Assembly: GCA_964016885.1 (NCBI GenBank)
Contig: OZ024764.1
Location: 3,596,001-3,660,000 of the forward strand
Length of the DNA stretch: 64,000 nucleotides
Reading direction: 5' to 3'
Origin: Eledone cirrhosa
Taxonomy: Eukaryota
The position numbers and the translations under genes are program-made. How positions within the stretch are numbered: position 1 is the first letter of the stretch; each line of letters starts with the position of its first letter. The notes under the pieces are model-generated. The model ran no database searches. It was given only the letters and a program-made list of their open reading frames with translations, and was not told the origin of the DNA. Shown here piece by piece: positions 1 through 64,000 of the stretch.

Positions 1-915
1 CTCTGGAAAGCGGACCCGGCAATCAGTGGAGACTCCACCTCGACATTCTATAGAGGGTTGGTACGCAGCAGGTGCGACGATGCTCTCGGAGAAGCTCTAG
101 GCATGGAGGAAGATGAACTGGCCAGTCTGTTCGGTAGGACGTTTGGCCCTGGACCGATGGACAACTTCCAAAAGTCCTTGGCTTGGCAGTGCTACCGAGG
201 CGCTCTACCCGTTCGAGACTAGCTCCACAGGCATGGGAGCTTGGGTAGGGATCCTTTGAATAAGATCTGTCCGAGATGCGTGCATGACGACGAAACCGTT
301 GCGCACGCATTCGTACACTGCCCAGGCATTGCTGACCTGTGGGGCTATGTGGAACGACTACTGTCGAGGGTGGCACCAATCCGGTTGACCACCGAGTCCA
401 TTGTCACGATCAAACCGCCTCCCCCTTTCAAAAACGAAGGAGAGGCGGTTTTTCTCTGTGTGATAGCCATGGCTAAAGAAGTTGTATGGTGGACGAGGCT
501 GAAAGGGCTGAGGTCAGACACCTTTCTCTCCGGCCAACAACTGGTCCCCCTTTTCAAATACCATTTTAAAAGAAGGATCAGAATGGAGAGAGAGGTGCTC
601 TACCCCAGCAAGTTTTATGAAAGGTGGGTGAAAGTAGGGAGAATGGCCAGACTGAATGGGTCTTCTCTCTATATCAGCCTGTAGATGAAAGAAGAGGAAA
701 AAGAGGAGACGAGGGAAGCACCTACTCTTTGTGCTCCTGAGAAGGGTTGCACATTTTTTCCGGGGTGTGTGCGACCCATGTTAATGCCCCCTCCCTATTG
801 AGGACTTCGTTTGTTGTTGTTATTTCATTGTTATATTTTTGTACTTGTTAATTATATGTAAACTTCCCCCCTTGTATCTGTCCCTACCTTTTGTGCCCTA
901 GTGGCAAATAAAGAA
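1..915 (+). mobile_element. Tx1/L1-clade LINE, 3' end of ORF2 (zf-RVT region) plus 3' UTR
   Basis: ORF 241-684 has CPRC..DETVAHAFVHCP (CCHC zf-RVT). Ends in AAATAAAGAAA. Homologous to 2395-4637 and 12705-13537. Confidence 0.85.
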
Positions 916-1530
916 ATCACTCTATATATACTATTGTATTGTCACAGTAAAGGCTTTACCTCACATAATTTCTCACATAACATTTACATTACTCTATATA
1001 TACTATTGTATTTTCACAGTAAAGACTTTACCTCACATAATATCTCACATAACATTTACATTACTCTATATATACTATTGTATTTTCACAGTAAAGGCTT
1101 TACCTCACATAATATCTCACATAACATTTACATTACTCTATATATACTATTGTATTTTCACAATAAAGGCTTTACCTCACATAACATTTACATTACTCTA
1201 TATATACTATTGTATTTTCACAGTAAAGACTTTACCTCACATAATATCTCACATAACATTTACATTACTCTATATATACTATTGTATTTTCACAGTAAAG
1301 GCTTTACCTCACATAATATCTCACATAACATTTACATTACTCTATATATACTATTGTATTTTCACAATAAAGGCTTTACCTCACATAACATTTACATTAC
1401 TCTATATATACTATTGTATTTTCACAGTAAAGTCTTTACCTCACATAATATCTCACATAACATTTACATTACTCTATATATACTATTGTATTGTCACAGT
1501 AAAGGCTTTACCTCACATAATATCTCACAT
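916..1530. repeat. 60/72-bp minisatellite
   Basis: Unit ctcacataa(tatctcacataa)catttacattactctatatatactattgtattttcacagtaaaggctttac, about 9 copies. ORF 901-1554 is its translation. Confidence 0.9.
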
Positions 1531-1670
1531 ACTATCGAATCTATGAGATTTTGAAAGTATTTATTTCGAGAAACTTAACATCAGTTTGAGCGACCAGTTA
1601 CAGCCAGTTTGAACAGAAAGAGGTAGAGAATTCTGGTCGGTTTTGGCCGGTTTAAACATTAAAGGGTTAA
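1531..1670. mobile_element. Dispersed repeat end, possibly a TTAA (piggyBac-type) MITE terminus
   Basis: gaatctatgagattttga...aaagggttaa. Similar sequence at 46475-46560 and 47880-47965. Confidence 0.4.
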
Positions 1671-1710
1671 CAATGTTCCTATCAAAGAACCAGGATTTTA
1701 CTACACACAA

Positions 1711-2300
1711 CATCATCATCATCATCACCGTTTTATGTCCGTTCTTTCACGCTAACATGGGTTACACGAGTTGTCCTGTTGTGGGCAGTGTCCAGTCGGC
1801 TGACCTTGTCTTGCTCATACGGGAACTGATTCTGGCTTGATTTCTACAGCTGGATGCCCTTCCTAACACCAACCTCATTTTCAGTGAGTGCCGGGTGCTT
1901 TTTTACCGTGGCGTCTCTACGTCCACTTTACAGTCTGGGCTGGGTGCTTTTTTGCCGTGGCACCTCCGCGACCACTTTACAGTAAGTGCTGGGTGATTTT
2001 TTTTCAGTGGCACCTACACGTCCACTTTACAGTGTGGGCTGGGTGCTTTTTTGCTGTGGCACCTCCATGACCACTTTGCAGTGGGAGGGTGTGGGGGCAT
2101 ATTGTCTATATGCTTCAGCTTCGGCTTGTACCCGTGGGGGATCGGGTCTTCTGTATTACTGCATGACGCCAGAGGTCACGGTCGTGTGTCATCGTCTTTG
2201 AGGGGTGTAATTGGGTAAGGTCGGCTTTTATCACCTCATCCCAGGTCTTCTTGGGTCTCCCCACTCCGCGGTTTCCATCGACTTCTAGTGCTCTGCACAT
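1711..2300 (-). mobile_element. RTE-clade LINE 3' end with (GAT)n tail
   Basis: ORF 2115-2300 GNRGVGRPKKTW..DRDLWR is an RTE C-terminus. (CAT)n tract at 1711. Confidence 0.85.
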
Positions 2301-2394
2301 CTCTCTATTTATATATACCTGTATATCTATCTATATACCTGTATATCTATATATCTATCTATATACCTGTTTATCTATCTATCTATATATATAG

Positions 2395-4637
2395 ATAGGC
2401 TTGCCAGACTTGTTCTCTGGTGTCCTCGAAGCGGCCTACTGCAACTGGCAGCAGAACGGGAGGATTCCCAGTTCTGTAGGCAGAGGTGTAGTAACACTGA
2501 TCAGGAAAGATGAGAACAAGGGGGGTGAGATAAGCAATTTCAGGCCCATAACTATGCTCAACTCAGAGTTGAAGATTTTGGTCAAGGTGTTAGCAGCGAG
2601 GCTGGTGCTTGTCGTCGAGAATCTGGTAGGGGAAGCGCAAATGTGTGCAATCCATACCAGGTCCATACACGACAACCTCCACCTCATGCAAAACATCATA
2701 CAGAGGGTAAGGGTGTAAATCTGGCTTCAGTGGGGCTATGATCAATTTAGATCAATCTAAGGCATTTGATAGGGTCGACCATCAATACTTGGAAGCGGTT
2801 CTCAAGGCGGCCGGCTTCGGTCCCGTCTTCAGAGGCTGGATCACTGCCATGCACACCAGCATCTGCTCGGCAGTCAAGGTGAATGGCTACCTTTTGGAGC
2901 CATTCCAAATCATGTGCTCCATCCGTCAGGGATGCCCTCTCTCCTCCATTCTGTACGTACTGACTCTCGAGCCATTACTGTGGAAGTTGGAGCTGTTGCA
3001 GGGCATCCCGATCGAACCAGGACTGCGGAAAGCAGTGTCGGCCTATGCTGACGACACAACCGTAATGGTGTCGAAAACCTCGGAAATTGGGGTGATCAGC
3101 AACCTATTACAGGAATACGAAACGTTGACAGGAGCAAGACTAAACCCAAACAAGTCTGTCAGTTTGCAACTCGGCACATGGAGAGGGTAATCCATGCCTT
3201 CCGACAGTGTCATTGGACGCTGGACGGAAGGACCGGTGAAATTGCTTGGGGTCTGGTTTGATCCAGACCTCCATGTGGACAAGAACTGGAACGAGGTCAC
3301 GGCGAAGGTATTTGCACTCACCCAGAAGTGGGCTGAGTGCAAACTCTCCTTGAAAGGTCGAGCGGAGGTGGCAAACACTTACATAGCGTCCGTCATCTAC
3401 TACAACTTGACAGTCGTGCTGTGTCCCCGCGACTACTCTTCAAGTTCCTCTGGAAGAAACAGGCTCCATTGGTGAGGAGATCCATCTGCTGTCAACACCC
3501 TTCTAACGGAGAGCTGGGCATGCCGTGGTTGATGATGCGCAAACACGCGCTGAGGCTACGCCATCTCCAGGTATTCCTGACCGGTGAACCGGTGTGGCTG
3601 TCATTTGTGAGACAAACTCTTCCACAACTCGTCTCACTAACAGAGCTGCAGTCCTGGGTCAAGTGAAGACTGAAAATGGGTGCCTGGCACCTCGAGTGCC
3701 TTCAGGCGCTCACAACCCTCTACCAAGCGGAAACGGCAATCAGCGGAGACTCCACTTTGACATTCTATAGGGGATTAGTGGAGGAGAAGAGCGACAACGT
3801 TCTCGGGGAAACTCTAGGCATCGAGGACGAACTGACCAGTCTGTTTGGGAGGACTTTCCATCCAGGGCCTATGGATAACTTCCAGAGGTCTCTGGGCTGG
3901 CAGTGCTACTGAGGAGCTCTACCAGTTCGAGACAAAATCTACAGGCGCGGACGCCCTGGCAGAGATCCTGCCAAAAGGACCTGTCCAAGATGCGAGCAGG
4001 ACATCGAAACCGTTCTGCATGCAATTGTTCAGTGCCCAGGGGTGACTGACCTGTGGAATTATGTCGAACAGCTACTGTTACATGTGGGACGCATCCACCA
4101 GTTGTCAGCCAAGTCCATCGTGAGGATCACCCCGCCGCCTTCATTTAAGAATGAAGGAGAGGCAGTTTTCCTCTGTCTGGTGGCTATGGCGAAAGAGGTA
4201 ATATGGTGGACGAGGTTAAAAGGACTGAGGGCAAACACCTTATCCCCTTCTTTAAGTACCACTTCAGAAGGAAGGTGAGAGTGGAGAGAGAGGTGCTACA
4301 CCCCAGTATATTCGCTGGAAGGTGGGTAAATGTGGCTAAAATAGCCCGAGTGAATGGGCCTTCTCTGTATATAAACCTGTCGGTTGAGGAAGATGAACAG
4401 AGGGAAGACAGAAACACCTACAAAACGTGTTCCTGGTATTAATGGTTGTTCTATCCACAGGGTGTAAAACAACCCTGCAGTAACGTTCCCCCCTATTGGG
4501 GATTTCAATTGTTATTTTATTATATATAGTTTATTGTTATTTATTAATGTTAAAGTTCTATGATTTTTATGTAAAAGCCCCGCCATCACGTCTTGTAATG
4601 TCCCATTTTTGTATGCCCCTGTGCCAAATAAAGAAAG
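2395..4637 (+). mobile_element. 5'-truncated, degenerate Tx1/L1-clade LINE (RT, zf-RVT)
   Basis: NFRPITMLN, LDQSKAFDRVDH, RQGCPLS, AYADD motifs across several stops and frameshifts. AAATAAAGAAA end. Confidence 0.9.
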
Positions 4638-4657
4638 ATATCTACATATATATATAT

Positions 4658-5335
4658 ATCATCATCATCATCATCATCGATAAACGTCCATCTTCCACGC
4701 TTGCATGGGTTTGGACGGGAATTGTCCCACTTGAGGCAAGAGTGGTTGTCTTGCTCGCGTAGGACTATCTGGCGGGTTTTCTACGGCTGGATGCCCTTCC
4801 TAACACCAACTACATTTACAGTGTGGGGCTGGGAGGTTTTTACCATGTTACCTACACGGCCACATTACAGCGTGGACTGTGTGTTTTTTTGTTGTGACAC
4901 CTACACGACCTCATTTGTTTAGGACTGGATGTTGTGGCACCAACATAACTTTACATCAAAAGGGGTGGTGTGGATGGGGTGGAGGTAGAGGGACGGGGTG
5001 TATTTTGGTTAAGAGGTGCCTACTGACTGTAGGTTTCGCTTTGTACTTAGGCAAGGCGGGTCTTCTGTATTACTGCGTAGCGCCAAAGATCTCGGTCCAG
5101 TGACATTGTCTTGGAGAGGTGAAAGTGTGTGAGGTCGGAATTTATCAAGTTGTCCCAGGTTTTTCTGGGTCTGCCTACTCCGTGGCTACCGTCTATTTTG
5201 ATGGCCCTGCACTTTTTTATACAGCTGTCGTCTTTCATGCGCATCACGTGACCGTACCAACGTAGTCTTCTCTCGAGTAAACAACATCTGATCCCTCTTA
5301 TTCCTAATTTCTCACTTAGTTCATTTATGCTTTGC
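4658..5335 (-). mobile_element. RTE LINE 3' end
   Basis: RLRWYGHVMRM..GRPRKTW motifs and (GAT)n tail. Confidence 0.85.
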
Positions 5336-5689
5336 CATTCACTTATATTACTATCTATATACCTGTATATCTATCTATATACCTGTATATCAAAGACCGA
5401 ATCATGGACTTGTTGCCACTTTTCACCTCTGCCTCTTGGGCCCAGCTAATATATATATACATATATATGTGTGCGCGTGTTTATGTGTACGTGAATGTAT
5501 ATATATGTATGGTGTGTGTTTTCCTGTATGCAGGTGTATGTATGTATATAGATGTGTGTATGTATATATTTAGTTGTTATTACTTTTATGATTTTAATAA
5601 CCTCTGTCATTTTCATTCAACAAATATATTTAGATTATTCTTAACTCCGAAGCCGAGAATCATTCGGTTTCCTAAATAGAATATTAGTC

Positions 5690-6947
5690 TAAGGATCAGA
5701 TGCTGTTTACTTGAGAGAAGACTACGTTGGTATGGTCACGTGATGCGCATGAAAGACGACAGCTGTATAAAAAAGTGCAGGGCGATCAAAATTGATGGAA
5801 GTTACGGAGTACGTAGACCCAGAAAAACCTGGGACGATATGATAAATTCCGACCTTACACACTTGCACCTCTCTAAGACAATGTCACTGGACCGAGATCT
5901 TTGGCGCTACGCAGTAATAGAGAAGACCCGCCTTGCTTATGTACAAATCGAAACCTACAGTCAGTAGGCACCTCTTAAACAAATATACACCCCAATCCAC
6001 TACCACTACCCTATCCTCCCACTCCCACCAACACCACCCTCTCTCTGTAAAGTTGGTACCACAACATCCAGTCCAAATAAATGACATCGAGATCAAGATC
6101 ATGTAGGTGTCACGAGAAAAAACACACAGTCCACGCTGTAATGTGGTTGTGTAGGAGACACGGTAAAATGTTCCCAGTCTATACTTTAAAGTGGTCATGT
6201 AGGTGACACGACAAAAAAACACACAGTCCACGCTGTAATGTGGTTGTGTAGAAGACACGGTAAAAAGTTCCCAGTCCACACTGTAAAGTGGCCGTGTAGG
6301 TGTCATGACAAAAAACACATAGTCCACGCTGTAATGTGGTTGTGTAGGTAACATGGTAAAAAGTTCCCAGTCCACGCTGTAATGTGGCCGTGTAGGTGTC
6401 ATGACAAAAAAAACACACAGTCCATGCTGTAATGTGGTTGTGTAGGAGACACGGTAAAATGTTCCCAGTCTATACTTTAAAGTGGTCATGTAGGTGACAC
6501 GACAAAAAAACACACAGTCCACGCTGTAATGTGGTTGTGTAGAAGACACGGTAAAAAGTTCCCAGTCCACACTGTAAAGTGGCCGTGTTGGTGTCATGAC
6601 AAAAAACACATAGTCCACGCTGTAATGTGGTTGTGTAGGTAACATGGTAAAAAGTTCCCAGTCCACGCTGTAATGTGGCCGTGTAGGTGTCATGACAAAA
6701 AAAACACACAGTCCATGCTGTAATGTGGCCGTGTAGGTAACACGGTATAAACCTCCCAGTCCACACTTTAAAGTGGTTGGTGTTAGGAAGGGCATCCAGC
6801 CGTAGAAAACCCGCCAGATACAGTACTATATGAGCGAGACACGGTCACCCGACCAACCTTGCCTCAAGTGGGACAACTCCCGTCTAACCCATGCTAGCGT
6901 GGAAGATGGACGTTAAACGAAGATGATGATGATGATGATGATGATGA
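5690..6947 (+). mobile_element. RTE LINE 3' end with internally amplified 3' UTR (about 48-bp subrepeats, 291-bp duplication)
   Basis: ORF 5740-5967 nearly identical to 5047-5247(-). (GAT)n tail at about 6920-6947. Confidence 0.85.
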
Positions 6948-7404
6948 TTCTATTTAGGAACCCGAATGATTCTCGGCTTCGGAGTTAAGAATAATGTAAA
7001 TAAACGAAAATGACAGAGGTTATTAAAATCATAAAAGTAATAACAACTAAATATATACATACACACATCTATATACATACATACACCTGTATACAGGTGG
7101 TATGGAGGACCGTCACGACCAGGGACTTCCTTGGCTGCAGTGGAGGGCCACGACGTCTGTCGTGCCTTGCCGTGCCGTAGCGCTCCACACCGCTTGCTGT
7201 CGCCACCTTTGTGACCTTTGGGACGATGTTGTCCTCTTCCACTCACTCCGCCGGGTTCAGTCTTCGCATGCAGGGGCAGGCACCCCCTATCTAACTCACC
7301 GTGGGGGGAGGGGAGGGGAGGTTCAGACCCGTCCGGCTACCCTCAACCTGGTTCGGCCCGCCAGCCAACCAACCAAGGCGGCTCACCGGGGTGGGGTGGA
7401 CGCT

Positions 7405-7648
7405 GTCGCATGCTACAGGTGAGAGCTGAGCATGGAGAGGGTCGCATGCTACAGGTGAGAGCTGAGCATGGAGAGGGTCGCATGCTACAGGTGAGAGCTG
7501 AGCATGGAGAGGGTCGCATGCTACAGGTGAGAGCTGAGCATGGATAGGGTCGCATGCTACAGGTGAGAGCTGAGCATGGAGAGGGTCGCATGCTACAGGT
7601 GAGAGCTGAGCATGGAGAGGGTCGCATGCTACAGGTGAGAGCTGAGCG
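7405..7648. repeat. 36-bp GC-rich minisatellite
   Basis: gtcgcatgctacaggtgagagctgagcatggagagg, about 6.7 copies. Confidence 0.95.
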
Positions 7649-7799
7649 CCAGGTGGGACCCAATGCAGGACGAGCTGTCCTGAAAAGGGCATGGCTAGCC
7701 CTCCCTACAGAGGTACATGCCCCTCCCTGACACCCCAGGCATATACACATGCATATACATACACATACATATGTACATGTGTATATACATATTTACACA

Positions 7800-7957
7800 T
7801 TTTTGGATGGCCGTTGACTCTTATGGGTTCTTCCGCCTTTTGTTTTTTGTCCTGCAAGTAAACTTGGTGGGGTTGCCAGTTTAGTCGTTGACGACCTGAC
7901 CATGCAACAGGTTGTACTGGGTTTCATGTTACCAGTAGCACTCAAGAGTGACCTGAC
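7800..7957 (-). mobile_element. RTE-type 5' UTR fragment
   Basis: Homologous to 55425-55582, which continues into the RTE 5' UTR-like motif CTAGGAGAAGGAAAACTCTGA. Confidence 0.5.
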
Positions 7958-8107
7958 ATAATATATATATATATAAGTTTATCCCAGGTTCAATCAGGGG
8001 TAACCACAGTAAATATGGGAAATAAATACTAAGTCTTCCCAATATGTATATATTTTTTCTTAAAATCTTGACTATAACTTCGTAATATATAATTCTTTAT
8101 CTCTCAA

Positions 8108-9692
8108 TTTTCTACTGTGGTACCTAACTGGAACTAAGTACCACCTATTGGTCCTTAAATTTAACTCACCTTTCTACTGTGGTACCTAACTGGAACTAAG
8201 TACCACCTATTGGTCCTTAAATTTAACTCACCTTTCTACTGTGGCACCTAACTGGAACTAAGTACCACCTATTGGTCCTTAAATTTAACTCACCTTTCTA
8301 CTGTGGTACCTAACTGGAACTAAGTACCACCTATTGGTCCTTAAATTTAACTCACCTTTCTACTGTGGTACCTAACTGGAACTAAGTACCACCTATTGGT
8401 CCTTAAATTTAACTCACCTTTCTACTGTGGTACCTAACTGGAACTAAGTACCACCTATTGGTCCTTAAATTTAACTCACCTTTCTACTGTGGTACCTAAC
8501 TGGAACTAAGTACCACCTATTGGTCCTTAAATTTAACTCACCTTTCTACTGTGGTACCTAATTGGAACTAAGTACCACCTATTGGTCCCTAAATTTAACT
8601 CACCTTTCTACTGTGGCACCTAACTGGAACTAAGTACCACCTATTGGTCCTTAAATTTAACTCAACTTTCAATTGTGGTACCTAATTGGAACTAAGTACC
8701 ACCTATTGGTCCCTAAATCTAACTCACCTTTCTACTGTGGTACCTAATTGGAACTAAGTACCACCTATTGGTCCCTAAATCTAACTCACCTTTCTACTGT
8801 GGTACCTAATTGGAACTAAGTACCACCTATTGGTCCTTAAATTTAACTCACCTTTCTACTGTGGTACCTAATTGGAACTAAGTACCACCTATTGGTCCTT
8901 AAATTTAACTCACCTTTCTACTGTGGTACCTAACTGGAACTAAGTACCACCTATTGGTCCTTAAATTTAACTCACCTTTCTACTGTGGTACCTAACTGGA
9001 ACTAAGTACCACCTATTGGTCCTTAAATCTAACTCACCTTTCTACTGTGGTACCTAATTGGAACTAAGTACCACCTATTGGTCCTTAAATCTAACTCACC
9101 TTTCTACTGTGGTACCTAATTGGAACTAAGTACCACCTATTGGTCCCTAAATCTAACTCACCTTTCTACTGTGGTACCTAATTGGAACTAAGTACCACCT
9201 ATTGGTCCTTAAATTTAACTCACCTTTCTACTGTGGTACCTAATTGGAACTAAGTACCACCTATTGGTCCTTAAATCTAACTCACCTTTCTACTGTGGTA
9301 CCTAATTGGAACTAAGTACCACCTATTGGTCCCTAAATCTAACTCACCTTTCTACTGTGGTACCTAATTGGAACTAAGTTCTACCTATTGGTCCTTAAAT
9401 CTAACTCACCTTTCTACTGTGGCACCTAATTGGAACTAAGTACCACCTATTGGTCCTTAAATCTAACTCACCTTTCTACTGTGGCACCTAATTGGAACTA
9501 AGTACCACCTATTGGTCCTTAAATCTAACTCACCTTTCTACTGTGGTACCTAATTGGAACTAAGTACCACCTATTGGTCCTTAAATCTAACTCACCTTTC
9601 TACTGTGGTACCTAACTGGAACTAAGTACCACCTATTGGTCCTTAAATCTAACTCACCTTTCTACTGTGGCACCTAATTGGAACTAAGTACC
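8108..9692. repeat. 62-bp minisatellite
   Basis: tttctactgtggtacctaactggaactaagtaccacctattggtccttaaatttaactcacc, about 25 copies. Internal GTGGTAC/GTACCAC hairpin. Confidence 0.95.
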
Positions 9693-9900
9693 ACCACAAC
9701 ACTCACTACAACACCACCACCACTACCACTACCACAACACTACACCACACCACCACTACACTACTACACCACTACACAACACACCACCACCACACCACCA
9801 CTACCACCACCACCACACTACCACCACCACCAACACACTACCACCACCACCACCACCAACACACTACCACCACCACCACAACACCTACACCACCACAACA
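9692..9900. repeat. (CAC/CAA)n low-complexity tract
   Basis: Degenerate ACC repeats. Confidence 0.9.
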
Positions 9901-10309
9901 ACATCCTGTATCAGTTTCTTGGAATTAACAGAACTTTCACTTTAAATAAGACAGCCTCAGTCGACTGACTGTATATATGTATATACACTGATATATACAC
10001 CCTCCTGTGTATATAACTGTCTCTTATATATACACCCTCCTGTTTATATCTTTATCTTATATACACATCCTAACATATATATACAACTATATATATACCT
10101 ATAACTATATAATTGAAATTATATAGTTCACATTGAAGAAGAACTTTGTCGGGTAAGTTTACTAATTTTTACTAATAGGCTAGGTAGCCGGTAAAGCCTA
10201 AAGGGATGCAATACACATCGCTACAGCGTTTCACCAGCTCAACCATTCATACATGTGAGTGTACGTAATAATTATTTTGTATAATCTGCATATTTATGAA
10301 TATGTATGA

Positions 10310-12165
10310 GGAGATGTGTGTATATATTTACCTGTAGATGTGTGTATATGTAGGTTTACAGGTCACTTGTCTATATCTGTCTCTATATCTACCTGTAGAT
10401 GTGTGTATATGTAGGTTTACAGGTCTCTTGTCTATATCTGTCTATATATCTACCTGTAGATGTGTGTATATGTAGGTTTACACCTGTCTTGTCTCTATCT
10501 GTCTATATATCTACCTGTAGATGTGTGTATATGTAGGTTTACACCTCTCTTCTCTCTATCTGTCTATATATCTACCTGTAGATGTGTGTATATGTAGGTT
10601 TACACCTCTCTTGTCTCTATCTGTCTATATATCTACCTGTAGATGTGTGTATATGTAGGTTTACACCACTCTTCTCTCTATCTGTCTATATATTTACCTG
10701 TAGATGTGTGTATATGTAAGTTTACACCTCTCTTGTCTCTATCTGTCTATATATCTACCTGTAGATGTGTGTATATGTAGGTTTACACCTCTCTTCTCTC
10801 TATCTGTCTATATATTTACCTGTAGATGTGTGTATATGTAGGTTTACACCTGTCTTGTCTCTATCTGTCTATATATCTACCTGTAGATGTGTGTATATGT
10901 AGGTTTACACCTGTCTTGTCTCTATCTGTCTATATATCTACCTGTAGATGTGTGTATATGTAGGTTTACACCTCTCTTGTCTCTATCTGTCTATATATTT
11001 ACCTGTAGATGTGTGTATATGTAGGTTTACACCTCTCTTGTCTCTATCTGTCTATATATCTACCTGTAGATGTGTGTATATGTAGGTTTACACCTCTCTT
11101 CTCTCTATCTGTCTATATATTTACCTGTAGATGTGTGTATATGTAGGTTTACACCTGTCTTGTCTCTATCTGTCTATATATCTACCTGTAGATGTGTGTA
11201 TATGTAGGTTTACACCTCTCTTGTCTCTATCTGTCTATATATTTACCTGTAGATGTGTGTATATGTAGGTTTACACCTCTCTTGTCTCTATCTGTCTATA
11301 TATCTACCTGTAGATGTGTGTATATGTAGGTTTACACCTCTCTTGTCTCTATCTGTCTATATATTTACCTGTAGATGTGTGTATATGTAGGTTTACACCT
11401 GTCTTGTCTCTATCTGTCTATATATCTACCTGTAGATGTGTGTATATGTAGGTTTACACCTCTCTTGTCTCTATCTGTCTATATATCTACCTGTAGATGT
11501 GTGTATATGTAGGTTTACACCTGTCTTGTCTCTATCTGTCTATATATTTACCTGTAGATGTGTGTATATGTAGGTTTACACCTCTCTTCTCTCTATCTGT
11601 CTATATATCTACCTGTAGATGTGTGTATATGTAGGTTTACACCTCTCTTGTCTCTATCTGTCTATATATCTACCTGTAGATGTGTGTATATGTAGGTTTA
11701 CACCTCTTTTGTCTCTACCTGTCTATATATTTACCTGTAGATGTGTGTATATGTAGGTTTACACCTCTCTTGTCACCATCTGTCTATATATTTACCTGTA
11801 GATGTGTGTATATGTAGGTTTACACCTCTCTTCTCTCTATCTGTCTATATATTTACCTGTAGATGTGTGTATATGTAGGTTTACACCTCTCTTGTCTCTA
11901 TCTGTCTATATATTTACCTGTAGATGTGTGTATATGTAGGTTACACCTCTCTTGTCTCTATCTGTCTATATATCTACCTGTAGATGTGTGTATATGTAGG
12001 TTTACACCTGTCTTGTCTCTATCTGTCTATATATCTACCTGTAGATGTGTGTATATGTAGGTTTACACCTCTCTTGTCTCTATCTGTCTATATATTTACC
12101 TGTAGATGTGTGTATATGTAGGTTTACACCTCTCTTGTCTCTATCTGTCTATATATTTACCTGTA
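10310..12165. repeat. 61-bp minisatellite
   Basis: gtagatgtgtgtatatgtaggtttacacctctcttgtctctatctgtctatatatctacct, about 30 copies. Confidence 0.95.
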
Positions 12166-12196
12166 GAAACGGCTTGAGCTCTCCCGTCGGGGTCTT

Positions 12197-12232
<36 letters not shown>

Positions 12233-12319
12233 AGAATAGGATTGGCTGTTTAGTTGCTAGTTAAGTTAGGCTTAAAATTGGAATGAGAATAATATATATA
12301 TATACACACACAGACACAC

Positions 12320-12356
<37 letters not shown>

Positions 12357-12704
12357 TAAATGAAAAGTATAGAAATTGTTTTAGCGAGAAGCTAACAGTA
12401 TTCCAATATATATATATATACATATATATATGTGTGTGTGCCTGTGTATGTCCATCAGGTACTAACAGGAGATAACGAAGTATGGGGTGACAAACCTTAG
12501 AAAACAGTGACCAGTGTTACACTTTTAAAATATAACTACCATCGTGTGTATATATATATATGTATATATGTAGGAGGTGAGTTTTATTGTAGTACAATAA
12601 GATTTCTTAATATATATATATATGTGTGGGTGTGTATATGTGTGTGTGTATGTATATATATATATATATATATATGTGTGTTTGTATCGATATATGTGTT
12701 TGTG

Positions 12705-13537
12705 TCATGGGCGATGACACCCTTGGAGAGTCGCTGGACATGGAAGAGGACGAACTGGCCAGCCTATTCGGTAGGACTTTCGGCCCGGGACCAATGGACA
12801 ACTTCCAGAAGTCACTGGCCTGGCAGTGCTACCGGGGGGCTCTACCCGTTCGAGAAAAGCTCTACAGACACGGGCGCCCGGGCAGGGATCCCTCGAAAAA
12901 GATTTGCCCTAGATGCGTGCGTCACGAAGAAACCGTTGCGCACGCATTGGTGCAATGTCCGGACGTGGCTGGTCTGTGGGGCTACGCCGAACAACTGCTG
13001 TCGCGGGTGGCGCCGATTAAATTGACCGCCGAGTCCGTGATGACAATCAAACCGCCTCCCCTCTTCACAAAGGAAGCAAAGGCGGTTTTTCTGTGCATAA
13101 TAGCCATGTTGAAAGAGGTTGTTTGGTGGACACGATTGAAAGGTCTGAGGTCAGGCAACTTCCTCTCTGGCCATAGTCTGGTCTACTTCTTCCGATATCA
13201 CTTCGGAAGAAGGATAAGAATGGAGAGAGAGGTGCTTGGCCACAGGCAGTTTTAAGAAAGGTGGGTGATAGTGGCGAGAATGGCTCGTGTAAATGGGCCT
13301 TCTCTGTATACCATCCTGTAGGTAAAGAAGTGAAGGAGAGGGGAGCACCTCCTCCATGTGCTCCCCGGGCAAAGGATTGCACACTTTTTCGGGGGTGTGT
13401 GCAACCCCCATCACGTCCCCTCCCTTTTGAGGTTGTTTTCGATTATTTTCATTTTATACCCTTTTTACTCGATTTTATGTAAACTCCCCCTTTGTATTTG
13501 TCCCTTCTTTTTGTGCCTTTATGGTAAATAAAGAAAT
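12705..13537 (+). mobile_element. Tx1/L1-clade LINE 3' fragment
   Basis: CPRC..EETVAHALVQCP motif, AAATAAAGAAA end. Confidence 0.85.
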
Positions 13538-13822
13538 ATATCTATGTATTTGTGTCATCATCATCGTTTAACGTATATCTTCCACGCAAACATGGGTTTA
13601 GACGTATATATGTGTTTGTGTGTATATATATGTGTTTATGTGTATATATATGTGTCTGTGTATATAGATATGTGTATGTGGCCACATATATATACACACA
13701 AACACACATATATATAAAGTAGAAACAATTAATTTCTCTATTTTCATTTATATATATATGTCCCAAGGCTCTGAAACCTTCAATACGAAAAACATAGAGG
13801 TGGCATATCTAAGAACTGACTA

Positions 13823-13878
13823 ACTGCCTGATGAGGTCATAGCCATTCAATGGCTATCATCGAAATATATATAGCAGT
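13823..13878 (+). ncRNA. Type I hammerhead ribozyme (Penelope pLTR-type)
   Basis: actgc CTGATGA ggtc-atagcca-ttcaa-tggctat-catc GAAA tatat ATA gcagt: stems I and II plus a self-complementary short stem III. Confidence 0.8.
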
Positions 13879-13919
13879 AAATAAAGGATTATGAGTTCAT
13901 GCAATTGACTTATGTTTCG

Positions 13920-13978
<59 letters not shown>

Positions 13979-14224
13979 ATACTATACAGACACACACACA
14001 CATATATATATATATATATTAAAGAGTTAAACAAGATTCAATGAGTACATCAAAGAATGAGTTTTACAGTAGATTGGAAGCACTCTACAACTTTAAATGT
14101 ACAGTTATGTTTCATAAAACCCTTAAAATGTGCAGTTGTGTTGTATGTATGGACCTGTAACTCCTAATAGAGTGGTAGGGGTGCCACATTGACTTACAGC
14201 ATTTCAAACCTCGCAGAGCCCATC

Positions 14225-17200
14225 CCTCTGTTTATAATATTTACTGTATTATAACACTGTCTGTCTATCCCCACATGTATTACTGTTACACCTGTTTATA
14301 ATATTTACTGTATTATAACACTGTCTGTCCAGCCCCACATGTATTACTGTTACCCCTGTTTATAATATTTACTGTATTATAACACTGTCTGTCTATCCCC
14401 ACATGTATTACTGTTACCCCTGTTTATAATATTTACTGTATTATAACAGTCTGTCTGTCCAGCCCCACATGTATTACTGTTACACCTGTTTATAATATTT
14501 ACTGTATTATAACACTGTCTGTCTATCCCCACATGTATTACTGTTACCCCTGTTTATAATATTTACTGTATTATAACACTGTCTGTCCAGCCCCACATGT
14601 ATTACTGTTACCCCTGTTTATAATATCTACTGTATTATAACACTGTCTGTCCAGCCCCACATGTATTACTGTTACCCCTGTTTATAATATTTACTGTATT
14701 ATAACACTGTCTGTCTATCCCCACATGTATTACTGTTACCCCTGTTTATAATATCTACTGTATTATAACACTGTCTGTCCAGCCCCACATGTATTACTGT
14801 TACACCTGTTTATAATATTTACTGTATTATAACACTGTCTGTCTATCCCCACATGTATTACTGTTACCCCTGTTTATAATATTTACTGTATTATAACAGT
14901 CTGTCTGTCCAGCCCCACATGTATTACTGTTACCCCTGTTTATAATATCTACTGTATTATAACACTGTCTGTCCAGCCCCACATGTATTACTGTTACCCC
15001 TGTTTATAATATTTACTGTATTATAACACTGTCTGTCCAGCCCCACATGTATTACTGTTACCCCTGTTTATAATATTTACTGTATTATAACACTGTCTGT
15101 CCAGCCCCACATGTATTACTGTTATCCCTGTTTATAATATTTACTGTATAATAACACTGTCTGTCCAGCCCCACATGTATTACTGTTACCCCTGTTTATA
15201 ATATTTACTGTATTATAACAGTCTGTCTGTCCAGCCCCACATGTATTACTGTTACCCCTGTTTATAATATTTACTGTATTATAACAGTCTGTCTGTCCAG
15301 CCTCACATGTATTACTGTTACCCCTGTTTATAATATCTACTGTATTATAACACTGTCTGTCCAGCCCCACATGTATTACTGTTACCCCTGTTTATAATAT
15401 TTACTGTATAATAACACTGTCTGTCCAGCCCCACATGTATTACTGTTATCCCTGTTTATAATATTTACTGTATAATAACACTGTCTGTCTAGCCCCACAT
15501 GTATTACTGTTACCCCTGTTTATAATATCTACTGTATTACAACACTGTCTGTCCAGCCCCACATGTATTACTGTTACCCCTGTTTATAATATCTACTGTA
15601 TTATAACACTGTCTGTCCAGCCCCACATGTATTACTGTTACCCCTGTTTATAATATCTACTGTATTACAACACTGTCTGTCCAGCCCCACATGTATTACT
15701 GTTACCCCTGTTTATAATATTTACTGTATAATAACAGTCTGTCTGTCCAGCCCCACATGTATTACTGTTACCCCTGTTTATAATATTTACTGTATTATAA
15801 CACTGTCTGTCCAGCCCCACATGTATTACTGTTACCCCTGTTTATAATATTTACTGTATAATAACACTGTCTGTCCAGCCCCACATGTATTACTATTACC
15901 CCTGTTTATAATATTTACTTTCTTATAACACTGTCTGTCCAGCCCCACATGTATTACTGTTACCCCTGTTTATAATATCTACTGTATTATAACACTGTCT
16001 GTCTATCCCCACATATATTACTGTTACCTCTGTTTATAATATTTACTGTATTATAACAGTCTGTCTGTCCAGCCCCACATGTATTACTGTTACCCCTGTT
16101 TATAATATTTACTGTATTATAACACTGTCTGTCCAGCCCCACATGTATTACTGTTACCCCTGTTTATAATATCTACTGTATTATAACACTGTCTGTCCAG
16201 CCCCACATGTATTACTGTTACCCCTGTTTATAATATTTACTGTATAATAACACTGTCTGTCCAGCCCCACATGTATTACTGTTACCCCTGTTTATAATAT
16301 TTACTGTATAATAACACTGTCTGTCCAGCCCCACATGTATTACTGTTACCCCTGTTTATAATATCTACTGTATTATAACACTGTCTGTCTATCCCCACAT
16401 ATATTACTGTTACCTCTGTTTATAATATCTACTGTATTATAACACTGTCTGTCTATCCCCACATATATTACTGTTACCTCTGTTTATAATATTTACTGTA
16501 TTATAACAGTCTGTCTGTCCAGCCCCACATATATTACTGTTACCCCTGTTTATAATATCTACTGTATTATAACAGTCTGTCTGTCCAGCCCCACATATAT
16601 TACTGTTACCCCTGTTTATAATATCTACTGTATTATAACAGTCTGTCTGTCCAGCCCCACATATATTACTGTTACCCCTGTTTATAATATCTACTGTATT
16701 ATAACAGTCTGTCTGTCCAGCCCCACATGTATTACTGTTACCCCTGTTTATAATATCTACTGTATTATAACAGTCTGTCTGTCCAGCCCCACATATATTA
16801 CTGTTACCCCTGTTTATAATATCTACTGTATTATAACACTGTCTGTCTGTCCAGCCCCACATATATTACTGTTACCCCTGTTTATAATATTTACTGTATT
16901 ATAACACTGTCTGTCCAGCCCCACATATATTACTGTTACCTCTGTTTATAATATCTACTGTATTATAACAGTCTGTCTGTCCAGCCCCACATGTATTACT
17001 GTTACCCCTGTTTATAATATCTACTGTATTATAACAGTCTGTCTGTCCAGCCCCACATGTATTACTGTTACCCCTGTTTATAATATTTACTGTATTATAA
17101 CAGTCTGTCTGTCCAGCCCCACATGTATTACTGTTACCCCTGTTTATAATATCTACTGTATTATAACAGTCTGTCTGTCCAGCCCCACATGTATTACTGT

Positions 17201-17535
17201 TACCCCTGTTTATAATATTTACTGTATTATAACACTGTCTGTCCAGCCCCACATGTATTACTGTTACGCCTGTTTATAATATCTACTGTATTATAACACT
17301 GTCTGTCCAGCCCCACATGTATTACTGTTACCCCTGTTTATAATATCTACTGTATTATAACACTGTCTGTCTATCCCCACATGTATTACTGTTACCCCTG
17401 TTTATAATATCTACTGTATTATAACAGTCTGTCTGTCCAGCCCCACATGTATTACTGTTACGCCTGTTTATAATATTTACTGTATTATAACACTGTCTAT
17501 CCCCACATATATTACTGTTACCTCTGTTTATAATC
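14225..17535. repeat. 64/66-bp minisatellite (probably intronic)
   Basis: cccctgtttataatatttactgtattataacactgtctgtccagccccacatgtattactgtta, about 51 copies. Runs directly into a splice acceptor. Confidence 0.95.
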
Positions 17536-17593
17536 TAAAATCTGCTCTGTTTTTCTCTTCTCCCCAGACATCTTGTCAACAATAACCTGAATT

Positions 17594-18391
17594 ATGCAAA
17601 TTGCCGTCGCCCTCCCTATAATAGCAGCCGGAAACTTGATCGCTGAATATCTACGAAACAGACGTATTGAACAGCGTGAAACTCGAGAGCTTAATGAACA
17701 GCATGAAGGGCGTCAATTTAGGGAGCAGCTTATGCTTCAGTTAGCTGAAGAAGAACGGGAGAAATCGGCACATCGCAGACATCTGGATTATGAAACACAT
17801 CAATTAGCTCTGAATGAAAAGGAGCAGAAACTGAATAAAGAAATGATACCATATCTGGGCATAGCATTGGTGATTGTGGTGATGGCGTTAGCTATAGTGG
17901 TGGTGATGTGTGTATATTGGTTGGTACCGTTAGTCTGTTGGTTGTTACAGTATGTAGTGATGTCTGTCTTTTGTTTGTTACAGTATGTAGTGATGTCTGT
18001 CTGTTGGTTGTTACAGTATGTAGTGATGTCTGTCTTTTGGTTGTTACAGTATGTAGTGATGTCTGTCTGTTGGTTGTTACAGTATGTAGTGATGTCTGTC
18101 TGTTGGTTGTTACAGTGTGTAGTGATGTCTGTCTGTTGGTTGTTACAGTATGTAGTGATGTCTGTCTGTTGGTTGATAAAATATGTAGTGATGTCTGTCT
18201 TTTGGTTGTTACGGTATGTAGTGATGTCTGTATATCAGTTCTTTAACTTTAAAGCTATGGTTTTCATTGCAATTCTGGGATTTGTTATTTATCACATTCA
18301 TGATGATACAAAACCTAAACCTCTTCAACATCCTAATAATGCTAATAATAACAAAAAAAACAAAAAAAACAAAAAAATGACGAAACAATGA
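17594..18391 (+). CDS. Orphan putative membrane protein: charged coiled-coil N-terminus, TM segment, about 9 x 11-aa VVMSVCWLLQY repeats, TM segment, Lys/Asn-rich tail
   Basis: 265-aa ORF after a strong acceptor (ctgtttttctcttctccccAG at 17567), with an in-frame stop just upstream of the ATG. Candidate upstream donor GG|GTAAGT at 10153. Paralog at 43978. Confidence 0.6.
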   Translation: MQIAVALPIIAAGNLIAEYLRNRRIEQRETRELNEQHEGRQFREQLMLQLAEEEREKSAHRRHLDYETHQLALNEKEQKLNKEMIPYLGIALVIVVMALAIVVVMCVYWLVPLVCWLLQYVVMSVFCLLQYVVMSVCWLLQYVVMSVFWLLQYVVMSVCWLLQYVVMSVCWLLQCVVMSVCWLLQYVVMSVCWLIKYVVMSVFWLLRYVVMSVYQFFNFKAMVFIAILGFVIYHIHDDTKPKPLQHPNNANNNKKNKKNKKMTKQ

Positions 18392-18439
18392 GATCTCTTC
18401 ATGGCTGGAGTGTAACTGATTTTGGTACTTACTGTACCT

Positions 18440-18710
18440 ATGATGGTATTGATGGTTGTATCAGAAGCTGTGATGGTATTGATGGTTGTATCAGTAGCTG
18501 TGATGGTATTGATGGTTGTATTGGAAGCTGTGATGGTATTGATGGTTGTATCGGTAGCTGTGGTGGTATTGATGGTTGTATTGGAAGCTGTGATGGTATT
18601 GATGGTTGTATCGGTAGCTGTGGTGGTATTGATGGTTGTATTGGAAGCTGTGATGGTATTGATGGTTGTATTGGAAGCTGTGATGGTATTGATGGTTGTA
18701 TTGGTAGCTG
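18440..18710. repeat. 30-bp minisatellite
   Basis: gtgatggtattgatggttgtattggaagct, about 9 copies (about 3 in copy 2 at 46088-46180). Confidence 0.9.
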
Positions 18711-19394
18711 CTCTGTTTTCCTGTCCCTCCAAGGAAGACATCCAAGCATCAACCACCTTAATTATGATGTGGAGACAAGACGGCAGTGATGAAGACTCTG
18801 ATAGTGCAGCAATAGAGTTTTATAGAAAACTTATTCCTGGCTTCGGAGAAGGGTTAGATGGAGTGTTCAGTGGAATGTCTTTCAACCCACAAGCTCTGGG
18901 ATTTCTTGCTCACCCCATATATAACACAGTAAAAGCTTTATCTCACATAACATTACTCTATAAATACTATTGTATTTTCATGGTAAACACTTTACCTCAC
19001 ATAATATTGAATCTATGAGATTTTGATGATTTGATTGGGCATGGACTGTAATTAAGGTCGAGTGACATAACTTTTAATGATCAGCGGCTTTTAGACTCAC
19101 CTTATTAAAGAAACAATTGTTAATACTGTAAATAAACCCTATTGTACAGCCGCCCATGTTATTCTTCATTCTTTTATTATACAGATATATATATATACCA
19201 AAGGTAGAACTATATATATCTACATAGAACTACATACATCTATACTAATAAAGCGGAGGGCCGTATGTAAGTAACAAACTTTTCACCAAACGGCACCAAA
19301 TTTACACCATAGATATAACTATTTCCAAGTAAGAAAGTGGGAGTATTTTTGTCAACTGAATTTTGTTAAAAGATTAAAGACATTATTTAAATAT

Positions 19395-19807
19395 TCACTT
19401 TGCTAGCACCTTGGCCAAAATCTGTAACTCTGTATTTAGCAGAGTTATGGGCCTGAAGTTACTTATTTCGTACCCGACCTCCCATGGGTACATGCTGAAG
19501 CATATAAACAATATGCCCCCACACCCCCTACCGCAAGGTGGTCGTGGAGGTGCCACGGCAAAAAAGCACCCAGCCCACACTGTAAAGTGGACGTGTAGGC
19601 GCGCCACGAAAAAGCACCCAGCACTCACTGTAAATGAGGTTGGTGTTAGGAAGGGGATCCAGCTGTAGAAATCAAGCCAGATCAGTTCCTGTATGAGCAA
19701 GGCATGGTCAGCCGACCAGACACTGCCCACAACAGGACAACCCGTCTAACCCATGCTAGCGTGGAAGAACGGACGTAAAACGGTGATGATGATGATGATG
19801 ATGATGA
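19395..19807. mobile_element. Chimeric insertion: Tx1 RT fragment (-) joined to an RTE 3' tail (+)
   Basis: SNFRPITLLNTELQILAKVLAK on the minus strand, then RTE 3' UTR ending in (GAT)n. Absent from the paralogous site at about 48757. Confidence 0.75.
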
Positions 19808-20192
19808 CTTCTTTAAAATTTTCAAATGTCAATGCTTTCGGTTATACAACATTCCTCTCTCTTTCTTAGTCTGTCTTTTTAGATAGCTACTAGCAGAATG
19901 GCCTGGCGTACACATACACACGTACACATACACACAACATATATATAAATACATACACACACACACATATATATATACATATAAATACATATATACATAT
20001 ATATATATACATATACACACACATATATATATACATATATATATATACATATATATATACATATATATATATATAAACAAGGTTTAGAAAATAATGAAAA
20101 AGTTTCAAAATAAATTTTTAAAAATTGACTTTACCTACTATAGTTACCTTTACCGATCGGTTTCGAATCCCCAAAAAAAGGAACACATATCC

Positions 20193-20263
<71 letters not shown>

Positions 20264-20300
20264 AAAACGAAATAAAAAATCAAGTCATTAGAGATATACT

Positions 20301-20440
20301 TCACTGCTTTACGATCGTTTCTAGGTGGTGATAATACATTGTATCTATACTCAGTTATTGATCTATGTAAGTTTACAAACTATCAGATAGAGAGAATATT
20401 TACTTACATGCATATCACCAGCTGTTTTCAAAAGCAATAA
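20301..20440 (-). ncRNA. Type I hammerhead ribozyme, U3-A8 core variant, long stem II
   Basis: ttattgctt TTGAAAA cagctggtgata...tatcaccaccta GAAA cgatc GTA aagcagtga: 9-bp stem I, palindromic stem III. Confidence 0.65.
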
Positions 20441-21014
20441 TAATTTTATTCAATAATAATTTTACTCAGAATTAGTAGCATGTTAGTATCATGTCCTTAT
20501 TTGGAGGTGGTTGAAGAGCTAACAAATCAAATTGTTTTTTTCATATGGGGTTAAGATGAAAAGTAATACACCTAAGTTCAATTCATGACCCTTTGAAAGG
20601 AATGGTTGAAGGTGTTAGTAGAGTTGGCATAAGAATCTATTAGGAAGGAAGGGGTTTGCCAAACTGATAGTTGAATGTATCTGGTATAGTGAATTTAAAA
20701 GGAATGTCAAAATAAATGGTGATTAGTGTTGTATTGAGTTTTAAGGTGAATATAAATTAATGTTATGGCTAGGAAAGATAGTATATTAAAAGGTGGTCAA
20801 TGTATTATCACCATCTAGAAACGATCGTAAAGCAGTGAAGTATATCTCTAATGACTTGATTTTTTATTTCATTGTTTTAACTTATATCATGACTCTGTTT
20901 TCCTTTTAATGTTTTATTGTTATCTTAACCTACAACATTTTCAACATATGGATTACATCGAGTTCTTCATGCAAAATAGACCCCACAACTTACAGTGGAT
21001 ACCTCTGTATATAT

Positions 21015-21190
21015 CATCATTTTCATCATTTCATTTTACGTCCGCTTTTTCCCTGCTTGCAAGGGTGGGACGGGAACTGATTCTGGCTTGATTTCTACAG
21101 CTGGATGCCCTTCCTAACACCAACCTCATTTACAGTGAGTGCTGGGTGCTTTTTTGCCGTGGCACCTGCACGACCACTTTGCAGTGGAAT
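21015..21190 (-). mobile_element. RTE 3' tail fragment
   Basis: Same gatttctacagctggatgcccttcctaacacc sequence as 1840-1900. Confidence 0.7.
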
Positions 21191-21211
21191 GATATGAACC
21201 CCAGTCCCTAT

Positions 21212-21358
21212 CATCTCATTTCTACAGCTGAGTAAACTGGAGCAATGTGAAATAAAGTGTCTTGCTCAAGGAAACAACACATCACCCGGTCTGAGAATTG
21301 AACTCACAACCTTTCGATTGCAAGGCCAATGCTCTAACCACTAAGCCATGTGCCTCCA
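21212..21358 (-). mobile_element. tRNA-derived SINE
   Basis: Minus strand has A box TGGCTTAGTGG, B box GTTCAATTC and central TCCTTGAGCAAGACACTTTA domain. Confidence 0.8.
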
Positions 21359-21371
21359 TTATATATATATA

Positions 21372-21720
21372 TTAGAAAGTGAGGTTTTTTTTACAAAATA
21401 ACCGAGGTGTCCTACACGAGTGAAAGTATAAGGAAAAAAGATGAAAATCGAAAATGCAACTGGAGTCTTTTTTTTTTAAATATATATATTTATTTGGTTC
21501 CTTTACCGGTTTCGCAGTTCTTCTGATTTTCAAAAGTAGAGTTGAGATGGAGGGTCTGTGGCTTTTCACAGATGTGAGAAAAGCCACAGACCCTCCATCT
21601 CAACTCTACTTTTGAAAAGCAGAAGAACTGCGAAACTGGTAAAGGAACCAAATAAATATATATATCTTTTTAAAAAAAGACTCCAGTTGCATTTTCGATT
21701 TTCATCTTTTTTCCTTATAT
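21372..21720. mobile_element. Palindromic (divergent inverted) pLTR-like insertion with one HHR per arm
   Basis: Arms of about 140 bp around a spacer at 21568-21577. Both outer ends abut (TA)n. Confidence 0.75.
21608..21645 (+). ncRNA. Minimal type I hammerhead ribozyme, U3-A8 variant (mirror copy at about 21500-21537, minus strand)
   Basis: ctt TTGAAAA gcag-aagaa-ctgc GAAA c(t/c)g GTA aag. The minus-strand copy has palindromic stem III ACCGGT. Confidence 0.65.
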
Positions 21721-21734
21721 ATATATATATATGT

Positions 21735-22115
21735 CCTTACCATCTCAGTCTTCTCTCCTGCACACCACAACTTATCCCTCTTGACATTACACATCCAACG
21801 GAGCATGCTTGCTTCATTTCTCTCCAGCCGTCGCATGTCCTCTGCAGTTGCTGACCATGTCTCACTACCATGCAGCAAGTGCATCTCACCAGGCTTTCAT
21901 CATATAACCGGCCTTTTGTTCAGAGGAAGAAACCCTTCGTTGTCAACAGGGGAAGCAGCTCCCTAAACATGGGCGGAGGTGGTGAGAGCAGACCTCAGAT
22001 TGCTGAAACTCACGGAGGAGATGATGAAGGACCGTGACGGGTGGAGAGATGCTGTGCTGAATAGGACCCGTCCAACCCTTGTAAGCAGGGAAAAGCAGAC
22101 ATAAAATGATGATGA
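21735..22115. mobile_element. RTE fragments in inverted arrangement
   Basis: LHGSETW..RRLERNEASMLRWMC on minus, then an RTE 3' end with (GAT)n on plus. Confidence 0.7.
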
Positions 22116-22198
22116 TATATATAGATACATATATATATATATATATATAGATACATATATATATATATACACACACATACACATACACTTACATCCAC

Positions 22199-22243
<45 letters not shown>

Positions 22244-22583
22244 AACATACATACATATATATATATACACACACATACATATACATATATACACATACAT
22301 ATACATGTGTGCATACGCATACATATATATATATATATACACACACACATATACATACATACACAAATACATACACATATACACACACATGGATATACAC
22401 ACACTAGGATACTAGCTCCTTCTATTGCCCAGATGGGAAAAGCAGACATAAAATGATGATGATATATATAGATACATATATATATATATATATAGATACA
22501 TATATATATATATACACACACATACATACATACACACATACACATACACTTACATCCAGATATAAATATATATATATATATAT

Positions 22584-24771
22584 ATTGGAATAAATGCTCT
22601 GAAATAGCGATATATATGTGAATATAGACATAGAATATTCGAAAATATTCTGTATGTTTATAATAAACATTTTGAAGACCTAATCGCTATAGAATAGAAT
22701 ACGTCACGTATTACAATTAGATTCTCGATAAAAGCAAGGGAAGTAATCTACGCGTTTCATTCTCGTTAGAAATCATCAGGACTACATATCCAGTGCTTTT
22801 ATCGAGAATGACACAGCTAGAGACTTATAGAATACTTAGCTGTGTACAGGAACTGGTTTGAAAGAGCGGTTGCCGGTCCGGCAGAAATTAGAAATTGGAA
22901 TAAATGCTCTGAAATAGCGATATATATGTGAATATAGACATAGAATATTCGAAAATATTCTGTATGTTTATAATAAACATTTTGAAGACCTAATCGCTAT
23001 AGAATAGAATACGTCACGTATTACAATTAGATTCTCGATAAAAGCAAGGGAAGTAATCTACGCGTTTCATTCTCGTTAGAAATCATCAGGACTACATATC
23101 CAGTGCTTTTATCGAGAATGACACAGCTAGAGACTTATAGAATACTTAGCTGTGTACAGGAACTGGTTTGAAAGAGCGGTTGCCGGTCCGGCAGAAATTA
23201 GAAATTGGAATAAATGCTCTGAAATAGCGATATATATGTGAATATAGACATAGAATATTCGAAAATATTCTGTATGTTTATAATAAACATTTTGAAGACC
23301 TAATCGCTATAGAATAGAATACGTCACGTATTACAATTAGATTCTCGATAAAAGCAAGGGAAGTAATCTACGCGTTTCATTCTCGTTAGAAATCATCAGG
23401 ACTACATATCCAGTGCTTTTATCGAGAATGACACAGCTAGAGACTTATAGAATACTTAGCTGTGTACAGGAACTGGTTTGAAAGAGCGGTTGCCGGTCCG
23501 GCAGAAATTAGAAATTGGAATAAATGCTCTGAAATAGCGATATATATGTGAATATAGACATAGAATATTCGAAAATATTCTGTATGTTTATAATAAACAT
23601 TTTGAAGACCTAATCGCTATAGAATAGAATACGTCACGTATTACAATTAGATTCTCGATAAAAGCAAGGGAAGTAATCTACGCGTTTCATTCTCGTTAGA
23701 AATCATCAGGACTACATATCCAGTGCTTTTATCGAGAATGACACAGCTAGAGACTTATAGAATACTTAGCTGTGTACAGGAACTGGTTTGAAAGAGCGGT
23801 TGCCGGTCCGGCAGAAATTAGAAATTGGAATAAATGCTCTGAAATAGCGATATATATGTGAATATAGACATAGAATATTCGAAAATATTCTGTATGTTTA
23901 TAATAAACATTTTGAAGACCTAATCGCTATAGAATAGAATACGTCACGTATTACAATTAGATTCTCGATAAAAGCAAGGGAAGTAATCTACGCGTTTCAT
24001 TCTCGTTAGAAATCATCAGGACTACATATCCAGTGCTTTTATCGAGAATGACACAGCTAGAGACTTATAGAATACTTAGCTGTGTACAGGAACTGGTTTG
24101 AAAGAGCGGTTGCCGGTCCGGCAGAAATTAGAAATTGGAATAAATGCTCTGAAATAGCGATATATATGTGAATATAGACATAGAATATTCGAAAATATTC
24201 TGTATGTTTATAATAAACATTTTGAAGACCTAATCGCTATAGAATAGAATACGTCACGTATTACAATTAGATTCTCGATAAAAGCAAGGGAAGTAATCTA
24301 CGCGTTTCATTCTCGTTAGAAATCATCAGGACTACATATCCAGTGCTTTTATCGAGAATGACACAGCTAGAGACTTATAGAATACTTAGCTGTGTACAGG
24401 AACTGGTTTGAAAGAGCGGTTGCCGGTCCGGCAGAAATTAGAAATTGGAATAAATGCTCTGAAATAGCGATATATATGTGAATATAGACATAGAATATTC
24501 GAAAATATTCTGTATGTTTATAATAAACATTTTGAAGACCTAATCGCTATAGAATAGAATACGTCACGTATTACAATTAGATTCTCGATAAAAGCAAGGG
24601 AAGTAATCTACGCGTTTCATTCTCGTTAGAAATCATCAGGACTACATATCCAGTGCTTTTATCGAGAATGACACAGCTAGAGACTTATAGAATACTTAGC
24701 TGTGTACAGGAACTGGTTTGAAAGAGCGGTTGCCGGTCCGGCAGAAATTAGAAATTGGAATAAATGCTCTG
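22584..24771 (-). mobile_element. Retrozyme-like 310-bp tandem array, left arm (7 units, HHR on minus strand)
   Basis: taaatgctct recurs at 22591, 22901 ... 24761 (period 310). No unit differences seen by eye. Confidence 0.9.
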
Positions 24772-27700
24772 TACACAGCTAAGTATTCTATAAGTCTCTA
24801 GCTGTGTCATTCTCGATAAAAGCACTGGATATGTAGTCCTGATGATTTCTAACGAGAATGAAACGCGTAGATTACTTCCCTTGCTTTTATCGAGAATCTA
24901 ATTGTAATACGTGACGTATTCTATTCTATAGCGATTAGGTCTTCAAAATGTTTATTATAAACATACAGAATATTTTCGAATATTCTATGTCTATATTCAC
25001 ATATATATCGCTATTTCAGAGCATTTATTCCAATTTCTAATTTCTGCCGGACCGGCAACCGCTCTTTCAAACCAGTTCCTGTACACAGCTAAGTATTCTA
25101 TAAGTCTCTAGCTGTGTCATTCTCGATAAAAGCACTGGATATGTAGTCCTGATGATTTCTAACGAGAATGAAACGCGTAGATTACTTCCCTTGCTTTTAT
25201 CGAGAATCTAATTGTAATACGTGACGTATTCTATTCTATAGCGATTAGGTCTTCAAAATGTTTATTATAAACATACAGAATATTTTCGAATATTCTATGT
25301 CTATATTCACATATATATCGCTATTTCAGAGCATTTATTCCAATTTCTAATTTCTGCCGGACCGGCAACCGCTCTTTCAAACCAGTTCCTGTACACAGCT
25401 AAGTATTCTATAAGTCTCTAGCTGTGTCATTCTCGATAAAAGCACTGGATATGTAGTCCTGATGATTTCTAACGAGAATGAAACGCGTAGATTACTTCCC
25501 TTGCTTTTATCGAGAATCTAATTGTAATACGTGACGTATTCTATTCTATAGCGATTAGGTCTTCAAAATGTTTATTATAAACATACAGAATATTTTCGAA
25601 TATTCTATGTCTATATTCACATATATATCGCTATTTCAGAGCATTTATTCCAATTTCTAATTTCTGCCGGACCGGCAACCGCTCTTTCAAACCAGTTCCT
25701 GTACACAGCTAAGTATTCTATAAGTCTCTAGCTGTGTCATTCTCGATAAAAGCACTGGATATGTAGTCCTGATGATTTCTAACGAGAATGAAACGCGTAG
25801 ATTACTTCCCTTGCTTTTATCGAGAATCTAATTGTAATACGTGACGTATTCTATTCTATAGCGATTAGGTCTTCAAAATGTTTATTATAAACATACAGAA
25901 TATTTTCGAATATTCTATGTCTATATTCACATATATATCGCTATTTCAGAGCATTTATTCCAATTTCTAATTTCTGCCGGACCGGCAACCGCTCTTTCAA
26001 ACCAGTTCCTGTACACAGCTAAGTATTCTATAAGTCTCTAGCTGTGTCATTCTCGATAAAAGCACTGGATATGTAGTCCTGATGATTTCTAACGAGAATG
26101 AAACGCGTAGATTACTTCCCTTGCTTTTATCGAGAATCTAATTGTAATACGTGACGTATTCTATTCTATAGCGATTAGGTCTTCAAAATGTTTATTATAA
26201 ACATACAGAATATTTTCGAATATTCTATGTCTATATTCACATATATATCGCTATTTCAGAGCATTTATTCCAATTTCTAATTTCTGCCGGACCGGCAACC
26301 GCTCTTTCAAACCAGTTCCTGTACACAGCTAAGTATTCTATAAGTCTCTAGCTGTGTCATTCTCGATAAAAGCACTGGATATGTAGTCCTGATGATTTCT
26401 AACGAGAATGAAACGCGTAGATTACTTCCCTTGCTTTTATCGAGAATCTAATTGTAATACGTGACGTATTCTATTCTATAGCGATTAGGTCTTCAAAATG
26501 TTTATTATAAACATACAGAATATTTTCGAATATTCTATGTCTATATTCACATATATATCGCTATTTCAGAGCATTTATTCCAATTTCTAATTTCTGCCGG
26601 ACCGGCAACCGCTCTTTCAAACCAGTTCCTGTACACAGCTAAGTATTCTATAAGTCTCTAGCTGTGTCATTCTCGATAAAAGCACTGGATATGTAGTCCT
26701 GATGATTTCTAACGAGAATGAAACGCGTAGATTACTTCCCTTGCTTTTATCGAGAATCTAATTGTAATACGTGACGTATTCTATTCTATAGCGATTAGGT
26801 CTTCAAAATGTTTATTATAAACATACAGAATATTTTCGAATATTCTATGTCTATATTCACATATATATCGCTATTTCAGAGCATTTATTCCAATTTCTAA
26901 TTTCTGCCGGACCGGCAACCGCTCTTTCAAACCAGTTCCTGTACACAGCTAAGTATTCTATAAGTCTCTAGCTGTGTCATTCTCGATAAAAGCACTGGAT
27001 ATGTAGTCCTGATGATTTCTAACGAGAATGAAACGCGTAGATTACTTCCCTTGCTTTTATCGAGAATCTAATTGTAATACGTGACGTATTCTATTCTATA
27101 GCGATTAGGTCTTCAAAATGTTTATTATAAACATACAGAATATTTTCGAATATTCTATGTCTATATTCACATATATATCGCTATTTCAGAGCATTTATTC
27201 CAATTTCTAATTTCTGCCGGACCGGCAACCGCTCTTTCAAACCAGTTCCTGTACACAGCTAAGTATTCTATAAGTCTCTAGCTGTGTCATTCTCGATAAA
27301 AGCACTGGATATGTAGTCCTGATGATTTCTAACGAGAATGAAACGCGTAGATTACTTCCCTTGCTTTTATCGAGAATCTAATTGTAATACGTGACGTATT
27401 CTATTCTATAGCGATTAGGTCTTCAAAATGTTTATTATAAACATACAGAATATTTTCGAATATTCTATGTCTATATTCACATATATATCGCTATTTCAGA
27501 GCATTTATTCCAATTTCTAATTTCTGCCGGACCGGCAACCGCTCTTTCAAACCAGTTCCTGTACACAGCTAAGTATTCTATAAGTCTCTAGCTGTGTCAT
27601 TCTCGATAAAAGCACTGGATATGTAGTCCTGATGATTTCTAACGAGAATGAAACGCGTAGATTACTTCCCTTGCTTTTATCGAGAATCTAATTGTAATAC

Positions 27701-27786
27701 GTGACGTATTCTATTCTATAGCGATTAGGTCTTCAAAATGTTTATTATAAACATACAGAATATTTTCGAATATTCTATGTCTATAT
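24769..27786 (+). mobile_element. Retrozyme-like 310-bp tandem array, right arm (about 9.7 units, 10 HHRs on plus strand)
   Basis: gtacacagct recurs at 24771, 25081 ... 27561. Reverse complement of the left-arm unit. Confidence 0.9.
24809..24897 (+). ncRNA. Type I hammerhead ribozyme (representative; repeats every 310 bp, 17 copies in total)
   Basis: gtagtc CTGATGA t-ttct-aacg-agaa-t GAAA cgc GTA gattac. Palindromic stem III ACGCGT. Stem I is extended by a perfect 16-bp helix attctcgataaaagca/tgcttttatcgagaat. Predicted cut after 24869. Confidence 0.85.
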
Positions 27787-27986
27787 ATATATATATATAT
27801 ATATACACACAAACATACATACATATATATATATACACACACATACATATACATATATACACATACATATACATGTGTGTGCATACGCATACATATATAT
27901 ATATATACATACATACACAAATACATACACATATACACACACATGGATATACACACACTAGGATACTAGCTCCTTCTATTGCCCAG

Positions 27987-28415
27987 ATGGTTCTATAGAA
28001 ATAGTAGACACTTTCCATTACCTGGGTGATAAAATCAGCAGTGGAGGAGGGTGCTCTGAAAGTACTGTAACCAGAGTCAGAACGGGTTGGAAAAAGTTGA
28101 GAGAGCTTATACCACTATTAGCTGCTAAAGAGTTCTCTCTAAAAATGAAAGGCAGACTGCATGATGCCTGTATACGAACAGCAATGTTACATGGCAGTGA
28201 GACTTGGGCTTTGTGTGTTGAGGACCTGCGCAGACTGGAAAGGAATGAAGCTTGCATGCTCCGTTGGATGTGTAATAGTAATATACGTGAACAGCAAAGC
28301 ATAAATGAACTAAGTGAGAAATTAGGAATAAGAGGGATCAGATGCTGTTTACTCGAGAGAAGACTACGTTGGTATGGTCACGTGATGTGCATAAAAGACG
28401 ACAGCTGTATAAAAA
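27987..28415 (+). mobile_element. RTE LINE RT C-terminal fragment
   Basis: FHYLG, MLHGSETW, RRLRWYGHV motifs. Confidence 0.85.
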
Positions 28416-28429
28416 ATATACATATAAAT

Positions 28430-29000
28430 ACCTATATACAAGGATATCTTACTTGGCGCCTATGACAGTAAAGAAGAACAGATAGAGACATTAGAGAAGT
28501 AGAAGAACACTGGGAGTTCCTAAAAAATAACTTACTAAAGGTGATGGATAAGATTTGTGGTTGGAGCAAGACCACAGGGAGGAGGAGAGTGACTTGGTAG
28601 TGGAACAATAAGGTAGATGAGGCAGTTAAAGCTAAGAGACGGGCATGGAAAGAATGGAGGAATGGAGAAAGCAGGGTACAGTAGATAGAGACCAGGAGGG
28701 AAGCTAGGCGACAAGTGTACTTAGCTAGAAAGGAAGCAGAGGATAAAAAATTCAAGCATGTTTTGCAGCGTGAGGACCAGAAACAGGAGGTGTGAAGGAT
28801 TGCGAGGCAGTGTGACAGAGAGAACTGTGATGTCATTGGAGAGAAGTGTGTCTGGAAGATAAAGGTGAGCTTGCCCTCACAAGTGCTGAGAAGAAAGCTG
28901 TGTGGAAGAGCCATTATGAAAGATTATGAAATGAAGAGAATGCATGGGAGAAAGAGACTCTACCCCAAGTGGACCCTATAGGGGGACCAGCCATACAAGT
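28430..29000 (+). mobile_element. Degenerate RTE LINE endonuclease-RT linker fragment
   Basis: Plus frame reads EEHWEFLKNNLLKVMDKICGW..TW*WNNKVDEAVKAKRRAWKEW. Confidence 0.7.
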
Positions 29001-29004
29001 CAGC

Positions 29005-29430
29005 TCAGCGCCTATGGTGGTGAGTAAGGAGGTAGCTCTGGGGCTGAGGACACCAGAAGTCTCCACTGCCAGGTGTACGACCGCAAACCTGTCGAAGAGC
29101 GACCGATATTTGAAGAGTTTGGCCCCCCTCAGCTCGACGTGCAGAACCTGGGTCAGTCGCAGACTGCACCAGGTTGCGGCTGCAGAAAGTGTCAGTGCAA
29201 GTGGCATCCCAGACGAGGGGTTTGCCACAGCAGAACGGCAAGATGGTCATGCCATCTGGCCTTTTGCTGTCCCCTCGATCCAGCCCCACCAGCTCAAGCT
29301 GGGAAGGGAAGCCTGCAGCGTCCAAGCCACGCTTACTGACCTCGTTGAGGGCAGCATGGCGTGGGATGCAGCCGGCACTGTGGCATCTGTAGAAACACAT
29401 GAGAGCAACAAGAGACCGAACACGTCCACT
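29005..29430 (-). mobile_element. CRE-like non-LTR retrotransposon fragment, restriction-like endonuclease (REL) domain
   Basis: RHAALN..KRPDGMT..GKPLVWDATCTDT, then frameshifted KLFKY..AVETSG (PD-(D/E)xK type). Confidence 0.75.
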
Positions 29431-29574
29431 TGTATGAAAACACAGACACACTCTAGCCTCTCATACTTATTTCTACTGCTACTATAATGGCACCTGCTCC
29501 TCACAACTGGTTGACATCAGGTCATAGTCACTGAGGCATGACTGACACCACATCACAACACATCCCACCAGAAC

Positions 29575-30540
29575 ACTGCACCACCACCTCACAACTACCA
29601 CTACCCACCACCACACGACTACCACCACCACCACACAACTACCACCACTACCTCCACACCACCACCATGACTACCACCACCACCAAACGACTACCCCCAC
29701 TACCACCACACCACCACCATCACCACACAACTACCACCACACCACCACCACCACCACACAACTATCACCACTACCACCACACCACCACCACCACACGACT
29801 ACCACCACTACCACACCACCATCACCACACGACTACCACGACTACCACCACACCACCACCACCATACCACCACCAACACACGACTATCACCACCACCACA
29901 ACATGACTACCACCACCACACGACTACCACCATCACACAACTACCCCCACCACACGACTACCACCACACCACCACACAACTACCACTACACAAACACCAC
30001 CACACAACTACCACCACCACCACTACACGACTATCACCACCACACAACTACCCCCACCACACAACTATCACCAGCACCACACGACAACCACCACGACCAC
30101 CACACCACCCCCACCACACGACTACCACCACACCACTACCACCACAACACCACAACACCACCACCACAACACCACCACTTCAACACCACTACAACAACCA
30201 CAACACCACCACCACCACAATACAAACACCACCACCACAACACCACCACCACCATAACAACACCAACACCACCACCACCATAACACCAACACCACCACCA
30301 CCATAACACCACCACCAACACCACCACACCACCACAACACCACTATCAACACCACCACACCACCACAACCACACGACTACCACACCAACAGACTACCACC
30401 ACCACCACCACCACCACAACCAACAGGCCACCACCACCACAACACCACCACAACACCACCAACACCACCACACCACCACACCACCAACACCACCACCAAC
30501 ACACTACCACCACCACCACCACACCACCACCACCACTACA
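29575..30540. repeat. (CAC/CAA)n low-complexity tract
   Basis: Degenerate ACC repeats. Confidence 0.9.
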
Positions 30541-30947
30541 TCCTGTTTCAGTTTCTTGGAATTAACAGAACTTTCACTTTAAATAAGACAGCCTCAGTCG
30601 ACTGACTGTATATATGTATATACACTGATATATACACCCTCCTGTGTATATAACTGTCTCTTATATATACACCCTCCTGTGTATATCTTTATCTTATATA
30701 CACATCCTAGCATATATATACAACTATACATATACGTATAACTATATAATTGAAATTATATAGTTCACATTGAAGAAGAACTTCGTCGGGTAAGTTTACT
30801 AATTTTTACTAATAGGCTAGGTAGCCGGTAAAGCCTAAAGGGATGCAATACACATCGCTACAGCGTTTCACCAGCTCAACCATTCATACATGTGAGTGTA
30901 CGTAATAATTATTTTGTATAATCTGCATATTAATGAATATGTATGAG

Positions 30948-33288
30948 TAGATGTGTGTATATATTTACCTGTAGATGTGTGTATATGTAGCTTTACAGGT
31001 CACTTGTCTATATCTGTCTATATATCTACCTGTAGATGTGTGTATATGTAGGTTTACAGGTCTCTTGTCTATATCTGTCTATATATCTACCTGTAGATGT
31101 GTGTATATGTAGGTTTACACCTGTCTTGTCTCTATCTGTCTATATATCTACCTGTAGATGTGTGTATATGTAGGTTTACACCTCTCTTCTCTCTATCTGT
31201 CTATATATCTACCTGTAGATGTGTGTATATGTAGGTTTACACCTCTCTTGTCTCTATCTGTCTATATATCTACCTGTAGATGTGTGTATATGTAGGTTTA
31301 CACCACTCTTCTCTCTATCTGTCTATATATTTACCTGTAGATGTGTGTATATGTAGGTTTACACCTCTCTTGTCTCTATCTGTCTATATATCTACCTGTA
31401 GATGTGTGTATATGTAGGTTTACACCTCTCTTCTCTCTATCTGTCTATATATTTACCTGTAGATGTGTGTATATGTAGGTTTACACCTGTCTTGTCTCTA
31501 TCTGTCTATATATCTACCTGTAGATGTGTGTATATGTAGGTTTACACCTCTCTTGTCTCTATCTGTCTATATATCTACCTGTAGATGTGTGTATATGTAG
31601 GTTTACACCTCTCTTGTCTCTATCTGTCTATATATCTACCTGTAGATGTATGTATATGTAGGTTTACACCTCTCTTGTCTCTATCTGTCTATATATCTAC
31701 CTGTAGATGTATGTATATGTAGGTTTACACCTCTCTTGTCTCTATCTGTCTATATATTTACCTGTAGATGTGTGTATATGTAGGTTTACACCTGTCTTGT
31801 CTCTGTCTATATATCTACCTGTAGATGTGTGTATATGTAGGTTTACACCTCTCTTGTCTCTATCTGTCTATATATTTACCTGTAGATGTGTGTATATGTA
31901 GGTTTACACCTCTCTTGTCTCTATCTGTCTATATATCTACCTGTAGATGTGTGTATATGTAGGTTTACACCTGTCTTGTCTCTATCTGTCTATATATTTA
32001 CCTGTAGATGTGTGTATATGTAGGTTTACACCTCTCTTGTCTCTATCTGTCTATATATCTACCTGTAGATGTGTGTATATGTAGGTTTACACCTGTCTTG
32101 TCTCTATCTGTCTATATATCTACCTGTAGATGTGTGTATATGTAGGTTTACACATGTCTTGTCTCTATCTGTCTATATATCTACCTGTAGATGTGTGTAT
32201 ATGTAGGTTTACACATGTCTTGTCTCTATCTGTCTATATATCTACCTGTAGATGTGTGTATATGTAGGTTTACACATGTCTTGTCTCTATCTGTCTATAT
32301 ATCTACCTGTAGATGTGTGTATATGTAGGTTTACACCTGTCTTGTCTCTATCTGTCTATATATCTACCTGTAGATGTGTGTATATGTAGGTTTACACATG
32401 TCTTGTCTCTATCTGTCTATATATCTACCTGTAGATGTGTGTATATGTAGGTTTACACCTCTCTTGTCTCTATCTGTCTATATATCTACCTGTAGATGTG
32501 TGTATATGTAGGTTTACACCTGTCTTGTCTCTATCTGTCTATATATCTACCTGTAGATGTGTGTATATGTAGGTTTACACATGTCTTGTCTCTATCTGTC
32601 TATATATCTACCTGTAGATGTGTGTATATGTAGGTTTACACCTGTCTTGTCTCTATCTGTCTATATATCTACCTGTAGATGTGTGTATATGTAGGTTTAC
32701 ACATGTCTTGTCTCTATCTGTCTATATATCTACCTGTAGATGTGTGTATATGTAGGTTTACACCTGTCTTGTCTCTATCTGTCTATATATCTACCTGTAG
32801 ATGTGTGTATATGTAGGTTTACACCTCTCTTGTCTCTATCTGTCTATATATCAACCTGTAGATGTGTATATATGTAGGTTTACACCTCTCTTGTCTCTAT
32901 CTGTCTATATATCTACCTGTAGATGTGTGTATATGTAGGTTTACACCTCTCTTCTCTCTATCTGTCTATATATTTACCTGTAGATGTGTGTATATGTAGG
33001 TTTACACCTCTCTTCTCTCTATCTGTCTATATATTTACCTGTAGATGTGTGTATATGTAGGTTTACACCTCTCTTCTCTCTATCTGTCTATATATTTACC
33101 TGTAGATGTGTGTATATGTAGGTTTACACCTGTCTTGTCTCTATCTGTCTATATATCTACCTGTAGATGTGTGTATATGTAGGTTTACACCTCTCTTGTC
33201 TCTACCTGTCTATATATTTACCTGTAGATGTGTGTATATGTAGGTTACACCTCTCTTGTCTCTATCTGTCTATATATTTACCTGTAGA
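30948..33288. repeat. 61-bp minisatellite (copy 2)
   Basis: About 38 units. Confidence 0.95.
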
Positions 33289-33317
33289 AACGGCTTGAGC
33301 TCTCCCGTCGGGGTCTT

Positions 33318-33353
<36 letters not shown>

Positions 33354-33440
33354 AGAATAGGATTGGCTGTTTAGTTGCTAGTTAAGTTAGGCTTAAAATT
33401 GGAATGAGAATAATATATATATATACACACACAGACACAC

Positions 33441-33479
<39 letters not shown>

Positions 33480-33770
33480 TAAATGAAAAGTATAGAAATT
33501 GTTTTAGCGAGAAGCTAACAGTATTCCAATATATATATATATACATATATATATGTGTGTGTGCCTGTGTATGTCCATCAGGTACTAACAGGAGATAACG
33601 AAGTATGGGGTGACAAACCTTAGAAAACAGTGACCAGTGTTACACTTTTAAAATATAACTACCATCGTGTGTATATATATATGTATATATGTAGGAGGTG
33701 AGTTTTATTGTAGTACAATAAGATTTCTTAATATATATATATATGTGTGGGTGTGTATATGTGTGTGTGT

Positions 33771-33804
<34 letters not shown>

Positions 33805-33827
33805 TTGTATCTATATATGTGTTTGTG

Positions 33828-34660
33828 TCATGGGCGATGACACCCTTGGAGAGTCGCTGGACATGGAAGAGGACGAACTGGCCAGCCTATTCGGTAGGAC
33901 TTTCGGCCCGGGACCAATGGACAACTTCCAGAAGTCACTGGCCTGGCAGTGCTACCGGGGGGCTCTACCCGTTCGAGAAAAGCTCTACAGACACGGGCGC
34001 CCGGGCAGGGATCCCTCGAAAAAGATTTGCCCTAGATGCGTGCGTCACGAAGAAACCGTTGCACACGCATTGGTGCAATGTCCGGACGTGGCTGGTCTGT
34101 GGGGCTACGCCGAACAACTGCTGTCGCGGGTGGCGCCGATTAAATTGACCGCCGAGTCCGTGATGACAATCAAACCGCCTCCCCTCTTCACAAAGGAAGC
34201 AAAGGCGGTTTTTCTGTGCATAATAGCCATGTTGAAAGAGGTTGTTTGGTGGACACGATTGAAAGGTCTGAGGTCAGGCAACTTCCTCTCTGGCCATAGT
34301 CTGGTCTACTTCTTCCGATATCACTTCGGAAGAAGGATAAGAATAGAGAGAGAGGTGCTTGGCCACAGGCAGTTTTAAGAAAGGTGGGTGATAGTGGCGA
34401 GAATGGCTCGTGTAAATGGGCCTTCTCTGTATACCATCCTGTAGGTAAAGAAGTGAAGGAGAGGGGAGCACCTCCTCCATGTGCTCCCCGGGCAAAGGAT
34501 TGCACACTTTTTCGGGGGTGTGTGCAACCCCCATCACGTCCCCTCCCTTTTGAGGTTGTTTTCGATTATTTTCATTTTATACCCTTTTTACTCGATTTTA
34601 TGTAAACTCCCCCTTTGTATTTGTCCCTTCTTTTTGTGCCTTTATGGTAAATAAAGAAAT
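33828..34660 (+). mobile_element. Tx1/L1-clade LINE 3' fragment (duplicate of 12705-13537)
   Basis: Near-identical sequence. Confidence 0.85.
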
Positions 34661-34945
34661 ATATCTATGTATTTGTGTCATCATCATCGTTTAACGTATA
34701 TCTTCCACGCAAACATGGGTTTAGACGTATATATGTGTTTGTGTGTATATATATGTGTTTATGTGTATATATATGTGTCTGTGTATATAGATATGTGTAT
34801 GTGGCCACATATATATACACACAAACACACATATATATAAAGTAGAAACAATTAATTTCTCTATTTTCATTTATATATATATGTCCCAAGGCTCTGAAAC
34901 CTTCAATACGAAAAACATAGAGGTGGCATATCTAAGAACTGACTA

Positions 34946-35001
34946 ACTGCCTGATGAGGTCATAGCCATTCAATGGCTATCATCGAAATATATATAGCAG
35001 T
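34946..35001 (+). ncRNA. Type I hammerhead ribozyme (duplicate of 13823-13878)
   Basis: Identical motif. Confidence 0.8.
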
Positions 35002-35042
35002 AAATAAAGGATTATGAGTTCATGCAATTGACTTATGTTTCG

Positions 35043-35085
<43 letters not shown>

Positions 35086-35284
35086 GAGTTAAACAAGATT
35101 CAATGAGTACATCAAAGAATGAGTTTTACAGTAGATTGGAAGCACTCTACAACTTTAAATGTACAGTTATGTTTCATAAAACCCTTAATGTGCAGTTGTG
35201 TTGTATGTATGGACCTGTAACTCCTAATAGAGTGGTAGGGGTGCCACATTGACTTACAGCATTTCAAACCTCGCAGAGCCCATC

Positions 35285-38200
35285 CCTCTGTTTATAATAT
35301 TTACTGTATTATAACACTGTCTGTCTATCCCCACATGTATTACTGTTACACCTGTTTATAATATTTACTGTATTATAACACTGTCTGTCTATCCCCACAT
35401 GTATTACTGTTACCCCTGTTTATAATATTTACTGTATTATAACAGTCTGTCTGTCCAACCCCACATGTATTACTGTTACCCCTGTTTATAATATTTACTG
35501 TATTATAACACTGTCTGTCCAGCCCCACATGTATTACTGTTACCCCTGTTTATAATATTTACTGTATTATAACACTATCTGTCCAGCCCCACATGTATTA
35601 CTGTTACCCCTGTTTATAATATTTACTGTATTATAACACTATCTGTCCAGCCCCACATGTATTACTGTTACACCTGTTTATAATATTTACTGTATTATAA
35701 CACTGTCTGTCCAGCCCCACATGTATTACTGTTACCCCTGTTTATAATATTTACTGTATTATAACAGTCTGTCTGTCCAGCCCCACATGTATTACTGTTA
35801 CCCCTGTTTATAATATTTACTGTATTATAACACTGTCTGTCCAGCCCCACATGTATTACTGTTACCCCTGTTTATAATATTTACTGTATTATAACACTAT
35901 CTGTCTATCCCCACATGTATTACTGTTACCCCTGTTTATAATATTTACTGTATTATAACACTGTCTGTCCAGCCCCACATGTATTACTGTTACCCCTGTT
36001 TATAATATTTACTGTATTATAACACTGTCTGTCCATCCCCACATGTATTACTGTTACCCCTGTTTATAATATTTACTGTATTATAACACTATCTGTCTAT
36101 CCCCACATGTATTACTGTTACCCCTGTTTATAATATTTACTGTATTATAACACTGTCTGTCCAGCCCCACATGTATTACTGTTACCCCTGTTTATAATAT
36201 TTACTGTATTATAACAGTCTGTCTGTCCAGCCCCACATGTATTACTGTTACCCCTGTTTATAATATTTACTGTATTATAACACTGTCTGTCTATCCCCAC
36301 ATGTATAACTGTTACCCCTGTTTATAATATTTACTGTATAATAACACTGTCTGTCCAGCCCCACATGTATTACTGTTACCCCTGTTTATAATATTTACTG
36401 TATTATAACAGTCTGTCTGTCCAGCCCCACATGTATTACTGTTACCCCTGTTTATAATATTTACTGTATTATAACACTGTCTGTCCAGCCCCACATGTAT
36501 TACTGTTACACCTGTTTATAATATTTACTGTATTATAACACTATCTGTCTATCCCCACATGTATTACTGTTACCCCTGTTTATAATATTTACTGTATTAT
36601 AACACTGTCTGTCCAGCCCCACATGTATTACTGTTATCCCTGTTTATAATATCTACTGTATTATAACACTATCTGTCTATCCCCACATGTATTACTGTTA
36701 CCCCTGTTTATAATATTTACTGTATTATAACACTGTCTGTCCAGCCCCACATGTATTACTGTTACCCCTGTTTATAATATTTACTGTATTAAAACACTGT
36801 CTGTCTATCCCCACATGTATTACTGTTACCCCTGTTTATAATATTTACTGTATTATAACAGTCTGTCTGTCCAGCCCCACATGTATTACTGTTACCCCTG
36901 TTTATAATATTTACTGTATTATAACAGTCTGTCCAGCCCCACATGTATTACTGTTACCCCTGTTTATAATATTTACTGTATTATAACACTATCTGTCTAT
37001 CCCCACATGTATTACTGTTACCCCTGTTTATAATATTTACTGTATTATAACACTATCTGTCTATCCCCACATGTATTACTGTTACACCTGTTTATAATAT
37101 TTACTGTATTATAACACTGTCTGTCTATCCCCACATGTATTACTGTTACCCCTGTTTATAATATTTACTGTATTATAACACTGTCTGTCCAGCCCCACAT
37201 GTATTACTGTTACCCCTGTTTATAATATTTACTGTATTATAACACTGTCTGTCCAACCCCACATGTATTACTGTTACCCCTGTTTATAATATTTACTGTA
37301 TTATAACAGTCTGTCTGTCCAGCCCCACATGTATTACTGTTACCCCTGTTTATAATATTTACTGTATTATAACACTGTCTGTCCAGCCCCACATGTATTA
37401 CTGTTACCCCTGTTTATAATATTTACTGTATTATAACACTGTCTGTCTATCCCCACATGTATTACTGTTACCCCTGTTTATAATATTTACTGTATTATAA
37501 CACTATCTGTCTATCCCCACATGTATTACTGTTACACCTGTTTATAATATTTACTGTATTATAACACTGTCTGTCCAGCCCCACATGTATTACTGTTACC
37601 CCTGTTTATAATATTTACTGTATTATAACACTGTCTGTCTATCCCCACATGTATTACTGTTACCCCTGTTTATAATATTTACTGTATTATAACAGTCTGT
37701 CTGTCCAGCCCCACATGTATTACTGTTACCCCTGTTTATAATATTTACTGTATTATAACACTGTCTGTCCAGCCCCACATGTATTACTGTTATCCCTGTT
37801 TATAATATTTACTGTATTATAACACTGTCTGTCCAGCCCCACATGTATTACTGTTACCCCTGTTTATAATATTTACTGTATTATAACACTGTCTGTCCAG
37901 CCCCACATGTATTACTGTTACCCCTGTTTATAATATTTACTGTATTATAACAGTCTGTCTGTCCAGCCCCACATGTATTACTGTTACCCCTGTTTATAAT
38001 ATTTACTGTATAATAACAGTCTGTCTGTCCAGCCCCACATGTATTACTGTTACCCCTGTTTATAATATTTACTGTATTATAACAGTCTGTCTGTCCAGCC
38101 CCACATGTATTACTGTTATCCCTGTTTATAATATTTACTGTATTATAACACTGTCTGTCCAGCCCCACATGTATTACTGTTATCCCTGTTTATAATATTT

Positions 38201-41200
38201 ACTGTATTATAACACTGTCTGTCCAGCCCCACATGTATTACTGTTACCCCTGTTTATAATATTTACTGTATTATAACACTGTCTGTCCAGCCCCACATGT
38301 ATTACTGTTACCCCTGTTTATAATATTTACTGTATTATAACAGTCTGTCTGTCCAGCCCCACATGTATTACTGTTACCCCTGTTTATAATATTTACTGTA
38401 TAATAACAGTCTGTCTGTCCAGCCCCACATGTATTACTGTTACCGCTGTTTATAATATTTACTGTATTATAACACTGTCTGTCCAGCCCCACATGTATTA
38501 CTGTTACCCCTGTTTATAATATTTACTGTATTATAACACTGTCTGTCCAGCCCCACATGTATTACTGTTATCCCTGTTTATAATATTTACTGTATTATAA
38601 CACTGTCTGTCCAGCCCCACATGTATTACTGTTACCCCTGTTTATAATATTTACTGTATTATAACACTGTCTGTCCAGCCCCACATGTATTACTGTTACC
38701 CCTGTTTATAATATTTACTGTATTATAACACTGTCTGTCTATCCCCACATGTATTACTGTTACACCTGTTTATAATATTTACTGTATTATAACACTGTCT
38801 GTCTATCCCCACATGTATTACTGTTACCCCTGTTTATAATATTTACTGTATTATAACACTGTCTGTCCAGCCCCACATGTATTACTGTTACCCCTGTTTA
38901 TAATATTTACTGTATTATAACACTATCTGTCTATCCCCACATGTATTACTGTTACACCTGTTTATAATATTTACTGTATTATAACACTGTCTGTCCAGCC
39001 CCACATGTATTACTGTTACCCCTGTTTATAATATTTACTGTATTATAACACTGTCTGTCCAGCCCCACATGTATTACTGTTATCCCTGTTTATAATATCT
39101 ACTGTATTATAACACTGTCTGTCCAGCCCCACATGTATTACTGTTACCCCTGTTTATAATATTTACTGTATTATAACACTGTCTGTCCAGCCCCACATGT
39201 ATTACTGTTACCCCTGTTTATAATATTTACTGTATTATAACACTGTCTGCCCAACCCCACATGTATTACTGTTACCCCTGTTTATAATATCTACTGTATT
39301 ATAACACTGTCTGTCCAGCCCCACATGTATTACTGTTACCCCTGTTTATAATATTTACTGTATTATAACACTGTCTGTCTATCCCCACATGTATAACTGT
39401 TACCCCTGTTTATAATATTTACTGTATTATAACACTGTCTGTCTATCCCCACATGTATTACTGTTACCCCTGTTTATAATATTTACTGTATTATAACACT
39501 GTCTGTCCAGCCCCACATGTATTACTGTTACCCCTGTTTATAATATCTACTGTATTATAACACTGTCTGTCCAGCCCCACATGTATTACTGTTACACCTG
39601 TTTATAATATTTACTGTATTATAACACTGTCTGTCTATCCCCACATGTATTACTGTTACCCCTGTTTATAATATTTACTGTATTATAACACTGTCTGTCC
39701 AGCCCCACATGTATTACTGTTATCCCTGTTTATAATATCTACTGTATTATAACACTGTCTGTCCAGCCCCACATGTATTACTGTTACACCTGTTTATAAT
39801 ATTTACTGTATTATAACACTGTCTGTCTATCCCCACATGTATTACTGTTACCCCTGTTTATAATATTTACTGTATTATAACACTGTCTGTCCAGCCCCAC
39901 ATGTATTACTGTTAGCCCTGTTTATAATATCTACTGTATTATAACACTGTCTGTCCAACCCCACATGTATTACTGTTACCTCTGTTTATAATATTTACTG
40001 TATTATAACACTGTCTGTCTATCCCCACATGTATTACTGTTACCCCTGTTTATAATATTTACTGTATTATAACACTGTCTGTCTATCCCCACATGTATTA
40101 CTGTTACCTCTGTTTATAATATTTACTGTATTATAACACTATCTGTCTATCCCCACATGTATTACTGTTACCCCTGTTTATAATATTTACTGTATTATAA
40201 CACTGTCTGTCCAACCCCACATGTATTACTGTTACACCTGTTTATAATATTTACTGTATTATAACACTATCTGTCTATCCCCACATGTATTACTGTTACC
40301 CCTGTTTATAATATTTACTGTATTATAACACTGTCTGTCCAACCCCACATGTATTACTGTTACCCCTGTTTATAATATCTACTGTATTATAACACTGTCT
40401 GTCCAGCCCCACATGTATTACTGTTACCCCTGTTTATAATATTTACTGTATTATAACACTGTCTGTCTATCCCCACATGTATTACTGTTACCCCTGTTTA
40501 TAATATCTACTGTATTATAACACTGTCTGTCCAGCCCCACATGTATTACTGTTACCCCTGTTTATAATATTTACTGTATTATAACACTGTCTGTCTATCC
40601 CCACATGTATTACTGTTACCCCTGTTTATAATATTTACTGTATTATAACACTGTCTGTCTATCCCCACATGTATTACTGTTACCCCTGTTTATAATATTT
40701 ACTGTATTATAACACTGTCTGTCCAGCCCCACATGTATTACTGTTACCCCTGTTTATAATATCTACTGTATTACAACACTGTCTGTCCAGCCCCACATGT
40801 ATTACTGTTACCCCTGTTTATAATATTTACTGTATAATAACAGTCTGTCTGTCCAGCCCCACATGTATTACTGTTACCCCTGTTTATAATATTTACTGTA
40901 TTATAACACTGTCTGTCCAGCCCCACATGTATTACTGTTACCCCTGTTTATAATATCTACTGTATTATAACACTGTCTGTCCAGCCCCACATGTATTACT
41001 GTTACCCCTGTTTATAATATTTACTGTATAATAACACTGTCTGTCCAGCCCCACATGTATTACTGTTATCCCTGTTTATAATATTTACTGTATAATAACA
41101 CTGTCTGTCCAGCACCACATGTATTACTGTTACCCCTGTTTATAATATCTACTGTATTACAACACTGTCTGTCCAGCCCCACATGTATTACTGTTACCCC

Positions 41201-43918
41201 TGTTTATAATATCTACTGTATTATAACACTGTCTGTCCAGCCCCACATGTATTACTGTTACCCCTGTTTATAATATCTACTGTATTACAACACTGTCTGT
41301 CCAGCCCCACATGTATTACTGTTACCCCTGTTTATAATATTTACTGTATAATAACAGTCTGTCTGTCCAGCCCCACATGTATTACTGTTACCCCTGTTTA
41401 TAATATTTACTGTATTATAACACTGTCTGTCCAGCCCCACATGTATTACTGTTACCCCTGTTTATAATATTTACTGTATAATAACACTGTCTGTCCAGCC
41501 CCACATGTATTACTATTACCCCTGTTTATAATATTTACTTTCTTATAACACTGTCTGTCCAGCCCCACATGTATTACTGTTACCCCTGTTTATAATATCT
41601 ACTGTATTATAACACTGTCTGTCTATCCCCACATATATTACTGTTACCTCTGTTTATAATATTTACTGTATTATAACAGTCTGTCTGTCCAGCCCCACAT
41701 GTATTACTGTTACCCCTGTTTATAATATCTACTGTATTATAACACTGTCTGTCCAGCCCCACATGTATTACTGTTACCCCTGTTTATAATATTTACTGTA
41801 TAATAACACTGTCTGTCCAGCCCCACATGTATTACTGTTACCCCTGTTTATAATATTTACTGTATAATAACACTGTCTGTCCAGCCCCACATGTATTACT
41901 GTTACCCCTGTTTATAATATCTACTGTATTATAACACTGTCTGTCTATCCCCACATATATTACTGTTACCTCTGTTTATAATATCTACTGTATTATAACA
42001 CTGTCTGTCTATCCCCACATATATTACTGTTACCTCTGTTTATAATATTTACTGTATTATAACAGTCTGTCTGTCCAGCCCCACATATATTACTGTTACC
42101 CCTGTTTATAATATCTACTGTATTATAACACTGTCTGTCTATCCCCACATATATTACTGTTACCTCTGTTTATAATATTTACTGTATTATAACAGTCTGT
42201 CTGTCCAGCCCCACATATATTACTGTTACCCCTGTTTATAATATCTACTGTATTATAACACTGTCTGTCTATCCCCACATATATTACTGTTACCTCTGTT
42301 TATAATATTTACTGTATTATAACAGTCTGTCTGTCCAGCCCCACATATATTACTGTTACCCCTGTTTATAATATTTACTGTATTATAACACTGTCTGTCC
42401 AGCCCCACATGTATTACTGTTACCCCTGTTTATAATATCTACTGTATTATAACACTGTCTGTCCAGCCCCACATGTATTACTGTTACCCCTGTTTATAAT
42501 ATCTACTGTATAATAACAGTCTGTCTGTCCAGCCCCACATGTATTACTGTTACCCCTGTTTATAATATCTACTGTATAATAACAGTCTGTCTGTCCAGCC
42601 CCACATGTATTACTGTTACGCCTGTTTATAATATTTACTGTATTATAACACTGTCTATCCCCACATATATTACTGTTACCCCTGTTTATAATATCTACTG
42701 TATTATAACACTGTCTGTCCAGCCCCACATATATTACTGTTACTCCTGTTTATAATATCTACTGTATTATAACAGTCTGTCTGTCCAGCCCCACATGTAT
42801 TACTGTTACCCCTGTTTATAATATCTACTGTATTATAACACTGTCTGTCCAGCCCCACATGTATTACTGTTACCCCTGTTTATAATATTTACTGTATAAT
42901 AACACTGTCTGTCCAGCCCCACATGTATTACTGTTACCCCTGTTTATAATATTTACTGTATAATAACACTGTCTGTCCAGCCCCACATGTATTACTGTTA
43001 CCCCTGTTTATAATATCTACTGTATTATAACACTGTCTGTCTATCCCCACATATATTACTGTTACCTCTGTTTATAATATCTACTGTATTATAACACTGT
43101 CTGTCTATCCCCACATATATTACTGTTACCTCTGTTTATAATATTTACTGTATTATAACAGTCTGTCTGTCCAGCCCCACATATATTACTGTTACCCCTG
43201 TTTATAATATCTACTGTATTATAACACTGTCTGTCTATCCCCACATATATTACTGTTACCTCTGTTTATAATATTTACTGTATTATAACAGTCTGTCTGT
43301 CCAGCCCCACATATATTACTGTTACCCCTGTTTATAATATCTACTGTATTATAACACTGTCTGTCTATCCCCACATATATTACTGTTACCTCTGTTTATA
43401 ATATTTACTGTATTATAACAGTCTGTCTGTCCAGCCCCACATATATTACTGTTACCCCTGTTTATAATATTTACTGTATTATAACACTGTCTGTCCAGCC
43501 CCACATGTATTACTGTTACCCCTGTTTATAATATCTACTGTATTATAACACTGTCTGTCCAGCCCCACATGTATTACTGTTACCCCTGTTTATAATATCT
43601 ACTGTATAATAACAGTCTGTCTGTCCAGCCCCACATGTATTACTGTTACCCCTGTTTATAATATCTACTGTATAATAACAGTCTGTCTGTCCAGCCCCAC
43701 ATGTATTACTGTTACGCCTGTTTATAATATTTACTGTATTATAACACTGTCTATCCCCACATATATTACTGTTACCCCTGTTTATAATATCTACTGTATT
43801 ATAACACTGTCTGTCCAGCCCCACATGTATTACTGTTACCCCTGTTTATAATATCTACTGTATTATAACAGTCTGTCTGTCCAGCCCCACATGTATTACT
43901 GTTACCCCTGTTTATAAT
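35285..43918. repeat. 64/66-bp minisatellite (copy 2)
   Basis: About 134 units, including a higher-order duplication of about 1096 bp (identical ORFs at 42447 and 43543). Confidence 0.95.
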
Positions 43919-43977
43919 CTAAAATCTGCTCTGTTTTTCTCTTCTCCCCAGACATCTTGTCAACAATAACCTGAATT

Positions 43978-46040
43978 ATGCAAATTGCCGTCGCCCTCCC
44001 AATAATAGCAGCCGGAAACTTGATCGCTGAACATCTACGAAACGAACGTATTCGACATCATGAAGATCAAGAGTTTAATGAACAGCGTGAAAGGCGTCAA
44101 TTTAGGGAGCAGCTTATGCTTCAGTTAGTTGAAGAAGAACGGGAGAAATCGGCACATCGCAGACATCTGGATTATGAAACACATCAATTAGCTCTGAATG
44201 AAAAGGAGCAGAAACTGAATAAAGAAATGATACCATATCTGGGCATAGCATTGGTGATTGTGGTGATGGCGTTAGCTATAGTGGTGGTGATGTGTGTATA
44301 TTGGTTGGTACCGTTAGTCTTTTGGTTGTTACAGTGTGTAGTGATGTCTGTCTGTTGGTTGTTACAGTGTGTAGTGATGTCTGTCTTTTGTTTGTTACAG
44401 TATGTAGTGATGTCTGTCTGTTGGTTGTTACAGTATGTAGTGATGTCTGTCTTTTGTTTGTTACAGTATGTAGTGATGTCTGTCTGTTGGTTGTTACAGT
44501 GTGTAGTGATGTCTGTCTGTTGGTTGTTACAGTATGTAGTGATGTCTGTCTGTTGGTTGTTACAGTGTGTAGTGATGTCTGTCTTTTGTTTGTTACAGTA
44601 TGTAGTGATGTCTGTCTGTTGGTTGTTACAGTGTGTAGTGATGTCTGTCTGTTGGTTGTTACAGTATGTAGTGATGTCTGTCTGTTGGTTGTTACAGTGT
44701 GTAGTGATGTCTGTCTTTTGGTTGTTACAGTATGTAGTGATGTCTGTCTGTTGGTTGATACAGTATGTAGTGATGTCTGTCTGTTGGTTGTTACAGTATG
44801 TAGTGATGTCTGTCTGTTGGTTGTTACAGTGTGTAGTGATGTCTGTCTTTTGGTTGTTACAGTATGTAGTGATGTCTGTCTGTTGGTTGATACAGTATGT
44901 AGTGATGTCTGTCTGTTGGTTGTTACAGTATGTAGTGATGTCTGTCTGTTGGTTGTTACAGTGTGTAGTGATGTCTGTCTGTTGGTTGATACAGTATGTA
45001 GTGATGTCTGTCTGTTGGTTGTTACAGTATGTAGTGATGTCTGTCTGTTGGTTGTTACAGTGTGTAGTGATGTCTGTCTTTTGGTTGTTACAGTATGTAG
45101 TGATGTCTGTCTGTTGGTTGATACAGTATGTAGTGATGTCTGTCTGTTGGTTGTTACAGTATGTAGTGATGTCTGTCTGTTGGTTGTTACAGTGTGTAGT
45201 GATGTCTGTCTTTTGGTTGTTACAGTATGTAGTGATGTCTGTCTTTTGGTTGTTACAGTATGTAGTGATGTCTGTCTGTTGGTTGTTACAGTATGTAGTG
45301 ATGTCTGTCTGTTGGTTGTTACAGTATGTAGTGATGTCTGTCTGTTGGTTGTTACAGTGTGTAGTGATGTCTGTCTGTTGGTTGTTACAGTGTGTAGTGA
45401 TGTCTGTCTGTTGGTTGTTACAGTGTGTAGTGATGTGTCTGTTGGTTGTTACAGTATGTAGTGATGTCTGTCTGTTGGTTGTTACAGTGTGTAGTGATGT
45501 CTGTCTGTTGGTTGTTACAGTATGTAGTGATGTCTGTCTGTTGGTTGTTACAGTGTGTAGTGATGTCTGTCTGTTGGTTGTTACAGTGTGTAGTGATGTC
45601 TGTCTGTTGGTTGTTACAGTGTGTAGTGATGTGTCTGTTGGTTGTTACAGTATGTAGTGATGTCTGTCTGTTGGTTGTTACAGTGTGTAGTGATGTCTGT
45701 CTCTTGGTTGTTACAGTGTGTAGTGATGTCTGTCTGTTGGTTGTTACAGTGTGTAGTGATGTCTGTCTCTTGGTTGTTACAGTGTGTAGTGATGTTTGTC
45801 TGTTGGTTGTTATAGTGTGTAGTGATGTCTGTCTGTTGGTTGTTACAGTGTGTAGTGATGTCTGTCTGTTGGTTGTTACAGTGTGTAGTGATGTCTGTAT
45901 ATCAGTTCTTTAACTTTAAAGCTATGTTTGTCATTGCAATTCTGGGATTTGTTATTTATCACATTCATGATGATACAAAACCTAAACCTCTTCAACATCC
46001 TAATAATGCTATTAATAACAACAAAATGACGAAACAATGA
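43978..46040 (+). pseudogene. Paralog of the 17594 ORF with about 48 x 33-bp repeats and two 2-bp frameshifts
   Basis: Same N- and C-termini. 'gatgtgtct' deletions near 45435 and 45630 shift the frame. Acceptor at 43951. Confidence 0.6.
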
Positions 46041-46679
46041 GATCTCTTCATGGCTGGAATGTAACTGATTTTGGTACTTACTGTACCTATGATGGTATTG
46101 ATGGATGTATCGGTAGCTGTGATGGTATTGATGGTTGTATCAGTAGCTGTGATGGTATTGATGGTTGTATTGGTAGCTGCTCTGTTTTCCTGTCCCTCCA
46201 AGGAAGACATCCAAGCATCAACCACCTTAATTATGATGTGGAGACAAGACGGCAGTGATGAAGACTCTGATAGTGCAGCAATAGAGTTTTATAGAAAACT
46301 TATTCCTGGCTTCGGAGAAGGGTTAGATGGAGTGTTCAGTGGAATGTCTTTCAACCCACAAGCTCTGGGATTTCTTGCTCACCCCATATATAACACAGTA
46401 AAAGCTTTATCTCACATAACATTACTCTATAAATACTATTGTATTTTCATGGTAAACACTTTACCTCACATAATATTGAATCTATGAGATTTTGATAATT
46501 ATTTTGAGAACAATACCTTAACATCAGTATGAGCAGCCAGTTTTAATGCTAAATGGTTAAAAACTATATTTATTTCCTTACATATGTTTCAAAGGAGTTG
46601 TACATATTTGAAATGTTATGAAACATTTCTTGTAATCTATGTCCATAGTTCTACCTTTGGTATATATACATATATATAT

Positions 46680-47330
46680 CGCCCAAAAAAAGAACAGCAA
46701 CGGCGCTGGCAAATAAAGTGTGGGAGTTCAAAGACAAAAACATTCCATACACTATTGATTGGTCTATTTTAGAGACCATTCAAGAGAATACCAAAGAGGC
46801 ACAAGGAAATAATCTTTGTGCACCACAGAAAAATTTAGAATTCTCCAAAACTTGAAAGCCCCTTCCACTTGCCTCAACTCTAAGACCGAGATCTTCAGAT
46901 GTTGTCCACATCTGAAATTGCATCTATTTTTTAACTGGATTAACATTCCTACGATTACTCAGCCACCTTGAGCCTCTTCTTTACTCATCACGAATATTAT
47001 TACCTTATGAACTCATACTTCCTACCCATATATACTTTTTCTCCCTCATTTCCTTCTATATATCTCTTTATTTTTATCAAACTTTTTTTTTTTCAGTTTT
47101 CTACCTTACCTTTTACACATACACACCCATAACCTTTATCCTTTACTCAGTTCACTTTTTAACCAGATACTCTTATCTAGATCTCATCACAAACCTTTTA
47201 CAACACTTTTTTCTCTTACCTGTTCTCAAGAATTGTGTTTATTATTTTATTTCAATTTTACTCCCCTTTTGTCCTTACTTACCCTCTAGGTTTATTAATG
47301 TAGTCACATAGGGTTGTGTGCGGGCGCATA
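46680..47330 (+). mobile_element. Degenerate Penelope-like element, GIY-YIG C-terminus and 3' region
   Basis: Translation YQRGTRK*SLCTTEKFRIL...CLNSKTEIFRCCPH matches the CxxC..E..I..LN..E..C.H end of the 59378 ORF. Confidence 0.65.
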
Positions 47331-47464
47331 AGCAGACAGGCTTATGTGTACATACATTTATAGTATTTTGATTATTTATTTGTATGTGTGCATGTGTGTG
47401 TGTATGTGGGCGTGTATATATATATGTGTGTGTATGTGTATGTATGTGTGTATATATATATATA

Positions 47465-48070
47465 TGTATTACTGTTACCCCTGTTTATAATATTTACTGT
47501 ATTATAACACTGTCTGTCCAGCCCCACATGTATTACTGTTACCCCTGTTTATAATCTAAAATCTGCTGTTTTTTCTCTTCTCCCCAGGAAGTTATTTTGT
47601 CAAGGAGAGCCAAGCATCAACCGCCCCAATTATTATGTGGAGACAAGACGGCAGTGATGAAGACTCTGATAGTGCAGCAATAGAGTTTTATAGAAAACTT
47701 ATTCCTGGCTTTGGAGAAGGGTAAGATGGAGTGTTCGGTGGAATGTCTTTCAACTCACAAGCTCTGGGATTTCTTGCTCACCCCATATATAACACAGTAA
47801 AAACTTTATCTCACATAACATTAACATTACTCTATAAATACTATTGTATTTTCATGGTAAGCACTTTACCTCACATAATATTGAATCTATGAGATTTTGA
47901 TAATTATTTTGAGAACAATACCTTAACATCAGTATGAGTAGCCAGTTTTAATGCTAAATGGTTAAAAACTGCATTTATTTTCTTACATATGTTTCAAAGG
48001 AGTTGTACATATTTGAAATGTTATGAAACATTTCTTGTAATCTATGTCCATAGTTCTACCTTTGGTATAT
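47465..48070 (+). other. Third partial paralog: one or two 64-bp units, acceptor (47587) and the downstream exon-like segment, without the repeat ORF
   Basis: ttttttctcttctccccAG|gaag...ccaagcatcaacc matches 18734 onward and 46203 onward. G|GTAAGA donor-like site at 47721. Confidence 0.55.
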
Positions 48071-48079
48071 ATATATATA

Positions 48080-48310
48080 TCATCATCATTTTACGTCCGC
48101 TTTTCCCTGCTTGCCATGGTGGGATGGGTCCAATTCATTTGTCACGGTCCTTTGTCATCTCCTCTGTGAGCTTCAGCGATCTGAGGTCAGCTCGCATCAC
48201 CTCAGCCCATGATATTTGTGGTCTCCCTCTACTATGATTTCTTAGCACTGCCTTACCCAGCGGTCATCCTCTATGCGCATCACATGTCGATATCAACGCA
48301 CACTACAGTT
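48080..48310 (-). mobile_element. RTE 3' fragment
   Basis: (CAT)n tail and RTE C-terminus-like sequence on the minus strand. Confidence 0.65.
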
Positions 48311-49129
48311 TATCCCTCTCATACACATATATATATCAAAGGTACAATTATATATATACACCAGTATTCTGATGATGTGATTGGGCATGGACTGAAATTA
48401 AGGTCGAGTGACATAACTTTTAACGATCAGCAGCTTTTAGACTCACCTGATTAAAGAAACAATTGTTAATACTGTAAATAAACCCTATTGCACAGCCGCC
48501 CATGTTATTCTTCATTATTTTATTATACAGATATATATATACCAAAGGTAGAACTATATATATCTATACTACATATATCTACATAGAACTACATACATCT
48601 ATACTAATAAAGCGGAGGGCCGTATGTAAGTAACAAACTTTTCACCAAACGGCACCAAATTTACAACATAGATGTAACTATTTCCAAGTAAGAAAGTGGG
48701 GGTATTTTTGTCGACTGAATTTTGTTAAAAGATTAAAGACATTATTTAAATATTCACTTCTTTAAAATTTTCAAATGTCAACACTTCCAGTTATATGACA
48801 TTCCTCTCTCTTTCTTAGTCTGTCTTTTTAGATAGCTACTAGCAGAATGGCCTGGCGTTGCTCAGGATTTGCTCTAGGGTTCTTATATATTTGATATATA
48901 TTTATCCTTATTGAGCCGTGTGAAATAAATACGTTTCTTTATATTTTGTTATTGTGTATGCAAAAATATCTGTACACGAATATATAATTATATATATATA
49001 TATATATTAAAATAACAGATTAAAGTTTGAGCAAAGAATCGCTGCTTTCACCCTTAACGGGATCTTCTGAAACTAAAATAAAAAAATCAATCTGTGAACG
49101 CAGAAGTAAATATTTCGATAAACGTTACA

Positions 49130-49186
<57 letters not shown>

Positions 49187-49199
49187 CACACACACACAC

Positions 49200-49485
49200 A
49201 CAGCTACATCATAATGTCGTAATGCAGACAGCCAGGCATACAGACAGATATTATAAGGACGCAATGTTATATCTATGTATCTATCTAACAAGAGAAAGAC
49301 TAAGAGAGAGATCGCTAAATCACCTAATCTGGTCCCTAGGGCATTGAAAATTCGAAATATTTTTTGCTTAGAACACTCAGAGGACCATAAGTATTACATG
49401 TGTAAAGTTTGAAAACAATCGGTTGGGTGGTTCTCGAGTTTTAGTAATTGGACAGACAGACATTCTCTGTTTTAGATATATAGAT
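49200..49485 (-). mobile_element. Non-autonomous Helitron-like element fragment
   Basis: Minus strand begins TCTATATATCTAAAACAGAGAATGTCTGTCTGTC. Homologous to 54188-54410(+). Confidence 0.5.
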
Positions 49486-49814
49486 AATGTTGCACCCTTA
49501 TAATATGTCTCTGTATGTCTGGCTGTCTGACCATTCTGTACATTGACTTCGCTATCTGTGTGTGTGTATATATATATGTATATATAGTGTGTGTTAGTAT
49601 CATCATTCCTTTATACGTATAAATACATACATAAACATATTATTTACAGTTGCATAAAAAAGAAGTATAGTTGTTTCTACTTTTGGCACAAGGCCAGCAA
49701 TTATCCCAATACATTACTGGTACTTTATTATATATAATACAACATTCCTCTCTCTTTCTTACTTTGTCGTTTTAGATAGATACATAGCTATAACGTTGCG
49801 TAATTATATATTGG

Positions 49815-52800
49815 TGTACATATTTTCAACAGTAATACTCTACTATATATTTTCAACAGTAATACTGTACTATATATTTTCAACAGTAATACTGTACTAT
49901 ATATTTTCAACAGTAATACTGTACTATATATTTTCAACAGTAATACTGTACTACATATTTTCAACAGTAATACTATACTATATATTTTCAACAGTAATAC
50001 TGTACTATATATTTTCAACAGTAATACTCTACTATATATTTTCAACAGTAATACTCTACTATATATTTTCAACAGTAATACTCTACTATATATTTTCAAC
50101 AGTAATACTGTACTATATATTTTCAACAGTAATACTGTACTATATATTTTCAACTGTAATACTGTACTACATATTTTCAACAGTAATATTGTACTATATA
50201 TTTTCAACAGTAATACTGTACTATATATTTTCAACTGTAATACTGTACTACATATTTTCAACAGTAATATTGTACTATATATTTTCAACTGTAATACTGT
50301 ACTATATATTTTCAACAGTAATACTGTACTATATATTTTCAACTGTAATACTGTACTATATATTTTCAACAGTAATACTGTACTATATATTTTCAACAGT
50401 AATACTGTACTATATATTTTCAACAGTAATACTGTACTATATATTTTCAACAGTAATATTGTACTATATATTTTCAACAGTAATACTATACTATATATTT
50501 TCAACAGTAATACTGTACTACATATTTTCAACAGTAATATTGTACTATATATTTTCAACTGTAATACTGTACTATATATTTTCAACAGTAATACTATACT
50601 ATATATTTTCAACAGTAATACTGTACTATATATTTTCAACAGTAATACTGTACTATATATTTTCAACAGTAATACTGTACTATATATTTTCAACAGTAAT
50701 ACTGTACTATATATTTTCAACTGTAATACTGTACTATATATTTTCAACAGTAATACTGTACTATATATTTTCAACAGTAATACTGTACTATATATTTTCA
50801 ACAGTAATACTGTACTATATATTTTCAACAGTAATACTGTACTATATATTTTCAACTGTAATACTGTACTATATATTTTCAACAGTAATACTGTACTATA
50901 TATTTTCAACTGTAATACTATACTGTACTATATATTTTCAACAGTAATACTGTACTATATATTTTCAACAGTAATACTGTACTATATATTTTCAACTGTA
51001 ATACTGTACTATATATTTTCAACTGTAATACTGTACTATATATTTTCAACTGTAATACTGTACTATATATTTTCAACTGTAATACTGTACTATATATTTT
51101 CAACAGTAATACTGTACTATATATTTTCAACTGTAATACTGTACTATATATTTTCAACAGTAATACTGTACTATATATTTTCAACAGTAATACTGTACTA
51201 TATATTTTCAACAGTAATACTGTACTATATATGTTCAACTGTAATACTATACTATATATTTTCAACAGTAATACTGTACTATATATTTTCAACAGTAATA
51301 CTGTACTATATATTTTCAACAGTAATACTGTACTATATATTTTCAACAGTAATACTGTACTATATATTTTCAACTGTAATACTGTACTATATATTTTCAA
51401 CTGTAATACTGTACTATATATTTTCAACAGTAATACTATACTATATATTTTCAACAGTAATACTATACTGTACTATATATTTTCAACTGTAATACTGTAC
51501 TATATATTTTCAACAGTAATACTGTACTATATATTTTCAGCTGTAATACTATACTATATATTTTCAACAGTAATACTATACTATATATTTTCAACAGTAA
51601 TACTATACTGTACTATATATTTTCAACTGTAATACTGTACTATATATTTTCAACAGTAATACTGTACTATATATTTTCAACTGTAATACTGTACTATATA
51701 TTTTCAACTGTAATACTCTACTATATATTTTCAACTGTAATACTGTACTATATATTTTCAACAGTAATACTGTACTATATATTTTCAACTGTAATACTGT
51801 ACTATATATTTTCAACAGTAATACTGTACTATATATTTTCAACTGTAATACTATACTGTACTATATATTTTCAACAGTAATACTGTACTATATATTTTCA
51901 ACAGTAATACTGTACTATATATTTTCAACTGTAATACTGTACTATATATTTTCAACTGTAATACTGTACTATATATTTTCAACTGTAATACTGTACTATA
52001 TATTTTCAACTGTAATACTGTACTATATATTTTCAACAGTAATACTGTACTATATATTTTCAACTGTAATACTGTACTATATATTTTCAACAGTAATACT
52101 GTACTATATATTTTCAACAGTAATACTGTACTATATATTTTCAACAGTAATACTGTACTATATATGTTCAACTGTAATACTATACTATATATTTTCAACA
52201 GTAATACTGTACTATATATTTTCAACAGTAATACTGTACTATATATTTTCAACAGTAATACTGTACTATATATTTTCAACAGTAATACTGTACTATATAT
52301 TTTCAACTGTAATACTGTACTATATATTTTCAACTGTAATACTGTACTATATATTTTCAACAGTAATACTATACTATATATTTTCAACAGTAATACTATA
52401 CTGTACTATATATTTTCAACTGTAATACTGTACTATATATTTTCAACAGTAATACTGTACTATATATTTTCAGCTGTAATACTATACTATATATTTTCAA
52501 CAGTAATACTATACTATATATTTTCAACAGTAATACTATACTGTACTATATATTTTCAACTGTAATACTGTACTATATATTTTCAACAGTAATACTGTAC
52601 TATATATTTTCAACTGTAATACTGTACTATATATTTTCAACTGTAATACTCTACTATATATTTTCAACTGTAATACTGTACTATATATTTTCAACTGTAA
52701 TACTGTACTATATATTTTCAACTGTAATACTGTACTATATATTTTCAACTGTAATACTGTACTATATATTTTCAACAGTAATACTGTACTATATATTTTC

Positions 52801-54168
52801 AACAGTAATACTGTACTATATATGTTCAACTGTAATACTATACTATATATTTTCAACAGTAATACTGTACTATATATTTTCAACAGTAATACTGTACTAT
52901 ATATTTTCAACAGTAATACTGTACTATATATTTTCAACAGTAATACTGTACTATATATTTTCAACTGTAATACTGTACTATATATGTTCAACTGTAATAC
53001 TGTACTATATATTTTCAACAGTAATACTGTACTATATATTTTCAACAGTAATACTATACTGTACTATATATTTTCAACTGTAATACTGTACTATATATTT
53101 TCAACAGTAATACTGTACTATATATTTTCAACTGTAATACTGTACTATATATTTTCAACAGTAATACTGTACTATATATTTTCAACAGTAATACTGTACT
53201 ATATATTTTCAACAGTAATACTGTACTATATATTTTCAACAGTAATACTGTACTATATATTTTCAACAGTAATACTGTACTATATATTTTCAACTGTAAT
53301 ACTATACTATATATTTTCAACTGTAATACTATACTGTACTATATATTTTCAACAGTAATACTGTACTATATATTTTCAACAGTAATACTGTACTATATAT
53401 TTTCAACAGTAATACTGTACTATATATTTTCAACAGTAATACTGTACTATATATTTTCAACAGTAATACTGTACTATATATTTTCAACAGTAATACTATA
53501 CTATATATTTTCAACAGTAATACTATACTATATATTTTCAACAGTAATACTATACTATATATTTTCAACAGTAATACTATACTATATATTTTCAACAGTA
53601 ATACTGTACTATATATTTTCAACAGTAATACTGTACTATATATTTTCAACAGTAATACTATACTATATATTTTCAACAGTAATACTATATATTTTCAACA
53701 GTAATACTGTACTATATATTTTCAACAGTAATACTATACTATATATTTTCAACATTAATACTATACTATATATTTTCAACAGTAATACTATACAATATAT
53801 TTTCAACAGTAATACTATACTGTACTATATATTTTCAACTGTAATACTGTACTATATATTCTCAACTGTAATACTGTACTATATATTTTCAACAGTAATA
53901 CTGTACTATATATTTTCAACAGTAATACTGTACTATATATTCTCAACTGTAATACTGTACTATATATTTTCAACTGTAATACTGTACTATATATTTTCAA
54001 CTGTAATACTGTACTATATATTTTCAACAGTAATACTGTACTATATATTTTCAACTGTAATACTGTACTATATATTTTCAACAGTAATACTGTACTATAT
54101 ATTTTCAACTGTAAGACTGTACTATATATTTTCAACTGTAATACTGTACTATATATTTTCAACAGTAA
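49815..54168. repeat. 27-bp minisatellite
   Basis: tatatattttcaacagtaatactgtac, about 160 copies, with a 933-bp higher-order duplication (50918 vs 51851). Confidence 0.95.
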
Positions 54169-54187
54169 TTCGGACGGACCAGGTAGT

Positions 54188-54410
54188 ATCTATATATATA
54201 AAACTGAGCATGTCTGTCTGTGTGTGTGTGAGATTGAATTCCTAAAACTCAAGAACCTCCCAACCGACTGTTTTCAAACTTTACACATGTAATACTTTAT
54301 GTTTCAAATTTCCAATGCCCTGGGGACCGCATTAGGCGATTTAGTGATGTCTCTCTAGAATTCTTAGTCTTTCTCTTTTTAGATAGATACATACTTATAA
54401 CGCCGCACCC
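54188..54410 (+). mobile_element. Non-autonomous Helitron-like element fragment
   Basis: TCTATATATATAAAACTGAGCATGTCTGTCTG start, homologous to 49200-49485(-). Confidence 0.5.
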
Positions 54411-54757
54411 TTATATGCATGTATAACAATAAGTAAATCTAAATGGATTTACTTATTGTTTCAACTTCCCCCCGCTCCCCTTCTCTAGTATAATTTTTTC
54501 TACCTTCTATACACTATCCTTAGAATCTGTTGTAGTTTTCACTTTCAATGCTTGACTGGGTTTCCTCCACTCCCTCTCCCTCTTTCTTCTACTGGCAAGT
54601 TCAGCTACCCCTACCTTCCACAAAATGCCATGATAGAATCATGTGTGTTAACAACAAACTTTTGACCAATCCTTGTGACAATCACTTTTACCATATATGG
54701 TAACATGTTTAATATTGTTTTAACCTATTTTTTTCTTACTATTGATCCCCCCTCGTG

Positions 54758-54803
<46 letters not shown>

Positions 54804-54820
54804 TACATATATATACACAT

Positions 54821-54862
<42 letters not shown>

Positions 54863-55339
54863 CATATATACATACATATATACATATATATACACATTAT
54901 ATATATACATACATATATATATATACATATATACATATATATACACAGTATATATATATATATACATATATATACACATTATATATATATATATATATAC
55001 ATATATATGGTGGCAGCCAACTCGTTTTCGAGTACGGCCACTACTTTATATCCATGTAGGAGAACCCCTACCGATGCGCTGAACGAGTGTGACTTTTTAG
55101 TCCAGCCAGCGACTTGAAAACTTTGGTACAAACACTACACTTGTGACAATTATTGACACATAGTGCTGGGCCCATGGTACCATGTGACGACAAGTGCAGA
55201 GAGATATCCAGATATAAAGCAATGCCTGTGCCGTGAAGCTTTTATAATGAGCAAAGGCACTGCACAAAGCCAGTCCCACTCTCTTAACCAAGATGATATT
55301 TACCAAAAAGAAGAACAAGTCAACATCATTGGATACCAT

Positions 55340-55582
55340 CAGAGTTGCAGGTGTTATATCAGAGTTTTCCTTCTCCTAGAATTCTGCCTTGACAAAGGCT
55401 AAGGGGTCATCTCACCCGGTGATTTTGGATGGCCATTGACTCTTAAGAGCCCCTTTGCCCTTTGACAGGTTTTGTTTTTAGTCCTGCAGGATGTCCAAAG
55501 TCACCCTCCTCACCAAGAAACCTTGGTGGGGTTGCCAGTTTAGTCGCCAATGACCCGACCAAGGGACAGGTTGTACTGGAAT
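55340..55582 (-). mobile_element. RTE-type 5' UTR fragment
   Basis: Minus strand has CTAGGAGAAGGAAAACTCTGA. Homologous to 7800-7920. Confidence 0.55.
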
Positions 55583-55752
55583 ACATGTATATATATATAT
55601 ATATACATATATATAGTATACTAGGGAAAGGATCAGGGGTGTATAACACTCCACTTATCCAGCAGGCAGTATAAGGTTAGCTCAATGTCTGAGGACAGAG
55701 CCGTAATATAATAAATAACAAAGAACGCCTATAGCATATGCATATCTTTACT

Positions 55753-55798
55753 TGCTAACATTGTTTCATCCGCACTATAAGTGGGACTCATCAGAGCA
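55753..55798 (-). ncRNA. Type I hammerhead ribozyme
   Basis: Reverse complement of 58224-58269. Confidence 0.8.
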
Positions 55799-57478
55799 TA
55801 AAGGTTAATTACATACCATACAAGCAATAACAAATCCAAGACATTGAAGAATGAAAGATAATAATAGACGATAAAGGATATTAAGGAAGTAAAAGTAAAA
55901 ATAAAGATAAGAATAAAAATAAAAATAAACAATGAAAAATAAGGGGTGCTATCAGTCACAGTTGGGCGGGGTGCTGTCAACATATAGTTACATACAAGCA
56001 TACACGTCTATGTATACGAGTCGGTGAATGTATACGTATGCCTGTGGGAGGATATTGATCTGGATATTGGGGTGTGCAGGTGAGTGGGTGTGTATGTTAA
56101 TAAGCACCCCTGTTTGGCACAGTGGATGTAACCGATCCACGCTCGCCTACCCACCATTGGTGCATTGGGGGGTCTATCCTGACGTATATCTTGTTGATCT
56201 GTACCTCTGTATGCGCATGAGTTGTGATGTAATGTATTTATGTAAAGCGTGTACTGCGATTTAGGTTGCACTAGTAGAAATTTAGCCTGTAACTGTGGGC
56301 GGACCCGTGCCATCCCGCCGTAAGCAGTGGATGCGTGGCGCATGTACGTGTTGCCCTCATATTCTGTGGTTCAAGATCTACAGGCTGACCTCTGGGAGCT
56401 CTTGCCCGGGGTTGTAGTCTTTCTAGCACGATCGGCCTTCCATATATTGACGGTCGTTATGATCCCGAAAGTAACGTTTTGGCCCCGATAGCCCTCCGTA
56501 GTTACTAACGGTCTGTGTACACTTGAATCGGGCAATGGCACGTGCGGACATGAATATCTCCGTAGGATTTCAACTTTATTTTACTACATCTCATCGTATG
56601 TATTTATTTTGAATGTATTACCTGTGGTGGTGGGTCTGGTCTAATGTGGTATTTCGGTGTTTAATATCAGCTTTGACCCGGGTGTCCTACGCTGTGTGTG
56701 TGTGCGTGTGTGTCCGTGTATACATTTATATGTGTATGGGTGTAGGTGGTTGTATGTGTCTGTATATATTAAAAAAATATATATATATATATATGTATAC
56801 CGTCTCTGCATATGCATGTGGTGTGTATATGTGCATATACGTGCTGAACATATTGATGTGTACAATCTTGTGATGTCCCAATGCGGTGACTTAATGGCTC
56901 TTGAAGCTATTTTTTATATATCTTCTGTCTTTTTATATATCTTTTGTATGCGCTACAACTGTGTCTGCTTGCTTTGGCTAACTGCACCTCGCTTGCTAAT
57001 GCACGTGAATTCTTCTACCTCCTTCGATGCACCTCTCTCTGACCATTGGACTCCTGCCCGGGTGTGAACCGGTTTGTGATTACCCCACCGCTCAACTGTG
57101 TGAATGCACGCCCGTGACTTTCGAGTGAACTTTTGAGACTGCCCAACCTGGGACGCCTCCATTGCCTTGCAATGGTCAAGTGATACTGGTGACTGTGACA
57201 CTTAGTGCCTTCGTGGGCCCCTGATGTTTTCAAGAAATATATTTTAAAAAAATGGTCAAGTGATACACATAACTGTGACACTTAGTGCCTTCGTGGGCCC
57301 CTGATATATTCAAGAGATATATTCTAAAAAAATATATATCTTATCTCAATTTACTTTATTTCATTTTATTTTATTTTATTTCATTTCATGTTATCTAATT
57401 TTATTTATTTACTTATTTAACTCCATTTATTTATTTAAATTTAAATTTTAATTTTAATTTTATTTATTTATTTAATTT

Positions 57479-57530
<52 letters not shown>

Positions 57531-58223
57531 TTACATTTAATTACATTTAATTATACATTTAATTATATCTTATATTATATTATTTTAATTTAGTCTATGT
57601 TATTTGATTTTAGTTTACCTTATTTTATCTTATTTTACGATTATATTATATTATGTTCTATTTATATAATTTTTAATTTTAATTTTATATTATTTTATCT
57701 CATTCCTTACCCTGTATCACTATTATCTGTATATTTTATATTTTATATGTAAGTTTGTTATGTATTTCTTTATATTTTCTTATATATATTATAAGTCTGT
57801 TTTTCACCTATTTTTTACCTACTCGTACCTAATCCCATCTATCTTATCTACTCTTGTCTGTTCTCTTATCCATGTGTATGCTTGTATGTAACTATATGTT
57901 GACAGCACCCCGCCCAACTGTGACTGATAGCACCCCTTATTTTTCATTGCTTATTTTTCATTGCTTATTTTTCATTGTTTATTTTATTATCTTATTCTTA
58001 TTTTTATTTTTATTTTTATTTTTATTTTTATTTTTATTTTTATTTTTATTTTTATTTTTATTTTTATTTTTATTTTTATTTTTATTTTTATTTTTACTTT
58101 TATTTTTATTCTTATCTTTATTTTTACTTTTACTTCCTTAATATCCTTTATCGTCTATTATTATCTTTCATTCTTCAATGTCTTGGATTTGTTATTACTT
58201 GTATGGTATGTAATTAACCTTTA

Positions 58224-58269
58224 TGCTCTGATGAGTCCCACTTATAGTGCGGATGAAACAATGTTAGCA
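58224..58269 (+). ncRNA. Type I hammerhead ribozyme
   Basis: tgct CTGATGA gtcccac-ttata-gtgcggat GAAA caat GTT agca. Confidence 0.8.
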
Positions 58270-58335
58270 AGTAAAGATATGCATATGCTATAGGCGTTCT
58301 TTGTTATTTATTATATATTATACATATATATACAC

Positions 58336-58377
<42 letters not shown>

Positions 58378-58431
58378 CACATATATATACACATTATATA
58401 TATATATATATATACACATATATATACACAT

Positions 58432-58463
<32 letters not shown>

Positions 58464-58472
58464 TATACACAT

Positions 58473-58504
<32 letters not shown>

Positions 58505-58511
58505 TATACAC

Positions 58512-58550
<39 letters not shown>

Positions 58551-58763
58551 CGAAGGAAATGTGGTAAGGAACCAAGTGGACCATAACGCACCAAAGTACT
58601 CAATACATAGGGTAGTAGAGTGGGTAATAGGAACAAGTAAGACCCCGACGGCTGAGCTCAAGCCGTTTCGACGACTAATCCTTGTGACAATCACTTTTAC
58701 CATATATGGTAACATGTTTAATATTGTTTTAACCTATTTTTTTCTTACTATTGATCCCCCCTC

Positions 58764-58809
<46 letters not shown>

Positions 58810-58853
58810 AGAAGAAGTTTATGAAATGGAAATGCGGGTATAAAGAATTTATT

Positions 58854-58967
58854 AGGTAACAATTGTTTCTATAGTGTATGGGTTACCTATACCTCGCTAT
58901 TTGAATAATATAAAAATATCATAAACCGAAGGTACACTGTAAGCAGACACACCATGTCGTCAGACCT
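58854..58967 (-). ncRNA. Type I hammerhead ribozyme with long stem II in the PLE 3' pLTR
   Basis: aggt CTGACGA c-atggtgt...acactat-a GAAA caatt GTT acct. Palindromic stem III AACAATTGTT. Confidence 0.75.
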
Positions 58968-59377
58968 TTGTATTGGAATGATATGAAAATATTTTATACA
59001 CTAGATAAAAGAGAAAGAAGGAGGTAGGAAGAGAAGGGGAATAGGGAAGTGAGTAAGGTGGAGGGAGTCTTAGGATTTAAGACTGTCAGACTAGTAGAGA
59101 TTGTAAGGAGAGAATGTTTTGGCAGCAGTTAGCTTAATGAGGCGTGTTAGGGTTGGCGGGGGAAGTAAATTCTTCTAGTGGTGTTGTTCGGACAAAATTT
59201 AGTTAAAGGGGTCAAAGTGGTACAGAGTTACAGACAAGTTATTGGGGCTATTATAGTAGCAGGTTATTTCTAAAGGGGTCCAGAAAACAGTGTTTAGTAC
59301 TATTATTATAGAAAGCCATATCTTGTGTATAAACATATAAAACAGAAATTTGCAAACGGTGGTGTAAAAAGGTAACA

Positions 59378-61093
59378 TTATATGCATTTAAAAAAAGAAA
59401 AAGTCGTTTTCAAACGATGGTTACAGTATAGTGAACGTTCAATTTTGCTGTTCAAAAGTTTGTTTACCGACGTTAAAATGCAGTATATCTCCAAATTGCA
59501 TAATTTGCAGAATCGATGATTTTGCTTATATGCAGGTGCAGCTGCAATAATTTGCCAATCAAGGGAGAATGCTTGATTGTTCCTCCGGAGCTGCCAGGCT
59601 TTATCGGCGAGGGTTGTTACGGAGCGCATTTTCTCGTGCCTGATCGAAGATCGATGTTGGTATAGGCGAGCTTTGAAAGAAGTTGCGGTACATCCGACGT
59701 AATACCCTTTGTTGGTTCCGGAATTTATTGTACATCGGTAGACAATATTGCGTGCTAGGCACTGGTTATTCAGTGGGCACGTACCTGGTTTGGTGCAGTT
59801 ACAATTATTTTTATGTTTTGCAGTAGAATCCTGGATAGTTTGGTGGGGTTGTAGTTGCGTGTTAGTGCGTTGTATGTTGCTATGCTGGTGCGCTGAGTCA
59901 TTAGGGATGTACTTATTTAGTATTGCTGAGTTGAGTTTTTTAATTAGTTGTTCTATGTTAGGTGCAGTGGAGTATGAGAGTCTAATGGTGCGCGAGTTAA
60001 AGATTTTATAGTATTTATGTGAAGTTGTAAAGTGTTTATTGATTAGTGTATAGAATTGTGAGATAATCTTAGTGCTAATAGAAGTATTGTACACGGGGTT
60101 ATACCATATGTACTCTCTACGTCTGACTCTATTTGCTGGTTTGCACCTATTAGTATGCCTATTGATGTGTGTGTGTAGTGCAATACTAGTTCGACTTAGA
60201 TGTGTTTTATTCATAGTACTTATGTGGTTATCGTCTAGATATTCTATTTTCTTGCAGTAACCAGCTTTTCTAAGTGCGTCATTATAATATTCAGCATGCT
60301 CGTTGAAGGTCTGCAGATTAGACGACAGTCGGGAGATCCTTATGGATATATTTTTAGGGATAGATTTAATAATGGAATGGGGATGGTTCGATTTTACATT
60401 AACGTACTTGAGATTTTCATTAAGTTTGTGAAATGGCTCTATATTACCGTTATTAAGGTTGAAGGTGACATCCAAGAAGTTGACCACCTTAAGATTGTGT
60501 TCGAAGGTAATATTAAGCCCTAGTTCTAAGAAAAGTTTCCTAATGTTTTTACGTCGCCTTTCTAGGTTTTGTTTGTTCATATTCTTGACTAATAGAAGTG
60601 TATCGTCGCGGTATATTCCGCCGTGGAGGTCCGTAAATTCGCTCTGGAGTCTATGGGCTATATAGATCCCAACCAGATCCGTGACCTCCGCCGAATCATT
60701 AGAACCCATCGTAATGTCGAATTCCGAGGGTCTATCTCTGCGGACCCAATAACTATTTTCAAAGTGCACTACTGTGCGTCTAGCTTCAAGTATAATATTA
60801 ATTTCCTCGTTTGTGAGGTCCGAGTTAGTCTTAGCGAATGAGAGGGCCTTATGCAGGGTTTCGGGTGAAATAGAGGAATAGTATTCTTCTATATCGAATT
60901 GAATAAAAGAAGATTTGTTTTTGTCCCTAATGTTATTGAACCATCTTATTGCCTGTTGAGTATTACCCCATAATTTAATATCTACCTTAGCCTTAACTTG
61001 GGGTATAATACGATCTAATATGTACTTACTGATTCTACCTATATCGGACTTTGAAGGACATATTAATCTAATTTTAGGGTTAGTATCAAAGTT
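59378..61093 (-). CDS. Penelope-like reverse transcriptase / GIY-YIG endonuclease (partial; frame stays open upstream of 60769 to the truncation point)
   Basis: IRLICP, QFDIEEYY, MGSNDS, YRDD, NFLDV in RT. CNCTKPGTC linker (CxCx5C). NIVY..YVG..R..H and CKLC..E..LN in GIY-YIG. Confidence 0.92.
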   Translation of the reverse strand, partial: NFDTNPKIRLICPSKSDIGRISKYILDRIIPQVKAKVDIKLWGNTQQAIRWFNNIRDKNKSSFIQFDIEEYYSSISPETLHKALSFAKTNSDLTNEEINIILEARRTVVHFENSYWVRRDRPSEFDITMGSNDSAEVTDLVGIYIAHRLQSEFTDLHGGIYRDDTLLLVKNMNKQNLERRRKNIRKLFLELGLNITFEHNLKVVNFLDVTFNLNNGNIEPFHKLNENLKYVNVKSNHPHSIIKSIPKNISIRISRLSSNLQTFNEHAEYYNDALRKAGYCKKIEYLDDNHISTMNKTHLSRTSIALHTHINRHTNRCKPANRVRRREYIWYNPVYNTSISTKIISQFYTLINKHFTTSHKYYKIFNSRTIRLSYSTAPNIEQLIKKLNSAILNKYIPNDSAHQHSNIQRTNTQLQPHQTIQDSTAKHKNNCNCTKPGTCPLNNQCLARNIVYRCTINSGTNKGYYVGCTATSFKARLYQHRSSIRHEKMRSVTTLADKAWQLRRNNQAFSLDWQIIAAAPAYKQNHRFCKLCNLEIYCILTSVNKLLNSKIERSLYCNHRLKTTFSFFKCI

Positions 61094-61119
61094 ATATACA
61101 TATATACATATATATACAC

Positions 61120-61187
<68 letters not shown>

Positions 61188-61513
61188 TATGGTGGCTGCC
61201 AACTCGTTTTCGAGTACGGCCACTACTTTATATCCATGTAGGAGAACCCCTACCGATGCGCTGAACGAGTATGACTTTTTAGTCCAGCCGGCGACTTGAA
61301 AACTCTGGTACAAACACTACACCTGTGACAATTATTGACACATAGTGCTGGGCCCATTGTACCATGTGATGACAAGTGCAGAGAGATCTCCAGATATAAA
61401 GCAATGCCTGTGCCGTGAAGCTTTTATAGTGAGCAAAGGTATTGCACAAAGCCAGTCCCACTCTCTTAACCAAGATGATATATATATATATATATATATA
61501 CATATATATACAC

Positions 61514-61595
<82 letters not shown>

Positions 61596-61602
61596 TATAC
61601 AC

Positions 61603-61640
<38 letters not shown>

Positions 61641-61647
61641 TATACAC

Positions 61648-61685
<38 letters not shown>

Positions 61686-61692
61686 TATACAC

Positions 61693-61730
<38 letters not shown>

Positions 61731-61778
61731 TATACACATTATATATATATATATATATATATACATATATATACACAT

Positions 61779-61812
<34 letters not shown>

Positions 61813-61867
61813 TATACACATTATATATATATATACACACTATATATATATATATATATATATATAT

Positions 61868-63805
61868 CATCATCATCATCTTCGTTTAACGTCCATATTC
61901 CACGCTCGCATGGGTTTGGACGGGAGTTTTCCCACTTGAGGCAAGAGTGGTTGTCTTGTTCGCATAGGACTGTCTGGCGGGTTTTCTACGGCTGGATGCC
62001 CTTCCTAACACCAGCCACATTTACAGTGTGGAACTGGGAGGTTTTTACCGTGTTACCTACACGGCCACATTACCGCGTGGAGTGTGTGTTTTTTTGTCGT
62101 GACACCTACACGACCTCATTTGTTTCGGGCTGGATGTTGTGGTACCAACATAACTTTACATTGAAAGGGGTGGTGTGGATGGGGTGGGGGTAGTGGGACG
62201 GGGGTGTATTTTGTTAGAGGTGCCTACTGACTGTAGTAGGTTTCACTTTGCACTTAGGTAAGGCGGGTCTTCTCTATTACTGTGTAGCGCCAAAGATCTC
62301 GGTCCAGTGACATTGTCTTGGAGAAGTGTAAGTGTGTGAGGTCGGAATTTATCAAGTCGTCCCATGTTTTTCTGGGTCTGCCTACTCCGTGGCTACCGTC
62401 TATTTTTATTGCCCTGCACTTTTTTATACAGCTGTCGTCTTTCATGCGCATCACGTGACCATACCAACGTAGTCTTCTCCCTCTTCATCTGATCCCTCTT
62501 ATTTCTAATTTCTCCCTTAGTTCGTTTATGCTTTGCCGTTCACGTATATTACTATTACACATCCAGCGGAGCATGCAAGCTTCGTTCCTCTCCAGTCTGC
62601 GCAGGTCCTCTGCACACAAAGCCCATGTCTCACTGCCATGTAACATAGCTGTTCGTATGCAGGCATCATACATTCTGCCTTTCATTTTTAGCGAGAACGC
62701 TTTAGCGGCCAATAGTGGTATAAGCTCTCTGAACTTTTTCCATCCCATTCTGACTCTAGCTACTGTACTTTCAGAGCACCGTCCCCCACTGCTGATTTTA
62801 TCACCCAGGTAACGGAAGCTGTCCACTATTTCTATAGAACCATCTGTGCAATGGAATGAGTTAGTATTTTGTGGGCACTTGCTGCTACTTATTACACCAG
62901 AGCACCGGCCACATATAAAATCTATATTCTTAGTAAGCTTACCTGTGATCCCACTACATCTTTTATGTACGCATACTTTGCATTTGGGACATAAAATGGA
63001 GTTTCTGCCTACTCCTTTCCTACACACTCAGCATGGCCATTTCCCAGATGGGACCGGTGCCCTATTTTCCTTCCTACAAACTAGAACTTTAGTCTTAGAC
63101 AAGTTAACTTTAAGGCCTTTTGATTCTAGGCCATGCTTCCATGTTTGGAATTTCTTCTCTAGTTCAACCATTGATTCAGCTATGAGCGTTAGATCATCTG
63201 CGTATAGGAGTTCACATGGGCAGCGGGTCTTGAACTCCTCTGTTATAGCCTGAAGGGCAATAATAAATAGTAGGGGGCTAAGGACGGAGCCCTGATGAAC
63301 ACCAACATTTACGCTAAACTCTTCACTATATTCATTGTTAATTCTAACCTTGCTGACTGTTTCTTTATGCATGGCTTGTATAGCTCTCACAAGCCATTCG
63401 TCAACACCTAGTTTTCTAAGGGCCCACCAGATAATCGAGCGGGGTACTCTGTCAAAGGGTTTCTCCAAGTCAACAAAAGCTAAGTATAGGGGTTTACTTT
63501 TAGCTAGGTACTTCTCCTGTAGTTGTCGTACAATGAAAAGAGCGTCTGTTGTACCTGACACGAACCTGAACTGCATTTCGTCTAGATCAATTCGCTCTCT
63601 GATTAGTTGTGCTATTACTTTTTCTGTGACCTTCATGACCTGGTCAATTAATTTAATGCCTCTATAGTTTCCCCTATCTAGGGCATCACCTTTACCCTTG
63701 TAGAAGTTAATGATGATGCTGCTGCGCCAGTCCTTCGGAACGACCCCATTCTGTATGACTTGGTTTACTATCCGGGTGACCATAGTGTGTCCCACCATTC
63801 CAGAT
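61868..63805 (-). mobile_element. 5'-truncated RTE LINE (RT with Cys-rich finger; premature stops)
   Basis: NYRGIKL, FVDLEKPFDRV, GVHQGSVLSP, LYADD, FRYLG motifs. (GAT)n tail at 61868. Confidence 0.92.
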
Positions 63806-63818
63806 GCTATATATATAC

Positions 63819-63876
<58 letters not shown>

Positions 63877-63878
<2 letters not shown>

Positions 63879-63958
63879 CATCGTGGCAGAGTGGTTAAGG
63901 CGATGGACTAGAAATCCTTTGGGGTCTCCCCGCATAGGTTCGTATCCTATCGTCGACG
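63877..63958 (+). tRNA. tRNA-Ser(AGA)-like, probably a pseudogene or SINE head
   Basis: 82 nt with TGGCAGAGTGG, anticodon loop CT-AGA-AA, long variable arm and GGTTCGTATCC. Two acceptor-stem mismatches. Confidence 0.75.
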
Positions 63959-64000
63959 TATATGCTAATTACTTATTGTTGTTTTAATATTTCCGTTTAA

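Follow-up and report, generated by a model that had tools for sequence, protein, structure and literature searches.

A clustered set of replacement differences, probably selected, between tandem copies of an orphan gene in Eledone cirrhosa

Two tandem copies of an open reading frame (ORF A and ORF B) in Eledone cirrhosa differ at 13 positions within a 61-bp coding tract, and all 13 differences are non-synonymous. The observed clustering is real, and it was probably selected. The explanation that we favor, and to which we give about an even chance, is that selection diversified one helical binding patch on the helix of a predicted membrane-anchored protein, and that two old versions of this patch now stand in tandem. 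The DNA analyzed (the window) is a 64,000-nucleotide stretch of contig OZ024764.1 (GCA_964016885.1, positions 3,596,001 to 3,660,000, forward strand), and coordinates refer to this 64-kb window unless prefixed with G000:C25 or an L-number.

Results

Divergent tract between copies A and B

ORF A and ORF B were compared without gaps from their start codons (ATG at 17594 and 43978).

17594..18391, plus strand: ORF A, 265 amino acids, defined by its open frame and hydropathy layout
43978..45657, plus strand: ORF B, 559 amino acids, with a 33-bp array of 48 units
17648..17708, plus strand: divergent tract of copy A, codons 19-39, with 13 differences from B, 13/13 non-synonymous
44032..44092, plus strand: divergent tract of copy B, defined by the A/B comparison

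Within codons 1-52, 11 codons (19, 23, 26, 27, 28, 30, 31, 33, 37, 39, and 51; 14 nucleotides) differed non-synonymously and 1 codon (codon 8) differed synonymously, exactly the count given in the first-pass annotation. That annotation had extended the divergence over 17615-17750; the clustering was borne out, but the core of the tract was narrower, at 17648-17708. Differences by segment were 1/53 for 17515-17567, 0/26 for 17568-17593, 1/54 for 17594-17647, 13/61 for the tract, and 1/224 for 17709-17932. The tract is a local peak, with 13 differences in 61 bp compared to 3 in 357 bp for its adjoining flanks (17515-17932) and 9 in 5484 bp for intron plus spacer. Thirteen of 15 differences fell within 61 of 339 nucleotides, a concentration equalled in 0 of 200,000 permutations. 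Charge was altered by 7 of the 10 amino acid changes in the tract, with a net charge shift of one, and one charge pair was reversed (R23/E26 in A, E23/R26 in B).

All 13 B-type letters were carried on one contig in 4 of 4 runs, with a contig lacking them beside it. These runs represent at most 2 samples from 1 study, possibly the source of the assembly itself and possibly one animal, and have little bearing on populations. Since both versions of the tract were present in contigs of all 4 runs, and in both samples, the tract is not a base-calling error. There was no third version among the contigs listed; contigs drop rare variants. Single-letter contig differences were seen at 17600, 17617, and 17745, a kind of variant that contig building also drops.

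Paralog C and the orphan family

G000:C25:3682916-3683464 (L003:1547-2095), 23 kb past the window: paralog C, a 182-amino-acid ORF, found by genome DNA search

A search of the genome DNA with the A exon returned A, B, and two acceptor-only matches, one of which opens the ORF of C. C sits behind the same 64-bp minisatellite as A and has 33% amino acid identity to residues 7-111 of A (E 4e-12 in 264 kb searched; 0 of 1000 shuffles as good). Over 103 aligned codons, A and C had a pS of 0.63 and a pN of 0.44, a ratio of 0.70 (bootstrap 0.52-0.94), with an alignment that was protein-guided, which lowers pN. Nucleotide identity in the coding region was 52% with the frame kept, and 61 of 5000 random 42% changes, the scale of the A/C divergence, stayed free of stops. 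The pN/pS ratio of about 0.70 and the kept frame make the frame look coding. In their 5' blocks A and C differed at 8 of 417 bases, compared to 48% of coding bases; the A/B contrast thus recurs deeper in the family, which speaks in favor of selection. Within the tract, C was 52% identical to A and to B, and its silent sites were saturated (pS 0.70-0.73).

C contains a glycine-rich segment with two interleaved i+4 glycine series (G39-43-47-51-55 and G48-52-56-60-64), a charged E/R-rich helix, and a single hydrophobic run at residues 152-182 of 182, with none at the N-terminus, which fits a tail-anchor layout. A weak structure model of C (mean pLDDT 59.8, pTM 0.21) placed long helices at 66-155 and 157-181. 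A and B do not have the glycine-rich part, and their hydrophobic end is lengthened by a 33-bp coding minisatellite; with these long hydrophobic repeat extensions they do not strictly fit the tail-anchor layout.

No relatives were found outside this locus. An alignment-based protein search gave 2672 candidates, none at E<=0.01 (lengths 61-319), and a search with C alone gave 1147 candidates, none at E<=0.1 (lengths 100-319). A profile search against 1.84 billion representatives returned nothing at E<=0.001, none of 4 proteins reached a curated Pfam cut-off, with no known recognition domain found, and an Atlas search had no usable match (best 0.76), nor did an exact look-up. Sampling of relatives seems sparse, since even the closest matches of a neighboring gene were only 47-52% identical. 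By titles and the beginnings of abstracts, none of the cephalopod orphan-gene papers listed was evidently on this family, which may already be in print. By these sequence searches, A, B, and C are a small orphan family with no homologs found elsewhere.

Other elements lie nearby. About 24 kb before the window, L021:1863-6398 on the minus strand (G000:C25:3567863-3572398) holds three long Ser/Lys/Arg-rich ORFs; the longest has its best relative in P0001 (52% identical), a protein with two ion-channel pore domains, which suggests a two-pore potassium channel whose N-terminus is very long. A 580-codon open frame on the minus strand at 59378-61120, with no Pfam match at E<=0.001, resembles a Penelope-type retroelement. 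L008:3596-6360, in the predicted intron of C, contains LTR-retrotransposon-like gag and pol frames (zinc knuckle, protease, reverse transcriptase).

Predicted gene and proteins

10124..10158, plus strand: candidate non-coding exon 1 of A, putatively ending at 10152 and followed by GTAAGT
17541..17593, plus strand: polypyrimidine tract, AG acceptor (17566-17567), and predicted 5' UTR, with little difference among A, B, and C
30761..30795, plus strand: candidate exon 1 and donor of B, within a 417-bp block that matches C at 7/9 variable sites
17933..18231, plus strand: in-frame coding minisatellite of A, 9 units of 33 bp

The exon carrying ORF A is predicted to start at 17568, with a 26-nucleotide leader before the ATG. 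The candidate exon 1 of A lies behind a TATA-like sequence, its start being approximate; the GGTAAG at its end is the only one in 9900-17567, and the unique part of this exon has three copies in the genome. The acceptor and the candidate upstream exon are common to all three copies, and splicing of exon 1 to the ORF exon is inferred from these signals. The first-pass annotation had taken the divergence itself as a sign that the ORF is a real gene. We agree on the gene but not on that basis; support comes from the frame of paralog C and from the shared acceptor and upstream exon. A different reading frame was considered as the real gene and rejected, as no ORF of at least 100 codons covers the tract in another frame and the homology to C is in the ATG frame.

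Contigs of run X1 (88 million letters, kind unknown) gave no cover of 17370-17517 and a mean depth of 3.81 in 17518-17591 compared to 11.3 at 17600. This would fit a start of cover near 17567, the predicted acceptor; being from one run, it was not counted as evidence. A short dispersed repeat at 10163-10320 directly follows the candidate donor. In the genome search with it, 40 of 40 scored candidates were matches, with many clustered on contig C27 at 19.4-20.1 Mb; within the repeat, a second possible donor lies at about 10256.

ORF A has a short apolar start, a helix rich in E, R, Q, and H (about residues 18-83), a hydrophobic segment from about residue 85, nine 11-residue hydrophobic repeats, then a last hydrophobic segment and a basic tail. 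With regard to a signal peptide, N-terminal hydropathy peaked at 1.52, below the threshold used (1.6), and the homologous stretch is internal in C. The product of A and B is predicted from this layout to be a membrane-anchored protein. In B there are about 36 in-frame hydrophobic repeats, and two units of its 33-bp array are 31 bp long (45427 and 45623), so that the frame shifts and the last hydrophobic segment and tail of A are not encoded. Copy B, with its frameshift and long hydrophobic repeats, may have lost function.

Structure of the duplication

12168..14227, no strand assigned: predicted intron, unique part with a retroelement fragment (zf-RVT match), 3 substitutions in 1995 aligned positions compared to B
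14228..17534, no strand assigned: 64-bp minisatellite, with runs of 9 and 6 identical units shared with B up to 16548
18705..19018, plus strand: D segment, with a degenerate second acceptor, a 5' UTR motif, and an 84-codon ORF (18764-19018)
19020..19909, no strand assigned: block Y, downstream, with 18 substitutions over about 480 aligned positions compared to 48366-48858; an older, repeat-derived stratum
19910..30957, no strand assigned: spacer X and 5' block of B, unique parts 99.8% identical to DNA upstream of C
47470..48080, plus strand: D3, with a 64-bp array remnant, an A-like acceptor, and a D-type ORF with an internal stop

Divergence across the duplication showed low flanks, the 13/61 peak, and otherwise a patchwork ranging from 0.15% to 3.8%, in which the older strata (2.6-3.8%) adjoin the exon. 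The co-duplicated retroelement fragment differed at 3 of 928 positions between A and B; the near-identity in the first-pass annotation was upheld, although its count (about 2 differences in 830 bp) was not. The 3' part of the exon differed at 5 of 191 positions between A and B, the two D segments at 1 of 321, and D3 and the D segment of B at 17 of 472. The 64-bp arrays diverge at 16549, after which 8 of the last 14 units of A are absent from the array of B. The older strata and this switch could also reflect old allelic haplotypes or repeat turnover. Because the exon adjoins older strata, the retroelement fragment fails as a clock for the exon, as which it had been proposed, and the contrast between the two overstates the speed of change. 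The clock from block Y is rough as well, since Y is high-copy repeat DNA. Substitution clusters also occurred outside the ORF, with 6 substitutions in 19833-19848 (16 bases, in Y) and 7 in 46205-46235 (31 bases, at the start of D3).

DNA upstream of B and DNA upstream of C differed at 3 of 1855 and 3 of 1634 positions. In the 417-bp 5' block B sides with C, and from the intron on it matches A. B is therefore a C-type 5' end on an A-type body, which is the product expected if A and C crossed over unequally within their near-identical 5' ends. As such a crossover joins two chromosomes, the copies need not have started identical.

The last 30 codons of the D ORF come from a high-copy repeat. D was considered as a protein homolog of the C N-terminus and rejected, as 135 of 1000 shuffles scored as high and only the acceptor and 5' end align, as DNA. 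At 18441-18710 lies a 30-bp minisatellite with 9 units in A and about 3 in B; translated in the open frame 18416-19018, which overlaps D, it gives a second hydrophobic repeat. At 18924-19030 begins a repeat of extreme abundance, whose contig depth sums to over 1 million in X2-X4 and which also forms 72-bp arrays at 919-1531 and in flanking loci. In the spacer, a 310-bp unit forms two head-to-head, mutually inverted arrays (22584-27786; 7.1 and 9.7 copies, 100% identity), bordered by a duplication a few hundred bases long. The other spacer copy, 99.8% identical elsewhere, lacks these arrays, which are either a foldback-like insertion of very young age or an artefact of assembly.

Selection tests on the tract

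The tract was delimited post hoc; within it, differences were present at 13 of 50 replacement sites compared to 0 of 13 silent sites (Fisher P = 0.034). Under six mutation models with transition and CpG bias, the probability of no synonymous change among 13 was 0.011-0.062. For codons 1-52 or 2-113, the probability of at most one synonymous change among 15 was 0.04-0.12 (Fisher P = 0.12). The all-replacement pattern is borderline. Measured against the oldest nearby clock (3.6-3.75%), at least 13 of 50 replacement changes had P of about 2-3e-8, and 0 of 13 silent changes fit the clock. From an old neutral donor as divergent as the tract, some 3 silent changes would be expected.

Adjacent doublets accounted for 3 of the 10 changed tract codons, and the other seven were single changes, all non-synonymous. 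If the doublets are counted as single multinucleotide events, 7 single changes are left and P rises to 0.08-0.23; adjacent pairs were not above chance (P = 0.50). Three tract changes were CpG-type transitions in Arg codons. With C as the outgroup, the ten polarisable changes split 5:5 between the A and B lineages, as repeated separate changes in both would give. A burst in one lineage would give such a split with P = 0.08-0.25, and with C only 52% identical the split is weak evidence against it.

A 4-3 helical stripe (positions 19, 23, 26, 30, 33, and 37) was changed at 6 of 6 positions (P = 0.022), and helical-moment tests gave P = 0.018-0.10. No stop and no proline arose among the tract changes; a random 13-nucleotide change brings a stop about half the time and, when it does not, a proline about 40% of the time. 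All these hints agree in direction, but they share one set of 13 letters and do not count as independent, and only two sequences carry the signal. Taken together, these data leave diversifying selection, as the first-pass annotation had proposed, as the best reading, though a borderline one statistically: P was 0.01-0.06 within the tract and 0.04-0.12 over codons 1-113.

Discussion

In the reading that we favor, selection would have diversified the 21-residue charged stretch of the A/B protein, almost the only part in which the two copies differ, as a binding surface, with the two versions offering different charge patterns at nearly the same net charge. The helix would point into the cytosol and contact a variable partner protein there; the cytosolic position is suggested by the single C-terminal hydrophobic segment of C. 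Unequal crossover between the 5' ends of A and C would have brought into tandem two versions of the coding exon that had diverged beforehand, these versions being old alleles, or old paralogs partly homogenized since. If the copies already differed at the crossover, as we infer, the near-identical intron and spacer date the last exchange and not the tract.

The tract could instead be a neutral residue, an unconverted or imported patch of an older paralog since lost or unassembled, with silent changes missing by small-number chance. The patchwork of the duplication is what such a history would leave (3/1995 in the intron, 5/191 in the 3' exon, 1/321 in D, 18/~480 in Y, and 17/472 for D compared to D3), as are the divergence of the 64-bp arrays at 16549 and the existence of decayed family members (D, D3), and the P value for the whole domain is only 0.04-0.12. 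Conversion from a third paralog had also been offered by the first-pass annotation. However, searches of the assembly with the A exon and the B tract as DNA, and two protein searches, returned only A, B, C, and D3 and no donor; C is silent-saturated in the tract and no nearer to one version than to the other; the remaining A-like strata lie under 4%, five times below the tract; and no silent change among 13 sites has P = 0.01-0.06. We consider a neutral residue unlikely. We hold a mutational burst under relaxed constraint, through doublets, CpG decay in Arg codons, and slippage, possibly in a decaying B, to be doubtful in the same measure. B is frameshifted, and the tract has three doublets; multinucleotide mutations give false signals of positive selection (bioRxiv 10.1101/165969, as outlined there). 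The tract resembles those false signals in that 3 of 10 changed codons have two adjacent base differences, but its seven single changes are likewise non-synonymous without exception, and adjacent pairs are no commoner than chance would give. The tract is also periodic, a 27-nucleotide offset being the best self-match in all four comparisons, and a 14-nucleotide word at codons 25-30 of A recurs at codons 34-39 of B, so that one templated event could yield 5 of the 13 differences. A match of 14 or longer arose in 172 of 2731 random reassignments (6%), though, and of the five word-linked sites C matches A at 3, B at 1, and neither copy at the last, so the form in A looks ancestral rather than newly templated. 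An inverted template switch was rejected, with no template of at least 8 nucleotides nearby and a lone 9-mer about 600 bp away. Copying back of A-to-I edited RNA was also rejected: 5 of 6 polarisable A/G differences run from A to G, but the tract is about 40% A, and the neighbors of the tract sites do not fit the neighbor preferences of ADAR.

False duplication, in which A and B would be alleles of one locus joined by the assembler and the tract would be a pair of highly divergent alleles, is to our minds improbable. A haplotype switch at the shared 5' block would give the same layout, with B carrying the upstream flank of C; intron and spacer differ by 0.16%, an allele-like level; and read depth cannot settle copy number. 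On the other side, the window contains no N, both versions of the tract are in both samples (which may be one animal), and the block that A and C share at their 5' ends spans only about 1.2 kb, shorter than long reads.

Several known systems resemble parts of the diversified-patch reading. Tail-anchored helical membrane proteins include the SNAREs, and tetherin/BST2 is dual-anchored; like these, the A/B/C proteins have a long charged helix followed by a C-terminal hydrophobic segment, a likeness of layout with no sequence relative. The analogy to surface recognition proteins drawn in the first-pass annotation is weak, as no known domain was found and the variable helix is more likely cytosolic, judging by the layout of C. 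Exon 5 of the primate red and green opsins is described as a divergence peak held by selection under gene conversion (PMC3924837). Like the opsin duplicates as outlined in that source, A and B stand in tandem, about 25 kb from each other, with near-identical introns and a narrow coding peak. In contrast to the opsins, the A/B peak is free of silent changes, and a recent unequal crossover accounts for the long near-identical blocks better than short conversions do. The opsin differences are given as fixed (PMC3924837), whereas those of A and B are known from one assembly and at most 2 samples. The ace-1D duplication of Anopheles is presented as a permanent heterozygote that probably arose by unequal crossing-over in a heterozygote (PMC4592963). 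A and B, likewise two divergent copies in close tandem, may by analogy be a duplication of this type, although B took its 5' block from a third paralog, unlike ace-1D as it is described there. More speculatively, and with little confidence, A and B could be two old balanced alleles of a lineage-specific membrane-anchored protein of defence or gamete compatibility that differ along one side of the charged helix, locked together on a single chromosome through unequal crossover as a fixed heterozygote at a recognition locus, and the double glycine zipper of C could make C an effector that forms pores or oligomers.

The evolutionary signature is already well known; what is new is the orphan family that carries it. 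If selection is confirmed, the tract would be the working surface of a family without detectable relatives, A and B would be a ready natural variant pair for binding tests, and the locus would also be a candidate for tandem capture of divergent alleles.

Follow-up and report, generated by a model that had tools for sequence, protein, structure and literature searches.

A divergent two-armed array of a 310-bp retrozyme unit in Eledone cirrhosa with the geometry of a Penelope insertion

The window analyzed here, a stretch of 64,000 nucleotides from Eledone cirrhosa (GCA_964016885.1, OZ024764.1:3596001-3660000), carries two divergent arms of a tandemly repeated 310-bp unit, which meet head to head and are flanked on both sides by a (TA)n tract. 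Positions are counted from the first letter of the window, whereas positions within the unit are given as phases, phase 1 being the base right after the predicted hammerhead cut. The features of the locus are the following:

21366..21719, no strand: palindromic solo pLTR of a Neptune-type coding Penelope-like family, a separate element 0.9 kb from the array
22091..22437 (about), plus strand: paralog in tandem with the target region, its TA tract (33 nt) empty and unbroken
22564..22585, no strand: left part of the (TA)n target, its last AT common to tract and left arm
22584..24771, minus strand: left arm with 7.06 retrozyme units of 310 bp, all identical, terminating on the outer (3') side at phase 165 (long, 'tailed' site)
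24603..24645, minus strand: matching predicted hammerhead in the innermost left-arm unit, from the sequence
24769..24771, no strand: head-to-head junction, CTG common to both arms, inner phases 148 and 210
24769..27786, plus strand: right arm with 9.74 units, all identical, terminating on the outer (3') side at phase 127 (short site)
24833..24875, plus strand: predicted type I hammerhead in the first right-arm unit, read from the sequence and recurring every 310 bp
27782..27806, no strand: (TA)n target to the right of the array, TATAT common to tract and right arm

The left arm (2,188 bp) runs from phase 148 at its inner end to phase 165 at its outer end and the right arm (3,018 bp) from phase 210 to phase 127, with 0 mismatches to the 310-bp unit in either of them. 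The initial annotation had described outward arms that meet at a shared CTG, outer ends that stop away from the cleavage site at differing phases, arm lengths equivalent to about 7 and 10 rounds and a palindrome with arms of about 2.2 kb, and each of these descriptions was recovered in the measured coordinates, phases and unit counts. In particular, the whole left arm is the perfect reverse complement of 25017-27204, which corresponds to a computed stem of 2,188 bp with a loop of 245 nt. The array holds 7 hammerhead cores on the minus and 10 on the plus strand, spaced by exactly 310 bp, and in both arms the hammerhead strand faces outward. G and C account for 107 of the 310 bases of the unit (35%), its longest reading frame has 30 codons, and an RT plus GIY-YIG frame is absent from it, such frames being present elsewhere in the genome. 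In the read data one 340-nt contig of the unit was obtained in each of two runs, neither of which spans the arm junction.

The predicted ribozyme comprises the CTGATGA core and a GAAA segment together with three helices, namely stem I (GTAGTC/GATTAC), a stem II whose base is T-T and a helix III formed by the palindromic ACGCGT, and its predicted cut in the first right-arm unit lies between 24869 and 24870. All core positions and stem I are legible in the unit, which contains one type I motif, and stem I was recovered in the computed folds (monomer z = -3.9). A search of the unit against Rfam at both thresholds left the hammerhead unmatched, so that the assignment stands at the level of the motif. 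As a weak test of selection, 0 of 29 fixed variants fell into the 12 ribozyme core positions, where about 1 was expected.

With respect to the target, the paralog repeats the identical flanks around an unbroken TA tract; the array is therefore an insertion, and its flanks are contiguous host DNA and not mirror images of each other. The TA tracts around the array measure 20 and 23 nt, compared with 33 nt in the empty paralog, and the overlap of the outer ends with the tract, AT on the left and TATAT on the right, was verified as initially annotated.

A 32-base ribozyme pattern matches the 3.0-Gb genome exactly at 4,242 places; the first 100 matches listed correspond to 10 loci, nine of which are divergent two-arm arrays. 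Patterns for the outer ends gave 744 long-end and 766 short-end matches on the plus strand, which was used since the minus-strand counts are inflated by repeat reporting, and hence the family comprises roughly 1,500 loci. For comparison, every long-end site listed on contig C1 up to 128 Mb was fetched. Six unpaired short-end sites were listed up to 56 Mb; five of them were fetched too, and the sixth lay inside a stretch already included. The resulting sample contains 76 elements including the window, and all but the window lie in the first 128 Mb of contig C1. Two arms were present in 66 of the 76, every one in the order minus then plus (outward); the other ten are single-armed (6), ambiguous due to a gap or an edge (2) or carry a second arm only 11 or 19 nt long that stops at the long site (2). 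After removal of L071, which is cut by the stretch edge, and L087, a probable assembly duplicate beside an N gap, 64 complete two-arm loci remained. At these loci the arms have median lengths of 3.3 units (short-ended) and 4.7 units (long-ended), and both exceed 2 units at 42/64. The lengths of the two arms are weakly correlated (rho 0.23, p = 0.07), and the number of rounds is roughly exponential with a mean of 4.8 units. The flanks of the fetched elements show that the target is AT-rich or (TA)n across the family, a preference which is partly built into the end search patterns and holds equally at the 10 ribozyme-picked loci. Duplications at 23 loci, which bear on target-site duplication, are repeat-like and indistinguishable from microsatellite.

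The outer ends proved to be strictly paired. All 64 loci combine one short end (phase 126-139) with one long end (phase 163-172), and two short or two long ends occurred at 0/64, though both end types are about equally common genome-wide, so that the partner end should be long about half the time if the ends were independent. Short ends lie at phase 130 at 40 loci, at 139 at 13 and between 126 and 134 at the rest; long ends, whose spread is constrained because most loci were chosen by one end (mainly the long one), lie at phase 165 at 42 loci, at 167 at 9, at 170 at 6, at 172 at 4 and elsewhere at three. The offset from short to long end is 26-45 nt with a mode of 35. The random outer phases predicted by the initial annotation were thus not borne out. 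Fixed start and end positions had been named there as evidence against its model, and for one half of that clause they are indeed what was found; nevertheless, the fixed outer ends suggest internal initiation of the Penelope type, and the proposed priming from both target ends stands. Run-off at the ribozyme cut was rejected. A choice of the priming site by TA microhomology was rejected as well: the commonest short end (phase 130) overlaps the TA tract by 1 nt and phase 165 by 2 nt, while 42 sites in the unit give at least 2 nt.

According to the portions of PMC11167929 considered here, a purified Penelope-like protein from anole, for which a dimer is predicted, prefers AT-rich DNA, of which it cuts as well as extends both strands. 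It starts reverse transcription at two internal RNA sites which bound a tail of 30-40 nt, and uses unprocessed RNA as its main in vitro substrate. Likewise, in the relevant sections of PMC3846280 and PMC8557442, Penelope-like elements insert into (TA)n, one end bears a tail, and a 5'-truncated copy lies in inverted orientation. By analogy, the outer end sites of the present family are Penelope 'tail' sites, the offset mode of 35 nt fitting the tail of 30-40 nt.

Penelope-like elements of this genome exhibit a related arrangement. The solo pLTR at 21366-21719 has outward arms with one long and one ~60-nt shorter end, both in TA, and is 88-91% identical to the terminal repeats of L127, L128 and L136; L127 encodes RT and GIY-YIG, and a CxxC linker was found for this Neptune-type family. 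In a second, ribozyme-bearing coding family 11/11 hand-picked minus/plus pairs consist of one long and one short end, ~70 nt apart. In one member (L209) RT and GIY-YIG-like motifs were recognized by eye in a disrupted reading frame, and its relatives gave weak to moderate GIY-YIG matches. Furthermore, the ends of an older sister family, which shares ~70% identity with the unit, lie at homologous positions as judged by eye. A helper pLTR homologous to the end-determining region was sought in 40 GIY-YIG loci (20 short, 20 long), 30 sister-family loci and 38 family-C loci, with none found among these. The closest coding family shares with the unit only 26/28 bases around the ribozyme core, which is within the shuffle maximum, and has a tail of ~70 nt.

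The nature of the template was addressed via the sequence variants of the units. Among the 64 loci 28 haplotypes were distinguished, and the variant calls comprise 121 locus-fixed, 0 arm-specific, 72 singleton and 11 partial cases. Within the 57 loci whose arms each cover at least 20 of the 29 variable sites, both arms agree in haplotype at 56, compared with 452 of 3,192 cross-locus pairs (14%). Sixteen variants are fixed at a single locus, and 13 of them were seen in both arms; these 13, private among 64 of ~1,500 loci, are present in all covering units of both arms, for instance in 18/18 at L059 and 17/17 at L084 (maximum 22/22). Among the fixed variants A-to-G changes outnumber T-to-C (8 vs 3; singletons 3 vs 8), a small excess that may hint at RNA editing.

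Private variants fixed in all units require a bottleneck of one unit followed by amplification, and a one-unit bottleneck with subsequent one-step amplification, as a circle would give it, fits the data best. This demand counts against a rather unlikely variant of Penelope-type two-end priming, in which the template would be a linear uncleaved read-through transcript of the parent array or a multimeric circle. Copying of linear multimers only shortens arrays, yet the longest arms reach 27 and >30 units. On the other hand, matching arms are also expected from homogeneous parent arrays, uncleaved RNA is the main in vitro substrate of the anole element (PMC11167929, in the portions cited above), and at two loci (L060 and L097) the first round of each arm carries a variant, at one and the same position of the template, which the later rounds lack. 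Such mirrored first-round-only variants cannot be given by a monomeric circle, the change of allele within one arm of L089 likewise speaks against a purely monomeric one, and multimers probably served as the template for some insertions. In 183 doubly covered units, however, only 2 rare variants were mirrored and 44 unmirrored, whereas by our estimate ~21 mirrored ones are expected at equal parent load; this figure is a maximum, because part of the singletons may stem from sequencing errors or have arisen by mutation afterwards. Taken together, the variant and haplotype pattern lends support to the several rounds on circular or multimeric RNA that had been proposed initially.

Alternatively, short two-armed insertions might have been expanded later by slippage or unequal exchange and their arms homogenized by gene conversion, as parts of a 2026 preprint (10.64898/2026.07.22.740005) put forward for the expansion of retrozyme arrays generally; repeated variants at L047, L049 and L082 and an allele switch inside the left arm of L089 may indeed be DNA-level events. 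We nonetheless consider such an origin highly improbable, as 29/64 loci lack any singleton yet have a median of 7.9 units, array length does not rise with singleton density (rho -0.09, p = 0.5; no length-age trend), and variants typically occur in all units or in one, as the 121 fixed and 72 singleton calls against 11 partial ones illustrate.

In contrast to the outer ends, the 128 inner ends are distributed uniformly around the unit (chi-square p = 0.76), and 3/128 lie within 5 nt of the cut, compared with 4.1 expected. The simple joins, 63 in number, comprise 41 flush or overlapping ones and 22 with inserts, which at several joins match nearby unit sequence. The 3-nt overlap in the window would on its own be weak evidence, 6.7% of random joins giving at least 3 nt. 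Family-wide, an overlap of at least 2 nt was observed at 25/41 flush or overlapping joins (null 18.2%, p = 1.6e-9), an excess that bears out the microhomology seen initially at the single junction. The combination of microhomology and inserts is a pattern which we take to resemble polymerase theta end joining.

The same junctions bear on the possibility that a fold-back read created the inversion as a chimera of sequencing or assembly. Long perfect palindromes are difficult to sequence, and the initial annotation had named fold-back reads as a possible source of error. The 64 loci nevertheless have distinct junctions of their own, their two inner phases lie within 10 nt of each other at 5/64 (4.3 expected), the outer ends differ by rule, and the flanks are unmirrored and contiguous with the empty paralog, so that an artifact retains virtually no probability.

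A biological fold-back was weighed separately. A single end might prime, the cDNA fold back or switch template, the second arm arise as a DNA copy and the tail be trimmed at resolution; akin to this are the self-priming and endonuclease-resolution ideas outlined in sections of PMC3846280 and PMC8557442, respectively. Such a course would not need two enzymes on one RNA to explain the one-tail rule, the microhomology and the single haplotype per locus. The copied arm should, however, be the shorter one and have one end type, whereas the long-ended arm is longer at 33/64 loci and shorter at 31/64. Given in addition that the inner phases are not fold-back-like, that where both arms cover the template 44 rare variants are unmirrored and that both strands are extended by the anole protein in purified form (PMC11167929, same portions), we regard it as clearly improbable.

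Strict L1 twin priming places the second primer at the point where synthesis of the first cDNA ended. For the present family, an inner end adjacent to the start of the other arm was found at 7/64 loci in each direction compared with 4.3 expected, and the outer ends are internal to the unit, 126-172 nt past the cut, with no poly(A); strict L1 twin priming was consequently rejected. From the L1-style mechanism proposed in the initial annotation, priming by both ends, outward arms and microhomology remain, while the adjacency does not.

The features in hand are thus the geometry, the pairing of one short with one long end, the uniform inner ends, the microhomology or inserts at the joins and the single haplotype per locus. 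We consider it probable that the window contains a non-coding retrozyme array for which a Penelope-like endonuclease/RT primed both cut ends on one probably circular RNA, the products being joined after several rounds. Two-ended priming of the Penelope type as such, on a circular or a linear template, appears very likely. In the proposed sequence of events, a parent array would be transcribed, self-cleaved and ligated into 310-nt circles, and a Penelope-like protein, probably a dimer, would bind the unit and cut both (TA)n strands. The cDNA from one DNA end would start at the long site (~165) and that from the other at the short site (~130); both would circle the template through the ribozyme site for several rounds, for which strand displacement would be needed if one circle were shared. 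The free cDNA ends would then stop at random phases and be joined by microhomology-mediated end joining, and host repair would supply the second strands. Transcription, self-cleavage, circles and helper are all inferred from the DNA. Among the points that speak against this reading are the weak correlation between arm lengths and the six single-armed elements. More tentatively, and with slightly less than an even chance in our judgment, the arrays might directly record how Penelope-like elements integrate: one dimer would act on one RNA and cut both (TA)n strands, its two active sites starting at the two tail boundaries, one on each DNA end, and chasing each other by strand displacement on the circle, with the products end-joined into kilobase palindromes.

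Compared with known systems, the array is a non-LTR retrozyme by its sequence-level features, and it behaves as a Penelope insertion. With the non-LTR retrozymes, as characterized in parts of PMC7229834 and of the 2026 preprint, it shares a non-coding tandem unit (310 nt here, 170-400 in their range), a G+C content below 50%, one predicted type I hammerhead per unit and dispersed multi-copy arrays. As in the axolotl HHR_Amex2 hammerhead, stem II has a U-U pair at its base, and the palindromic helix III is shared with retrozymes. Target-site duplications, when present in non-LTR retrozymes, exceed 4 bp; the putative ones here are indistinguishable from microsatellite sequence. Inverted arms, junctions and end phases are undescribed in the parts of these two sources considered, whereas here nearly all insertions are two-armed; a search by terms in PMC7229834 and the main text of the preprint yielded no inverted arms, and the latter no tails either. 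Circle-templated tandem cDNA and Penelope-like helpers are proposed in passages of both, and the preprint, in the part concerned, links retrozymes to pLTRs by phylogeny and suggests local amplification.

Head-to-head inverted arms, a tail at one end and an AT-rich or (TA)n target are in turn common to the present family and to Penelope/Poseidon, Neptune and Naiad in the relevant sections of PMC3846280, PMC8557442 and PMC11167929, as are two internal start sites and the little homology to the target that is required. In those sections the tail is optional or often at one end, whereas the pairing is strict here (64/64). The unit furthermore differs from Penelope-like elements in lacking a reading frame and in that its arms are multi-round copies of one small unit; a parent pLTR of the unit was not among the coding Penelope-like loci compared. 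With L1 twin priming (Ostertag and Kazazian 2001, as summarized in part of PMC2246262) the family shares two-sided priming, outward arms and microhomology at the inversion point; it differs in that priming takes place at neither an RNA 3' end nor poly(A), the cDNAs copy overlapping rather than adjacent sequence, and the start sites are fixed. In the literature searched, which covered main texts and few subscription texts, two-armed retrozymes are undescribed, the architecture itself being described for Penelopes. The parts are known; their combination, the strict pairing and the evidence for many rounds from one haplotype appear to be new within that literature.

The origin of the tandem and inverted structures and of the tail of Penelope-like elements is called an open question in the respective section of PMC8557442, and the mobilization of animal retrozymes is a hypothesis in the parts of PMC7229834 and the 2026 preprint concerned. 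The young family described here, with ~1,500 near-identical and countable insertions, ties the Penelope tail signature to a retrozyme: each DNA end uses one of two start sites, and the arms of each insertion appear to derive from one variant over several rounds. Satellite-like palindromes several kilobases long can accordingly arise in one step, and tools that look for tandem arrays only split each two-armed insertion in two. For the in vitro Penelope system, the reading predicts that a circular template is used and that both ends are extended, each from one start site. If the more tentative view of one dimer on one RNA is true, the Penelope tail and the inverted copy would be two faces of one obligatory two-ended reaction, and the ~1,500 palindromes in this genome would be recent products of double rolling-circle reverse transcription.

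The end geometry of the array recurs close by, in a palindromic solo pLTR (the terminal repeat of Penelope-like elements), and elsewhere in the genome in coding and non-coding elements:

Window 21366-21719: a solo pLTR, palindromic, from a Neptune-type coding family of Penelope-like elements
L177-L214 (e.g. L209:1200-8112): coding Penelope-like family with a ribozyme motif
L138:3260-6525: RT/GIY-YIG fragment forming a near-perfect 3.3-kb palindrome
L108:2440-2868 and L147-L176: sister retrozyme family, older

Both ends of the solo pLTR lie in TA, one being a long and the other a short end, and the terminal TTTCTAAT of the long end is also that of phase 172, the most distal among the long sites of the array. 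The same combination was observed for the coding family with the ribozyme motif, in which each of the pairs (11/11) consisted of one long and one short end with a tail of about 70 nt. This family accounts for about 9,800 motif matches, and 26 of the 28 bases of its ribozyme core are identical in the window unit. For the RT/GIY-YIG palindrome the right arm exceeds the left by about 50 nt.

The sister retrozyme family (2,660 motif matches) shares about 70% identity with the window unit at a period of about 313; its arms are short and its end sites are homologous to those of the window-unit family. It carries a GTAAGT...TATTTCAG pair which resembles a leftover intron, and the acceptor-like part of this pair is also found in the window unit at phase 150.

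In public runs, contigs containing the unit (query: window 24560-25180) occurred under many organism codes (20 rows from 17 studies), the plain reading of which is cross-contamination or mixed samples. Two runs each yielded one 340-nt contig of the unit with an identity of 99% or more. Two Hi-C runs with the organism code of the first run listed with the unit gave 0 reads, which is no test of its presence.

The window also holds a large duplicated block (about 8100-20300 and 29000-49200), whose minisatellites (61, 64, 33 and 30-bp units) keep their order and differ in copy number between the copies. Adjoining a TA tract is a further feature:

Window 63877-63958: a tRNA-like sequence scoring 38 bits against Rfam RF00005, perhaps a SINE head or else a pseudogene

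Among other loci of the window-unit family, L045 and L101 have their arms linked by a 16-nt inverted repeat within the unit (phases 13-28 and 250-265), the L043 join shows an additional small double inversion, and L049 contains a foreign insert of 272 nt. At L089 phase 276 has changed from A to G in all units of the right arm and in the two inner units of the left arm; the four outer units of the left arm lack this allele, and the A-to-G change is found again on several haplotypes. In the right arm of L082 two variants reappear jointly in rounds 5 and 12, and this period of 7 units could reflect either a multimeric circle or a block duplication at the DNA level.
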